From an uncultured Planctomycetota bacterium (GTDB lineage Bacteria > Planctomycetota > Planctomycetia > Gemmatales > Gemmataceae): DNA of 64,000 bases. The position numbers were made by a program, and so were the translations under genes. This document shows positions 1 to 64,000 of this stretch, in pieces. Below the pieces are notes generated by a model, which had not been told where the DNA came from, searched no databases, and worked only from the letters and a program-made list of their open reading frames with translations. Each line of letters starts with the position of its first letter. Positions within the stretch are counted from its first letter, which is position 1. The stretch covers positions 416,001 to 480,000 of the forward strand of contig CAWKHF010000006.1 of assembly GCA_963849325.1 (NCBI GenBank). Direction: 5' to 3'.

Positions 1-2723
1 CCCTTGGGCCAGCCAGCGGCCAGTCCTTCGAGCAACACGTCGGCATCGGCGGAATCGGCGTCCTTCAACTGGGCCAGCAACTCGGCAACGGAGCCGGAAG
101 CGTCGCCGCGGGCGTAGTGTTCGGCGACGATGCGAACCATGTGGCGAACGGTGTCGCTGTTCTTTTTCGCCGCGAGGGTCGCGGCGAGGAAGCCGATGTC
201 GTGGCGGGCCGCGGCGCTGGTGGCGGCCAGCGGAATCCAGCGATCCTTTTCGTTCTCGGGAACCAGCAGCAACGCATGAATGGCCGTCCCGGCGTCTCGG
301 GAGGAGGGCATTTCGCTGAGGGCCAGAAGCGCGGCACGACGGACGAGCGGTTCGCGGTCCTGGAGCAGATCGGCCCGGAGGATCGCCCCGACGGACTCCG
401 CCGAGCGCGGCAGGAAGCCGCACGCTGCACGCCGAACCCCGGCCGAGGCGTGTTTCAGGTCTTTGTGGAGTAAGGCCGTCGTTTCCGCCGTGGGTTTGAC
501 GAAGGCGCCCAGGCCGCTCAAGGCTCCAAGGGCATGGATGGCCGGCAGGTTCTCGCCGGTCGCATCGGTTTCGGGGTTGCCGGCCAATTCCGCCAGCGCC
601 GGCAACACATCCGATTTCCCGCGATCGACCAGCAGGCGTTGGGCCGTCACGCGCCAGAACATATTGTCCTGCTTGAGAGCGGCGACGAGCTGCGCCGGTG
701 TGGTGCTATCAAGGTTGAGGAGGGCGGGCGTCTTCGCGCTCTCATTGATGATGCGGTAAATGCGGCCGTGTTTCTTGTCGCGCAGCGGCGTGACGTAGGC
801 GGCGCCCTTGCCGGTCTCGAAACCGGGCGGCGTCGGGTTGTGCTGGACGATGTAGTTGTACCAGTCGAGCACCCAGACCGCGCCGTCCGGCCCAACCTCG
901 GCGGCGATGGGGGCCGTCCATTCGTCGCTGCTGGACAGCAGATTGAAACGGTCGTGCGTGACGAAATTGCTGCCCTGCTTGTCGAGCAGGCACATGGCGA
1001 CGAGGTGGCCGGTCGGCTCGGCCACGAGGGCGATGCGATTCCAGTAGGGCGAGGGAAACTGGCGAGCGGTGTAGACGGCGTGACCGGCGGCGGCGGTGAA
1101 GCCGTCATGGAAGTCTACTTGACGGATCGCCGTAATCGGATGATAGCGCCAGTAGTCGGCCATGCGCACCGTGCCCTTGCCGAGCCAGCCGCGCACCGAC
1201 TCGAAGTAGCGGTTCGGGATCGCCAAGTAGGAGGAGTGTTCGCCGTTGGCCGTCGAGTAGAAGATTTCGCCCGTCTCGCCCAGTCCCAGTCCCCAGGTGT
1301 TGTTGGTCGTCGAGCCGAGGAACTCCAGCTCCGAGCCGTCTGGCCTGAAGCGAAAAACGCCCTGGCGGAACTTGTGCTGTTTGCCGCCGACCATCCCCTC
1401 GAAGCCGGCGTAACCGACGGTGGCGTAAATCCAGTTGTCCAGTCCGAGGCGAAGATTACTCGGCCCGGCGTGGGTGTCGTGGATGTGGAAGCCGGTGAAG
1501 AGCACCTTACGGACATCGGCCTTGCCGTCGCCGTCGGTGTCCTTGAGGAACAGGATGTGCGGCGCCTGGGCCACGATCAGGCCGCCGTTGGCGAAGACCA
1601 TGCTGGTGGGGATGCTGAGCTTGTCGGCGAAGACCGTGAACTTGTCGGCCCGGCCGTCGCCGTCGCTGTCCTCGGCGATGACGATGCGGTCGTGCCCCTG
1701 GCCGTCGGGCTGCTTGTTGTTGGGATAGTCGAGCGTCTCGGCGATCCAGGCCCGGCCGCGAGCGTCCCAGGCGATGGCGATGGGCTTGACGATGTCCGGC
1801 TCGGCGGCGAACAGCTCGACGCGAAAGCCGCCCGGCACGCTCAGGTGTTTCATCGACTCGGCTGGCGCGACCGGCGCCTGCATCTGGTGCAGCCGGGCGG
1901 ACTTGCCGGCGCGATAATTCGGCAGTTCGCCGGGAAGATACGCGAACGGCTTGGTGACGTACTCGTGATCGGGCCGGCCGACCGCCCAGCGGACGGCCTG
2001 GATGACGAGGCGCTGATAGTCGGCGTTGCGGAAGACGCGCTCGTCGTGGCCGGAGGCGGTGTAAAAGACGCGGCCCTTGCCCTGCCGGCGCACCCACGTC
2101 CACGGCTCTTTCTTGTCGCCGTCCTCGCGGACCATGAGAACGTGGCGGTCCTCCATGACGCGATGATGGACGTAGGTTTCATCCCACGCCTCGAATTCCT
2201 GGACGCCCTTCAAGGCGGGGTGCTTCGGGTCCACGATGCGCGGACGAAACGTGCCGGTCTTGTGACTCTGGAACTGTCCGCCGACAAGCGAGATGTACTT
2301 AGGAGAATTCAAGAAGCAATACGAGGCGCAATGCAAGGCAATCAATCCCTTGCCGTTCTCGACGAAGGACAGCAAGGCCGCCTCCTGCCGCGGCGAAATC
2401 GTCGTGTGGTTGGCATAGATGATGAGGCCGTCGTAGCGAGCCAGGTTCGCCTTGTTGAGGTCGTTCAAATCGTCGGTGTAGGCCATGTCGATGCCGGCGC
2501 GGGCCAGCGCCGGCATCAAATCGCCGGCACGCTCGATCGGCTTGTGATGGCCATTATCGCCCAGAAACAGCACCTTGATCCGCGGCGACTCCGCGCGAAC
2601 GGGGAAGACCGTGCAGGTCAGCACGAAGCAGGCGACGACAAATGCCTTCATCGCCGTCCGCACTTCGACCGGCGCGGAGGCGATAGGTTGCGAGCTTGGA
2701 TCGAGGGATGGATGTCGCTTCAT
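1..2723 (-). CDS. PVC-type ThuA + membrane-bound dehydrogenase domain protein (heme-binding CxxCH family), C-terminus outside the window
   Basis: Manual minus-strand translation: signal-like N-terminus, ThuA-like KVLFLGDNGHH...GKGRVFYTASGHD, then GFRVELFAAEPDIVKPIAIAWDARGR, DSDGDGRADKFTVFAD, NTWGL, then HEAT-like helices; no stop before base 1. Confidence 0.85.
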   Translation of the reverse strand, partial: MKRHPSLDPSSQPIASAPVEVRTAMKAFVVACFVLTCTVFPVRAESPRIKVLFLGDNGHHKPIERAGDLMPALARAGIDMAYTDDLNDLNKANLARYDGLIIYANHTTISPRQEAALLSFVENGKGLIALHCASYCFLNSPKYISLVGGQFQSHKTGTFRPRIVDPKHPALKGVQEFEAWDETYVHHRVMEDRHVLMVREDGDKKEPWTWVRRQGKGRVFYTASGHDERVFRNADYQRLVIQAVRWAVGRPDHEYVTKPFAYLPGELPNYRAGKSARLHQMQAPVAPAESMKHLSVPGGFRVELFAAEPDIVKPIAIAWDARGRAWIAETLDYPNNKQPDGQGHDRIVIAEDSDGDGRADKFTVFADKLSIPTSMVFANGGLIVAQAPHILFLKDTDGDGKADVRKVLFTGFHIHDTHAGPSNLRLGLDNWIYATVGYAGFEGMVGGKQHKFRQGVFRFRPDGSELEFLGSTTNNTWGLGLGETGEIFYSTANGEHSSYLAIPNRYFESVRGWLGKGTVRMADYWRYHPITAIRQVDFHDGFTAAAGHAVYTARQFPSPYWNRIALVAEPTGHLVAMCLLDKQGSNFVTHDRFNLLSSSDEWTAPIAAEVGPDGAVWVLDWYNYIVQHNPTPPGFETGKGAAYVTPLRDKKHGRIYRIINESAKTPALLNLDSTTPAQLVAALKQDNMFWRVTAQRLLVDRGKSDVLPALAELAGNPETDATGENLPAIHALGALSGLGAFVKPTAETTALLHKDLKHASAGVRRAACGFLPRSAESVGAILRADLLQDREPLVRRAALLALSEMPSSRDAGTAIHALLLVPENEKDRWIPLAATSAAARHDIGFLAATLAAKKNSDTVRHMVRIVAEHYARGDASGSVAELLAQLKDADSADADVLLEGLAAGWPK

Positions 2724-2984
2724 AAGGCAATCACCTTGGAAAAGGTTGGAGGGCAACTCGCCAATCCGGCCCCAGCACCCTAAGCCCGGCTGGAAGACGT
2801 TCCGCCCGATCACGGCCCGGTGAAAATATCGCCGGCGTTGTGCGTCATCAGGGCCGAGATGGCGCCCGTGCTCTCGTAATTGATCAGGCGCACGCTTCCA
2901 TCATACATGCCAAAGGGGGCGCCGCCAGAGAATGCCGAGCCCCAGAAGGGGCCACCGTTGGAGGGCAAGTTGGGGGCATTCTTA

Positions 2985-3854
2985 TCAATAATCGACGTTG
3001 ATGTCCCCCGCGTTCGGGGTCAGGAAAGGTTGGAGCAAGCCGTTGGTCATCGTGTAATGCAGCATGCGTACGCTGCCGTCGAAGAACACGAACGGACACC
3101 CGCCGGTAAACGGCGAACCCCAGTTGTTGTCAACCTCTGCGGTATCCCCAGCCGAGGCGGGCGGATCCTGGATGACCCACCAGCCCGAGCGGGAGGAACC
3201 GCCCCAGGAGATGAACGCGGGATCATCCCAGGAGGTGCCGGTGTTGGTATTGTAGCGATATTGGGCCAACCCCTTCTCCCCCACTGCGGCCGTGTTCGAC
3301 GTCCCGTCGGCGATCTGCGTCAGGGTGGCCTGCACCAGGGTGGCCTGGGTGTTACTCCACAGCAGGTTGCCGTTGGTCGGCGAGGAACCGTACGCGACGC
3401 CGTTGATCGCATAATCGGTCAAGGCCGTGAACGGCGCCCGGTCGCTGCTGTTGGCCAGAGTCCGCCCGCGGCCGGGGCACAGGAGGGCCTTGACGGGGGT
3501 GGTTTGCCAGTTGCCCTGGCCGCTGAAGATGGCGTTCTGTTCGAGGTACGGCAAGATCTGGAACGCCCAGGATCCCTGCTGCTGGGACGGGGCCGCGCCG
3601 GCGACTGGGATTGCCCCGCCGCCGATGCCCGGGGTCGGCAGCCCGTTTGTCGAATCGTGGCAGTTCTGGAAAGCAAGACCTATCTGTTTGAGGTTGTTGA
3701 CGCCCTGGGTGCGGGCGGCGGCCTCGCGCACTTTCTGCACGGCCGGCAGCAGCAGGCCGATGAGGATGGCAATGATGGCGATCACCACCAACAGCTCGAT
3801 CAGGGTGAAGGCGATCCGCGACGCGAGACGAACCGAGGGGGAGGAAGGAAACAT
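2985..3854 (-). CDS. DUF1559 prepilin-type N-terminal cleavage/methylation domain protein
   Basis: [40 protein letters not shown] and C-terminal FFDGSVR. Confidence 0.95.
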
Positions 3855-4061
3855 GGCGAACTCCAAAGATTCGGGAGACGAGGTAGCAATACCCAATAAA
3901 ACGTACCCATTTCGTCTCCGTCCCTCCATGAGATATTGCGCAAAAAACTTAAGATATTTTACCGGGAGCGGCGCGACCGTTTCCGTGAACTTTCTCGGCT
4001 GCCGTGCGTCTCATCGAAAGGACACCGAAGATTTTTTTCGCCTCCGCCTCGGGTTCGCACC

Positions 4062-5241
4062 ATGCCTACGGTTGCCCTTCGCCGACCGGCCGTCGCCCTG
4101 CTCATCGAGACCTCCAACGCCTACGCGCGGGCTGCTGCAGGGGATCATCTCCTACGTCCGGGCCCACCAGCCCTGGTCCATTTACCTGCCGGAGCAGGGC
4201 CGCGGCGATCCCTCGGCCGATTGGCTGCCGCGCTGGCGCGGCGACGGCCTGATCGCCCGCATCGAGAATGCGCGCATCGCCGCCCTCGTGGACCAGACGG
4301 GACTGCCCGTCGTGGACGTCAGCGCCGGCCGCTATCTACCGCGGGCTCCCTGCGTCGAGACGGACAACCGAGCCATCGCCGAGGCAGCCGTCGATCATTT
4401 CCTGGAACGCGGCTTTCGCAACTTGGCCTTTTGTGGCGAACCCGTCTTTGCCTGGTCCAACGAGCGGCAGCATTTCTTCCAGCAGATCGCCGCGCAAAGG
4501 GGGCTGCACTCTTTTCTGTTCACGCTCTCCTCTGCTCGAGGCCGCAAGAAAGTCCTGTTGGCGCGGCAACAGCAGGAGTTGGCGGAATGGGTGCGTTCTC
4601 TGCCCAAGCCGGCCGGCGTGTTCGCCTGCTACGACATCAAGGCGCAGCAATTGCTTGAAGCGTGCCGGACGATCGATGTGGCCGTCCCCGAGGAGCTGGC
4701 GGTGCTGGGCGTCGATAACGATGAACTGCTCTGCAACCTGGCGACGCCGCCGCTGTCGAGCATCATCCCCAATTCGCACCGCACCGGCTACGAGGCGGCC
4801 GCCCTTCTGGATCGCCTTCTGACCGGCCACAAGGTCTCGCCGGAGGTCGTTCCCATCGCACCGCTCGGCATTCAGACGCGCCAATCGACCGACACCTTGG
4901 CCCTCGACAACCGCGACGTGGCCGCCGCCGTCCGCTTCATTCGCGAGCACGCCTGCGCCGGCATCAACGTGGAGGACGTTCTCTCGGCGGTGCCGCTGTC
5001 GCGGCGCGTCCTCGAGAGCTTGTTCCGCAAATACCTGGGCCGCACGCCCCACGAGGAGATCGTGCGGCTCAAGATCGAGCGCGTCAAATTGCTGCTGGCC
5101 GAAACAGACCTGAGCATGGCGGAGATCGCCCGTCGCGCGGGATTTCCCTACGTCGAATATCTGAGCGCCGCCTTCAAAAAGGCCGTGGGCATGGCTCCCC
5201 GCCAATATCGCCGCCAGAGCCAGACCGTCGAGGGAAAGTAG
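4062..5241 (+). CDS. XylR-type (periplasmic-binding fold + AraC HTH) transcriptional regulator; frameshift near 4128
   Basis: VALLIETSNAYAR in one frame continues as GLLQGIISY; VPEELAVLGVDND, PPLSSI, C-terminal AraC HTH. Confidence 0.9.
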
Positions 5242-5271
5242 AAGCGTAAGGACTACCGGACAAAACTCGAA

Positions 5272-5331
5272 GCGGGGGGCGTCAGCCCCTGAGTTTCCCG
5301 AATGCTCAGGAGGCTGACACCCCCCGCTCCG
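5272..5331. repeat. REP-like imperfect palindrome (GCGGGGGGCGTCAGCCCCTG family)
   Basis: Inverted repeat between convergent genes; related copy at 11743-11808. Confidence 0.7.
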
Positions 5332-5356
5332 GGAGTTTTTTCCGTTACCTCTTTTC

Positions 5357-6487
5357 TCAAGACAACGTGAATGCGGGTAGCTTGACGATCTCTCCGCCCT
5401 TGAGGGCCGATTCGTGGGCGCAGATGCCGACGCACGTCCAGTTGGCCGACTGCACCGCGTTGGGGTACGGATCGCGGCTCTGCGCCAGCGCCGACAAGAA
5501 CTCGTTAGCCAGGTGTGGGTGCGAGCCGCCGTGTCCGCCGCCCTGGACGAAGGACAGGTGAGCGTGTTCGCCGGCATCGTAGACGCCGCGCGTCGTGAAG
5601 CGCTGAATCTCCGGCGGCAACAGGTGAGCGTAGTCTGGCACCTTCACGCGCTGCGGAATTTCCGGCTCCGGTTTCTTGGCCGTGTGAACCACCGGCTCCT
5701 CGCCCTCGATCAACTGCCACTCGAACGATTTCTTGGTGCCGTACACGTCGAAGCTCTCGCGGTACTGGCGGGCCGTGTCGAACAGCGAGCGGGAGATACG
5801 GGCCGTCAGGTCGGAGTTGCGTAGCTTGACGTGTGCCGTTTCGACGGCGAACGGTGAATTGTATTTGCCGATCAGCTCTTGCCGGATGGTGCCCGAGCCG
5901 AAGCAGGAGACGTACTCGGCCTCGGCCTTCGTCAGCGCCAGGCACGGGCCGACGCAGTGAGTGGCGTAGTGCATCGGCGGCAGGCCCGGCCAGTAGTTCG
6001 GCCAGCCGTCCATGTCTTGCTGATGGCTCGCCTGCAAGAACTGAACCTTGCCCAGCTCACCCTTCTCGTACAGTTCCTTGACGAACAGGAACTCCCGAGC
6101 GTAGACGACCGTTTCGGCCATCATGTACTTCAGGCCGGTCTTCTTGACCAGCTCGACGATCTGCTGGCACTCCTCGATGGTGGTGGCCATCGGTACGGTA
6201 CACAGGACATGCTTGCCGGCCTTGAGAGCGGCGATGGCCTGCGGAGCGTGGTCGGGAATCGGCGTGTTGATGTGGACGAAATCGACGTTGCGGTCGGCCA
6301 GCACGTCCTCGTATTTCCGGTAGCGCGTGGCGATGCCGAAGGCGTCGCCGACCTGCTTGAGCTTGCCCTCGCCGCGCTGGCAAATGGCGTACATCTCGGC
6401 CAGCGGATGCTTCTGATAGATGGGGATGAACTCGGCGCCAAAACCTAGACCGATGATCGCCACCTTGAACTGCTTCTTGTCGGCCAT
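5357..6487 (-). CDS. Gfo/Idh/MocA family oxidoreductase
   Basis: KVAIIGLGFG Rossmann motif, ALKAGKHVLCTVPMA. Confidence 0.9.
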   Translation of the reverse strand: MADKKQFKVAIIGLGFGAEFIPIYQKHPLAEMYAICQRGEGKLKQVGDAFGIATRYRKYEDVLADRNVDFVHINTPIPDHAPQAIAALKAGKHVLCTVPMATTIEECQQIVELVKKTGLKYMMAETVVYAREFLFVKELYEKGELGKVQFLQASHQQDMDGWPNYWPGLPPMHYATHCVGPCLALTKAEAEYVSCFGSGTIRQELIGKYNSPFAVETAHVKLRNSDLTARISRSLFDTARQYRESFDVYGTKKSFEWQLIEGEEPVVHTAKKPEPEIPQRVKVPDYAHLLPPEIQRFTTRGVYDAGEHAHLSFVQGGGHGGSHPHLANEFLSALAQSRDPYPNAVQSANWTCVGICAHESALKGGEIVKLPAFTLS

Positions 6488-6851
6488 GCCTGTTGCCTCG
6501 CTGGAGGGGAAAGTGAGCCGCCGGCGGGAGGCGGTATTTAGGCTCTTTTGGTTAGAGCTTCTGAGGGAGAAACGCAAGGGATAAAATAATTTTTTCCGCG
6601 CACCGGCAAGACGGGGACCATGATGGAGACGACACGAAAGACCGACGGGCAGCGGTACGGCGAGGACTTGAAACAACGGCTGGGGCTGGAGACGGCCATC
6701 TTGCAGGAATCGCACGCCCTCCGCCTGGCGGAACGAACCTACGGCGCCGCCCGCGACGTGGCCGACTTCGCCATGCTCGACATCGTTGTGCCGCACTACA
6801 ATAATGCGGGCCACGTCAGAGCGGCGGGCGTCGGCAACCGGAGGGAGCCTC

Positions 6852-8142
6852 ATGGATTCGAGTCATCGGGTGGTGATCGTCGGCGGCGGCTTCGGCGGGT
6901 TGTACGCGGCGCAGGCGCTGGGCAAGGCCGACGTGCGCGTGACGCTGATTGATCGCCGCAACTTCCACCTGTTCCAGCCGCTGCTCTACCAGGTGGCGAC
7001 CGGCGGCCTCTCGCCGGCCAACATCGCCGCGCCGCTCCGCGACGTGCTCAAGCGTCAGAAGAACACTCGCGTCCTGCTCGCCGAGGCGGTCGGCTTCGAC
7101 CTCGACCGCCGGCTCGTACACCTCAAGGACGGCAGCGAGCCGTATGACTCGCTGATCGTCGCCACCGGGGCGCGCCATCACTACTTTGGACATCCGGAAT
7201 GGGAGACATACGCGCCGGGCCTGAAGTCCATCGAGGACGCCACGACGATGCGACGGCGCATCCTGTCGGCGTTCGAGCGGGCCGAGCGCTGCACGGACCC
7301 CGAGGAATGCCGGGCCTTGTTGACGTTCGTCGTCGTGGGCGGCGGACCGACCGGCGTCGAGCTGGCCGGCACTCTCGGCGAGGTCGCCCACACCACGCTG
7401 CGCGGCAACTTCCGCGTCATCAACCCGGCCAGCGCCGCGCATCCTCCTGCTCGAAGGACTCGACCGCATCCTCAACGGCTACCCGCCGAAATTGTCGGCC
7501 AAGGCGGTTCGATCGCTCAACCGACTCGGCGTCACCGTGCGCACCGGGACGACGGTGACGGACGTGCAGCCCGGCCGCGTGACGGTGCGCTCGGGCGAAA
7601 CAACCGAGGTGATTGGCGCCTGTACCGTGCTGTGGGGAGCAGGCGTCGATGCGTCGCCGCTGGCCAGGGCGCTGGCGCAGGCCACGGGCGCTCCGCTCGA
7701 TCGCCAGGGGCGCGTCGTCGTACAGCCGGACATGACGCTGCCGGGACATCCGGAAGTGTTCGTCCTCGGCGACATGGCCAATTATCCGCATTATGACGGC
7801 AAGCCGCTGCCGGGCCTGGCGCCGGTGGCCATGCAGCAGGGACGCTACGTCGCCGACCTGATTCAGCGACGCCTGCGCGGCGCCGAGCCGGTGGCGTTTC
7901 GCTTCCACGATCGCGGCAAAATGGCGACCATCGGCCGCGCCGCCGCCGTCGCCGACCTCGGCTGGATCACCTTCTCCGGCTTGCTCGCCTGGCTGACCTG
8001 GCTGCTCATTCACATCCTCTACCTGATCGAGTTCCAGAATCGCATCCTGGTGGTGTTGCAATGGGCGTGGAACTACTTCACGCGCAACCGCTCGTCGCGT
8101 CTGATCACCGGAGGAGATTTGTCCAAAAGTGACTCCGTTTAG
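6852..8142 (+). CDS. ndh: Type II NADH dehydrogenase (NAD(P)/FAD-dependent oxidoreductase); frameshift near 7437
   Basis: VVIVGGGFGG, FQPLLYQVATG, VVVGGGPTGVELAG, GDMA, APVAMQQG, GKMATIGR. Confidence 0.9.
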
Positions 8143-8195
8143 CCGCGACGCGCAGCGGAGCGCATCGCGCGCTCCGCTGCGCGTCGCGGCTAAAC
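8137..8195. repeat. REP-like palindrome (GTTTAGCCGCGACGCGCAGCGGAG family)
   Basis: Long-armed hairpin; near-identical copies at 49145-49207 and 61864-61918. Confidence 0.85.
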
Positions 8196-8286
8196 TCTGG
8201 CGTAGGAGTGCCCGTCCGGAGTATGATGAGGTCCATCACGGCCGCGGCGCCGTGACGGAATCGGGGTTCTCCCGCGGAGGTTCGCC

Positions 8287-9027
8287 ATGTCTCGCTTCGC
8301 CGTCATCCTGCCGGCCGCCGGCAAATCGTCGCGTTTCCGCGACCGCGAGAAGAAGCCGTTCGTCAACCTCGATGGCCGGGCCGTCTGGCTTCGCTGCGCC
8401 GAACTGTTCATCACCCGCGACAACGTCTGTCAGTGTCTTGTCGTTGTCGCGCCCGAGGACCAGGAGACGTTTCGCCGCCGTTACCAGGCCAACCTCGCCT
8501 TCATGAACGTGCAGATCGCCGACGGCGGCGCCGAGCGCTTCGAGTCGGTCGCCAATGCGCTGGCGCTGGTCAAGGCCGAGGCCAACTTCGTCGCCATCCA
8601 CGACGCGGCCCGGCCCTGTTTGACCAAGGAGCTGATCGACACTGTCTTCGGCTGCGCCGCCAAGAGCGGGGCGGCCATGCTGGCCGTGCCGGTAGCGGAC
8701 ACCATCAAACGTGCCGACAACAAGGGAGTGGTGCAGGAGACGGTGCCGCGTTCCAATCTGTGGCTGGCACAGACGCCGCAGGTGTTCCGCCGCGATTGGT
8801 TGGTCGAGGCTTATGCTCGGCGGGCGCAGCTCGGCCGCGACATCACCGACGACGCCCAGCTGATCGAGGCGGCCGGCCATCCCGTCTATCTCGTCCAGGG
8901 ATCGACCGGCAACATCAAGATCACCGCACGCGAGGACCTGGCCCTGGCCGAGGCGATCCTGAAAGCCCGGCCCAAGCCGAAGGCGGCCCGGCCCATCCAC
9001 CCCTTCCAGGACGAGCATCAATGGTGA
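8287..9027 (+). CDS. ispD: 2-C-methyl-D-erythritol 4-phosphate cytidylyltransferase
   Basis: ILPAAGKSSRF, IHDAARP, AQTPQVF, ITDDA, NIKIT. Confidence 0.93.
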   Translation: MSRFAVILPAAGKSSRFRDREKKPFVNLDGRAVWLRCAELFITRDNVCQCLVVVAPEDQETFRRRYQANLAFMNVQIADGGAERFESVANALALVKAEANFVAIHDAARPCLTKELIDTVFGCAAKSGAAMLAVPVADTIKRADNKGVVQETVPRSNLWLAQTPQVFRRDWLVEAYARRAQLGRDITDDAQLIEAAGHPVYLVQGSTGNIKITAREDLALAEAILKARPKPKAARPIHPFQDEHQW

Positions 9028-9036
9028 GCCGCCCTC

Positions 9037-9672
9037 ATGGCCGAGCCTGATCGCGTTGTCGTTTCGCGTCATCCGCTGGTGGCGCACAAGCTGGCCCGGC
9101 TGCGCGAGCGGACGACGGGACCCGAACCGTTCCGCGTCCTGGTGCGCGACCTGTCGCAGCTGCTTTTGTACGAGGCCACGCACGATTTGCGTCTGGAGCC
9201 GTGGACGGTGCGGACGCCGCTGGGTGAGTGTACCGGCCAGCGCCTCGCCGAACACATCGGTCTGGCGCCGATCCTGCGGGCGGGACTGGGCATGGCCGAC
9301 GCCATCCTGGAGTTGATTCCGTCGGCGTGCGTCTGGCACCTCGGCCTGTACCGCGATCACGAGACGCTGCGGCCGGTGACGTATTACAACAAGCCGCCGG
9401 CAAACCTGGCCATCGACCTGGCGCTGGTGGTCGATCCCATGCTGGCCACCGGCGGCTCGGCGGCCGCCGCCATCACCATCCTCAAGGAGGCCGGCCTGCG
9501 CCGCATCAAGTTCCTCGGCCTGATCGCCGCCCCGGAAGGAGTACGCTTGCTGACGCAAACGCACCCCGACGTTCCCATTCATCTGGCGGAGATCGACAGT
9601 CATCTCGACGAGCGGTCGTACATTGTGCCGGGCCTGGGCGACGCCGGCGATCGCCAGTTCGGCACGCATTGA
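9037..9672 (+). CDS. upp: Uracil phosphoribosyltransferase
   Basis: PILRAGLGM, DPMLATGGS, YIVPGLGDAGDRQFGT. Confidence 0.96.
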   Translation: MAEPDRVVVSRHPLVAHKLARLRERTTGPEPFRVLVRDLSQLLLYEATHDLRLEPWTVRTPLGECTGQRLAEHIGLAPILRAGLGMADAILELIPSACVWHLGLYRDHETLRPVTYYNKPPANLAIDLALVVDPMLATGGSAAAAITILKEAGLRRIKFLGLIAAPEGVRLLTQTHPDVPIHLAEIDSHLDERSYIVPGLGDAGDRQFGTH

Positions 9673-9681
9673 GAGGCGGTA

Positions 9682-9933
9682 TCAGGAGCCGGGGTCTTCC
9701 GTGCGCCGCACCAGTCGCGGATCGATGGCGCCGCTGATTTCCTCGCCAATTTTCTCCAGGCGTTCGCCGAGGCGATCCAATTCCAGGAGCAGCTGCGCCT
9801 GCGTCGAGACGGGCAGCAGGACGGCCCCGGCGGCCTCGGTCTGTTCGGCTTCCGCAGCCAGGTCGGCCAGCTCATCCACGGCCGCACGGAGGGCGGCCAA
9901 CCGCTGCCGGACGAGCGCGAGAGTGGTGAACAT
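9682..9933 (-). CDS. Small helical hypothetical protein
   Basis: 83-aa ORF with a GGAG-type RBS upstream; no recognisable motif. Confidence 0.45.
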   Translation of the reverse strand: MFTTLALVRQRLAALRAAVDELADLAAEAEQTEAAGAVLLPVSTQAQLLLELDRLGERLEKIGEEISGAIDPRLVRRTEDPGS

Positions 9934-10177
9934 CGCGGGTTCTCCCATGAGGGCCGTCGCCTGGTCCTTCCAGCATACCACGGAAGGGGCTGAAGGTGGG
10001 CCTTGTCTGCTTTTCCTGTCTTCCCCCGAGCACCAACATTTCGCATCCGCCGCGCAAATCTGCCGATAATCCTTGGGTGCGCTCGTGGGACGCGATTGCA
10101 TTTCTCCGTGCTTTCGCTATAGTCGCCAACCGGATCGGCGGATTCGATCTCGGGTGAGCACGAGCAAGGAGGCGGTG

Positions 10178-11243
10178 ATGGTCTTGCAGGTCCACCTGCC
10201 CAGTCCGACTCCCCAGGCCGGCCGGCGTCTCGACCACGCCCGGCAGGTCGTCCGCGCCGAGGCGGCCGCCCTGGAATCGGTCGCCCAGCGGCTGGACGAC
10301 TCCTTTTTGCAAGCCGTCGATCTGTTGCAGCGACTGACCGGCCGCGGCGCCGGCCGCGTCTGCGTCACCGGCACCGGCAAGTCGGCCGACGTCGGCCAGA
10401 AGATCGCCGGCACCCTCAGCTCGACCGGGACGCGCGCCTACGTCCTCGACGCCACTCGCGCCTTGCACGGCGATCTCGGCATGACTCATCCCGACAACGT
10501 CGCCCTGATCCTGTCGCACAGCGGCGAGAGTGAGGAGATTGTGCGCCTGCTGGGACCGCTGCGGCCGCTGGTGCGCGGCGTCGTGGCGTTGACCGGCAAT
10601 GCCAAAAGCACGCTGGCGCGCAAGGCCGACGTGGCCGTCGTGTACGGGCCGCTGGAAGAGGTGTGTCCGCTCGGGCTGGCGCCCAGCGCCAGCACCACGG
10701 CCATGATCGCCCTGGGCGACGCCCTGGCCTTCGTGCTCAGTCAGGAACGCGCCTTCACGCACGAGGACTTCGCGCGTTTCCATCCGGCCGGCAGCCTGGG
10801 ACGCAAGCTGCTCAAGGTCGAGGGCGTCATGCGGCAGGGCAGCGAGCTGCGCCTCGCCGCCGTCGGCGCGACGGTGCGAAGCGTGTTCGCCCAGTCGCGC
10901 CATCAAGGGCGGCGCACCGGGGCCGTCATGCTGGTGGACGACGACGGCCGGCTGTGCGGCCTGTTCACCGACAGCGACCTGGCCCGTCTCATCGAAGCGC
11001 GGCGCGACGAGGCGCTGGATCGGCCCATCGGCGAAGTGATGACGGCCGACCCTATCACGGTGCCGCTTGGGCGTCCGCGTCGGTGACGCCATTGAGTTGC
11101 TGCGGCGGCACAAGATCAGCGAATTGCCGGTCGTCGATGACGACGGCCGGCCGGCGGGCCTGCTCGACATTACCGACCTCATCGGCGTCGCCCCGGCCGA
11201 CAGCGCGGCACCGCCCTCCGCGCCGCGGAGGATCGGCGCGTGA
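10178..11243 (+). CDS. kdsD: KpsF/GutQ arabinose-5-phosphate isomerase (SIS + CBS); frameshift near 11070
   Basis: VTGTGKS, HGDLGM, SHSGESEE, LAPSASTT, FHPAGSLG, CBS pair. Confidence 0.92.
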
Positions 11244-11743
11244 AAACGCTGCAACAGCGCTGCGCCGCCATCGACATGCTCGTCGTCGATGTCGATGGCG
11301 TCCTGACGGCGGGCGGCATCGTTTACGGCGGCGCCGAGTTGGAACACAAGCAGTTTCACGTCCGCGATGGCTCCGGTCTCAAAATGTGGCACCAAGCCGG
11401 CAAGCGGACAGGACTGATCACGGGTCGGCGTTCGGTGGTGGTCGATCGTCGGGCGGCGGAGCTGGGCATCGCCTTCGTCCTCCAGGGAGCGGCGGAGAAA
11501 CTGCCGGCCTTTCGGCGCCTGCTGGCCGATGCCGGTGTCGGACCCGAGGCGGTGTGCTACCTCGGCGATGATCTGCCCGATCTGCCGCCGATGCGTGCCT
11601 GCGGCCTGGCCGTGGCCGTGGCCGACGCCTGTGCCGAGGCGCGGGCCGACGCCCACTACATCACGCGCACGCCGGGCGGCCATGGCGCCGTCCGCGAGAC
11701 CATCGAGTTGATCCTGCGTTGTCAGGGGCAATGGAAGATTTAG
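11240..11743 (+). CDS. kdsC: KDO 8-phosphate phosphatase (HAD)
   Basis: DVDGVLT, FHVRDG, GDDLPDL, GGHGAVRE. Confidence 0.93.
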   Translation: MKTLQQRCAAIDMLVVDVDGVLTAGGIVYGGAELEHKQFHVRDGSGLKMWHQAGKRTGLITGRRSVVVDRRAAELGIAFVLQGAAEKLPAFRRLLADAGVGPEAVCYLGDDLPDLPPMRACGLAVAVADACAEARADAHYITRTPGGHGAVRETIELILRCQGQWKI

Positions 11744-11808
11744 GCGAGCGGGGGGCGTAAGCCCCCTGTTCTTCGTCGAGAACAGGGGGCTTACGCCCCC
11801 CGCTCGCC
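11743..11808. repeat. REP-like palindrome
   Basis: GGCGAGCGGGGGGCGTAAGCCCCCTGTTCT...AGAACAGGGGGCTTACGCCCCCCGCTCGCC. Confidence 0.85.
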
Positions 11809-11831
11809 CTGCATCCTGTAGGGGAACGACC

Positions 11832-14800
11832 ATGTGGACCCCCAAACGGATCTTGCTGCTGGCCGTTGGCTTCGTGCTATTCACGCTGGTGTATCTCCTT
11901 TATTCGGCGACGTCGCTGGGCCGCATCAATACGCTGCCGCCGCTGCCGGAACAGTACAGCGAAGGCAATTCGTCGTCGTCCGGCGATCGGCCGCCGCGGA
12001 GTCGGTCCGACCCCCCTGGAACGCAAGATGGAATTGGCGTTCGGCATCGGCTGCAAGGAACTGAAGTGGCCGGTCCTGCTCGGAGCTGAACGCCAAGAGC
12101 ATGGTGATGGCCGCCGGCAATTTCTCGGTCGAGGACGACGGCCGCGTCAAGCTGGAGCCGATGAGCATCGGCCTGTTCGGCAAGAAAAAGAACGACGGCC
12201 GGGACATCGAAATCAATACCCTCAAATGTAAGCAAGCCTTCATCACCTTCGACCGGCCCGTTGCCTCCCTGAGTCCGAGCGAACTGAACGGCCGCAAGGT
12301 CGTCAAGGCGGAACTGTACGGCAGCCATACCCCATTGAAATCATCAACAATCGCCGCACGGCGCTGCGCGATGACGATTTGACGGTCATTATCGATACGG
12401 GTCCGCTGCACTACCTGGAGAAGAAGCAACTCATCTGGACGACCGACGTCGTCCACCTGCAGGACGGCCAGCTGACGCCGCCCAAGGCCGACATCGTCGC
12501 CAAGGGGATGGAGATGGAGCTGACAACGTCGTCGCCGCCGCCCAAGCCGGGGGCCATCGTCCACAAGCCCAAGAACGAGAGCATCTCCGGCGTCAAGCGC
12601 ATCGTGCTGAAGCAGGACGTGACCATGCACCTGTACATCGCCGGGGCGATGCCGTTCCCCGGCGGCGACAAGACGCGCCCCGCCGGCGGCGGTCAAGGGC
12701 AAGAATGAGCCGCCGCGCCGGAACCCTCGCACGTCATCATCCGCACGCCGGGGCGCTTCCAGTACGACCTGTACAAGGACCACGACATGGCTCGTTTCGA
12801 CGTGCCGGAGGGCCAGGACCAGCCCAATTCGCCGCAGGACGTCACGGTGCAACGCATCAACGAGCGGTTGGGCACGAACGACCAGCTGGTGTGCAAGCAC
12901 TTGCAATTGCGCGTCAAGCGGCGTGACGGGCCAACGCCGCCGGCCGGGGCGCCGGCGTCCTCGACGGAGCAATCGCTGGAAATCGAGACCGCTCACGCCA
13001 CCGGCCCGGAAGTCACGCTGACCTCCGACGCCGAGAAACTCGACGCCCACGGCAACGATTTCTTCTACGACGCGGCCCAGAAGCTCACCATCCTCAAAGG
13101 CGTCCCGTACATGGAGGCCGAGAAGGAGGGGAGCCTCATCCAGGCGCCCGAGCTGCGCATCCGGGACGTGCCGCTGTCTCCTTCTGCTCCGGGCAGCGAG
13201 AAAGGCGGGGCCAATCCGCCAAGGACCTATCAGCAGATCCACGCCAACGGACCCGGCAGCATTCACATGCTCAACAAAGCCACCGACAAGAGGAACATAC
13301 ACGCCTTCTGGAACGATCAGCTCATTTCAACGCGCGACGGCGAGCTGGATCTGCTGATCCTGATCGGATCGGCGCGCTTCGTGGACGATGAGCACGAACA
13401 GTTGCTGAAGGCGGAGACCCTCAAGGTTTGGCTGCTCGCCGACGACAAGAAACCTCCGCTTTCTCCCTCGCCGGCGGTGAAGGCGAAGACGGCGGGGGCG
13501 CCGGCGAGTCCCGAGTCGTCGCGCCGGCCGCACCACGTCGAGGCGCTGCGCAACGTCGTGGCCCGATCGGCCGAGCTGAACGTCCACGATACGAGCCGGC
13601 TCCTCGTCCGCTTCACGGACGTGCCGCCGTCGCGCATGCCCCCTCCCGCGTCGGGCAGTGCGAAGCCCGAAGGCCGGCCGCCGGAGAGCAAGACGTCCGC
13701 TCCCACCGTAATAGCCAAACCCGTCTCCTCCGCGGCGCCGGCAGTCGTGGCGCAGCCGAACAAGCTCGCCGCCGCGTCTCCGGTGGCCAACGTCCGGGGT
13801 TCCGCCGGAGCGCCGATGCCTGCCGGACCCGCAATGCCGGCCACCGGAGCAATGGGCAAGCCGGCGAGTGCGTCCGGAGCCGCGCAACCGGGGGCGTCCG
13901 CCAAGACCGGCCCAGCGCCGGCGCGGCCGATCGATCTGACGGCGCGCTCGGTCGAGGCGGAGGTGCTGCGCTGTGGCGAACGCAACGTCCTGGACCACCT
14001 GTGGACCGAGGGCGACGTCAAGGTGCGGCAGGAGCCGGCCAAGCCGGGCGAAAAAGGCGTCTACATTGAGGGCGATACGCTGGACATGAAGGCGTACCCC
14101 GAGGGCAACCTGCTTGTCGTCACCGGCGACATGGCCCAGCTGCAAATGGACAAGATGCTCATCTTCGGGCCGGAGGTGAACATCGATCAAGCCAAGAACA
14201 AGGCGTGGGTCTACGGCAGCGGCGCCATGCGCATGGAGAGCAACACCACCCTGGAGGGCAAGCCGCTGGGCCGTACCGTGCCGCTCACCATCCACTGGAG
14301 CCAGGACATGCTCTTCCAGGGCGATCACGCCGAATTCCGAGGCAACATCAATGCCGAGCAGGAAAGCGCTCTGTTGGCCTGCCAGTTCCTGCAAGTGTTT
14401 TTCGATCGGCCCATCTCGCTGAAAGAGGGCAATCGCGGCGATCATCCGCCCAAGGTCCGCAATCTCGTCGGCGACAAGGAAGTGCGGGTGGAAGACAAGG
14501 TGGTCGAGCGCGACCGTCTGCAGAAGTACCAGCTGCTGGAGGGCCGGTCGATCACCATGAATACCGTGCCGCGCGATGACGCGCCTCCCTCTTTATCCAC
14601 TCCTGGAGCAAGAGGCGAGAAAGGAGGGGGCCGCGGCAGCGATGCCAGCGAGGTGCATCTGTCCGGCCCCGGCAGCGTGCGCATCCTGCAGCGCGGAGGG
14701 ACGGACCTCGCTACGCCGTCCGGCAAGCCGGCGCCGGGCAAACCCGGCACTCGACCGCCGGCGGCCGCCGACCAGGAGATGAAGCTGACCTACGTGAGCT

Positions 14801-15255
14801 TCGAGCATTCGATGCAGGCCAGCAATCGGACGAACACGGCGGTTTTCTGGAAATCGGTGCGCCTCCTCAATTTGCCCTGCGAGAACCCGTACCGCGAGAT
14901 TGACCTCGACGCCATGCTGGCCTCGGAACTGCCGCCCGGAGCGATGTACCTGCGCTGCAACCGGCTCAAGGTGCTCAGTCAGCCGGCGCCGGACGGCAAG
15001 AGCCATCAGGAGATGGAGGCCAACGGCCAGGTCATCGTGCAGGCCAAGGAGTTCACGGCCCAGGCCGACCACATGACCTACAACGAGGCCAAGGACCAAA
15101 TCATCTTCATCGGCGAGGGCGGCAACCACGCAACGCTATCGAAGATCATCGCCAAGGGCGTCGAGCCGCAGGTACTGCGGGCGCGGAAAATCATCTATAT
15201 TCGCAGCACCGGCTATGCCTGGGTGGATAAAGGCGAGGAGTTGAACGGCAATTGA
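11832..15255 (+). CDS. Large membrane-anchored beta-rich protein, probable LptC/LptA (OstA-like) jellyroll repeats; several frameshifts
   Basis: N-terminal TM helix, beta-strand-rich segments with Pro/Ala linkers, C-terminal QADHMTYNEAKDQIIFIG; follows kdsD-kdsC. Confidence 0.55.
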
Positions 15256-15268
15256 GAAGCAATCTCCC

Positions 15269-15311
15269 AAGCCGCTTGCGGCTTAGCGGCCAAGCTAAGC
15301 CGCAAGCGGCG
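15269..15311. repeat. REP-like palindrome (AAGCCGCAAGCGGC family)
   Basis: GCCGCTTGCGGCTTAGC...GCTAAGCCGCAAGCGGC between convergent genes. Confidence 0.75.
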
Positions 15312-15321
15312 TCGAGGCCGC

Positions 15322-16082
15322 TTACTCCTTCTTGCTCGGCAGCTCGATGACCTCGACCTTGCGATACTTGACGACGGTGCCGGGATCGTGTCCTTGCAGG
15401 GCGAAGTGCCCCTTGCTGTAGTTGTTGTTCTCGTCCACGAAGTCCACCGTCGTCTTGTCGTTGACCTTGATGACGATGTGATTGCCCTTGGCGATCACTT
15501 CCTGGGTGAACCACTCGTCGGGCTTGACCAGCTGCTCCTTGATCAAAATCTTGTCGTGCGCTCCGGGGGTGAGCTTGATCGACGGATACAGGCTGCCGGT
15601 GCGGATGGGGTCGCGGTGCGTGCTGTTGATCTGGGCCTCGTAGCCCTTGGGGAAGTCGGCGCCGAACTGCGGTGCGGAAATACTGGCCGCTGTTGCCGTG
15701 GTCGTTGATCTTGGCCTCGACGCGGTAGCGGAAATTCTCGTAATCGCCGCGTTCGGTGAACAAATGGCTGTGAGGACCGCTGCCGATGAGGATGCCTTCC
15801 TCGACGTGCCACAGCGGCACTTCCTGCCCTTGTCCTCCCTTTTTCAGCTTGCCGTGGTAGGCGATCACCTTGCCGTCCTGCTCTTTCTTGACGATCTCTT
15901 CGATGTCTCCGGGATTGGGATTGGAGTACATTTTCCATCCGGTCAGATCCTTGCCGTTGAAGAGTGGCGTCCACTTGCCGTCGTCCAGGCCCTTGGAATC
16001 GGCGGCGGCCGGCAGGGACGCGAAAGCCAGCGCCGCCAGGCCGGCCAGCAGCACGGCGAAACTCAGCAGATGTCGTAGGCAT
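15322..16082 (-). CDS. DUF1080 (3-keto-disaccharide hydrolase-like) protein; frameshifted
   Basis: WTPLFNGKDLTGW, GNSGQYFR, KGHFALQGHDPG. Confidence 0.88.
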
Positions 16083-16117
16083 GTCCAGATGCTCCTTCGT
16101 CGGAGAAATTCGGATCT

Positions 16118-16152
16118 CAGCGTAAGCGAGGGAATGTCCCTCGCTTACGCTG
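16118..16152. repeat. REP-like palindrome (CAGCGTAAGCGAGGG)
   Basis: CAGCGTAAGCGAGGGA...TCCCTCGCTTACGCTG. Confidence 0.7.
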
Positions 16153-16166
16153 CGGGCTGTTAGCCC

Positions 16167-17088
16167 TTACTTCTTCGACTTCTGGGGCGGCGTGGGCAAT
16201 TCGCTGGCGTGGGGGGCGGCGGATCTTCAGGTTGGGCGTAACGTCGGCCTCGACGCGGCCCAGCGTCCACGCCAGGGCGCCTGAGAGCAAGGTTTGCATG
16301 ACCGGACTCTCCCAGACGTCCTCGCGGTGGCCCATCGACGTGTAGAAGACACGGCCCTTCTCGTGCTTGCGCGCCCAGGTGGCCGGGTAATTCGGCCGTT
16401 CGTAATCGAAATTCTTCATGCCCTTGGTGTCCTGCACGAGGATGACGTGCAGGTCCGGCGCGAAGTTCTTCAGCGAATACCACTCCTCGTTCAGCTCAAA
16501 ATCCTTGGCGTCCTTGATGCCGGGGAAGTGGGGATCGACCACGCGCATCCAGGCTTTTTGCTGCTGGCCGTGCTTGATGAACTCGCCGCCGAGCATGGCG
16601 ATGTAGGGATCGACCTTGTCGCGCTCCTGGTTCTGCCACTGGCCGCCCTTGCTGTGGAAGGTATCGCTGGCGCAGTGGCAGCCGACGAAGCCCTTGCCGC
16701 CGGCGACGGCGTCGAGCAGCGCCTTCTTGCCGGCCTTCGACATCGGCGGCGAACCGTCCTTGCACTTTTCGCTGAGCAGATCGCCCTGCGTCTCGAACAG
16801 GAAGCCGTCGAACGTGGGGAAGTCCTTCGACTCGAAGACGCGGCCATCCTTTTCGCAAAGGACGTCGAGGTTGAACTTGGCGCCGAACTCGGTGACGATC
16901 CGCTCGGCCAGCGACGGCTTGCCGCCCTTGCGCTCGACCACGGAGTGCTGGAAGCCGACCGAGCGCGTGTACATGAGGAGGCGGCGTTTGGCGGCGTCGG
17001 CCCCGGCCGTCCAGCCTTGCGGCAGGCGGGCGGCGCCCAAGAGCAGCGCGGCGAGACTCGATTGTTGCAGCCATTGACGTCGATTCAT
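16167..17088 (-). CDS. Tat-exported ThuA domain protein; frameshift near the 3' end
   Basis: MNRRQWL twin-arginine leader; GKGFVGCHCASD, EEWY, KGRVFYTSMGHREDVW. Confidence 0.88.
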
Positions 17089-17265
17089 GGGTGTTCTCCT
17101 GTGAGCGGCGCGGGTTGGGGGATCGGGGTCAGTGTAAGAGATGATGCCGTGGACTGCCAGGGGATAACGGCCTTGACGCCGCCAAGGCGGTCCTTATGCT
17201 GCCGGACTGCCCGGAAGGCACTGGAGGCTCCCTAGCGTTTCCGAGGTAGCGGAGGTCGGCAACAC

Positions 17266-19346
17266 ATGGCAGCCGTCGGCTCATCCCGCACGGCTCGGCT
17301 CGGGGCGTGCTTTGTCATCCTGATGCTGGCAGCCCTGCCGGGCTGCGCCTCGATCCGCGTCGATCGGACGCATCAATCCGGCCTGCTTGCCGACTGGCAC
17401 GCCAGCGCCGTCGGCCGCGACGAGTTGTCGCCGCGCACGGCGCAGACGCTGCGACAATGGGATCTTGCCGACCTGTATGCGCGCTCTGCCGACGAGGCCG
17501 AGGCGCGGCTGCACGACGAGGCCGTGCGCGAATCCGCAGCCGGACCTGGTGTTCGCCCTGGCCGAGATCAACTATGTCCGGGGTCGAAAGGCCGAGCGGC
17601 ACGACTGCGCCCACGCCACTGCCTACTACTACCTCTGCGCCGGCTACGCCTACCACTACCTGTTCGACGAGCCGCCGCGTCCGGCCCCGGACATGGAGTG
17701 CAACCTGAGAACGGTCGGCAACCCGCCGGGTCCGCTGCCCGACCGCTTCTCTCCACGCGCGTCCATCTTCGACCCGCGCTTCCGCCTGGCCTGCGAGCTG
17801 TACAACGCCGGCCTGGCCAAGTGCATCGCCGCCGCTCAGCGGGTCGGCCAGCTCGACCCGCGCCATGAGCTGCGCCTGCCGACGCCGGACGGCAAGGGCT
17901 TCACGCTCTCGGTCGCCCACACCGGCTTCACCTGGACGCCAGAGGAGTTCGGCCGGCTACTCATCTGCGCCGACTACGAAGTCATCGGCGTGGCCAACCA
18001 CCATCGCAACTATGGCCTGGGTGTGCCGCTCATCGCCACGCGCGCCGCCGGCACCGGCGACGACGAACCGGGACAAACCTTCTATCCGCGCGATGCCAGC
18101 TTCGCGGCCACCGCCTTCTTCCGCTTCGCGGGCAGCCTGGCCGACCTCGGTACCCAGCGCTGCGGCCGACTCGAACTGTACAATCCGCTCACCGTCAAGA
18201 CCGTTGAGACGGCCGGCCAGACCGTGCCGCTGGAGACCGACCTGACGACGCCGCTGGCCTACTTCCTGGCCAACAGTGACCTCGGCAACCTCGCCGACTT
18301 GAAGGGCTTCGTCTACGGCGAGCACATCCGCGGCCAGACCGGCATCCGCATGATTTCCCCCTATCAGCCCGGCAAAGTGCCCGTCGTCCTGGTCCACGGT
18401 CTGCTGTCGTCGCCCTTGACCTGGGCGCCGGTCATCAACGACTTGCAGGCCGACCCGGTGCTGCGCGAGCGCTACCAGTTCTGGTACTACTACTATCCGA
18501 CGGGCGCTCCCTACCTGGCCTCCGCCGCCGAGCTGCGCCGCCAACTGAACCAGCTGCGCGACGAGGTCGATCCGCGCCATCAGGACTCGGCCCTGGACAA
18601 CATGGTGTTTGTCGGCCACAGCATGGGCGGGCTAATCTCGAAGCTGATGACGGTCAACTCCGGCAACGACTTCTGGAAGCTGGTCAGCAACGATCCGTTC
18701 GACAAGGTGAATCTGCCCGAGGCGGCGCGGGCGGACCTGGAGCAGACGTTTTTCTTTCGCCGCGAGAGCTGCGTGACGCGCTGCATTTTCATCGGCACGC
18801 CGCACCACGGCTCGAAGCTGAGTCCGTCGCCCCTGGGCCGGCTGGCGGTCCACCTGATCCATCTGCCCGAAGACCTGATGACGGCGAGCCAGGATCTCAT
18901 CAAGGACAATTCGGAGCTGCCAACGCTATTGCGGCCGCGGCCGCTGCCGACCAGCGTCGATTTGCTGGACCCCAACGCGCCGGCCCTGGTGCTGATGGCC
19001 AACCGCCCGCGACCGGAGCGCGTTCACTATCACACCATCGCCGGCGTCGTCTCGACGGCGACGACCGACTTCGAGCGCTGGCTGGCCGGCGACCGCCGCG
19101 ACCCCGGCGACGGCGTCGTGCCCTACAAGAGCCCACATCGACGACGCCGATTCCGAGTTGGTGGTGCCGGCCGATCACTTCCACGTCCATCATCATCCGC
19201 TGGCGGTGCAGGAAGTACGGCGGATCTTGCTGGAGCACTACCAAATGTTCATCCGCCAGAAGGACGCTCAGAGGGAATTGCAGCTAACGTCCTCAAATGC
19301 GGACAAAGATGCCACGCCGGTACATCCACAAGCAGATCAGCCATAG
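17266..19346 (+). CDS. Alpha/beta hydrolase (lipase/esterase) lipoprotein; frameshifted
   Basis: Lipobox-like LPGC; VVLVHGLLSS, VGHSMGG nucleophile elbow, IGTPHHGS, GDGVVPY. Confidence 0.85.
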
Positions 19347-20633
19347 CACAAGTAACACCGCGCCCGCCTCCGTAATTGGCCCAAAGGTGTTGTTGAGCCA
19401 CACCGGATCGACGGCAACGTGGAACATGCCCAACAGCGGCTTGACGACGTGCGCCAGGCTGGGCATGGCGAGCGGTCCCAGGTGAATGCGCAGCGTCGAA
19501 CGGGTCCAGCCCTTGATGAGCTGGGCCATGCAATACATGGCGATGGAGTTCATGCCGACGACGATCAGCGGAAACGCCCAGCGTTTCCAGCCCTGAATGT
19601 CGAGCACCCAGAAGAAACCGGCCAGCATCCAGAACGTCCAGCCGGCGCTGTACAGCGCCCACGACGGCGTCCAGATGCGCTTGACGATCGGACAGATCGT
19701 CTCGCCCGCTGCCCAGCCGAGAACCAGGCAGACCGCGCCGGCGGCGACGAGCCAGGCCAGCTTGCGCCATTTGCTCCGCGGCGTGCGCAGCATCTCGCCG
19801 GCCATGAGGCCGAGGAGCATGGTCGCCAGCGACGGCACGAAGTTGAGCGTCTGATAGCCGCCCGCGTTGAAGCGGAAGGGTTTGTCCGCTTCGGCCGGCG
19901 GGAAGAGGTTGAGGAACCACGAATCGAACGCCGCCGCCGCGTTCGTGTTCTTGTCCCAGTGGGCGAACCAGCCTCCCAGGCTTTGCCAATCGTCCTTCCA
20001 GCCGACCGCATGAGCATCGAACCCCGACGCCGGAAGCGGCCAGAGGAAGAACAGCAGCCAGTAGCCAATTAGGATACCGGCCAGCGCCGCCAGCTGCACG
20101 CGCAGCCCGCGCCCCAGCAGCAGATACAGAAAGGCGTAGCCGAGACCAATCTGGGAGAGCACGTTGGTGAAGGTAAAGTAGGTGCTGCCCTTGCTCCCGT
20201 TGGAGGACAGGAAGATGCCCAGCAGCACCAGAAAGACGGCCCGATAGAGGACGTGGGCGACGATCTTCGTCGGGGAGTCGCCTTTGGCCCGGCGGCTGGC
20301 GATGGAGTAGGGCATGGCCACGCCGACCATGAACATGAACGACGGCTGAATGAGGTCCCACAGCGAACAGCCGATCCACGGCACGTGATCGGTGTTGAAG
20401 GCGAGGAGCTGCCAGGTACGGTTGTCGGGGAAGTTCCGAGCCACGGCCGGCAGCGCCAGACCGCCGGAGGCCATGAAGAGCATGATCGCGCCGCGGTAGG
20501 CGTCCAGCGACGCCAGCCGGGCCGGTTTCTCGCGCGGGGCCGGCATCGCCATCGGCGTTTCCCGATGCGCCGGTTGTTCGACCTGTTCGAGTGGCGGAGA
20601 GGTGGTCAGAAGCGAAGTCATGGTAGGTATCAC
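19293..20633 (-). CDS. DUF5009/HGSNAT-like membrane acyltransferase
   Basis: RLASLDAYRG, DLIQPSFMFMVG, PIVKRIWTPS, VGMNSI; polytopic. Confidence 0.88.
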   Translation of the reverse strand: MIPTMTSLLTTSPPLEQVEQPAHRETPMAMPAPREKPARLASLDAYRGAIMLFMASGGLALPAVARNFPDNRTWQLLAFNTDHVPWIGCSLWDLIQPSFMFMVGVAMPYSIASRRAKGDSPTKIVAHVLYRAVFLVLLGIFLSSNGSKGSTYFTFTNVLSQIGLGYAFLYLLLGRGLRVQLAALAGILIGYWLLFFLWPLPASGFDAHAVGWKDDWQSLGGWFAHWDKNTNAAAAFDSWFLNLFPPAEADKPFRFNAGGYQTLNFVPSLATMLLGLMAGEMLRTPRSKWRKLAWLVAAGAVCLVLGWAAGETICPIVKRIWTPSWALYSAGWTFWMLAGFFWVLDIQGWKRWAFPLIVVGMNSIAMYCMAQLIKGWTRSTLRIHLGPLAMPSLAHVVKPLLGMFHVAVDPVWLNNTFGPITEAGAVLLVLWLICLWMYRRGIFVRI

Positions 20634-20835
20634 GGTCTTGGGTGGGAAGAGCGAACAGCATCAAGGAAACCACTTCCGCCAGGCGTTGTCAATCGTGTTC
20701 AACAAACGCTTCCGAGCCTGAAGCGTGAGTGAAGGAAAAGAAACTTCTGCTTAGCTTGACATTTGTTCACAAGAAGAGTATCTTCCGGCCCGTGTTTCGC
20801 CAACTATCCAGAGTTTTTGAGAAGGAGGAAGAGCC

Positions 20836-21291
20836 ATGTCGAAGCGACCCGCGCGGCCGCAAAGTTATCCGTGGTTGTCTCCGTACCTGACCGTGAAGGA
20901 TGCGGATGCCGCCATCGACTTTTATCAAAAGGCGTTCGGCTTCGAGAAACGCATGTCTCTGCACGGGCCGGATGGCCGAACCGGCCACGCCGAGATGACG
21001 TGGAAGGAGGCGATGATTATGTTTGGGGCGGTCCCGGAGTCGAAGCGCGACGAATGGCCCTGTCGGCCTCCGGCCGAGAAGGGGATCCACTCGCCGATCA
21101 CGCTGTACGTTTATTGCGAGGACGTGGACGCCCTGTTCACCCGCGCCGTCGCGGCGGGCGCCAAGGCGATCAAGCCGCCGCAGGACGTTTTCTACGGCGA
21201 CCGAATGTGTACGCTGGAAGACCCGGACGGCTACTGGTGGAGTTTCGCCACCAATGTCGCCGACTTCGATCCGAGCAAGGTGCCCGGATAA
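20836..21291 (+). CDS. VOC/glyoxalase (PhnB-like) protein
   Basis: PYLTVKDADAAIDFYQKAFG, DVFYGDR, DPDGYWW. Confidence 0.9.
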   Translation: MSKRPARPQSYPWLSPYLTVKDADAAIDFYQKAFGFEKRMSLHGPDGRTGHAEMTWKEAMIMFGAVPESKRDEWPCRPPAEKGIHSPITLYVYCEDVDALFTRAVAAGAKAIKPPQDVFYGDRMCTLEDPDGYWWSFATNVADFDPSKVPG

Positions 21292-21295
21292 CGAC

Positions 21296-22098
21296 TCAGG
21301 TTTCCACGACCGCCGACTGCAACGCATGCAGCAGGTGGTCCAACCAGGCGACCAGGGTATCGGGGTTGGGGACGTGGGCCGCGGCCGACAGCGGCGCCTG
21401 CGGGCCGACGCCCAGGGTGATGCCGCCCAGGGACGTCACGGCCGCGAAGGCGTCGCTGTCGTTGTCGGCATCGCCGGCGTAGAAGACGAAGGCCGGTTCG
21501 CCAACGTGGTCCACGATCTTCTGTACGGCCTCACTCTTGGTCCCCGCGCCGGCCACGGTAACCTCCAGGGCCCGTGGGACATCGACGATGCGCAGCTCCT
21601 TGGTCCAGCGCTCCAGGAAACCCAGGACGCGCGAACGCACTTCCTCCGTCTGAGACGGCGCGACGCCGCGATAATGGACCGTGAAGCCGTAGCGCTTGTG
21701 TTCGACCCACGCTCCGGGATAGACCTGCTCGATGGTCGCCAGCCGCCGCGTCACCTCGTCGATCAGCTGGACGCTCTGCAGGGCGGCGGGGTGGACAAAG
21801 GAGGAGCCGTCATGCAGCTTCAGTTCGATGCCGCTCAGGCCGCCGTACAGTAGGTCGGGAATGTCGATCAGCTTCTCAACGTCTTCGAGCCGTCGGCCGC
21901 TGAGGACGCCGACGTGCGTGCGCGGGAGGGCGGCGAACTGCCCGAGCAAGTCGCGCGTCCGGGCGCGATCTTCGCCAACCACGGAAACTCGACGAGCGGC
22001 GTCAAGGTGCCGTCGTCGTCGAAGAGCAGGACCAACTTTTCACCGGCGTGATGGGCGGCAACCAGGGGCACCAAAACGTCCGGCAGAGATTCGTCCAC
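21296..22098 (-). CDS. otsB: Trehalose-6-phosphate phosphatase; frameshift near 21965
   Basis: LLFDDDGTLTPLV, VLSGR, WVEHK, TVHYR, YAGDADNDSDAF. Confidence 0.85.
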
Positions 22099-22266
22099 GT
22101 TTCACTCCTGTTCTGTTGCCGTGGACGTGTCCGTGTCGCGGCGCCACAAAGGGGCCGGCGTCGAAGGAGGGCAAGCCAGCCCAGCAATAGGTGAAGGGTG
22201 TCGGCGGTTTGCTGGGTATCCGCCTCCACGGATGGGAAATAACAACCTTTGTTCAATGTATCATTT

Positions 22267-22283
22267 TGCAAACGAGATGCCAA
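22267..22283 (-). promoter_or_regulatory. sigma54 (-24/-12) promoter upstream of otsB
   Basis: Minus strand TTGGCATCTCGTTTGCA matches TGGCAC-N5-TTGCW with correct GG/GC spacing, about 170 bp upstream of the start. Confidence 0.65.
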
Positions 22284-22309
22284 CGCCGCGATGGATACGA
22301 GGGGCCTCC

Positions 22310-22363
22310 TCCGAGCCTGAAGCGTAAGCGAAGAGATGCTCTTCGCTTACGCTTCAGGCTCGG
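22310..22363. repeat. REP-like palindrome (CCGAGCCTGAAGCGTAAGCGAAG family)
   Basis: Perfect arms; related copies at 57291-57342 and 63196-63266, half copy near 20712. Confidence 0.85.
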
Positions 22364-22388
22364 ATAAACACGTTTTGTCCTCTCGCTC

Positions 22389-24245
22389 CTAATCGTTATC
22401 GGGATGATGATTGAGGGCGCGCGAGCTGAGACGCGCCAGGAAGCGTCTTTTCTGCTCGCCGGTCAGCTCCTTGGTGTAGCGTTTGCGCGTCGCGTCGAGC
22501 CAGCGGACAGGACGCTCGCCGTAGTCGGTCACGACGCGCGTCAGCACCGGGCCGGGGTGATCGAGGGCGGCGTGGAGTCCGCCGCACAAATCGCCCGGCC
22601 CGGTGATCTCCACGTATTCCAGCCCGAAGGCGTGAGCCAGGGCGGCGTAATCCAGGTGGGCCAGCATTGTCGCCGTCGTGCGGCGGTACGCCTTGAGCTG
22701 CAACGCCTGCATGTAGTGAAACGCCCGATCGTCCAGGATGAAGAACTTGACCGGCAGACCCTCGCGCGCCGCCGTGGACAGTTCCATCGCCGTCATGAGG
22801 AAACAGCCGTCGCCGGTGAGGGTCACGACCTGCCGGCCGAAATGGACGCGCTGCGCGCCGATGGCGGCGGGGACCGACCAGCCCATCGACTGATTGTCGG
22901 TTGGGTTGAAGTAAGTGCGCGGCTGGAGCACCGTGAACGCCTCGGCGGCCCAGTGCTCCGAACAGCTGACATCGACGAAGACGAGGGCGTCCGGGCAGGT
23001 GGCCTTGCGCAGCGCCAGGATGAAGGCCATCGGATCGACGCCGCAACGGTTGTAGCATTTGGCGTGCTCGGCGGCGTCCTCGCCCTTCCATTTGTGGATG
23101 CAGGCGACGAGGTCGTTATTGGGCGGACGGCGGATGTCGTCGGCATGGTCGAGAAGGCGGTCGAGGAAGACGCCGGCGTCGGCGTTGACGCACACCTCGG
23201 TCTTGAGGATGCGGCCGATGTTCTTGGGATTGATGTCCACGTGGATGATGTGCGGACTCTGCGGGATCGAGTAGAAGGCGGTCGAGACCTCGCTGTAGCG
23301 GACGCCGATGGCCAGTACCACGTCCACCTTGTTGAAGGCGTTCTCGGCCGTGTGAGTGCCCTGCGGGCCGTAGCCCCAGCCGACGGCCAACGGATGACAC
23401 TCGCTGACGACGCCCTTGCCCGAAACGCTGGTGGCGATCGGCGCTTGCAGCACCTCGGCCACATTCACCAGTGACTCCGTGTAGTCCATGCAGCCCATGC
23501 CGGCGTAGATGCCGACCTTCCAGACGCGATTGCTGAGCAATTGCAAGGCGCAGTGAAAGGCGCCCTCGTCGAAGGGCAGATCGCACGGGGCCAGCGGCAG
23601 GCAATCGTACTTGCACGTGTCGATCAGCAGCGTGTACGGCACGACGACGGCGGTCGGACCCGGTTCGCCGCACATCGCCAGACGAAAAGCCTGGCGCACC
23701 GCGTTGGGAATCTCACAGGCATGGCAAACCTCGAAGACGCCCTTGCACACCTGCTGGAGCAGACCGACCTGCGGCAGTTCGTGGACCTGGAAGGGGCGAT
23801 ACTTGTCGCCTCGGGCCACGTCGCCGACGATGGCCACGATCGGCACGCTGTCCAGCAGCGCCTCGCCAAGTCCGCTGAGCGAATTGGTGACGCCCGGTCC
23901 CGGAACAATGGCGATGACACCGGGCCGGCCGGTGCTGCGCGCAACGCCGTCGGCCATGTACGCGGCCGACATCTCATGCGTCACCAGCAGATAAGGGAGG
24001 TGCTGGCTCTTCATTTCGTCCCACAGTTCGTTCTCCTGGGCGCCGGGGATGCCGAAGACACAGGGCACGCCTTCGGTTTTCAGGGTCGCCACCAGCGCCG
24101 CCGCTCCGGTCATCTTGCCGGCGATGACTTCCGGCGGCGCCTTGTGGGCGGCGTCGGCCGGTCCCGGCCGCCCCGCCGGCAGCGAAACCAGGCATCCGGC
24201 GGCCATCGATTTCAGGACGGTTCGGCGCGAAACGGGCTGTGGCAT
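22389..24245 (-). CDS. Thiamine pyrophosphate-dependent enzyme (acetolactate synthase-like) with Tat-like leader
   Basis: FGIPG, HEMSAAYMADG, PGPGVTN, SMGWSVPAAIG, GDGCFLM. Confidence 0.9.
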   Translation of the reverse strand: MPQPVSRRTVLKSMAAGCLVSLPAGRPGPADAAHKAPPEVIAGKMTGAAALVATLKTEGVPCVFGIPGAQENELWDEMKSQHLPYLLVTHEMSAAYMADGVARSTGRPGVIAIVPGPGVTNSLSGLGEALLDSVPIVAIVGDVARGDKYRPFQVHELPQVGLLQQVCKGVFEVCHACEIPNAVRQAFRLAMCGEPGPTAVVVPYTLLIDTCKYDCLPLAPCDLPFDEGAFHCALQLLSNRVWKVGIYAGMGCMDYTESLVNVAEVLQAPIATSVSGKGVVSECHPLAVGWGYGPQGTHTAENAFNKVDVVLAIGVRYSEVSTAFYSIPQSPHIIHVDINPKNIGRILKTEVCVNADAGVFLDRLLDHADDIRRPPNNDLVACIHKWKGEDAAEHAKCYNRCGVDPMAFILALRKATCPDALVFVDVSCSEHWAAEAFTVLQPRTYFNPTDNQSMGWSVPAAIGAQRVHFGRQVVTLTGDGCFLMTAMELSTAAREGLPVKFFILDDRAFHYMQALQLKAYRRTTATMLAHLDYAALAHAFGLEYVEITGPGDLCGGLHAALDHPGPVLTRVVTDYGERPVRWLDATRKRYTKELTGEQKRRFLARLSSRALNHHPDND

Positions 24246-24434
24246 GGGAGCCTCCTGACAGGCGGGTCGCTTGCACGGCAGCGCGAAGCCATGAGTAGCT
24301 ACCACCTTTATCGGCTTTTCCGGTCTCGCCCTTTATGCGGAGTTTGCCGATTTGTCGATGCCAGGTATGCCTTTCGAGGGTCTGGTTAGGCGCCAGGGAG
24401 GATCGCTCCTACAATCACGGTAGGAGGTGCAGCC

Positions 24435-24659
24435 ATGACACCCGTATCGTCCGTGGTCCATAGTGACCCCGACATCCTGGGCGGCGTGCCGGTGTTCGTT
24501 GGCACCCGCGTGCCCGTCCGGGCGCTGATCGACTACCTCGGCGGCGGCCAGCCGCTCTCCGAGTTTCTAGAGGACTTCCCGTCTGTCAGCCGCGAACAGG
24601 CGGTGGCTGCCCTGCGGCTGGCTGCTGAGGCACTGATGGCCCATGCGAATTCTGCTTGA
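24435..24659 (+). CDS. DUF433 antitoxin
   Basis: DPDILGGVPVFVGTRVPV...FLEDFPSV. Confidence 0.92.
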   Translation: MTPVSSVVHSDPDILGGVPVFVGTRVPVRALIDYLGGGQPLSEFLEDFPSVSREQAVAALRLAAEALMAHANSA

Positions 24660-24965
24660 CGAGTGTGTGCCCCAGCGGCTGGGCCGGGAGCTGACCGGCC
24701 ACGCCGTCCAGACGGTCCCGCAGCAGGGCTGGTCGGGCAAGAAGAACGGAGAGTTGCTCGGCCTCATGGCGGCGGCCGGGTTCGAGGTGCTGCTGACGGT
24801 GGACCAGGGCATCCCGCACCAGCAGAACCTGCCGCGGCCGGGGTGGCGGTGGTGGTGATGGCCGGCCCGAGCAACCAACTCGTGGATCTGGTGCCGCTAG
24901 TGCCTGGCGTAGTGGCCGCGCTGGGAACGATTCAGCCAGGCGATGTGGTCGAGATCCGCACCTAA
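24643..24965 (+). CDS. DUF5615 PIN-like toxin; frameshift near 24832
   Basis: MRILLDECVP, GWSGKKNGELL, LLTVDQGIPHQQNL; overlaps DUF433. Confidence 0.88.
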
Positions 24966-25100
24966 CAAGTTGTTGCAGTAGACCCGCCATGCAGCTTTGC
25001 CACGCATTAGCGGTTTTTTAGCTCAATGCGTGGCAACTTTCCTCAATGCGTTGCAGGAAACGCGCCAGAACTGTAGTTCCAAAAAGCGAACATTTTTTGC

Positions 25101-25129
25101 TTGACAGGTGTCAACATTCCGGCTATCGT
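25101..25129 (+). promoter_or_regulatory. sigma70-like promoter with palindromic operator; probably leaderless mRNA
   Basis: TTGACA-17-TATCGT, palindrome TTGACAGGTGTCAA over the -35, ATG 6 nt after the -10. Confidence 0.6.
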
Positions 25130-25135
25130 TCCTGA

Positions 25136-25981
25136 ATGGGAAGGCCACGGCATCCGAATAAGCACATCGAGAAGGCCGTCCAATACGCGGAGGCTCTCGG
25201 ATGGCGCGTCGAGCTATCAAATGGTCATGCTTGGGGCCATTTGCTCTGCCCACAGAGTACCCGTGAAGGGTGCATTGTCGGGGTCTGGTCTACTCCCAAA
25301 AACGCTGAAAACCACGCTCGCCACATCCGGCGTGAAGTTGATATTTGTCCTCATGGAACACCTAGCAAAGGCAACGTTGAAGAACTACAGTGTGCAAGAA
25401 AAAAGGGGAGGGAAATGAAAACCGGGAAGCCGTGTGAGCGGGAGCACGACTTTGTCCTGGTCCTGACTGGCATTAACGAGTTGACGCCATCAGTGGAGGA
25501 AGCTCTGTTTGAGGCCGGCTGCGATGACGCTACGCCTAGCGTCCGATTCGGTCGAGTATACCTAACCTTCTCGCGTTGTGCCGCATCTCTGAAAGATGCA
25601 ATCCTGAGCGCAATTCAGGACGTGAGGGCGGCCAAGATCGGGGCAGATGTACTCCGAGTCGATCACTGCAACCTTGTCACGCAGGCCGACATTGCCCGTA
25701 AAATCAACCGAAGTCGGCAGCTTGTTCATCAATACTACACTGGAGTCCGTGGCCCTGGCAACTTCCCGCCCCCGGTTTGTCACATATGCGATGAGTCGCC
25801 ACTTTGGTATTGGTGCGAGGTTGCCTATTGGCTTTGGGAGAACGACATGATTACAGAGGATGTGTGTCGGGAGGCTGAACATGTCGCCTTCATCAATACT
25901 GTACTAGAGCTTAAAAACCAACGAGAGATTGATCCGAAGTTAGCAGAAGAGGTACTCCAATCAATCGGTGCAGCTCAGTAA
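25136..25981 (+). CDS. HicA-like toxin domain + HicB-like/HTH antitoxin domain (one ORF as sequenced; internal RBS+ATG at 25415)
   Basis: HPNKHIEKAVQYAEALGWRV...GHAWG...VWSTPKN; second half EALFEAGCDDA, LVTQADIARKINRSRQLVHQY, FPPP. Confidence 0.65.
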   Translation: MGRPRHPNKHIEKAVQYAEALGWRVELSNGHAWGHLLCPQSTREGCIVGVWSTPKNAENHARHIRREVDICPHGTPSKGNVEELQCARKKGREMKTGKPCEREHDFVLVLTGINELTPSVEEALFEAGCDDATPSVRFGRVYLTFSRCAASLKDAILSAIQDVRAAKIGADVLRVDHCNLVTQADIARKINRSRQLVHQYYTGVRGPGNFPPPVCHICDESPLWYWCEVAYWLWENDMITEDVCREAEHVAFINTVLELKNQREIDPKLAEEVLQSIGAAQ

Positions 25982-25999
25982 GTTTTTGCTTCCAGTATG

Positions 26000-26034
26000 C
26001 GGCAAGTCCCAGTCTAATAAGCCGGGACTTGCCG
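26000..26034. terminator. Hairpin between convergent genes
   Basis: CGGCAAGTCCC...GGGACTTGCCG followed by TTT. Confidence 0.6.
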
Positions 26035-26035
26035 T

Positions 26036-27321
26036 TTAACTAGGTCGCTGCATTCTTAGGATCATCCCCGCGCCGTCCTGTCGCTCCTCCGGCTCCTCAT
26101 CCTTCCAGAATACCGGCACGATGCCAAGCGTTTCTTGCTCCTGAATCAAGCAGGACAGGTTGTGGCAGAGGATTTTGCACAGCACTTCGTTGACCATCGA
26201 CATTTCGTTCTTGCTCGCCACCCTGTCGCCGAACTTCCGCTTGATGGCGCGAGAAGGTGATCTCGACGTTGCTGCGCTTGTGATAATGGGTCATGTACTC
26301 TTCCTGGTTGCACTGAAAGTAGTGGTAGGCTTTCTCGAAAGCGCCGCCAATCGCGCCCGTGCTGTTGGACTTGAAGGCAATGAACGCCTGCCCGCCGCAA
26401 GCTGCAACCTCTTCAAAGTTCTCCACGGAAAGGTAAGCCTTGTCGGCGCTCACTTCGCCGATCTCAAAATGCGTCTTCGTCTCGCGGACCAGCGGGACGA
26501 ACTGAGGGCAATCATGGGCATCCTTGTCCAGAATGCGGACGGCAGTAACGACATTCGTTTTCACGCCGGAGGCGATATGCGTCTTGACCCAGATGCCGCG
26601 CGTCCGCGTGACGCCGTACTTGTGGTCGTACCAGCGCTCGTAGACGGCAAGTGCTGAACCCGCTGCTGTCGATGGCGAAGTCTTTTTCGACCGGATCGCA
26701 ACGGACGGGCCTTTCGCCGACGAGCTGCTTGAGAACCGGCGTGTAGTACGGGTCTTCCATGAACGTTGTCGCCTTCATGCCGGGAATCAGCTTGCGGGTG
26801 AATCCTTTCTCGTAGGCTTCCTGCAAGGTCTGTGGAGAAGCGGCGGGCGCTGTAAACCGCAGTAAACCTTGTAGGCCATCGTGAAGACGGCATCACTAGA
26901 ACGCGTGCGGCTTCGTGCCCGTCGTGCTTGCCGGCCGCTGCGCGATCTGGCACGACGGCGAGCAGAGGTCGTGCAAGAGGACGCGGAGGCGGCGCTTCTC
27001 CGTGGCTTGCGCCATGTTGTACTTCGGCCAGTCCTGCTTGTAGGTCTTCCGCTCGGTGAGCGTAATCGTCTTCGTCTCAATCACGGTGCCATCCGGCAGC
27101 ACATCCCTCTTGTGGACGATGGACGCGGCGTAGAAGTGCTTGCAGGTGTTGCCGCCGTCAACGTGATCCAGGCAAGTGCAGGTCTTCGCTTCCAGGTTGA
27201 CGCGGTACGTCGCGTTACCGCTCTTGTTGGACTGGCTCGGCACAAGCCAGGTGCCGTCGTTCATGCGGTTCAGCCGACAGGTCGCCGCGATGATGAGTCC
27301 ACGCTGCTCTCTGGCGTCCAT
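26036..27321 (-). CDS. Transposase: N-terminal SWIM zinc finger + IS4/IS5-clan DDE domain; frameshifted
   Basis: CTCLDH...CKH (SWIM); FAIDSSGF, HDCPQF, ADKAY, YHKRSNVE.TFS (YREK-like). Confidence 0.85.
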
Positions 27322-27357
27322 TTTCTCAATCTCCGGGACAACGCTCTTGTCCACATT

Positions 27358-27386
27358 ATTGTATACACCGGAGACAGATTTGTAAA
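27358..27386 (-). promoter_or_regulatory. sigma70-like promoter of transposase 1
   Basis: TTTACA-17-TACAAT on the minus strand, embedded in repeated TGTNNAC motifs. Confidence 0.55.
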
Positions 27387-27443
27387 CATATTGGTAGACA
27401 GTTTTCCTAGTTTTTCTCGGCTTTTTTCGTAATCGCTTGCCAG

Positions 27444-27677
27444 TTACAGAAGGTCTTTCAGGTTCCGGTTGATGGCCCAAGCAAAGTCGAGAAGAGTGGA
27501 AAGACGGGGATCGTAGTCCGATTCAGGATTGAGCAGGCGAGACACTGCCTGCCGTGCCCCTCCCTTAGCAAGCCCCATGCGGAGGCCGATCTCTTCCTGC
27601 GTCATGCCGCTTTCTTCGGCTGCCTGACGCATTCTCTGTCGGACAGAGGCGACCGCGAGATGGTTCACCTTCCCCAT
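27444..27677 (-). CDS. XRE-family HTH regulator
   Basis: GMTQEEIGLRMG...AVSRLLN...DPRLSTL. Confidence 0.85.
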   Translation of the reverse strand: MGKVNHLAVASVRQRMRQAAEESGMTQEEIGLRMGLAKGGARQAVSRLLNPESDYDPRLSTLLDFAWAINRNLKDLL

Positions 27678-27808
27678 GTTGTAAGTCTACACCTTCGTAG
27701 TCATTCGGGCAACATGAACGTTGGCAACAGTAACTGCCACGAAAAGACACCCTGCTGTGGAGAATGGTCCTCGTAACTCCTTTTGCGTCACCGTCTTGCG
27801 ATGTTCTA

Positions 27809-27837
27809 TTGACATAAGCCCTTATCGAGCTTACAAT
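27809..27837 (+). promoter_or_regulatory. sigma70-like promoter for the methyltransferase-PIN genes
   Basis: TTGACA-17-TACAAT. Confidence 0.6.
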
Positions 27838-27888
27838 TAGGACGAGTGTAGGAGCACTAGATGCCCCCGTCCTCAGCTGAGGTCCGGT

Positions 27889-30445
27889 GTGAAATTCACA
27901 AGCGCAGTGCAGGAGCAATCATTCCGCGCGGTGCTGCGCGCGTTGGAGCGGTTGGGTTACACTCGCGACGTTTTGTTGAAAGAGGAGTATCCCTTCGACG
28001 ACTGGTTCTTGCCCGGCAACCAAGAGCGAGTCGCCCCAGCCGTGGCCTTCGGCCAGACCCCTCTCGCTTACGACAGCGCTTGCTTCGCGGTGGTGGTGTC
28101 CAACGGCCAGCAAGGCCCCGAACTGGTCAACCAGTATCGTGCCTTGGGTGCCCCCCTCGCTATCGAAGTTCGCCCTGACAAGGTAGTACACTGGCGAGTC
28201 AGCCGAGCCATGTCGGCTGGAGATGAGCAGTTCGTCATCCCCCCGGATCGGGTAGAGGATGCCTTCCAGGAGAATGCGCACAAGTGGAACCCGGAAAGTG
28301 TTTTTCGGGCAAAGAACATCGCCGCAACATCTCCCCGCCAAGCCGACTTCGTGGACCTCGGCTTAATCCCTGCACTGGAGCAACACGTTCGCGCCAAACT
28401 CGATCCCTTGCTGCGGGAGGTATTGCACGCGGGGAAGAAGGAGTATGAATACCGCAAGGGAGGACCGCCGGACCCAGACAAACTGTACCGCCTTGTATTC
28501 CGGACCCTCGCGGGGAAGATGATGTCTGAGCGGGGGGTGTTAGGCTTCCACTCGGCCAACGGTGCGCCGAACGCCCCGGATCTCTAGACAAGGTTGCCAA
28601 ATTCTACAGTGATTCCCAGCCGGTCGTTGCCGATGTGTCAACCCAACGGGTTGTCGTGGAAAGGCTGTGGCAGAGCATCAGCCTGAGAAATCTGTCCGTC
28701 GAAGTGCTGGCGTTCGTCTGGGAGAACACCCTTGTAACCAGGGATATTCGCGAGGAACGAGGCATTCACGCCACCCCGCCCAGCATCGCCCGATACCTCG
28801 TTCACCGCCTGCCTATCCAAGACATTCCACAGGCTGAGCGGCGCATTGTCGAACCTTGCTGTGGGAGCGGCACGTTCTTGGTTGCGGCCCTCCAGCGACT
28901 GCGTGAACTGCTACCGCCTTCGATTGACCCGCGGAGTCGGCACAAGTATTTCACCGACATGCTCAGCGGGTTCGACAATGAAACCTTCGGCTTGGAGGTG
29001 GCGCGTCCAGCCTAATGCTTGCCGACTTCCCGAACCCGAACGGGTGGGCGCTCGTCGAGGAAGACGTTTTTGGGACGCCCGAGCAGTCGCCGCAGTTCCA
29101 CGCCGCTTTGCAAGCAGCCCGCGTGGTTCTGTGCAACCCGCCATTCGAGCCGTTCAAGCCACGGGACCGCGCTTTGTACGAGTTACGCTCCGTCCATAAG
29201 CCGGTGGAACTATTGCAGCGAGTCCTCGACCAACTCGGAAATCAGGGGCTTCTTGGCTTCGTACTTCCCCAGCAACTACTCAATGGGGTGAGTTACCGCA
29301 GCATTCGAGAGAGACTGGCCGAGCGGTATGAAGAAATCGAGTTGGTCGGCTTGCCGGATAAGGTCTTCGAGAAGTCTGAACACGAAACAGCTCTCCTGCT
29401 GGCGAAGGTCCCGCGAACCCATCGGGGGCCGCTGTCCATTCTCCACCGCAAGGTCGAGGACAGGGGTTGGCCTCTCTTTAACGCTTACTCCCAGGTCAGC
29501 CGAGAAGACGCCGGAGCCAAGACCCCAGCGCAAGCATCCGACAACATCGGGATACCCGACCTCCAAAGCATCTGGACGCGCACTGGCCGGATCACCCACG
29601 GTCGGCGATGTTACGGGCGGGAACGTCCACCGCGGCATCGAATGGAATCTTCCACTGGACGAGAACAAGTGAGCTGTTGATCTCCAAGGCTGCACAGCCC
29701 GAATATGGCGCGGCGTGCCGCGTGCGCGAAGAGGCTTTTACTCCTACCAGTGCCCATCTCTCTCATACCTCTGCATGAAGGAGGAGTACCGAAGAAGGAA
29801 CGCTTTCAACTTGCCTTGGAATCTACCCAAGGTAATCATGAACGCGAAGCGGAAGTGCGCGGTCCCTGGCGGATTGCGGCATACGCCGACGAGGCCGGAC
29901 TGGTTTGCTACCAGACGTACACCGCCCTGTGGCCGTCTGGGGATTGGACTGCGACGGCTCTGGCCGCAGTCCTCAACGGGCCGGTTGCGAATGCGTTCGT
30001 TGCGTCCCACGAAGGCAATCGTGACATCACCGTCGAGACAGTCAAGGCAATTCCGGTTCCGCCGCTGACGAATGCCCTGAAAGGGGGGCTTACGAAGTTG
30101 GTAGCCGAGTATCGGACAGCCGCCGAGCGAATGGAGCTTGAAGTCAGGTCGGGCGAGCGCTCAGCGCGCGACATCCTTCGCGAGATTGACGCGGCCATCC
30201 TGAGAGCCTACGACCTCTCGCCTAGGCTCGAACATGAACTGCTCAACTATTTCAGCGGGTATGGCACGAAGAGGCCAGTGCCCTTCAACTTCGGCGACTA
30301 CTACCCGGCCGACTTTAGCTCGCATATCCCCTTATGGATGTTTCTCTCGCCAGAGTTCCAGAGAGGCAACCCGCAGGACATCTTGTCGAAAGCTCCTAAG
30401 ATCACCGATCCGGCATTGATCGACGCATTCCGTGAAGTGGAGTAA
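27889..30445 (+). CDS. N6-adenine DNA methyltransferase, type IIG/Eco57I-like architecture; several frameshifts
   Basis: GIHATPPSIARYLV, motif I EPCCGSGTFL, motif IV NPPF, GFVLP, TRD-like LAAVLNGPVAN...IPVPP, EIDAAILRAYDL. Confidence 0.8.
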
Positions 30446-30451
30446 CCTGCT

Positions 30452-31010
30452 TTGCCAAACGGAAAACTGCTCGACAATAACGTGATTTCGGTTCTTGCGA
30501 GTGCCAAGGACCCAAGGAGGCCGATAGCGGAGGCACACCTAGCCGCGTCTGGTTTCGGGCCGATTGTCTTTCCGTGCATCGCTATCGGCGAAATCGAATT
30601 TGGGATGATGAAGGCGACAAACCCAGACGCGGCACAACAGGCGAGCATGAGGGCATTCCTTAAGCGCTATCCGATTCTCCCTTTCGACCATCACACCGTC
30701 GAACCGTATGCGATGATTCGCGCAAAAACTCTGGCTCATGTTCGGCACTGCGAAGGTGCGCGGTCACGCCGAAAAACTCCCAGAAGAGTTGAAAGACCGC
30801 GCAACAGGACTCTGCCTAGGTATCGATGAACGAGACTTACTCATCGCCAGCATCGCGGTAGCGTTTAACCTATTCCTGGCGACGATGGATCGCAATGACG
30901 GGATGCGGCGGATTGAGGCAGCTGCGGCGGTCCTTGAAGCAGAAGGCAAGCCTGTTTGCCTCCGGATTGAGGATTGGTCGAAACCGTTGCCCGGCGCGTC
31001 TGACTATTGA
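30452..31010 (+). CDS. PIN-domain (VapC-like) nuclease; frameshift near 30728
   Basis: LLDNNVIS, IAIGEIEFG, GIDERDLLIASIA, LATMD, IEDW. Confidence 0.82.
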
Positions 31011-31126
31011 GTCAAAACGTTGCAGACCGCCTCAAAACGTTGCAGCTCGCCAATGCGTTGCAAAGCTCCGCCATGCAGCTTTGCCACGCATTGACACTTT
31101 TTCACGTCAATGCGTGGCAACTTGCC

Positions 31127-32428
31127 TCAATCCGTTGCAGGCGGCGAAAACCGTAGGACCATCCGCGCGCTGTCCTGTCGCTCCTCTAGCTCCTCATCTT
31201 TCCAGAAACCGGGCACGATGCCAAGCGTTTCCTGCTCCATGAATCAGGCAGGACAGGTTGTGGCAGAGGATCTTGCAAAGCACTTCGTTGACCATCGACA
31301 CGTTCGTTCTTGCTCGCCACGTCTGCCCCGAACTTCCGCTTGATCGCGGAGAAAGTGCGTTTCGACGTTCCACCGCTTGTGGTAGTGCGCCATGTACTCT
31401 TCCTGGTTGAACTGGAAGAAGTGAAACGCCTTCTCGAAAGTGCCGCCAACCGCGCCCGTGCGCGTTGGACTTGAAGGCGATGAACGCCTGCCCGCCGCAC
31501 TCGGCGACCGCCTCAAAGTTCTCCACGGATGGCGTAAGCCTTGTCCGCGCATCACTTCGCCGATCTCGAAGTGCTTCCGCGTCTCGCTTGACCAGCGGGA
31601 CGAACTGCGGGCAATCGTGGGCGTCCTTGTCGAGAATGCGGACGGCCGTAACGACGTTCGTTTTGACGCCGGAGGCGATGTGCGTCTTGACCCAGACGCT
31701 GCGCGTCCGCGTGACGCCGTACTTGTGGTCGTACCAGCTTCTCGTAGCCGCGAGCTGCCGAAGCCGCTGCTGTCGATGGCGAAGGCCGTTTCGAGGGAGC
31801 GGAGCGGGCGGGCGCTGTCGCCGATCGAGTTGCTCTGAGGATCGGCGTGTAGTACGGGTCTTCCGCGAACGACGTCGCCTTCATGCCGGGAATCGGCTTG
31901 CTGACGAAACCCATCTCGTAGGCTTCGTGCAGGTCCGTGGTGAAGCGGCGGGCGCTGCAGGCCGCAGTAGACCTTGTAGGCCATCGTGAAAAGGGCATCG
32001 CGAACGGCAGTGCGGCTTCCTGCCGGTCGTGCTTGCCGGCCCGGTCGCGGGCCGGGAGACGGGAGCAGAGGTCGTGCAAGAGGACGCGGAAGACGGCGTT
32101 TCTCCGTCGCCTGCGCCACGTTGTACTTCGGCCAGTCCTGCTTGTAGACCTTCTTTTCGGTGAGGGTGATGGTCTTCGTTTCGATGACGGTGCCGTCGGG
32201 CAGAACGTCGCGCTGGTGGACGATGGAGGCGGCGTAGAAGTGCTTGCAGGTGAAGCCCGCCCTCGGTGTGGTCCGGGCAAGTGCAGGTCTTCGCTTCCAG
32301 GTTGACGTGATAGGTAGCGCGTCGCCGCCTTGGTGGACTGGCTCGGCACAAGCCAGGTGCCGTCAGGCCAGGCGGTTGAGCCGACAGGTCGCCGCGATAA
32401 TCAGGCCGCGCTGCTCTCTGGCATCCAT
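31127..32428 (-). CDS. SWIM-DDE transposase, second diverged copy; many frameshifts
   Basis: MDAREQRGLIIAATCRL, CTCPDH...CKH, FAIDSSGF, YHKRWNVE; stop codon lies in the left-end repeats. Confidence 0.85.
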
Positions 32429-32563
32429 AGCGATTGCCTTCCATTGAAGGGCGGAATCGCGTAGAATGAATCTTATGCGAGGTCGCATTCTGGCGCTGAT
32501 CCGCCGGACTGTGATCTGCTCAGCAGCCGTTAGCGCGGCTGCTGAGCGTTTCGGTTTCTGCAA

Positions 32564-32637
32564 GGTGCATGACGGGAATCGAACCCGCAACCCTCCGACC
32601 ACCAATCGGTTGCTCTGCCTGTTGAGCTACATGCACC
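32564..32637 (-). tRNA. Atypical tRNA: GGT at the anticodon position with His-like G-1:C73
   Basis: G-GTGCATG TA GCTC-AACAGGCA-GAGC A ACCGA-TTGGTGG-TCGGA GGGTT GCGGG-TTCGATT-CCCGT CATGCAC-C folds as a cloverleaf; no encoded CCA. Confidence 0.8.
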
Positions 32638-32698
32638 ATCGGGTTAGACGGAAGGCAGCACTTCCGTCTAACCCATCCTCCTCCCTTACCTTGATATG

Positions 32699-32726
32699 AT
32701 TATATCGCTATCAGGGTAAAAATCAA
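32699..32726 (-). promoter_or_regulatory. sigma70-like promoter for the tRNA and transposase 2
   Basis: TTGATT-16-TATAAT on the minus strand; direct repeat CTATCAG; divergent TTGACA-17-TAGGAT at 32768. Confidence 0.6.
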
Positions 32727-32820
32727 GCCTATCAGCCTTCTTTCTCAAGAATTTTTCGAGCCAGTTCTTGACATGGCCCGATTGCCTGGATAGGATTTAT
32801 CGAGAAAGGGGGATTTTGTC

Positions 32821-33619
32821 ATGGCGGCAAGCGAGGAAAAGAAACGCACGCGAAGCCCAGCCTACCCAAGCATTGATCTTAAGGAAGCGATCCATTACGC
32901 GGAGACGGCGTACAGCGAGGAAGACCACCACGCATTCACTCCAGAGGCGGCGGCGGAACACTGGGGCTACAAGTCCACCAGTACGCGCCGTGAGCCAAAT
33001 AATTTCGGCACTGAAGCAGTTTGGCTTGCTCATTGAAGAACACGGTAACGAGGTTCGACGGGTTCGACTATCGCCGCTAGCTCTTGATCTCATAGTCCAT
33101 GAAGACGAAAGCGATCTACAGAGGAGAGATTTGCTTAAGACTGCGGCCCTGAATCCGAAAATCCATCGAGAAATTTGGGACAAATACGGTGGCAAGTTGC
33201 CCTCCGATACTTCCCTGAGAATCTATCTTCTGCGGGAACGGGAAGGATCGCCCTTCAACAAAGATCAAGTCGATAGGTTTATCAGCCAGTTACGGGAAAC
33301 AATCGAGTTTGCAAAGCTCGCTCCGGGTGATAAAATGTCCGAAGGGGGTGCTGCTACGGTCGATTCAGTCGAGGAAGACAGCAACGGCGACGGTGACGTG
33401 GATGAAGGCAAGCAGCGCTCTCCGCAGCGGAGACGAGCGATGCAGACAGGGCTTAAAGAAGACGTTTACACATTGGATCAGGGGCAGGTCGTCGCCATCC
33501 AGTGGCCCGAAAAGATCGACGCGGGCGAGATTGAGGACGTAGCGGACTGGATGCAGTTGGTCATCAAGAAGATGAAACGCTCCGCTCAACAGGAAGAGAC
33601 AAAGGAATTTGCTGAATAA
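32821..33619 (+). CDS. Hypothetical protein, possibly winged-helix DNA-binding; frameshift near 32985
   Basis: RSPAYPSIDLKEAI then ISALKQFGLL; own promoter and RBS. Confidence 0.6.
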
Positions 33620-33889
33620 GCGGATGCGATCCACACAAGAAGTCCGGCCAAGCAGCCGGGCTTCTTCCTGCGCCTCTGCGTCCGCCCGCTCTGCGTGGCG
33701 GGCTAAGGGATCACCGGCGAGAGGTCTCAAAGTCCAGAAACGCCAATGATGCGGAGGGCGCAGTAGCAGAGGTAAGCTTGGATGGAGGAATCGCTCTTGC
33801 TGTACAGTCGTATCGGTGAGTAGACTAAGACAAAAGGAGAGCGTGGTAGCGCTCTCCTTGTCCCACACAAACCTGTTCAGGAGGTCGGT

Positions 33890-34666
33890 GTGACTACAAG
33901 TCATCCTATCGTTCGACGCCGTTTCGAGCAAGGTGTCCTTGTCTTCGACTACGGCGAAACACACGTCCGTTGCGGCGGAACTGCTGACAAGCCTTGGTTC
34001 GTCGCCAAGGACATGTGCGAGGTTCTTGGGATCTCCAACCACAGCGACGCCATCGGCGGGCTGGATGACGACGAGAAAGGTGAGGTCGCTATTGCCGACC
34101 CCATCGGCAGAAAGCAAAAGACGGCAATAGTTTACGAATCGGGTCTCTACCAACTTGTCTTCCGGTCCCGCAAACCCGAAGCCAAGGCGTTTCGCAAGTG
34201 GGTCACGTCCGAAGTCCTGCCTTCGATCCGCAAGACCGGCTCGTACCGCGCTCGGGAACGCCAACGGTATCAGCAGTTGGGTCTATCTCCTGAATGGATC
34301 GAAAAGCGCGAGGAAGGAATCGCTGCCCGGAATCAGTTCACAGACACCCTCAAAGAACATGGAGTAACGGAGGGGCGAGATTACGGTCGCATCACGAACA
34401 CGCTCTATTACCCAACGCTCGGCGGTGCGGCTGCCGCCGTCCGAAGTCGCCTAGGCATTCCCGTAAAAGCAAGCATTAGAGACAACTTGCCACTGCTGGA
34501 GTTGTTTAAGGTGGGCATGGCCGAATTGCTAGCTCAACGAAAGATCGAAGTAGAAAATCGACAAGGCTTCGATGAGTGCAATCAAGCCACGGCGATGGTG
34601 GCCAACAACGTCGCCAACGCCGTGAAGCAGACCGAAGAGGGCAAACGGCTGCCTCCTTCCGAGTGA
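33890..34666 (+). CDS. BRO-N domain (phage antirepressor-like) protein
   Basis: PWFVAKDMCEVLGISN, ESGLYQLVFRSRKPEAKAFRKWVTSEVLPSIRKTGSY. Confidence 0.92.
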   Translation: MTTSHPIVRRRFEQGVLVFDYGETHVRCGGTADKPWFVAKDMCEVLGISNHSDAIGGLDDDEKGEVAIADPIGRKQKTAIVYESGLYQLVFRSRKPEAKAFRKWVTSEVLPSIRKTGSYRARERQRYQQLGLSPEWIEKREEGIAARNQFTDTLKEHGVTEGRDYGRITNTLYYPTLGGAAAAVRSRLGIPVKASIRDNLPLLELFKVGMAELLAQRKIEVENRQGFDECNQATAMVANNVANAVKQTEEGKRLPPSE

Positions 34667-35035
34667 ATGAAAATCGGGCCGACCAGTTATGCTTGGCATA
34701 ACTGGTCGGCTCTTTCTCTTGCCGTCCGTGGATCGCCAATCCGTTGCAGCCGACCGAATTTCGTTGCAGGTGCCCAAAGCGTTGCAAAGACCCGCCATGC
34801 GATGGATGCTTGCGCGTCATCACAGCTCATCTCGCGTAAGCCGGTTGCTGGGCGCGGTGACGCCCTGGTTGAGGCATCTTCCACCTTTGTTGGCTTTGCC
34901 GTCTGCACGCTTCCCGCAGTCCTTGCTGCGAAAGCCTTATCCCGCGTCGTCCGCGCGGCCTTGTTCCGAGAGGCTGGAGAAGTTAAGTTAAATTTTCCGT
35001 CTCCGGCACTCCCCCTTCCTCATCGAGGAGAACCC

Positions 35036-37812
35036 ATGAAACGCACCTTGCTGGTCGTGCTGCCCTTGGCGGCGCTAACCCTCGGCCTGTTCGGCCACGC
35101 CGCTCCGTCGGGGCATTCGTCCGATGATCCGCCGAAGAAGTTCGAGGACTTCGACAAGGTCGTCAAGGGGGCCAAGCAATACGACGGCCTGTTCCGCCTG
35201 TTCCACAAGGACGAGCACCTGTACGCCGAGATCCGCACCGACCAGCTCGGCAAGCCGTTCCTCTGCCCCATCGCCATCGCGCGCGGCGCCGGCCTGGGCG
35301 GCTACACGCTCAACTTCGACGAGCAATGGGTGCTCCTCTTCAAGCGCGTCGGCGACAAGGTCCACCTGGTCCGCCGCAACGTCCACTTCCAGGCCAAGGC
35401 CGGCTCGCCGGCCGCTCACGCCGTCGAGACCACCTACACCGACTCGGTGCTGATGGCCCTGCCCATCAAGGCCATCAACCACGGCCACAACTCGCGTCCT
35501 GCTCGACTTCAACGACATCTTCATGACCGACTTCGCCCAGCTGAACCTGGGCTCGCTTCGACGCCAACCGCAGCACCTGGCACAAGATCAAGGCGTTCCC
35601 GCGCAACATCGAGCTGGAGGTGGCGGCCACCTTCGACGGCGGACGCGGCTTCTCGCTTCTTCGGCGACGACAGCGTCATCGACAGCCGCGGCAAGACCGT
35701 CGTCATCCACTACGGCCTGTGCCAGCTGCCCGAGCACGGCTATCAGCCGCGCCTGGCCGACGACCGCGTCGGCTACTTCCTCAGCGTCGTCAAGGACTTC
35801 AGCTCCGACAACGAGGACACGTCGTTCCTGCGCTACGTCAACCGCTGGCGGCTGGAGCGGGCCGAGCCGGTCGATCCCAAGCACCCCAACAAGCTGTCGC
35901 CGCCGAAAAAGAAGATCGTCTTCTGGATCGAGAAGTCGGTGCCCGACGAATACCGGGCGGCCGTGCGCGAGGGCATCCTCGAATGGAACAAGGCGTTCGA
36001 GAAGATCGGCTTCCGCGACGCCATCGAGGTGCGCCAGCAGGAGAACGAGGACTTCGATCCCGAGGACATCAACTACAACACGTTCCGCTGGATCACCACC
36101 GACCAGGGCTTCGCCATGGGGCCGTCGCGGGCCAACCCGCTGACCGGCGAGATCCTCGACGCCGACATCATCTTCGACGCCAGCATGGTCCGCTTCTGGC
36201 GCGAGGAGGCCAAGCTGTTCCGCGGCGACGGCAGCGCCGGCCAGCCTGATCCAGGCCACCCGCGCAGGGTTGGAGCCTGTTCGATCCGCCTGCGCGCCCG
36301 ATCGCCAGCGCGCAGGCTGTGATGGAAGGCTGGAACGATCCCAAGAAGGCGGAGCAGAACCGACTGCGCGCCCGCCTGCTGGCGACGCGGCAGGGTCTCT
36401 GCCAGTGCGGTGCCGCACATGCAGCTACGAGCTGGGCATGGCCGCCATGACGCTGGCCGCCAAGGGCGAGACCAAGCCCGGCGAGAAGCTGCCCGACGAG
36501 CTGATTCAGCAGGCCATCAAGGAAGTGACCATGCACGAGGTCGGCCACACGCTCGGCCTGCGGCACAACTTCAAGGCCAGCACCATGCTCAAGAACGAGC
36601 AGCTGCACGACACCAGCCATCACGCGCAAGCAAGGGCCTGGTCGGCTCGGTCATGGATTACGCCCCGATCAACCTCGCCCCCAAGGGCGTCAAGCAGGGC
36701 GACTACTTCAGCACGACCATCGGGCCCTACGACTACTGGGCCATCGACTACGCCTACAAGCCGCTGTCGGGCGGCACCGACGGCGAGGCTGGACAAGCTC
36801 AGGAGATCGCCACGCAAGGCGCCAAGCCCGGCCACGACTACGCGCACCGATGAGGACATGTTCAGCACGTCCGACCCGCTGGTCAACGTCTGGGACCTCG
36901 GCGCCGACCCGATGAAGTTCGCCCAGGACCGCATCCTGCTGGCCGAGGAGCTGCTCAAGGGGCTGGCCGACCGCGTCGTCGACAAGGGCGAGGGCTACCA
37001 GCGCGCCCGGCTGGCCTTCAACGTGCTGCTGGGGCAGTACGGCAACGGCGCCTACCTGATCGGCCAAGTTCATCGGCGGCGAGTACATGCACCGCGACCA
37101 CCGCGGCGACCCCAACGGCCGCGATCCGTTCGTCCCCGTCACGGCCGACAAGCAGCGCGAGGCGCTGAAGTTCTTGCAGGAGCACATCCTGTCGCGACAA
37201 GCACTTCCAGTTCTCGCCGCGGCTGCTGCGCCGTCTCGGCGCCGATCGCTGGCTGCACTGGGGCAACGAGATGGACGCGTTCGGCTCGGTCGATTACCCG
37301 CTGCACCAGCGCATCCTGAACATCCAGCGGATCGTGCTGGAGCACGTTTTCGACCGGCCGTGCTGTCGCGCATCCAGAACAACGCCGTGCAAGGCGGACA
37401 AGGACGAGAAGCCGCTGACGATCGCCGAGGTGTTCCGCGGCGTGACGGACGGCGTCTGGAGCGACGTGCCGGACAAGGACGGCAAGGAGGCCAAGCAGCC
37501 GCGTGTCCTCGTCGGTGATCCGCCGCAACTTGCAGCGCGAGCACCTGAAGAACCTGTACACCTTGGTGCTGGGCAAACGACAGCAGAACGATAGCTTCTT
37601 CTTCTTTTTCTTCGGCGGTGGCGACAGTTCGGTGCCGCCGGACGCCCGCAGCCTGGCGCGCATGCACCTGCGCGACATCGGCAAGCGCATTGACGCCACG
37701 CTCGGCGACAAGCAAGGCGACCGTGGACGACACGACCCGCGCTCACCTGGAGGAGTGCCGCGAGCGCATCGCCAAGGTGCTGGGCGCCTCGATGCAGGTG
37801 AATGAGCCGTAA
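35036..37812 (+). CDS. Zinc-dependent metalloprotease (DUF5117/DUF4953 type); many frameshifts
   Basis: Signal peptide, PRLADDRVGYF, WNKAFEKIGF, NPLTGEILDADI, HEVGHTLGLRHNF, SVMDY. Confidence 0.9.
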
Positions 37813-37870
37813 ATCGTTCGCGCCTCGCCCTCGGCTCCCCGAGGGCGAGGCCGCTTCTTGGAATCGAATC

Positions 37871-38656
37871 TCAGGGTTGTTGAGGCGGTAGCTGGCGGCG
37901 GAGCTGTTCGAGTTCTTGTCGCAGTTGCTCCACTTCCGCCTCGGCGCGACGGCGTGCATCTTCCTCCCGAGCGCGTCCTTCGTCGGCGCGTTGGCGTTCG
38001 ATCTCCGCCTGAAGACGGCCCTCATGCTCCTCGGGAGGGGTCGGCAGCCATCGCGCGGTTGCCGGATCATACAAACGCAAGAACCTGCCGCCGCGCTCCA
38101 GGTGCAGCCCCAGTCTTTCACTCGGCAGTCGTCCGTCCACGGGCTGGATCGCCTGGTACTGGCCTTCGATTAAACGATAACCCTGCAGCGATGGCTCCAT
38201 GTATTCCTCGTAGGGATCGAAGAGAAAATATTCCTTCACTCCCAGTGGGTCACGATACAGGGCCATCTTATCGTCGATGTCTTCCTCGCGCGTGGAGTCG
38301 GACGTCAACTCGATGACCACGTCGGGCACCTTGCCTCCTTCCTCCCAGACGAGATAGCTTCGTCGTTCCGGATCGGTGTGCTTGGGAACGCCGTGGACGA
38401 CGAACACATCCGGCGACAGGTGCTTCAAGCGATCGCCGGGAACGTAATAGAGGAACATATTGCCGGCGATGAACACCTGCGATTCTCGTTCGTACCACAG
38501 GCGCAGCATGTATACGAGATAGGCCAGGTTATCGGCGTGCAGAGGAGTTTCGCCCATGGGTCGTCCATCCGAATCGGGGTAATGGACGTTCGAGATGGTC
38601 CGCGCGGGAGGGACGGTTGCCTTCGTCGTCACCTTTTTTTTCACGCCCACTTGCAT
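37871..38656 (-). CDS. Uma2 family endonuclease
   Basis: YPDSDGRPMGET, PDVFVV, PDVVIELTSDST, GVKEYFLFDP, coiled-coil tail. Confidence 0.92.
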   Translation of the reverse strand: MQVGVKKKVTTKATVPPARTISNVHYPDSDGRPMGETPLHADNLAYLVYMLRLWYERESQVFIAGNMFLYYVPGDRLKHLSPDVFVVHGVPKHTDPERRSYLVWEEGGKVPDVVIELTSDSTREEDIDDKMALYRDPLGVKEYFLFDPYEEYMEPSLQGYRLIEGQYQAIQPVDGRLPSERLGLHLERGGRFLRLYDPATARWLPTPPEEHEGRLQAEIERQRADEGRAREEDARRRAEAEVEQLRQELEQLRRQLPPQQP

Positions 38657-38659
38657 GGC

Positions 38660-39268
38660 TCACCTCCGTTCGGTTCGGATGGCATTCACCGTCGTGTACT
38701 CGATGCCCAGACGACGTCCTTCTTCTTTCGCTTTCCCTTGATACAGGTTCGCCTGGGGCACATCAATCCCGGCGCTGGCGTCCTCAATGAGTAGCACACG
38801 AAAACCCGCCTGCCGTAGATCGCGAGCCGCGAAGAAACAGCAGATGTTCGCGGCCAGTCCGCACACGACGACCGTGGAGATGCCGCCGGCACGCAGCAGG
38901 TCCGCGAAGCCCGGATGCTGCGCCGTCAGGGCGTAGGCCTCGAAATCTCGATCGTAACCCTTGCGCCAGACTGCATGGAAGCGCTCGGTATGTAGGCCGG
39001 GCAGGAAGTCGGCGCCGGGCGTACCCTGGATGCAGTGCGGTGGATAAAGGTTGTCGCGCTGGCCGCGGAAGCTGCAATGATCGGGCGGATGCCAGTCCTG
39101 GCTGGCGTCGATGCGCGCCCACGGCCGTTCCAGCAAGCGATTGACGTTCGGCACGATCTCCAGTCCGCCGGGTACGGGCAACTCCGGGGGGCACAATTCC
39201 GTAAAGCCGCGCTGGGCATCGACCACCAGCAGACTGCTCGCGGCAAGGGGAATCGGCTCCACAATCAC
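38660..39268 (-). CDS. pncA: Nicotinamidase / isochorismatase family
   Basis: LLVVDAQRGF, SQDWHP, PPHCIQGTPGA, CGLAANIC. Confidence 0.85.
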   Translation of the reverse strand: MIVEPIPLAASSLLVVDAQRGFTELCPPELPVPGGLEIVPNVNRLLERPWARIDASQDWHPPDHCSFRGQRDNLYPPHCIQGTPGADFLPGLHTERFHAVWRKGYDRDFEAYALTAQHPGFADLLRAGGISTVVVCGLAANICCFFAARDLRQAGFRVLLIEDASAGIDVPQANLYQGKAKEEGRRLGIEYTTVNAIRTERR

Positions 39269-39324
39269 TCACTCTCTTACTTTTCCAGGGCGGCGAGAAC
39301 ACTCCGAGAGTCGCTAACCAAATA

Positions 39325-39412
39325 CCATTTTGACCACGGATAACACGGATGACACGGATAACGAAAACCAGAATGCTTCTTGTGTTTTATCCGTGTTATC
39401 CGTGGTCAAAAT
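39325..39412. repeat. Palindromic ACCACGGATAACACGGAT-type repeat
   Basis: CATTTTGACCACGGATAACACGGAT...ATCCGTGTTATCCGTGGTCAAAATG. Confidence 0.8.
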
Positions 39413-39463
39413 GCATTTGATTCCTGCCCCTTACGAGAAACGACTGCCGATGGAGACGATCCA

Positions 39464-42246
<2,783 letters not shown>

Positions 42247-42458
42247 GCTCGCCCGTCCACTTCACTGCAAGTCCACGAAACCCGTCCCGATTCGACGGGA
42301 CCACGTTGGCCTTATCCTATCAAAGGACGGCACGTCCTCGATACCGGGCGAGGTTTTCCTACCGAAAGGGAGCGAAGGGAGGGCGGCGAGGTTCACAGCG
42401 CAGGCGAACGGCCGGCGGGTGCCGGCCGTTCGCGGGGTTGGACGTGGCGGCGCGCCGA

Positions 42459-43541
42459 TCACGGCAGGGCGACCGTCTCCAGGTTGAGCTTCTTGTCCTG
42501 GGTCCGCATCAGCACCAGAGCATGTTCCTTGTCGAAGGCGTCCAGGTGTTCCGTCCCTTGTAGACTCTTGATCGTCTCATAGGGAAGGCCAGCCGTGCCC
42601 TTGACGGGCTTGGTAATGGCCTCGACCTTGTCGATGCCATCAGTGGGGATCTTCATGACGCCGCGCCGGTTGTTGGCCAGCAGGATGTAATCCTTGCCGT
42701 CCTTCTTGTAGACGATCATGTCCAGCGGCCGATTGCCGTTGCCCAGCTCGGCGATGGTCGTGCCCTTGACCTTGGCGCCGGGCTTGAGGTCGGCGACCGG
42801 CACCTTGACCAGCGGCGTGCAGGTGTAGGCGGCCAGCAGGTTCGCCTCGCCCTTGATCTCATAGGGCACGAAGGTACGGATGGGCGATTTCGTCTCGACC
42901 CGAGCGTGCGAGCCGTGGTAGATCTCGACGCCCGTGCCCGCGTCCACGTCCTTAAAGGGGAAGGAGAGGATACGGAAGCGCGAAGCGAACTCCTCGTTGG
43001 ACAGGCAAGCGACGTACAGCCGACCGTTGATATAGCCCATGTCGGTGATGGCTTCCTGACCGCCGCGGCCGCCGGACGGGTTGGGCAGTTTGGTGCGGGC
43101 GAAATTCACGTCCTTGAGCGATACCTCGGCGAGCTTGCCGGAGCGCTCGACACGCAGCAGAACAGGCTTGCCGTCGGCGCCCTTGCCGCGCGTCACCGAC
43201 AGGTAGGCGCTGCCCGACAGGGGATTGACGGCCAGGTCGTTGATGGCGAGTTGGCTGGACTCGATGCCCAGCAGCGAGGCGATTTTCTCATCGAGCGCCT
43301 CGACCTTGGGGCGCTCCGAGCCGGCGGCGGCGCGGTCCTGCGTGTCCACGGCGACGATGGCGGCGGTGCGCGGGTCGGCGAGGAACAGGATGCCTTCGGG
43401 TCCGAAGGTCAGGGCACCAATGGACTGTAGCTCCGGCGTCCCTTTCGTCAGGCTGTCCCTCGGGCCGGCGGCGCGGGCCGAGCCGGCGAGCAGGACGACG
43501 GCCAGCGCCAGCGGGGCGAGGCGGATTGGCGAGCAGGTCAT
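42459..43541 (-). CDS. Secreted conserved hypothetical protein (possibly beta-propeller)
   Basis: Signal peptide; EIYHGSH, LAAYTCTPLV, TIAELGNGNRPLDM. Confidence 0.7.
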   Translation of the reverse strand: MTCSPIRLAPLALAVVLLAGSARAAGPRDSLTKGTPELQSIGALTFGPEGILFLADPRTAAIVAVDTQDRAAAGSERPKVEALDEKIASLLGIESSQLAINDLAVNPLSGSAYLSVTRGKGADGKPVLLRVERSGKLAEVSLKDVNFARTKLPNPSGGRGGQEAITDMGYINGRLYVACLSNEEFASRFRILSFPFKDVDAGTGVEIYHGSHARVETKSPIRTFVPYEIKGEANLLAAYTCTPLVKVPVADLKPGAKVKGTTIAELGNGNRPLDMIVYKKDGKDYILLANNRRGVMKIPTDGIDKVEAITKPVKGTAGLPYETIKSLQGTEHLDAFDKEHALVLMRTQDKKLNLETVALP

Positions 43542-43709
43542 GCTGTCTACTCCTTGCACACGGGCGAAGCGGGGAATCGGGTGGATACGATGCTCCTTAT
43601 GATGCCGCTTCCGTGGCACAAAGCAAGTTAGAAATGGATGAAGGGCCGGGAAAAGGTTACGAAGGGAGCCTTGTCGTGACAGCGGACCTTTTGTGGACGC
43701 GGCCTCGTC

Positions 43710-44087
43710 TCAACTCACCCCCGCCAGGTCTTTGAGCTGCAGCGCCAGTTTGGCGATCACCAGTTGATTCAAACTGACGCCCTCCACGGCGGCTTCGCGT
43801 TCGAGGGCCGCGTGCAACGAACGCGGCAGACTCACGACCAAACGACCACTTCGTTTGGGCGTTGCGCCGGCCGACAAGCCGAATCGGTCCCGTGCCTCTT
43901 CCAGCAATTGCCGGATTTGTCGGTATTCTTCCGTTTGCATGAACGCTTCCCGCTCCGCGCGCGTCTCAAACGACCGAGAGACGATCCCTTCAAGCGGATC
44001 AAACAAAGCGTTGGACAAATCGGCCCAAGAGGTGACGGAGTGCGCCAACTCCTCGGCCGCACGCAGCAATTCCTCGGCTTTACTCAT
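43710..44087 (-). CDS. HicB-family RHH protein, orphan antitoxin-like
   Basis: SGRLVVSLPRSLHAALEREAAVEGVSLNQLV. Confidence 0.85.
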   Translation of the reverse strand: MSKAEELLRAAEELAHSVTSWADLSNALFDPLEGIVSRSFETRAEREAFMQTEEYRQIRQLLEEARDRFGLSAGATPKRSGRLVVSLPRSLHAALEREAAVEGVSLNQLVIAKLALQLKDLAGVS

Positions 44088-44240
44088 CGTTTCCCTTCCC
44101 CTCCCGGTATCGTGCTGCCGTCGTTGAACGTCAGGGGAATGAGGAGCGTGACCTTCTTGAGCATGTTCCCATATTACCATAGAGAGAGGCCGCCATGAAG
44201 AACTCGACCGTCCGGTTCTGCCGCTCTCTCGGAGATCGGC

Positions 44241-45722
44241 GTGGACGTGAGGTTTGAGACGAAACATCCGGGAGTGCATGTTGTGGGCGATGGCGACGGC
44301 GGCTTGCAGCGGCAGTTCGGCCTGTTGCAGGCGACGGCCCTGAACATGACCACGATCGTCGGCGCGGGCGTGTTCATCACCATCCCGCTGATGCTCGACA
44401 AAATGGCGGGACCATACGCTCTGCTCGGCTGGCTGGCCGCCGGCGTGCTGGTCCTCGTGGACAGCCTGGTCTGGAGCGAGTTGGGCGCGGCCCTGCCCGG
44501 CTCGGGCGGTTCGTACCTGTATCTGCTGGAGTGCTTCGGCCGTCCGCGTTGGGGCCGGCTGATGGCCTTCCTGTTCATCTGGCAATTCCTTCTCAGTGGG
44601 CCGCTCGAGTTGGCGTCCGGCCTCATCGCCATGGACTCGTTCTCGCAATCGCTCAGTCCGGCCTTCCAGGCGTACAACCGCGCTCACACTTTCCAATTCA
44701 TCCTCTCGGCGCGACAGGAGCTGGACCTGACCGTTAGCCCGGCTCGGCTGGGCTGCGTGGCCGTCGGCTTGCTCCTCATCGTCTTGCTGTATCGCCGCGT
44801 CGCCGTCCTTGGTCGCTTGACGGTGCTGCTCTGGCTCGGCGTCCTGGCCGTCATCGCCTGGATCGGTGTCGAGGGCATCCTGCACTTTGACGCGGCACGG
44901 GCGTTCGATTTCAGCCAGCCCGGGCCGGCGAACCCGGGGACCGCGCTGGGCGCGGTGATGATCCTGGCGCTGTACTCGTACCTGGGTTATTACAACATCT
45001 GCTATGTCGGCGAGGAGGTCCGCGATCCGGGACGGACGATCCCGCGCGCCATCCTGCTCAGCGCCGTCCTGGTGTGCGTGCTGTTCGCCGGTCTGCACCT
45101 GGCCATGCTGGGAACGGTGCCGTGGACCGAGGCGCTGGCCGGGCGCCAGACGTGGAAGGATGAGTACAGTCTGCCGGCGGACTTCATGGGACGCATTCAT
45201 GGGCCGTGGGCGGTGCGGCTGGTCACGGTGCTGCTGATGGGCAGTTGCTTCGGTTCCGCCTTCGCCGGACTGCTGGGCTATTCGCGCATCCCCTACGGGG
45301 CGGCGCGGGCCGGACATTTCTTCGAGGCGGTCGGGCGCGTCCATCCTCGGCATCGCATCCCGCACGTGTCGCTGCTGCTGGTCGGCGCACTGACGCTGTT
45401 CTGGAGTTTCTTCGATCTGCAAAACGTCATCAACGCCCTCATCACCACCCGCATCCTCGTGCAATTCCTGGGGCAGATCGTCGGCGTCTTTCTGCTGCGG
45501 CGATCGCAACCGAATCGGCCGCGACCGTTCCGCATCTGGTTCGCCCCGTTGCCGTGCGGCCTGGCGCTGGCCGGCTGGCTGTACGTCTTCGCGGCGTCGG
45601 GAACCTTGTATGTCGTGTTGAGTGTGCTGGTGCTGCTGGCCGGGACGGCCGCCTTCCTGTTCTGGTCGGGGCGCACCGGAGGCTGGCCGTTCGCCGACAG
45701 AGGGCCGAAGGTGGTACAATAG
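44241..45722 (+). CDS. APC family amino acid permease
   Basis: IVGAGVF, ELGAALPGSGGSY, GEEVRDPGRTIPRAI; polytopic. Confidence 0.92.
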   Translation: MDVRFETKHPGVHVVGDGDGGLQRQFGLLQATALNMTTIVGAGVFITIPLMLDKMAGPYALLGWLAAGVLVLVDSLVWSELGAALPGSGGSYLYLLECFGRPRWGRLMAFLFIWQFLLSGPLELASGLIAMDSFSQSLSPAFQAYNRAHTFQFILSARQELDLTVSPARLGCVAVGLLLIVLLYRRVAVLGRLTVLLWLGVLAVIAWIGVEGILHFDAARAFDFSQPGPANPGTALGAVMILALYSYLGYYNICYVGEEVRDPGRTIPRAILLSAVLVCVLFAGLHLAMLGTVPWTEALAGRQTWKDEYSLPADFMGRIHGPWAVRLVTVLLMGSCFGSAFAGLLGYSRIPYGAARAGHFFEAVGRVHPRHRIPHVSLLLVGALTLFWSFFDLQNVINALITTRILVQFLGQIVGVFLLRRSQPNRPRPFRIWFAPLPCGLALAGWLYVFAASGTLYVVLSVLVLLAGTAAFLFWSGRTGGWPFADRGPKVVQ

Positions 45723-45765
45723 ACGATGATCCGGCGTCCAGAAGGATCGACGCGGAGGAGGACGC

Positions 45766-46818
45766 TTGACTGCCAGGCTAAACGTGGTGACGGGAGCGAC
45801 GGGCTTGCTCGGCAGCCACATCGTCGAGCACCTGCGGAGACGCGGCGAACGGGTCCGCGCTCTGGTGCGTCCGGCCAGCGACACGAGCTTCCTGCGTTCC
45901 CTCGGCGTCGAGCTGGCCGTTGGCGACCTGACCAGGCCGAACAGCCTTCGCCGCGCCGTCGAGGGCGCCGATGTCGTTTATCACTGCGCCGCCCGCGTCG
46001 GCGATTGGGGTCCGTGGCGCGTCTTCCAACGCGAGGTCATCGACGCCACCGCCAACCTGCTCGATGCTTGCCGCGCCGCCGGCGTCGGCCGAGTGCTGCA
46101 CGTCAGCTCGATCATCGTCTATGGCCATCCCCACATCCGGCAGGAGCTGTTCACCGAGGACGAACCGCTCGGTCAGGATCTGTGGGTATGGGACCACTAC
46201 TGCCGGGCCAAGGTGCGGGCCGAGGAATTGTGTCGTCAGTATCCCGGCGAGTTGACCATCGTCCGCCCCAGCTGGATTTACGGCCCGCGCGACCGCACGA
46301 CGCTGCCGCGCATCCTCAAGGCGCTGGACGCCGGCCGAATGGGGATCATCGGCCCGGGCGACAATCTGCTGAACATCGTGTACGCTGGCGACGTGGCCGA
46401 AGGCGCTATCCGGGCGGCCAACCATCCGCGGGCCGCCGGCCAGGCATACAACCTCAGCAGCGAGGGCGAGATCACGCAACGCGACTTCCTCAATTTGCTC
46501 GCCGACGTGCTGGGCCGGCCGCGCATTCGCCGCCATGTCTCCTACCGGCTGGCCTTCTGGGCCGGGCTTCTGTCGGAGGTGATCGGTCGAATCATTCGCA
46601 TCCGCCGGCCGCCGCACCTGACGCGCTACGCCGTGGCCCTAATCGGCCGTTCGACGCGCTTCAGCATCGCCAAGGCCCGCGAGCAGCTCGGCTGGCAGCC
46701 GCGGATCGACGTCCGCGAAGGCGTGCGCCGCACCATCGACTGGTACAAAAAACAAGGTTTCGAGCCAGCGGACCACCGAGCCGCGACCGTTAGAGAGCGG
46801 GGTTTCTCCACTTCCTGA
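45766..46818 (+). CDS. NAD-dependent epimerase/dehydratase (3-beta-HSD-like)
   Basis: VTGATGLLG, YCRAK, RPSWIYGP. Confidence 0.9.
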   Translation: MTARLNVVTGATGLLGSHIVEHLRRRGERVRALVRPASDTSFLRSLGVELAVGDLTRPNSLRRAVEGADVVYHCAARVGDWGPWRVFQREVIDATANLLDACRAAGVGRVLHVSSIIVYGHPHIRQELFTEDEPLGQDLWVWDHYCRAKVRAEELCRQYPGELTIVRPSWIYGPRDRTTLPRILKALDAGRMGIIGPGDNLLNIVYAGDVAEGAIRAANHPRAAGQAYNLSSEGEITQRDFLNLLADVLGRPRIRRHVSYRLAFWAGLLSEVIGRIIRIRRPPHLTRYAVALIGRSTRFSIAKAREQLGWQPRIDVREGVRRTIDWYKKQGFEPADHRAATVRERGFSTS

Positions 46819-46840
46819 CGGTCGCGGCCCCGACCGAGTC

Positions 46841-47799
46841 ATGAGCATGAGCCACTTCGCCGACCGTCTGGCCGCCGCCGTGCGGGCCAAGGGCAACGCC
46901 GTGTGCGTCGGCCTCGATCCGCGCTGGGAATCGCTGCCGGCGAGCCTGCGCGATCGCCACGGCGGTGCGACGCTGGCCACGGTGGCCGCCGCCTTCGAGG
47001 AGTTTTGCGGCCGGGTGCTCGACATCGTGGCTCCGCTGGTGCCGGTGGTCAAGCCGCAGAGCGCCTTCTTCGAGGCGTGCGGCCCGGAGGGCATGGCCGT
47101 GCTGCAACGTCTGTTGCGCAAGGCCCGCGACCTCGGTCTGCTGACCATCCTCGACGGCAAGCGCAACGACATCGCCTCGACGGCGGCCGCCTACGCCGAC
47201 GCCGCCTTCGCCGGCACGCGCCTGGCCGGCCGTACCTATCCCGTCTGGGAGGCCGACGCGCTGACGATCAACCCCTATCTCGGCCGCGATGCCGTCGAGC
47301 CGTTCCTGGAGAGCGCCCGCCGCGCCTCGCGCCGGGCGTGTTCGTGCTGGTGCGGACCAGCAATCCAGGCGCCGGGCAGTTCCAGGATCTGCTCGTTTCC
47401 AGCGGTACGGAGCCGGCCCGACCGTTGTATCAGCACGTCGGCGCCGCCGTGTCGGCCTGGGCGCGGGAGAACCTCGGCGCCTGTGGCCTGGGCGACGTCG
47501 GCGCCGTGGTCGGTGCGACGTACCCGGCCGAACTGGCGATGCTGCGGGCGATTTTGCCGGAGGTGATCTTCCTGGTGCCCGGCTTCGGCGCTCAGGGGGG
47601 CACGGCCGCCGGCGTCGCCACCGCCTTCCGCTCCGACGGACTGGGCGCCGTCGTCAACAGCTCGCGCGGCATCCTCTTTCCCTTCTCGCCCACCGAGCCG
47701 AACTGGGAGGTGCGTATCGACGAAGCGGCTCGCGCCGCTGTCGCCGCCCTGGCGTCAATTGGCAAAGATGTCGGTGGCGGCGGCGCGCGGCGCTCGTAA
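46841..47799 (+). CDS. pyrF: Orotidine-5'-phosphate decarboxylase; frameshift near 47330
   Basis: VCVGLDP, KPQSAFFE, DGKRNDIAST, LVRTSNPG, LVPGFGAQGG, VNSSRGI. Confidence 0.93.
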
Positions 47800-47870
47800 C
47801 ATGAGAGGAATACGGATTCATCCCCCAAGCCGCCGGCGTCGGCGGTGCCATCACCCCAACGAGAGTTGCC

Positions 47871-49139
47871 GTGGTCTATCCCAAAATCGTTCGCATTCGT
47901 CAGAACTTCGAGCGGCCTCGGGTGGCCGACATCCCCGCGGCCGTCGCTTCGACCCTGGAGAAACTGGACCTGGGCCAACGCATCCGGCCCGGCCAGACCG
48001 TCGCGCTGACGGCCGGCAGCCGCGGCATCGCCAACATCCCGCTCATCCTGCGCAGCACGGCCGCCTTCCTCAAGAAACTCGGCGCCAAACCGTTCCTCGT
48101 CCCGGCGATGGGCAGCCACGGCGGCGGCACCGCCGAGGGACAGCGGCAGCATCCTCGAAAGCTACGGCATCACCGAGGAGTTCGTCGGCGTGCCGCATCC
48201 GCGCCTCGATGGACATCGTCGCAGGTCGGCGTCACGCCCGAGGGCTTTCCCGTCTTGCTCGACCGCATCGCCTCCGAGGCCGACCACATCGGCGTCGTCG
48301 GCCGCGTCAAGCCGCACACCGGCTACCACGGCCCCATCGAGAGCGGCCTGATGAAGATGATGATGATCGGCCTGGGCAAGCACGCCGGCGCCCTCGCCTA
48401 CCACCGCATCCTCCTCGAACACCCTTACGACCAGGTCGTCCGCTCGGTCGGCCGGACGCTGCTGGCCGCCGCCCCCATCGCCTTCGGCCTGGCCCTGGTC
48501 GAGAACGCCTACGACGAGACGGCCTCGATCGAAGCGGTCGCGCCCGGAGACGTTCGAGGCGCGCGAGGAGCAGCTGCTGGCCGAGGCGCGACGTCTGCTG
48601 GCCCGGCTGCCGTTGCGCGAGGCCGACCTGCTCATCGTGGACGAGATCGGCAAGAACATCAGCGGCTCGGGCATGGACACCAACGTCGTCGGCCGCAAAC
48701 GCGCCTTCCGCGCGCCAGCCGCCGCCCGGACGGACTCGCCGATCCTGCGACTGATCTTCGTCCGCGGCCTGACGCGCGAAGACGCACGGCAACGCCACCG
48801 GCATCGGCCTGGCCGACTTCACCACGACGCGCCTCGTCCGGCAAATGAACTACCGGGCCACCGTCATCAACTGCCTGACGGCCGGCTATCCCGATGGGGC
48901 GTTCCTGCCGGTCCATTTCGAGACCGACCGCGAAGTGCTCGACGCCGCCCTGGCGATCATCGGCACGCGGCACGCCGGAACAGGCGCGGCTCATGCGCAT
49001 CCGCAACACGCTGCACCTGGACGAAGTGGAGGTCTCCGAGGCGTGTCTGACCGAGCCGGATCGGCAAACCGATTTCACGCCGATCGGCCGGCCTCGAACG
49101 CTGGAGTTCGACGCGGCCGGCAATCTGCCACCCTTGTGA
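47871..49139 (+). CDS. LarA-like/DUF362 domain protein; frameshifted
   Basis: GSRGIANI, PAMGSHGGGTAEGQ, RVKPHT, IGLGKH, GKNISGSGMDTNV. Confidence 0.8.
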
Positions 49140-49144
49140 CCATC

Positions 49145-49207
49145 CTGTTTAGCCGCGACGCGCAGCGGAGCGCGGCATGCGCTCTGCTGCGCGTCGCGGC
49201 TAAACAG
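49145..49207. repeat. REP-like palindrome (same family as 8137)
   Basis: CTGTTTAGCCGCGACGCGCAGC...GCTGCGCGTCGCGGCTAAACAG. Confidence 0.85.
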
Positions 49208-49229
49208 AGAGAGGTTCTCGGACGAAATC

Positions 49230-49532
49230 TCATCGTCGGGACAGCTGCTCGCGGCGGGCGTGTTCGAGGATCTCGCTCAGTTCCTGGCCGAGATAGGCGA
49301 TCAGGTGCCGCGTTTCCTCGTTGGTCTGAATGGTCTTCTGCACGGCATTCTGCAAGGCGAGCAGCGTCGGATAATGGCTGCGCTTGCGGATGGGCCGGCT
49401 GAGATCGCGCAGGTCGGCGGTGCGGGCCAGCCAGGTGACGGTGAAGTGCTCGATCAGATCGCGCACCCGTTTCTCGGCATCCGTCATCAGATCGCGCAGG
49501 GGCAGACGGCGAAAGGATCGATCGGAGATCAT
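49230..49532 (-). CDS. Hypothetical helical protein
   Basis: 100-aa ORF with GGAGG RBS. Confidence 0.6.
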   Translation of the reverse strand: MISDRSFRRLPLRDLMTDAEKRVRDLIEHFTVTWLARTADLRDLSRPIRKRSHYPTLLALQNAVQKTIQTNEETRHLIAYLGQELSEILEHARREQLSRR

Positions 49533-49819
49533 GGCTCACTCCTCCCGCGTCGGCGGGGGAACAGCGAGGTACAGAGACGGCGCTCTCCTCCCGGAGACGC
49601 GCCTCGGCGTCCGGAGGTTCCGTGACGACCCACCGTCTCGCTTCCTCCGCGCGAGTCAACGGGAATAGCGTGGGGAGACGGCGAGCAATTTCGCAATGGT
49701 CCCGTCGAGGGTTGGGAAAATGGCAGCGGTTGTTCCCCTCAACGGATCTCTTTGTGTATACTCCATGAAGAGCCTCGGCGTCAAGCACGGCCTTCCCTTT
49801 TATCTCATAATTGTCCTCC

Positions 49820-50536
49820 ATGCGCATCCTGGTCATCGCGGACATTCACGGCAATTGGCCGGCCCTGCAAGCGGTGGCGGCCGAGCCGCACGACGTTTGC
49901 CTGTGCCTGGGCGACCTGGTCGATTACGGTCTGGAGCCAGCCCCGTGCATCGGCTGGGTGCGCGACAGGGTCCAGTACGCGGTGCGCGGCAACCACGACC
50001 ACGGCGTCGCCCAGAACGTCATCGTCCAGGGCCGCGCCGGCTTCAAGTACCTGACCGGCGTCACGCGGCCGCTGACACGCGAACGTCTGGGCGAGGGCGA
50101 CTTGCGCTTCCTGTCCCGTCTGCCGGTGACGCGCCTGGTGACCCTGGACAATACGCGCTTTTTGCTGGTCCATGCCACGCCGCGCGATCCGCTCGACGAG
50201 TACGCGCCGCCCGACGTCGAGTTCTGGACGCGGCGGCTGCAAAACGTCGAGGCCGACGTCGTCTGCGTCGGCCATACCCATCAGCCCTACGTGCTGGAAC
50301 TGGGCGACAAGCTGGTCATCAACCCCGGCAGCGTCGGCCAACCGCGCGACGGCGACCCGCGCGCCTCCTGCGCCATCATCGAAGATTATAAAGTCGATCT
50401 CAAAAGGATCGATTATCCTATCGAGGACACCGTCGCCGCCATCCAGGGCAGTTCGCTGCCGGAAAACGCCAAGGACATGCTGATCGACGTTTTCCGCACC
50501 GGCGCGCCGATGCCGAATGGACAAAAGAGTTCGTAG
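49820..50536 (+). CDS. Metallophosphoesterase (YfcE/calcineurin-like)
   Basis: DIHGN, GDLVDYG, GNHD, GHTH, NPGSVGQPRDGD. Confidence 0.93.
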   Translation: MRILVIADIHGNWPALQAVAAEPHDVCLCLGDLVDYGLEPAPCIGWVRDRVQYAVRGNHDHGVAQNVIVQGRAGFKYLTGVTRPLTRERLGEGDLRFLSRLPVTRLVTLDNTRFLLVHATPRDPLDEYAPPDVEFWTRRLQNVEADVVCVGHTHQPYVLELGDKLVINPGSVGQPRDGDPRASCAIIEDYKVDLKRIDYPIEDTVAAIQGSSLPENAKDMLIDVFRTGAPMPNGQKSS

Positions 50537-50640
50537 ACAAAACTTCTCGGAGCCCGCAGCGTCAGTGAGGGAACGTACACCCTTGCTCCCGCTGCGGCCC
50601 CTGTCCAAAATGCGCCTACCTGGCTTGGAGCGACGATCGC

Positions 50641-52391
50641 ATGGCTGGCCGATGCTTTTACGTCTCGTGGGTGGACCTTCGCACCGATCCGTGGCCGCAG
50701 TGGGAGAAGGTCCGACCCGGCACCGGGGAGATGATGCTGGAAGGGCAACGCATCCGCTGCCTGCCGGTCGACCATCCCCACTGGCCGGCCGTCCCGCTGC
50801 TGGAGCAGGCGGGGCCGCCGATGGTGGCCGACCCGCGCCTCGGCCGCTACGTCTGGCCGGGCATCCCGCTTGTGCTCGACGGCCGACCATGCCGCCTCTA
50901 CACCGGCCCGACGCTCAGCGCCCTGTTCCATCCGGGCAGTCGATTCTGCAATCTCGAAGGACTCGATGTCGTCTACCTCTTGTATCAGCCCGAACGCGCG
51001 GACGGATCGCACGAGCTGTTGCGCAACGTCCTCGCCCGACTCTGCCAGGCCCGCGACATCCAGAACGCGGACAAGCGAATCCAGTTCGTGGACGTCAAGG
51101 GCATCGCCGACCCAACCGACCACGCCGCCATCATTCGAGCGATCGAACAATGGCTGGGGCGGGACGACCCGTTCGATCTCGGCCGCCGCGGCTCGGCGAA
51201 AAACCCGCCGCGCATCGTCATCAACCTGAGTCCGGGCACGCCGTCCATGCACGCCGCCTGGCTGATGCTGCGCTGGAATGGAGCGCTGGGCGGGCGGAGA
51301 GTATCGTCGAATTCGTCCAGGGCGACGGCGGACTGGTCGAGCGCTGCCGTCGAGGGACCGCCGCCCAACCCGCTGCGCATCGTGCCGATCGACGTGCTGG
51401 CTCAGTGGTCGGCCGCAACGGGGGCTGGCGCCGCAGCCGGCCCTCGGCCCGGAAGAACCGAGCGTGCCGCTGGAAGAGCTGAACGGCCCGCCCTTCGACG
51501 ACCTGCGCCAGAAGATCGACCACGCCGCCATGCTCGGCCTGCCGATCCTCTTGCAGGGCGAGCGCGGCACCGGCAAGACGTTCCTGGCCCACTACTACCA
51601 TCAGCGCCGACAATTCTACGCGCCTTCCAGGCGGAGCGAGGCCGCGCCGGCCAAGACCGGCGGCGCAAGGCGACGGCAAGGAGGCGATGCGAAAGGCCGC
51701 CGAACGCTTCCCGGAGAAGACCGGGCCGAGCAGCTTCGTCGGCGTCACGCTGTCGGAGTTCGCCGACCTCGATACGCTGCGCGACACGCTGTTCGGCTGG
51801 GCCAAGGGAACGCCTGGACCGGCGCCTACAAGGCGTACGACGGCCTGCTCGGCGAGGCGCACGGCGGCACGCTGTTCCTCGACGAGATCCACCACCTGAC
51901 CCGGCCGTTGCAGGCGGCGCTGCTCGGCCCGCTCAACGCCGCCGCTATCGCCCCAAGATGGCCGACCTACGAGGTCATCAGCCACTTCGACCTGGTCGTC
52001 GCCACCAACGATCCGCAAGTGGCGCGACAAGATGGCCGACGACTTCCGCGACCGCATCGAGCGGATCGTCCTGGAGGTGCCGTCGTTCCGCTCCTTTCAG
52101 CGACACGGGGCGGACATCATCTGGCGGTTCTGGGAGTTCACGCTCCGCCGCCGCTGCCGCGAGTGCGGCATCGAGTACAGCGGCGAGGGACGGGCTTGGC
52201 CGGAGTGCTGCGAGCAGCTGAAGGGCTGTTCCGACGTCACCCGCTGGCGCGGCAACTGGCGCGATCTGCAACGCCTGGCCGACAACTTGCTGCTGCATCT
52301 GACCTCGTCCCGCGACGGCCGGCCGTCGCCGATCCGCTGGGACCGCGACAAGCTGGAGCACGCCATCGCCGAGACGTTCGCGGAGACGTGA
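50641..52391 (+). CDS. sigma54-type enhancer-binding AAA+ ATPase with RtcR/CARF-like N-terminal domain, no C-terminal HTH; frameshifted
   Basis: DPTDH and IVINLSPGTPSMHAAW; Walker A GERGTGKT; LFGWAK..AWTGA (GAFTGA variant); GGTLFLDEI; VVATN; DFRDRI; WRGNWRDLQR. Confidence 0.8.
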
Positions 52392-52438
52392 GGGGGGAGC
52401 GACCGCCTCGGGAGGATATGCCGTTCGGAGGAATTGTC

Positions 52439-53458
52439 ATGGCCAGACGTGCCGGTGTGCGCAAGGGCATTCAGAAACAGGGACAGACGCAGGTGCAAAT
52501 TCAGACCACCATGCGGCGCCGGGCCGGCGTGGAGGAACTGAGTACCTGGCAGGAGACGGCAGTTCGCCCCGGCGTTTCCCCGCGCGGCGGCGACCTGGGT
52601 TACGATGAGGAGGCGGACGGCGATCAGCTGCTCGACGACGGCGAGGAATCCGGGTCCAGCGAACCGACGGGCGATGATTGCTTCCAACCCGAGGAGTCGG
52701 ACGATGAGCCGCAAATCCGTCATCGGCTGACAGTGGCCGATCTTCTCGGTTCACGACCTCCGGTAGTGCTTCTCCGTCTGAGCCTGGAAAACGGTGCGGT
52801 CGCCGTTCGGACCTGTGCGCGACCGGCTTCGCGCGATGCCGGCCAGGCTCTGGAGCTGCTGCGTGACTTCGTGACTCGATGCTTCCAGGATGGCCGCGCT
52901 CACTTCACGGACGCCGAGTGGGACCAGCTGCTCGGCAATGCGCGTCGCCGTTGGTCCGCCGTTTAACGCTGTTGCTACGACTGGCGGTCAAGGGCCGAGA
53001 GAAGGTCCGTCTCGACGAGGAGAGCGAGGCGGCATTCACGCCGCACGACATCGGCCTGGAGCGCTTCGCCAACAAGTTCGCCGCCCTGCCGGACGGCACG
53101 CCGTTCAGCATTCGTCTGCTCTTGTTGGACCAGCGCGGCCGCGAGCGCGGCGAGCACTTCTTCGATCAACTGCCCGAACGCCGTCAAGCTCCTGGCTCTG
53201 CGGCGGGCCTTGCAGCGCGAGCGGCAAAAGGGCGTGGCGGTCAGCGACCACGAATTCCGCGACGAGATCCAGCACGCCCTCGAAGAACTGCTCGGCATGG
53301 AAGTGCCCAAGCCCACCGAAGACCAGGTGCGGCGACGCCTGCGCGACAACTTCAAGCGCAAAGGTCTGGGCGACCTCTTCCCCAACCAGGCCGCCCGCCA
53401 GCGCGAGCACGACCGGATGGCGGCGACTGCCCCCGTCCGTACCGAGGAATCCGCATGA
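52439..53458 (+). CDS. Divergent sigma54 (RpoN)-like protein, about 340 aa; two frameshifts
   Basis: Gln-rich N-terminus, acidic linker, NKFAALPDGTPFSIRLLL, and VSDHEF...VRRRLRDNF...FPNQAARQR C-terminus in RpoN order. Confidence 0.55.
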
Positions 53459-56400
53459 GCGCCAGCCTGCTCGCGCATGTCGGTCTAGATCTTGTCACTC
53501 CTCGTGTCGCAGCCCTGCGGCTAGGGGAGTTGACCGTCGAGCCGGTGCAAACCGTTCTCGGCCGCGCCGACCTGGCGGGTAGCTCGCGCCCACTGCCATC
53601 TAGTGCCGTGCTCTTGAGGCTCGGCGATCAGTCGTTGTGGCTGCCCGCACCAGCCGCACCAGCCGCGCCGTCCGAGCCGGACGAAGGCCGAGCACCGATC
53701 TATCTGCACGGCGGACAAGAACTCGTCCTGCCCTTCGTCCGTCTCTTCGTTCTCCAAGCCGACCAGGAACCGGACAAGGCACGGGTCGAATACCTGGGTC
53801 TGTCCGATTGGTTGGACGACGCCGTTGCCGTGTGGCGCTTCGAGCCGGCACGGCGGGATGGCTCCCCCCGTCCGCTGCTGGACCATCTCGAACAAAACGC
53901 GACTTCGCCGGCCGAAGCCTTGCAAGCGATCAGCCGGGTACTTTGTTTCGCCTTGTTTGGCGCGGCAAGCCCGGCCGTGGTCGGTGGCCTGCGTCTGCCC
54001 GCCTGTCCGATGTGGCTCCGCCCCGTAGGAGAAACGCCATTCGCGCGCCGTATCGCCCGCGCGCTGGTGGTCACTGCTCGCCTCTCGGCCGATCCCGCCA
54101 AACCGACCGTGCCCTCCACGAACTTGCGGACATCGGCCTACCGCATTCGCCCCGCCGAGCCGCGCGATTGGGGTCTCGATCCCGTCCACACGCCGGAAGG
54201 CGCCGACATCCGCCTGACCGGCCGACTCGGCGTCGGTGTCGCTGTGCGCGGCCGGGCGCTGCACGCTCCGGAGACGGAACGGCCGCCGTTGTCGGCGTCC
54301 ACGGCCCGGCTGCCGTTCGCCGGCTACAACGACCCTCGCCGTCTGCTGATGGCCGCCAACATGCAGGCACACGCCGTGCCCCTGCCGCGACAGGAACCGC
54401 CTTGCGTCCGCATGACTCCCGAAGCGGATGACCCGCCCGGCGTCAACCTCCGCGTCGGCTACCTCGCCTGGCAGGGTTGGAATCACGAGGACGCCTGGGT
54501 GCTGTCCGAATCCGCAGCCCGGCGTCTCGGCACGCTCCAGGTTCTGGTGCAGACCATCGCCATCCGTGCCGTCGAGGTGGCTCCCGATCTGCTGGTGCAG
54601 TGCGGCCAGCCGGTCGAACGTGGCCAGCTGCTCGTCCGTCGTTTTGTGGCCCCGGCCTTGCTCTGCCCGTCGCTGGAACTGCTGGCGACGCTGGAAGACC
54701 TGGACGACAAGGTACCGCTTCGGCCGGAGGTCGATGACTCGGCTGCGGAGAGCGGCACCATCATCCGGCTTGAAGAATGGGACCTGCGCGACCGGCGCGG
54801 CCTTCCGATAGACTGGCAAGTGCCGGAAGCGGTGGCCGGGGCATTCCGGACTGTTTATCGCATCCACATCGAACGCGCGCTGCCGCTGAGCGTTGGCGAC
54901 AAGCTGGCCAACCGGCACGGCCACAAGGGCGTCGTCGGCGCCATCCTGCCCGATGACGACATGCCGCGCTGGCGCGGTCGGCCGCTGGAAGCCCTGATCG
55001 ACCCGATCAGCGTCCTCAACCGCTCTAACTGGGGACAGGTCTACGAGGCACTGGCCGGGGCGCTGGTGGAGCCGGGTCAGGTGCGCGACGTCAACGGTGT
55101 CTCCGGCGAAGAGGTGCGGGCGGAGGCACAACGGGCAGGGGCCGACGCACAGGGCCGTTGGCTCATCGAGCCTCCGATGGCGGCACGCTGGTTGACGAAG
55201 GAAGTGCGCGCCGTCGCCGGTGTCCAGTACGTCATGCGGATGCCGCATCACGCCGCCGACAAGATCTCCGGCAATCCTCCACCGCCGCCATCGTTGGGTT
55301 ATCGGGTGCGCCGCCGATCGCAGCGGCTAGGCGAGATGGAGCACTGGGCGCTGTGGGCGCACGGCATCGGTGCGCACGGCCTCCTCCGCGACCGAGGACG
55401 GCGGACAGAGGGCGCTGTCTCCCGCCGTGGCCCGTCTTCGCCGCTTGCTCGGGTCGGCCGGGTTCGGCATGGACGTCGAGGGCGGATCGCTGCTCGTTCG
55501 GAAGCTGGCGCTCGACGCGGAGCCACCCGCTGATAACAAGATATTATCTCTCCTTAAAGAGAATGAAACAAGCACCGCGGAGAGCGGCGTGGAGGGAAGC
55601 AAGGAAACGAAGTCCCCGCGATCCCTGGCCGAACTCTACGACGCCCTGGATGCGGTCGCGCCCGAAACGCCGACCGTACTCGTCTTCGATCCGCCGCTCC
55701 TCCGCCCATCCAAGGGGGATGACGTCGAGGTGGCGCTGCGCTGGATGCCCGTGTTGCCCGCCTGCGATCGCCCGCCGCGGCGTTGGTTCGACGGCTCGGA
55801 GGAGCCGCACGAATTGACCGCCGACCTGCGCCGCCTGGTCCGCCTGATTCGCAAACGTCGGCAAGCGCGGACGGAAGACGAGGACGCCGCCAACGCGGAA
55901 CTGTTCTACGCCGCTCGCCAGTTCCTATCCGATGCCTACATCGCGGCGGTAGGGCGCGGGGCGACCGGCCCATTCAGCAGTAAACTGGCTTACTTGCGTC
56001 GCGGTGTGCTGGGGCAGCGCTTGCCCCGCTCGGCACGGGCGACCGTCTCTCCCGGCGGTACGCGGCGTTTGGGACTGGACGAAATCGGTCTGCCGCCGGC
56101 GCTGGCCCACACTCTTTTCGGGCCAGGACTGCCGAGCGAGGAAAACCAGTTGGCCGAGGTCGTCGCCGGCCGCTGGGTGTGGCTCAAGCGCGATCCGGTA
56201 TTGCACCGCTGGGGTCTGCTGCCGGTGCGCGTCCGTGTCGTACCCGGCGTCACTATCCGCCTGCCGGCGTCGCTGCTGGGACCGCTGGGGGCCGATTTCG
56301 ACGGCAACACGGTCGCCCTCTTCGCCGCGTTGCCCGGTGCCCTCGCCGACCTCCACGCCTGTTCGCCGCCGGCGCTCGCCTGGCACCCGTTGCTCGACGA

Positions 56401-57307
56401 AGCCCTGTTCCAACCGAGCAAGCAGTATCAATACGGTCTTTTCCTTTTGTCACAAAGCAGAGAGCAAAAGGAACGATTGCAACTGGCGTTGCAAGCCGAG
56501 GGCGCCCTGACTTGGCCGGATGAGTCCGACCCCAAAAGGGCATTTTCAACCTGGGTCCGTCAGGCCATCCAGCAGGGACCGAAAGGACATTGGTGGGCCA
56601 TCCTCGAAGTATACGCCCTGCACGCCCTGGCCGACGATCCCGCGATGGGCTTCGGCCTAGGTGACGTGGACGAACTGGCGCGGTTGCCGGTGGTCCGTTG
56701 CGGAGCGGCCAAGGATCTGTATGGCGGTGTCGAGCCGCCGGCGTCCCCCGCGGCGCGGACGGACTGGGAGCGAAACCGGAAGGCGATGGCGGACATCTTG
56801 CACGGACAAAGCCTGACGATCTATCGGCGCCGCGGCGATTTGGGCGATCCTATCGCCGACGTCATGGTCGCCGCCAAGGCGTCCATCGGCCAGTTCGGCG
56901 GCGCCCTGCGCCGGCTGGTGTACTCCGCGGACCATCTTCGACCCGAGGACATCCAAATGGCCCAATGTCTGACCGAGCAGGTCACGCAAAAGGCGCTGAG
57001 CGTCAAAGCGGGCAAGCCTCCGCTGTTGTACGCCGACTTCGAGCGGCAGCTGCGGCAACTGCTCAAACGGCAAGAGTTGAATGAATCCGAGCGGGAGAAA
57101 CTGCAAACGCTGCTGGCTGAGATCGGCAAGAAACTGGAGCCGGTCTGGACGGCTTTGGGTTCGTTGATGCCGAGCGAACCCAAAGCCTGGTTGGAATGGC
57201 TGCGGAAGCCGCACGAATTGGACGAACTCGTCGCGGCGAAGGGCGAGATTCGTCTGCCGCTGGACGATTTACGCTTACGCGCGTTCCTGTCGGAGCCTGA
57301 AGCGTAA
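53455..57307 (+). CDS. Minimal two-barrel RNA polymerase with beta- and beta'-like parts, probably one chain (frameshift near 55370)
   Basis: beta motifs RLLMAANMQAHAVP, GWNHEDAWVLS, GDKLANRHGHKGVV, RSNWGQ, QRLGEMEHWAL; beta' motifs PVLPACDRP, LGQRLPRSAR, RDPVLHR, ADFDGN, LRRLV, EQVTQ. Confidence 0.88.
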
Positions 57308-57342
57308 GCGAAGAAATCCCTTCGCTTACGCTTCAGGCTCGG
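57291..57342. repeat. REP-like palindrome overlapping the RNAP stop codon
   Basis: GAGCCTGAAGCGTAAGCGAAG...CTTCGCTTACGCTTCAGGCTC. Confidence 0.85.
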
Positions 57343-57355
57343 AAAGAGGACCTTG

Positions 57356-58186
57356 CTAGGCGAGTCCGTCGGGGGCGTTGCTGAAAGTGCCGTGGCCGAA
57401 GCGGATTTTCGGCGGCGTCACCTTGGTGCGGTGATCGGGGGCGGCGTTGCGGCCGGCAGCGTCCTGGCCGTGGAAGTAGTCCTTCTGCCAGCCATCGCCC
57501 CGGACTTCGCCCTGGGCTTTCTGCTGGTGAAACATGTTACGCGATTTCTGCCACTCCAGGTAAGAGTTGTACACCTCGGGGTTGTCGGCCAGGCGGTTGT
57601 AATTGATGGTGGCCCCTTCGAGGTCGGCGCAGACGTTGCTGATCAGGGGGACCGCCTGGAAGAGCGGCTCGCCGACGTTGTAACGAACCGGCTCATTGGG
57701 CCGCATGATCTTGTAATTCATCGTGAACGACATGCTGATCCAGTCGCTCTCGACCAGCGCGGTGAGCGGGTGCAAATTGTGCTTGAAGTAGTTGACCGGC
57801 CCGAGGATCAGCAAGCGCGAGCCGGGAGGATTGGTGCGGAAGAGGAACGGTGTGTTCCAGGTGATGATGCCCTCGCCGAACTGGTTGTTGATCCAGCCCA
57901 TCCAGAACTCGGGGGCCGCGTCGAACCAGAACTCGATGGTGCCCGGCTCCATCCGGCCGCGCCAGATGGCGGTGAAGCCGACCGGGTTGTTGATCCAGAA
58001 GCCCGTCTGGTTCATGATGGTCAGGGGCAGGCAGCGGTAGGCGTGGTGGCTGGGCGTGGCGTCCATCCATTCGCGCCGCCTCTCGGCCCAGCCCCAGTCC
58101 CAACCCGTGCCGTCGCGGCGGTGCTTCTTCAGCGTCTCATCGCCGGCAATTTGATAAATGTTGATCTCAAAAGGCGGTTGTGACAT
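57356..58186 (-). CDS. DUF6065 family protein
   Basis: RREWMD...AYRCLPL, QFGEGIITW, LVESDW, FTMNY, WQKDYF. Confidence 0.8.
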   Translation of the reverse strand: MSQPPFEINIYQIAGDETLKKHRRDGTGWDWGWAERRREWMDATPSHHAYRCLPLTIMNQTGFWINNPVGFTAIWRGRMEPGTIEFWFDAAPEFWMGWINNQFGEGIITWNTPFLFRTNPPGSRLLILGPVNYFKHNLHPLTALVESDWISMSFTMNYKIMRPNEPVRYNVGEPLFQAVPLISNVCADLEGATINYNRLADNPEVYNSYLEWQKSRNMFHQQKAQGEVRGDGWQKDYFHGQDAAGRNAAPDHRTKVTPPKIRFGHGTFSNAPDGLA

Positions 58187-58370
58187 GGCTGCTCCAGGAT
58201 CGGGACCGGCCCGATGCCATCGAGAGGGAATCGTACTCGATAGCAAGTGCGCGGCCGGCTGAGACGGATCTCCCCTCAATCCCTAGCAAACGTCCAAGGC
58301 TTCGTCAAGCGAACGCCGCCGCTTTTGCGGGGCCGGTCCCGAGCCGCTTGCGGCTTCGCGGCAACGGGTC

Positions 58371-60632
58371 TCAGGCCGGCGGCGCCAACAGGTAGTCGTC
58401 GTAGGCCGTGGGGCCGGAGCGAACGCCGTTGACGACGGTGCCCAGCAGAGGAATGCGCAAGGACGCCAGACGCTCGAAGGCGGCGGACACCAGCGGGAAC
58501 TGGCTCACGGTCGGCCGAACCGAGAGCAACACGCCGTCCACGCGCTTGCCCAAGAGCAGGGCGTCGGCCACCGGCAGCACCGGCGAGGAATCCAGCAGGA
58601 TGAAATCGAACTCCTTGCGGGCGTCCTCCAGGAGCTGGCGCATCTGGGGGAGGACCTGGGCGAAGTTGAGCTGGTGGGAATCCTCGCCGGCGGTGAGGAT
58701 GGACAGCCCGTCCAGGGGCCCTGGACGGACGGCCTCCGCCACGGTCGCCTGTCCGCTCAGCACTTCGCTCAGGCCCGGCCCGCGCGGCAGGTCGAAAGCC
58801 CGGTGCATCTGCGGCCGGCGCAGATCGCCGTCGATGAGCAGGGTTCGCCGTCCGGCGTGGGCCACGCTCACCGCCAGGTGACTGGCGAGGGTCGTCTTGC
58901 CCTCGCGGGCGACGGCGCTGGTGACCATCAGCACCCGGCCGGTTTGCTGCTCCTCGGCCTCGCACAGCAGCCGGGCGCGCAGATCGTCCACCGATGCCGT
59001 CAATCGCACCAACGAATCGGGGACCGGGCCGTCGCCACGCCGGGCCGCCGCGTTCACCCACGGCAACACACCGACCACCCGGCAACCCAGCACCTCGACC
59101 ATTTCCTCCTTGGTCCGGATACGATGGGCGCGGGCTTCCACGTAACAGACGCCGAACAGGCCGAGCAAAAGCCCCAGGCCGCCGGCGAGACCGACGATGC
59201 GAGCCTGCGCCACCACGTTCTTTTTCGACGGCACCTCGGCGGCGTGCAGCACACTGACGCGCTGCTTGCTCGATTGAAGCTCCACTTGCAGACGTTCCTT
59301 CTCTTCGCGCAACCGTTTGATGACCGCCTCTGCTTGCTCCAGTTCGCCGCGCTTCAGCTCCAGCTCGAAGGTGGCGATGCCGATGTTCTGCGCCTCCTTC
59401 AACACGCGATCCACCTCGGCCTGGAGCAGCTTCTCCTGCTGCCGCCACACTTCCAGATTTTCTCGGGACTGCTGGTCCTTCAGGTCCCGATCGCCGCGTA
59501 TCCGGTCCTGCACCTGCTTGCCCAGGCTGGTCCGCAGTCGGGTACGTATCTCCTCGCGGGCTTTTTCCAGCCCCTGCCGTTCCTTCTCATACCGCGCGCG
59601 CATCGGGTGCCCCGGCTCGGTCAACTCGACCAGCTGGCTGATGCGGCTGTCAAACTGGGCCAGCTCGACATTCTTCTGGATAACCAGCGGGTCGACCTCG
59701 ACGGCCTGCTCCAACGCCGCCTCCGACACCACCGTGCCGGGGTTGTCGCCGTTGGTCTTGCGCACGGCCAGCGCGATCTCGGTGCCGCGCAGCTGCGCCT
59801 GCAAGAGCGACAACTCTCGGCGCAGCGAGGCATATTCATCGAGGATCGCCTTCTGCTTGACGCCCAGCGCCTGGGTGTCGCTCGATTGCAGTCGCTGGGC
59901 CAGGTCGCGCAGGGCCGACCGCTGGCCGCGGATTTTGGCGTCCGAGGACAGGTAGACTTTTTCCACGTCCTCGAGCTGGGTGAGCTTCTTGTTGCGCTGG
60001 GCGTTGACCTCGCCCTCCATGTAGGCGTCCTTGACGGCGTTGACGAGGGCGGCCAGTTCGTTGGGGTTGGTGCCGTCGAGGGAGACGTGGAGGATATCGG
60101 TCTTTTCGAGGAAGACAACGTGGAGATGTTGTTCCAACCAGGCGGCGGGGTCCGGCTCGGTGCGAACGAGGTCGAGGTCGGCGACCTCTGGCCGCTGCAG
60201 GGCGGCCAGGAGGATGGGCCGGCTCTTGATGAGCGCCATCTGTGTATTCTCGAAGTAGCGATCGGCCGGGGTGGCCGGCACGCGCTGATCGGGGATCAGG
60301 GGCAGCGGCTCGGCTTCGGCGACGCGGAGCAGAGCGGAGGCCGTGTACTTGGCGGGGAACCAATACCAGGCGGCGACGGCGAACAGACCGAACAAGGTCC
60401 ATCCGGCGGCGAGGGCCAGCAGCCAGCGATGGCGAAACGCTTTCACGAGACTGCCCAGGCTCAGGGGCGAGGCGATGCCCGTGGCGACGGGTTGCATCCC
60501 GTCCGACTCTTCCACTTCCAGGATCGGCGGGCCGAGGGGTGTCGCGGGGCGCTCGCCGGGGCCGGCCGGCGAAGCGGGCAGGTTGGCATCGGCATACGTC
60601 ATCGGTACGCTGCCGGCATCCGAAGTCGCCAT
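58371..60632 (-). CDS. Polysaccharide biosynthesis tyrosine autokinase (Wzc-like)
   Basis: Two TM helices around a coiled coil; VTSAVAREGKTT, LIDGDLRRP, LDSSPVL, YDDY tail. Confidence 0.92.
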   Translation of the reverse strand: MATSDAGSVPMTYADANLPASPAGPGERPATPLGPPILEVEESDGMQPVATGIASPLSLGSLVKAFRHRWLLALAAGWTLFGLFAVAAWYWFPAKYTASALLRVAEAEPLPLIPDQRVPATPADRYFENTQMALIKSRPILLAALQRPEVADLDLVRTEPDPAAWLEQHLHVVFLEKTDILHVSLDGTNPNELAALVNAVKDAYMEGEVNAQRNKKLTQLEDVEKVYLSSDAKIRGQRSALRDLAQRLQSSDTQALGVKQKAILDEYASLRRELSLLQAQLRGTEIALAVRKTNGDNPGTVVSEAALEQAVEVDPLVIQKNVELAQFDSRISQLVELTEPGHPMRARYEKERQGLEKAREEIRTRLRTSLGKQVQDRIRGDRDLKDQQSRENLEVWRQQEKLLQAEVDRVLKEAQNIGIATFELELKRGELEQAEAVIKRLREEKERLQVELQSSKQRVSVLHAAEVPSKKNVVAQARIVGLAGGLGLLLGLFGVCYVEARAHRIRTKEEMVEVLGCRVVGVLPWVNAAARRGDGPVPDSLVRLTASVDDLRARLLCEAEEQQTGRVLMVTSAVAREGKTTLASHLAVSVAHAGRRTLLIDGDLRRPQMHRAFDLPRGPGLSEVLSGQATVAEAVRPGPLDGLSILTAGEDSHQLNFAQVLPQMRQLLEDARKEFDFILLDSSPVLPVADALLLGKRVDGVLLSVRPTVSQFPLVSAAFERLASLRIPLLGTVVNGVRSGPTAYDDYLLAPPA

Positions 60633-60717
60633 GAGGGGGACTCCTTCGAGGTTTGAGCAACCCTCTCCGTTCGGGGGTGTGTTTTTAGATGCCGACGCAC
60701 ACCAGGGGGTTCAAAAA

Positions 60718-60929
60718 GGGAATAGGGAATAGGGAATAGGGAACAGGGAAGAAGACCGGAACACGCTCCCAGCCTGTGTATCACTTACCCTATTCCCTAT
60801 TCCCTACGAATCTTTTCCCGGCAGGGAGCATCTAACTTTTGCATCGAACAAGGCATTCCTCCGGCGAGGCGCTGGGAGCGTGTGCTGGTCTTCTTCCCTA
60901 GTCCCTAGTCCCTATTCCCTATTCCCTAC
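60718..60929. repeat. 7-bp tandem repeats (GGGAATA)n / (CCCTATT)n forming an inverted pair in the wzc/wzm divergent region
   Basis: GGGAATA run at 60718-60750; CCCTATT runs near 60788-60807 and 60896-60929. Confidence 0.75.
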
Positions 60930-60947
60930 GGTAGTATGGCGGGGACC

Positions 60948-61838
60948 ATGGCGAGCAGTGTTCTCTCGGATAACCGATCGCGCCCGTCCGTCGCCGCCGT
61001 CGCCTGCGAAACGACGGCCGTGCCGGCCATCCGCATTCGGCCGCCGAGCGGCTGGGTGTCGCTGGGTCTGGGTCAGCTATGGGCTTACCGAGAGCTGCTC
61101 TATTTCCTCGTCTGGCGCGACATCAAGGTGCGTTACAAACAGACCGTTCTGGGTGCGGCCTGGGCCATCCTCCAGCCGTTGTTGACCATGCTGGTTTTCA
61201 GCCTCTTTTTCGGACGGCTGGCACGGGTCGCCTCCGACGAACTGCCTTACGCTCTGTTCTGTTTCGCCGCCCTGGTGCCGTGGACCTTCTTCGCCAACGG
61301 CCTGACGCAGTCCTCCAGCAGCCTCGTCGGCAGCGCCAACCTCATCACCAAGGTTTACTTCCCGCGGCTGACCCTGCCCATCGCCGGCGTCACCGCCGGT
61401 TTGGTGGACCTGGCCCTGGGACTGATCGTGTTGGCCGGCATGATGGCCTATTACCGCGTTGTCCCGACCGTCAACGTGCTCTGGGCGCCTTTGTTCTTGC
61501 TGCTGGCCCTGGTCACCTGCCTGGGAGCGGGACTGTGGTTGTCGGCCCTCAACGTCCAGTATCGGGACGTTCGCTTCGCGGTGCCGTTCCTGACGCAGCT
61601 GTGGATGTTCGTCACGCCCGTCGCCTACCCCAGCAGTCTGTTGTCGGAGCCGTGGCGGACCTTGTTTGGACTCAACCCCATGACGGGCGTCGTGGAGGGT
61701 CTGCGCTGGGCCTTGCTCGATGCCAAGACGGCCCCCGGGCCGACCATCGCTGTCTCGTCCGCCGCCGCCGCGATCCTGCTCGTCAGCGGAGCGTTCTGGT
61801 TCCGGCGCATGGAGAAGACGTTCGCGGACCTGGTTTAA
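60948..61838 (+). CDS. wzm: ABC-2 polysaccharide export permease
   Basis: YRELLYFLVWRDIKVRYKQTVLG, LITKVYFPR, LNPMTGVVEG. Confidence 0.93.
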   Translation: MASSVLSDNRSRPSVAAVACETTAVPAIRIRPPSGWVSLGLGQLWAYRELLYFLVWRDIKVRYKQTVLGAAWAILQPLLTMLVFSLFFGRLARVASDELPYALFCFAALVPWTFFANGLTQSSSSLVGSANLITKVYFPRLTLPIAGVTAGLVDLALGLIVLAGMMAYYRVVPTVNVLWAPLFLLLALVTCLGAGLWLSALNVQYRDVRFAVPFLTQLWMFVTPVAYPSSLLSEPWRTLFGLNPMTGVVEGLRWALLDAKTAPGPTIAVSSAAAAILLVSGAFWFRRMEKTFADLV

Positions 61839-61863
61839 GGGGGCGTCCAAACCAAAGTTCCCA

Positions 61864-61918
61864 GTTTAGCCGCGACGCGCAGCGGAGCAGCGCGCTCCGC
61901 TGCGCGTCGCGGCTAAAC
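61864..61918. repeat. REP-like palindrome (same family as 8137)
   Basis: GTTTAGCCGCGACGCGCAGCGGAG...CTCCGCTGCGCGTCGCGGCTAAAC. Confidence 0.85.
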
Positions 61919-61932
61919 GAGAGAGAGGGGCC

Positions 61933-63205
61933 ATGAGCGACCTGGCGATCCGCGCCGAGGGGTTGGGCAAGCGCTACGGCATCGGCGGCCCGGCCACGGG
62001 TTATCGCACGCTCCGCGAGAGCATCACCGAGGCGGCCAGGGCGTCGGCGCGGGCCTTGCGATGGCGGCGTCGGCCCAAGCCGGGCGGAAACGGCGACACG
62101 TTCTGGGCCTTGAAGGACGTTCTCGTTCGAGGTGCGCCGCGGCGAGGTGGTCGGTCTCATCGGCCGCAACGGCGCGGGCAAGAGCACGTTGTTGAAACTC
62201 CTCTCCCGCATCACCGAGCCGACCGAGGGGCAGGCCGACATTCACGGCCGCGTCGGTTCGCTGCTGGAGGTCGGCACCGGCTTTCATCCCGAGTTGACCG
62301 GCCGCGAGAACGTCTACCTCAACGGGGCCATTCTGGGCATGCGCCGCGACGAGGTCCGCCGCAAATTCGACGCCATCGTCGCCTTCGCCGAGGTGGAGCG
62401 GTTCATCGACACGCCGGTGAAGCGTTACTCCAGCGGCATGTATCTGCGGCTGGCCTTCGCCGTGGCGGCGCACCTGGAGCCGGAAGTCCTCATCGTCGAT
62501 GAGGTGCTGGCCGTCGGCGACGCGGCGTTTCAGAAGAAGTGCCTGGGTAAGATGGAGACCGTGGCCGGCGAGGGCCGAACGGTCCTGTTCGTCAGCCACG
62601 ACATGACCAACATCGCCGTGCTCTGTGGCCGGGTGCTGTTGCTGGAAGGCGGCCGGATCAAGACAGCAGGTCCGCCGGCCACCGTCATCGAGGAGTACGT
62701 GCGGCAGGGCGCGTCCGCCTGTCCGTCCGTGTCGTGGGAGTTGGACGCGGCCCCCGGCGACGAGCAGGCGCGGATCGTCGGCGTGCGGGCGGCGGGCCGG
62801 CTCGACGGCGGCGATTCGTTCGCCCTACAAGGGCCGGTGTCGCTGACCATCGAGTTCGTGGTCCTGGCTGGTGGGATGCGTCTCAACCCGGTTTTCCTCG
62901 TCAAGAACGCCCTGGGCACGACGCTGTTCTCGACGGCCAACTACGGCGAGCCGGAGTGGGGGACGCGGTCCTACGAACCCGGTCGCTACCGCGCCGAGTG
63001 CCGGGTGCCGGCCCATCTGCTCAACGAGGGCCGCTACACGGTGGACGTCCTGTTGGTTCAGGACATGCGCGCCGTTCGCGCCTCGGCGGTGGGCGCCGTG
63101 GCTTTCGGGGCTTACGACGACGGCACGACTCGCGGCGATTACGTCGGCGCCTGGGTCGGCCTCGTCCGCCCCAAGTGTGAGTGGATCACCCGAGTCCGAG
63201 CCTGA
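61933..63205 (+). CDS. wzt: Polysaccharide ABC transporter ATPase with Wzt C-terminal domain; frameshift near 62122
   Basis: [34 protein letters not shown]. Confidence 0.93.
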
Positions 63206-63266
63206 AGCGTAAGCGAAGGAACGGCAACCTTGGGTTGCCGTTCCTTCGCTTACGCTTCAGGCTCCG
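63196..63266. repeat. REP-like palindrome
   Basis: GAGCCTGAAGCGTAAGCGAAGGAACGGCAACC...GGTTGCCGTTCCTTCGCTTACGCTTCAGGCTC. Confidence 0.85.
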
Positions 63267-63289
63267 AAAGAACCTCCCTGGAGGTACCC

Positions 63290-64000
63290 TTGATCCCGGA
63301 GCGACTGGTCCCTGGTACGCTGGAGTGGCGAGCTGTACCACCATGAACACGAGCAGCGCTACCGTTTCTTCGCCGAGCGTTACGTGGGCCTCGACGTGCT
63401 CGACGCGGCGTGCGGCGTGGGCTACGGCTCCGCCCTCATCGCCCGCGCCGGCGCCAAGTCGGTGCTCGGCATCGACATCGACCCGCGGACCATCGCCTAC
63501 GCCGGCGAGCACTTCGCCCGCCCCCGCGTTGGCTTCACCGAGGTCGCCGCCGAGCAACTCACGCAGCTGGGTCGGACCTTCGACGTGGTGGTCAGCTTCG
63601 AGACGATCGAGCACCTGCATGAGCCGGCGCGCTTTCTCGCCGAGGTCCGCCGTGTCCTGCGGCCGGGCGGCCTCTTCATCTGCAGCACACCCAACCGCGA
63701 CTTCGCCGGCAAGGAGGAGAAGAACGCCAATCCCTACCATCTATCCGAGATGAGCTTCGCGGAGTTGATCGAGGCGTTCTCGTTGCACTTCGACATTGAG
63801 GAGCAGTATCACCAGTCGCACTCGGAAGGCTACCGCCGTCACCTGCAGCTGGTCGAAGAAGTGAACCGTCTGTCGCAACGAGTGCGCCACAGCAAACTGC
63901 TCGGTCTGGAGAACTGGCTGCGGCGGCTGCTGGGCAAGCAGCCGTGGCCGTTGGACCCCCTCGCCGACGACCTGTCGCGGGTCGTGCCGGGCGATTACGT
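63290..64000 (+). CDS. Class I SAM-dependent methyltransferase, runs past window end; frameshift near 63330
   Basis: ERLVPG...HEQRYRF, VLDAACGVGYGS, VSFETIEH, STPN, NPYHLSE. Confidence 0.88.

Follow-up and report, generated by a model that had tools for sequence, protein, structure and literature searches.

A 64,000-nucleotide stretch of DNA (hereafter the window) carries, at positions 53455–57307 of the forward strand, one gene for a single-chain two-barrel (multisubunit-type) RNA polymerase that joins, head to tail, a cut-down bacterial β subunit and a cut-down β′ subunit. The enzyme belongs to a distinct family. With a putative sigma-54-like factor of its own and an ATPase carrying a sensor domain, the fused polymerase would make up a self-contained and apparently undescribed transcription kit. 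The account as a whole, comprising a fused active polymerase, a sigma-54-like partner, an ATPase switch and a defence or mobile-element setting, has in our judgement slightly better than even prospects of being right.

A fused polymerase gene and its frame break

In the assembly, the gene is divided between ORF1 (53455–55533, frame 1) and ORF2 (55370–57307, frame 2, with a GTG at 55370), which overlap by 164 nt and differ in frame by +1. Removal of one base yields a protein of ~1283 aa, in agreement with the roughly 1280 aa proposed in an initial annotation of this DNA. The β-like half (53455–55375, frame 1), delimited by Pfam, NCBIfam, phmmer, tiling on homologues and motifs, has an N-terminal region peculiar to the family, motifs resembling the fork, the first double-psi barrel and an insert resembling the flap. 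In the β′-like half (55377–57307, frame 2, ending at the stop codon), delimited by Pfam, NCBIfam, tiling, a PDB profile and motifs, the second barrel holds the metal triad, and a switch-2-like motif and helices resembling the bridge helix and trigger loop are also present. In ORF1, the Pfam scan proposed earlier matched RNA_pol_Rpb2_6 (E = 1.3e-22; 80.8 bits, cut-off 23.4), and in ORF2 it matched RNA_pol_Rpb1_2 (E = 2.2e-11; 44.7 bits, cut-off 25.3). The NCBIfam models of bacterial rpoB (1.4e-32) and rpoC (4.7e-06) were also matched, with scores for RpoB, RpoC and the RpoBC fusion far below the equivalog cut-offs (112 versus 896, 24.7 versus 963.5 and 52 versus 5372, respectively).

All 13 peptide motifs quoted in the initial annotation were recovered from the two translations in the order given and located by coordinate. 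Those of the β-like half include DPVHTPEG (54178–54201), RLLMAANMQ.. (54340–54384), NHED (within 54475–54510) and GDK..HKG (within 54892–54936); those of the β′-like half include LRRGVLGQRLPRSAR (55994–56038), KRDPVLHRWG (56186–56215), FGGALRRLV (56894–56920) and AQCLTEQVTQKALSVKAG (56960–57013), all on the forward strand.

A phmmer search of 1.84 billion representative sequences returned 77 matches at E ≤ 1e-30, mostly single chains of 1200–1400 aa. Most of the best 66 of these 77 are 1180–1480 aa long, and the β-like query covers about the first 640 residues of the single-chain matches. ORF1 and ORF2 tile end to end on the single-chain homologues P0002, P0005 and P0007 (1284–1399 aa), meeting at WALWAHG / ..SATEDGG... 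The first residues of ORF2, likened in the initial annotation to the last helix of β, align to the end of the homologues' β-like half. With a family HMM, the junction was read in one open frame at each of the 15 further loci spanning it (L183, L179, L182, L173, L010, L175, L185, L176, L186, L011, L180, L181, L172, L178 and L009). In source records, family members are nameless or called "hypothetical protein", a literature search found no paper on the family, and the family was absent from the phage and plasmid collections searched.

The break itself corresponds to one surplus base at approximately 55376, where frame 1 gives way to frame 2. A 151-nt Logan contig from run X1 (depth 2.1), 99% identical to the window, spans 55343–55494, differs by one other letter and lacks one base at 55376; codon usage switches frame near 55390. 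We conclude that the break is most likely an assembly indel, because this near-identical contig lacks the base, because frameshift-like switches number ~2225 in the 8.16-Mb genome, a density of 27 per 100 kb, whereas 213 kb of the same-genus control G009 contain 2 (0.9 per 100 kb), and because the leucyl-tRNA synthetase gene in the window is itself broken into at least five frame pieces. The OMP decarboxylase gene in the window lies in two frame pieces and that of a Met-zincin in four, and the coding signal continues without loss over every break. The single-chain homologues, the uninterrupted junctions and the metagenome contig thus uphold the original proposal of one fused β–β′ gene with a sequencing indel, and we hold with high confidence that the gene is single and its frame break an artefact.

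Two other explanations of the paired ORFs were weighed. Separate genes for β-like and β′-like subunits that assemble after translation would fit the two ORFs and the GTG at 55370. This is extremely unlikely, being already contradicted by the loci that read through the junction, by the existence of dozens of 1200–1400-aa single chains and by restoration of the frame with one base less; the alignment of the ORF2 start to the homologues' β-like half also speaks against it. The +1 shift and the 164-nt overlap would equally permit a programmed +1 ribosomal frameshift joining the halves. No homologue needs one, however, the DNA of the near-identical contig already reads in frame, and the same kind of break recurs throughout the genome, so that we give this explanation next to no weight.

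Catalytic residues and relation to known polymerases

The metal-binding triad lies at 56294–56308 (forward strand; translation and family alignment) and reads D-F-D-G-N in the window, codon AAC at 56306–56308 encoding Asn where all relatives carry Asp. D-x-D-G-D is invariant in 32/32 and 40/40 family members in two alignments. If real, the Asn would abolish catalysis by the window copy; no read or contig was found over this codon. The initial annotation had listed ADFDGN among its motifs and left the replacement at its end unremarked.

The substitution bears on the possibility that the window copy, and perhaps the whole module described below, is a real decaying pseudogene, with both the frameshift and the Asp-to-Asn change being biological. 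The module contains seven within-gene frame switches in 6.7 kb (six by a strict criterion), three to four times the genome mean density (hand-calculated Poisson P ~0.01). Among 40 relatives, only G020 has the gene, and its copy is decayed: the reading frame is interrupted near model positions 200, 741 and 1081, in one case by a TAA, and the locus lacks mid, the middle gene of the module, and retains only the CARF part of the ATPase. The copy at locus L184 is split too, at about position 497. On the other side stand the absence of the surplus base from the X1 contig, the equally frequent breaks in essential genes of the same window, a genome-wide density of breaks ~30 times that of the same-genus control, and the undiminished coding signal over each of them. 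We regard decay as very unlikely and retain the reading of a frame break introduced by an error-rich assembly.

Across the family, the invariant columns comprise the E and D of NHED, K..K of GDK..HKG, R.P of KRDP and D.D.D, and match the eight residues given as invariant in two-barrel polymerases in section 8 of PMC2919709. The abstract of the same article links switch 2 to double-stranded DNA templates. Judging from sequence, the family enzyme is probably an active DNA-dependent RNA polymerase, since all eight two-barrel invariants are kept and a switch-2-like motif is present. No invariant or nearly invariant Cys column was found in the alignments of 32 and 40 family members, consistent with the earlier note that β′ zinc-ribbon cysteines are missing.

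A family profile matched PDB chains of β at 2.5e-61 and of β′ at 8.2e-40, in line with the earlier impression that the motifs are close to those of the cellular enzyme. An AF2 model of a family member (pLDDT 87.8, pTM 0.89) matched bacterial β at 9e-23 in Foldseek and, with VIA, Rpb2/β chains (the second-largest RNAP subunits) at Z ~27 with 440–490 residues aligned; the structural match list is filled by β chains and covers the β half of the model, not the β′ half. The bridge helix and trigger loop are putative assignments from motifs and predicted helices.

Bacterial β chains are the best sequence and fold matches of the family. Like RpoB and RpoC, the family has both double-psi barrels with the same catalytic residues, and its fork motifs and those resembling switch 2, the bridge helix and the trigger loop follow one another as they do there; the order β then β′ is also that of natural full-length RpoBC fusions (NCBIfam PRK09603 and PRK14844). 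In contrast to these, the family enzyme is less than half the size of β plus β′, as the initial annotation had stated. Its first ~240 residues show no sequence match to β, the N-terminal region of β′ before residue ~160–210 is unmatched, and a conserved cysteine column is lacking. Moreover, the host retains its own rpoB and rpoC, and the module supplies an ATPase and a putative sigma-54-like factor.

Two reduced polymerases can be compared by description. Orf6 of the yeast cytoplasmic plasmid pGKL2 is presented in section 5 of PMC2919709 as a 982-aa Rpb2::Rpb1 fusion. It resembles the present family in being a single chain with the second-largest subunit followed by the largest, in having about half of each subunit deleted with both barrels and the bridge helix kept, and, according to that source, in being carried by a mobile or selfish element. 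It differs in its eukaryotic descent and strong divergence (~250 alignable residues), and in having no detectable trigger loop according to that article, whereas the present family is bacterial in type, retains a trigger-loop-like motif and has other partners. YonO of the Bacillus prophage SPbeta is described in PMC5467207 as having only very distant homology to multisubunit polymerases, and YonO-like proteins are treated in section 8 of PMC2919709. The comparison with YonO made in the initial annotation holds for architecture, as YonO is, by these descriptions, a bacterial DNA-dependent RNA polymerase of ~100 kDa that has two barrels in one chain and is encoded outside the core genome. It fails for sequence: the present family, absent from the phage and plasmid collections, is much closer to cellular β and β′, matching β at 1e-61 by profile.

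A putative sigma-54-like factor and an AAA+ ATPase

The polymerase gene closes a conserved module of three closely spaced genes, in which it follows those for a CARF-AAA+ ATPase and for mid. This order was found in the window, L010, L011, L176, L178 and L179 (of which L173 is a copy), and mid also in L175, L172/L185 and L184. Upstream of mid in L172, an AAA+ gene was not recognised, and an integrase and a 166-aa ORF lie there instead; the ATPase is thus not obligatory.

The mid gene (52439–53458, forward strand; roughly 340 aa in the window, starting MARRAG..) was assigned by a mid HMM, hhalign and a fold search. It lies in three frame pieces, with switches near 52939 and 53164, and there is a 4-nt overlap between its stop and the ATG of the polymerase gene. 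The HMM of mid proteins matched the window at 52967–53455 (2.8e-31), with weaker matches elsewhere. In an unbiased fold search of 48,161 chains, Aquifex sigma-54 (5ui5_V) ranked first, at a Z of 5.4 (160 residues aligned) that is below the 7–8 often reached by unrelated models; E. coli sigma-54 ranked third (Z 4.8, 163 aligned), and all other rows aligned at most 84 residues. With hhalign, mid aligned to 42 sigma-54 sequences over 127 columns from the HTH to the RpoN box (E = 6.8e-4, probability 27%), against 0.66 for a reversed alignment, 0.24–0.88 for eight shuffles and 0.27 for a polymerase alignment (10 controls). None of 11 mids matched the Pfam sigma-54 families even at E ≤ 10, and Foldseek with mid returned nothing at E ≤ 0.001. 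By each single measure the likeness is weak. In further difference from sigma-54, mid has ~320 aa rather than ~480–600, and its partner would be the dedicated single-chain polymerase rather than the host core enzyme. The N-terminal helix of mid is basic or Gln-rich and is followed by an acidic linker, features that we take to recall sigma-54 regions I and II.

Complex prediction supports binding of mid to the polymerase in the models: ipSAE was 0.80 against 0.00 for the best control. Of 80 solved complexes, 58 reach this mark, whereas 2 of 110 mismatched pairs do so. Runs shared at least 53% of contacts with partner pLDDT of at least 67, on shallow in-house alignments (11 rows for mid). The predicted interface comprises polymerase residues 389–509, between NHED and GDK. 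We lean slightly towards mid being a sigma-54-like partner bound to the polymerase. It may be distantly related to the C-terminal, DNA-binding portion of sigma-54, and would dock on the flap-like insert of the β-like half and serve as the enzyme's own promoter-recognition factor.

The ATPase gene (50641–52391, forward strand; five frame pieces with switches near 51412, 51664, 51808 and 52009) was assigned by PADLOC, NCBIfam and Pfam as a CARF plus sigma-54-activator-type AAA+ protein (bEBP-like, RtcR_PspF1 class). PADLOC RtcR_PspF1--CARF_AAA_HTH matched both the CARF piece (3.2e-12) and the AAA+ piece (5.7e-17), and Pfam Sigma54_activat matched the piece at 51413–51664. The intact L010 homologue matched at 9.2e-64, with a Sigma54_activat domain at E = 2.6e-32. 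RtcR is described as a CARF-AAA+-HTH activator of the RNA repair operon in PMC7790460 and PMC9650030. The module ATPase shares its CARF sensor and AAA+ domain type but differs from it. It scores 63.6 bits against the NCBIfam RtcR cut-off of 650; family ATPases match the PADLOC class at up to 2.4e-83 but extend only to profile position ~408 of 468 and have no HTH (DNA-binding) tail, the window protein ending ~40 aa past GNWRDL; and the GAFTGA position is degenerate and variable (GSFTDA, GSWNLA, KSYTGA, GYATDV, GTFTGA or AWTGA, the last in the window).

The CARF domain would sense a nucleotide or RNA-end signal, and ATP would be used to switch the system on. In the more interesting option, the ATPase might remodel the mid–polymerase–DNA complex, as enhancer-binding proteins do with sigma-54 holoenzyme. 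Alternatively, it may act via the host's sigma-54, as an ordinary enhancer-binding activator of the operon comparable to RtcR for rtcBA, leaving the small polymerase untouched. Its Sigma54_activat domain and RtcR_PspF1 class would suit this, and the host has its own sigma-54, found in G000 and in all 61 sampled genomes of the phylum. Yet the gene is not divergent from mid and the polymerase but points the same way and lies close against them, it lacks the tail and an intact GAFTGA, the −24/−12 consensus shows no enrichment across the window (68 matches versus 70.5 expected), and the gaps before 50641, 52439 and 53455 contain no −24/−12 match. An ordinary activator is a serious candidate that we nevertheless find doubtful.

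Genomic setting and possible role

Defence or mobility genes lie near 7 of 10 distinct loci with flanks: Cas1; an MTase with PycTIR, BrxL and PglZ; MkoA with a PLD nuclease; CARF7; a GajB-like helicase; and integrases twice. In the window, the genes neighbouring the module are not defence genes. The settings of the relatives suggest phage defence, or a means for a mobile element to express its genes without the host polymerase, and on that basis we propose a defence or mobile-element role tentatively, at somewhat less than even confidence.

The same settings, the CARF sensor of the partner ATPase and the weak sigma-54 likeness of mid would also fit a polymerase that is active without being a promoter-directed transcriptase: a defence effector that copies RNA (compare QDE-1-type enzymes) or makes untemplated or short products, with mid as a nucleic-acid-binding adaptor and no sigma factor. 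Two-barrel enzymes with both DNA- and RNA-templated activity are reported in PMC9508822. The family is, however, far closer in sequence to cellular DNA-dependent β and β′, it keeps the switch-2-like motif tied to double-stranded DNA in the abstract cited above, and the part of sigma-54 to which mid aligns is the DNA-binding one with the HTH and RpoN region, all of which makes an RNA-copying effector unlikely and leaves DNA-dependent transcription as the preferred reading. The conserved partner genes and the defence-island settings of relatives, like the Asp-to-Asn change in the triad, had been missed in the initial annotation.

A single-chain beta–beta' RNA polymerase

The polymerase gene of the window (53455–57307, + strand) was read as two overlapping pieces: ORF1, from the ATG at 53455 to a stop at 55533 in frame 1, and ORF2, at 55370–57307 in frame 2, which share 164 nt. 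From motifs alone, the initial annotation had proposed a single fused beta–beta' gene broken by a sequencing indel near 55370. Each quoted motif could be placed by coordinate, in the order described, and the Pfam families it had pointed to were found above their cut-offs, RNA_pol_Rpb2_6 in ORF1 (1.3e-22) and RNA_pol_Rpb1_2 in ORF2 (2.2e-11). The protein fell short of the NCBIfam equivalogs for canonical RpoB and RpoC, which matched the barrel regions only (rpoB 1.4e-32, 112.4 bits against a cut-off of 896; rpoC 4.7e-06, 24.7 bits against 963.5); with scores so far under the cut-offs, the protein is not the housekeeping enzyme. It also differs from the natural full-length RpoBC fusions PRK09603 and PRK14844, which are ~2850 aa long, as it comprises ~1283 aa and reaches 52.3 and 43.5 bits where 5372 and 4632 are needed.

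A phmmer search with the beta-like part against 1.84 billion cluster representatives returned 77 matches at E ≤ 1e-30; the best 66 of these were mostly ~1180–1480 aa long, and the query covered their first ~640 residues. ORF1 and ORF2 tiled end to end on three homologues of 1284–1399 aa, meeting at WALWAHG / ..SATEDGGQRALSPAVARLRRLL. When the family HMM was run on six-frame ORFs of the related loci that we fetched, one open frame spanned the junction in all 15 of the other loci covering it, indicating that fusion is the normal state of the family. Two polymerases, in L184 and in L009 (the copy of G020, a relative of the window's genome), were split at places other than the junction. The tiling and the read-through thus bear out the single fused gene and confirm a single-chain RNA polymerase with beta and beta' motifs.

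According to section 8 of Ruprich-Robert and Thuriaux (PMC2919709), the invariants of two-barrel polymerases are the three Asp of DxDGD, the Arg and Pro of R.P, the Asp of xED and the two Lys of GDK..KG. All eight are invariant columns in our family alignments (32 and 40 members), and seven are kept in the window copy, where the third Asp reads Asn. Two double-psi barrels are present: both Pfam domains scored above their cut-offs, and the profile aligned to the barrel regions of beta and beta'. Searched against the PDB, a profile of 32 full-length members matched bacterial beta at 2.5e-61 and beta' at 8.2e-40. Family positions 328–687 aligned to the barrel, flap and C-terminal region of beta, with shorter pieces at the fork and the RALMGANMQ region, and positions ~657–992 aligned to beta' residues ~160–535; the first ~240 and last 270 residues had no sequence match in this search.

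The AlphaFold2 model of a 1187-aa member, built from a 40-sequence alignment, had a pLDDT of 87.8 and a pTM of 0.89 as a single chain; this member is N-terminally truncated and 54% identical to the first half of the window protein. Foldseek placed bacterial beta chains first (9e-23, ~750 columns), and viral structures matched less well (giant-virus beta subunits, 3e-17). VIA-align gave Rpb2/beta at Z ~27, with 440–490 residues aligned over model residues 1 to ~595. This range covers the family-specific N-terminus, which thus corresponds structurally to part of the beta/Rpb2 lobe–protrusion region. The VIA matches listed are beta chains, and the beta' barrel is identified by the Pfam and PDB profile matches, that is, from sequence.

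A switch-2-like motif, LRRGVLGQRLPRSAR, lies at 55994–56038 and is kept in the family consensus, being recognized by motif likeness rather than by residue-level alignment to a solved beta'; according to PMC2919709, conserved switch 2 and funnel elements characterize the DNA-dependent subgroup of two-barrel polymerases. The putative bridge helix (FGGALRRLV) and trigger loop (AQxLTEQxTQxALSVKAG) coincide with predicted helices and contain invariant G, R, Q, L and K columns. The beta' zinc-ribbon cysteines, already noted as missing, are indeed absent: the family has no conserved cysteine column and has therefore lost the beta' zinc sites.

Source of the frame breaks

Three independent lines of evidence bear on the break near 55376. 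The only public sequencing run containing part of the window (X1; word share 0.05, 3 of 30 bins covered, the DFDGN codon lying outside them) yielded a single 151-nt contig of depth 2.1 over 55343–55494, which carries one mismatch and lacks one base at 55376, exactly the change needed to link frames 1 and 2. As the run is possibly the sample of origin, it is not independent of the organism, although it is independent of the assembly consensus.

The second line is a genome-wide census. A codon-usage model trained on 652 long ORFs of the window's own genome (G000) was used for Viterbi segmentation of all 14 contigs, counting same-strand frame switches at least 15 codons from a stop or open end on both sides. 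This gave 2225 switches, or 27 per 100 kb. By the same procedure, the short contigs of G009, a genome of the same genus (213 kb, just 67% of it called coding with the G000 codon table), contained 2, or 0.9 per 100 kb. Another genome, G013, was unusable as a control (GC 52%, only 2 training ORFs, only half of the sequence called coding).

The third line is the state of other genes. Pfam searches on frame segments found leucyl-tRNA synthetase (39541–42237, − strand) in at least five frame pieces, OMP decarboxylase (46814–47784) in two and a DUF4953 Met-zincin (36414–37513) in four. An essential single-copy leucyl-tRNA synthetase so broken would be impossible in a living cell, and the breaks therefore point to the assembly. 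Together, the three lines make a consensus error of the assembly the most likely cause of the break near 55376, as the initial annotation had guessed. More generally, the split genes at 36414–48780 show that those of this genome are to be read with an indel-rich assembly in mind, and that indel-rich long-contig assemblies can hide genes such as this polymerase as split ORFs.

The Asn of the metal triad is a reason for caution. The window reads D-F-D-G-N, with codon AAC at 56306–56308, where D-F-D-G-D is found in 32 of 32 and 40 of 40 aligned relatives. The codon is possibly a substitution error of the assembly; it may also be a real inactivating change. A further reason is the density of breaks in the module, the set of three genes ending with the polymerase, which contains seven within-gene frame switches in 6.7 kb, six of them satisfying the strict census definition; this exceeds the genome mean three- to fourfold. 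The G020 copy (L009, 9583–13964) is the only one found among the relatives; its polymerase is broken at three places, including one TAA stop, the mid gene (directly upstream of the polymerase elsewhere) is missing, and the ATPase is cut to a CARF piece of 155–178 aa. These breaks may be real because the G020 assembly is made of short contigs.

A three-gene module, its setting and its spread

Intact loci encode the polymerase at the end of a set of three co-oriented genes with almost no gaps between them. L010, from a Planctomycetales MAG, encodes a 656-aa Sigma54_activat AAA+ protein, a 316-aa protein without a Pfam family (the mid protein) and a 1340-aa polymerase; the same order in L011, from a Victivallales MAG, gives 618, 317 and 1320 aa. 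The corresponding genes of the window lie at 50641–52391, 52439–53458 and 53455–57307 (all + strand), the first two likewise cut by frame switches. A motif scan of metagenomes added 16 loci, 13 with clear polymerase matches; L177 and L187 (no polymerase HMM match) and L174 (weak match) were set aside. The mid gene was present in the window, L010, L011, L175, L176, L172/L185, L178, L184 and L173/L179, and the ATPase gene in the window, G020 (CARF part only), L010, L011, L176, L178 and L173/L179. In L172, the place of the ATPase gene ahead of the mid gene is taken by an integrase and a small ORF. These results show a single-chain, bacterial-type two-barrel polymerase whose family keeps every catalytic invariant and which is encoded with two constant partners.

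Defence or mobility genes were found nearby in 7 of the 10 distinct loci with usable flanks: Cas1 (L010); a type II methylase, a Pycsar-type TIR effector, BrxL and PglZ (L011); MkoA and a PLD nuclease (L179/L182); a CARF7 protein (L186); a fragment of a GajB-like UvrD helicase, possibly a housekeeping one instead (L176); and integrases (L172 and L180). The flanks of the window, G020 and L183 contained no defence or mobility genes. In L011 (10828–18721), the 10 kb downstream of the module encode the TIR effector, BrxL and PglZ, and a double C5 methylase is encoded upstream, making these surroundings a clear defence island. The window module is flanked by genes for a YfcE-type metallophosphoesterase (49820–50518, + strand; weak PADLOC PDC-S10 match, 2.2e-05) and a DUF6065 protein (57368–58168, − strand; 8.6e-64), neither conserved beside the module in other loci, as well as by polysaccharide-export genes.

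The polymerase family is rare. It occurred in 1 of 40 relatives, as the decayed G020 copy, and a sample of 400 further genomes of the phylum gave no match at E ≤ 1e-60. In a family-alignment scan of the species genome collection, the true members among the matches listed were L010 and L011, the rest being mostly canonical rpoB/rpoC. IMG/VR viral contigs contained no close member (best 28% identity), and tblastn gave no match in PLSDB plasmids or INPHARED phages. In source databases, the family proteins are hypothetical or nameless. PHROGs returned only domain-level matches of the polymerase to phage RNAP beta families, and PADLOC-DB 2.0 matched neither the window polymerase halves nor the L010 polymerase nor the mid proteins. 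Among the module proteins, only the ATPase matched PADLOC models, of the CARF class.

A putative sigma-54-like partner and a proposed mechanism

The mid protein has no Pfam, PADLOC or PHROGs family and just five close relatives in 5.8 billion proteins. Its AlphaFold2 model (11 sequences, pLDDT 71.9) comprises an N-terminal helix, a disordered acidic linker and a confident core at 93–318. Foldseek found nothing for the model at E ≤ 0.001, and the top ESM Atlas score was at most 0.88. VIA, run exhaustively over 48,161 representative chains, ranked Aquifex sigma-54 on promoter DNA first (Z 5.4, rmsd 5.2, 160 residues; mid model 96–311 on sigma-54 204–397) and E. coli sigma-54 third (Z 4.8, 163 residues), every other row covering at most 84 residues. 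A Z of ~5 is weak by the tool's own calibration, and we therefore tested the sigma-54 idea separately by hhalign.

A profile of the 11 mid proteins, compared with 42 canonical sigma-54 sequences from genomes of the same phylum, gave a single match of 127 columns at E 6.8e-4, with a probability of only 27%. Starting at the sigma-54 HTH, the match stays in register across TPRGxFPLK, the RpoN box and the IPSSRQRK tail; the controls gave 0.66 (reversed alignment), 0.24–0.88 (eight column shuffles) and 0.27 (polymerase alignment). A first run against nine closely related sigma-54 sequences (E 0.017, probability 2.7%) was superseded by the 42-sequence alignment. The invariant residues of the mid C-terminal domain in the 11 sequences (D, R, P and R) fall on the sigma-54 SD, KYR, IP and QRK positions. 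None of the 11 proteins matched the Pfam sigma-54 families (DBD, CBD, AID) at E ≤ 10, which lowers the claim that the mid protein is a sigma-54 and leaves unlowered that of kinship with, and similar working to, the DNA-binding part. We give about even chances, or slightly better, to a distant kinship of the mid protein with the DNA-binding half of sigma-54, of which it would be a shortened form.

We then modelled the mid protein of L010 with residues 1–680 of its polymerase, each with its alignment. Three runs gave an ipSAE of 0.81, 0.80 and 0.77, compared with 0.00 in each of three controls; in the tool's calibration, 58 of 80 solved complexes and 2 of 110 mismatched pairs scored as high, counts that hold only roughly here because author-supplied alignments were used. 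The runs shared at least 53% of contacts, with a partner pLDDT of at least 67. As solved sigma-54 holoenzymes exist, part of the score may reflect that likeness. The predicted interface comprises polymerase residues 389–509, together with 33–37 and 58–65, and its main patch lies between the NHED (363–364) and GDK (525–527) motifs. In bacteria, sigma factors dock on the beta flap, and we take the insert between these two motifs to be its counterpart. The models support binding of the mid protein to the polymerase.

The ATPase belongs to the PADLOC class RtcR_PspF1--CARF_AAA_HTH, with matches of up to 2.4e-83 and both CARF and AAA+ present. The profile was matched to position ~408 of 468 only, leaving out the HTH part, and the proteins end ~40 residues past the GNWRxL sensor-II motif, indicating that the DNA-binding HTH is absent; the L011 protein has a long, different tail in its place. 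In this it differs from RtcR (CARF, sigma-54 AAA+ and C-terminal HTH), whose NCBIfam equivalog it fails (63.6 bits against 650). The CARF classification paper of Makarova and colleagues reportedly defined the RtcR_PspF classes. In enhancer-binding proteins, the GAFTGA loop touches sigma-54 and is normally fixed. At this position, six members read GSFTDA, GSWNLA, KSYTGA, GYATDV, GTFTGA and AWTGA, a variability that appears unusual.

In the mechanism that we propose, the mid protein would be the promoter-recognition subunit of the polymerase, seated on the flap-like insert, and the CARF–AAA+ protein would be its on-switch. The missing DNA-binding domain, the drifting GAFTGA loop and co-transcription with a sigma-54-like protein favour an ATPase that remodels its own mid–polymerase complex rather than the host sigma-54 holoenzyme, a reading we hold tentatively and well short of an even chance. 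The host has its own sigma-54. The sigma-54 promoter consensus at −24/−12, TGGCAC-N5-TTGC, matched the window 68 times with up to two mismatches, against 70.5 expected, none of the matches lying in the gaps before the three genes. Neither the host factor nor the lack of such a promoter near the module settles the target. It is possible, if doubtful, that together the three genes make up a complete transcription machine, gated by a signal and independent of the host. CARF would sense an infection signal, perhaps a cyclic oligoadenylate or a damaged-RNA end, and the AAA+ ring would open the closed complex of the sigma-54-like factor and the 140-kDa single-chain beta–beta' polymerase. Enhancer-dependent transcription would then exist in a miniature, orthogonal version, by which defence islands or mobile elements could express genes or produce RNA during shut-off or hijacking of the host polymerase.

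Single-chain relatives of cellular RNA polymerase are, to our knowledge, rare, and those met in the literature (YonO, yeast plasmid Orf6, a phage tail-tape-measure fusion and QDE-1) are all very divergent. The nearest sequences to the present family are cellular beta and beta'. The nearest architectures, by description rather than sequence, are the Rpb2::Rpb1 fusion of yeast plasmid Orf6 (PMC2919709, section 5) and YonO (PMC5467207); no YonO-named rows were among the top 50 BFVD matches of the polymerase model. For the module, the nearest logic is that of sigma-54 with its enhancer-binding ATPases, and of RtcR. We found no description of the polymerase family or the module in the literature, many subscription papers and supplements being outside the scope of this search, so that an earlier mention in a table is possible; the chance that the entire module is new is nevertheless substantial. 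Near-cellular active-site motifs in ~1250 residues illustrate how far bacterial beta and beta' can shrink and still, presumably, work, which would make the family a tractable minimal model for multisubunit polymerases and possibly a compact orthogonal enzyme for engineering. More important still are the partner genes. If a sigma-54-like factor and a CARF–AAA+ ATPase act on the polymerase, a portable module duplicates the enhancer-dependent, ATP-driven opening of promoters and couples it to a sensor domain of a type typical of CRISPR-associated signalling, which would link initiation mechanics to immune signalling.

Several variants were also observed. L180 (1196–6169) and L181 (455–5428) encode a 1658-aa polymerase with an N-terminal extension of ~340 aa where the mid protein would be encoded. 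The mid HMM did not match this extension at E ≤ 1, and hhalign gave E 0.016 over 31 columns, with a short FPDGATF-type motif in common; the protein may be a mid–polymerase fusion. Four IMG/VR contigs (L092, L093, L095 and L096) contain matches of ~2300–2460 nt to family positions 338 to ~1005–1069 at 28–29% identity, and could encode other compact fused beta–beta' phage polymerases. BFVD rank 36 for the polymerase model was a 'minor tail protein' of an uncultured siphovirus (922 columns over both polymerase halves, TMq 0.31), recalling the tape-measure-fused polymerase of phage P23-45 (bioRxiv 10.1101/2022.12.01.518664). Elsewhere in the window, the same two 15-nt strings occur at 26962–27256 and 32065–32362 (− strand), ~5.1 kb apart in a stretch of lower GC (0.56–0.61 between 24 and 36 kb), suggesting a repeated element or a duplicated segment.
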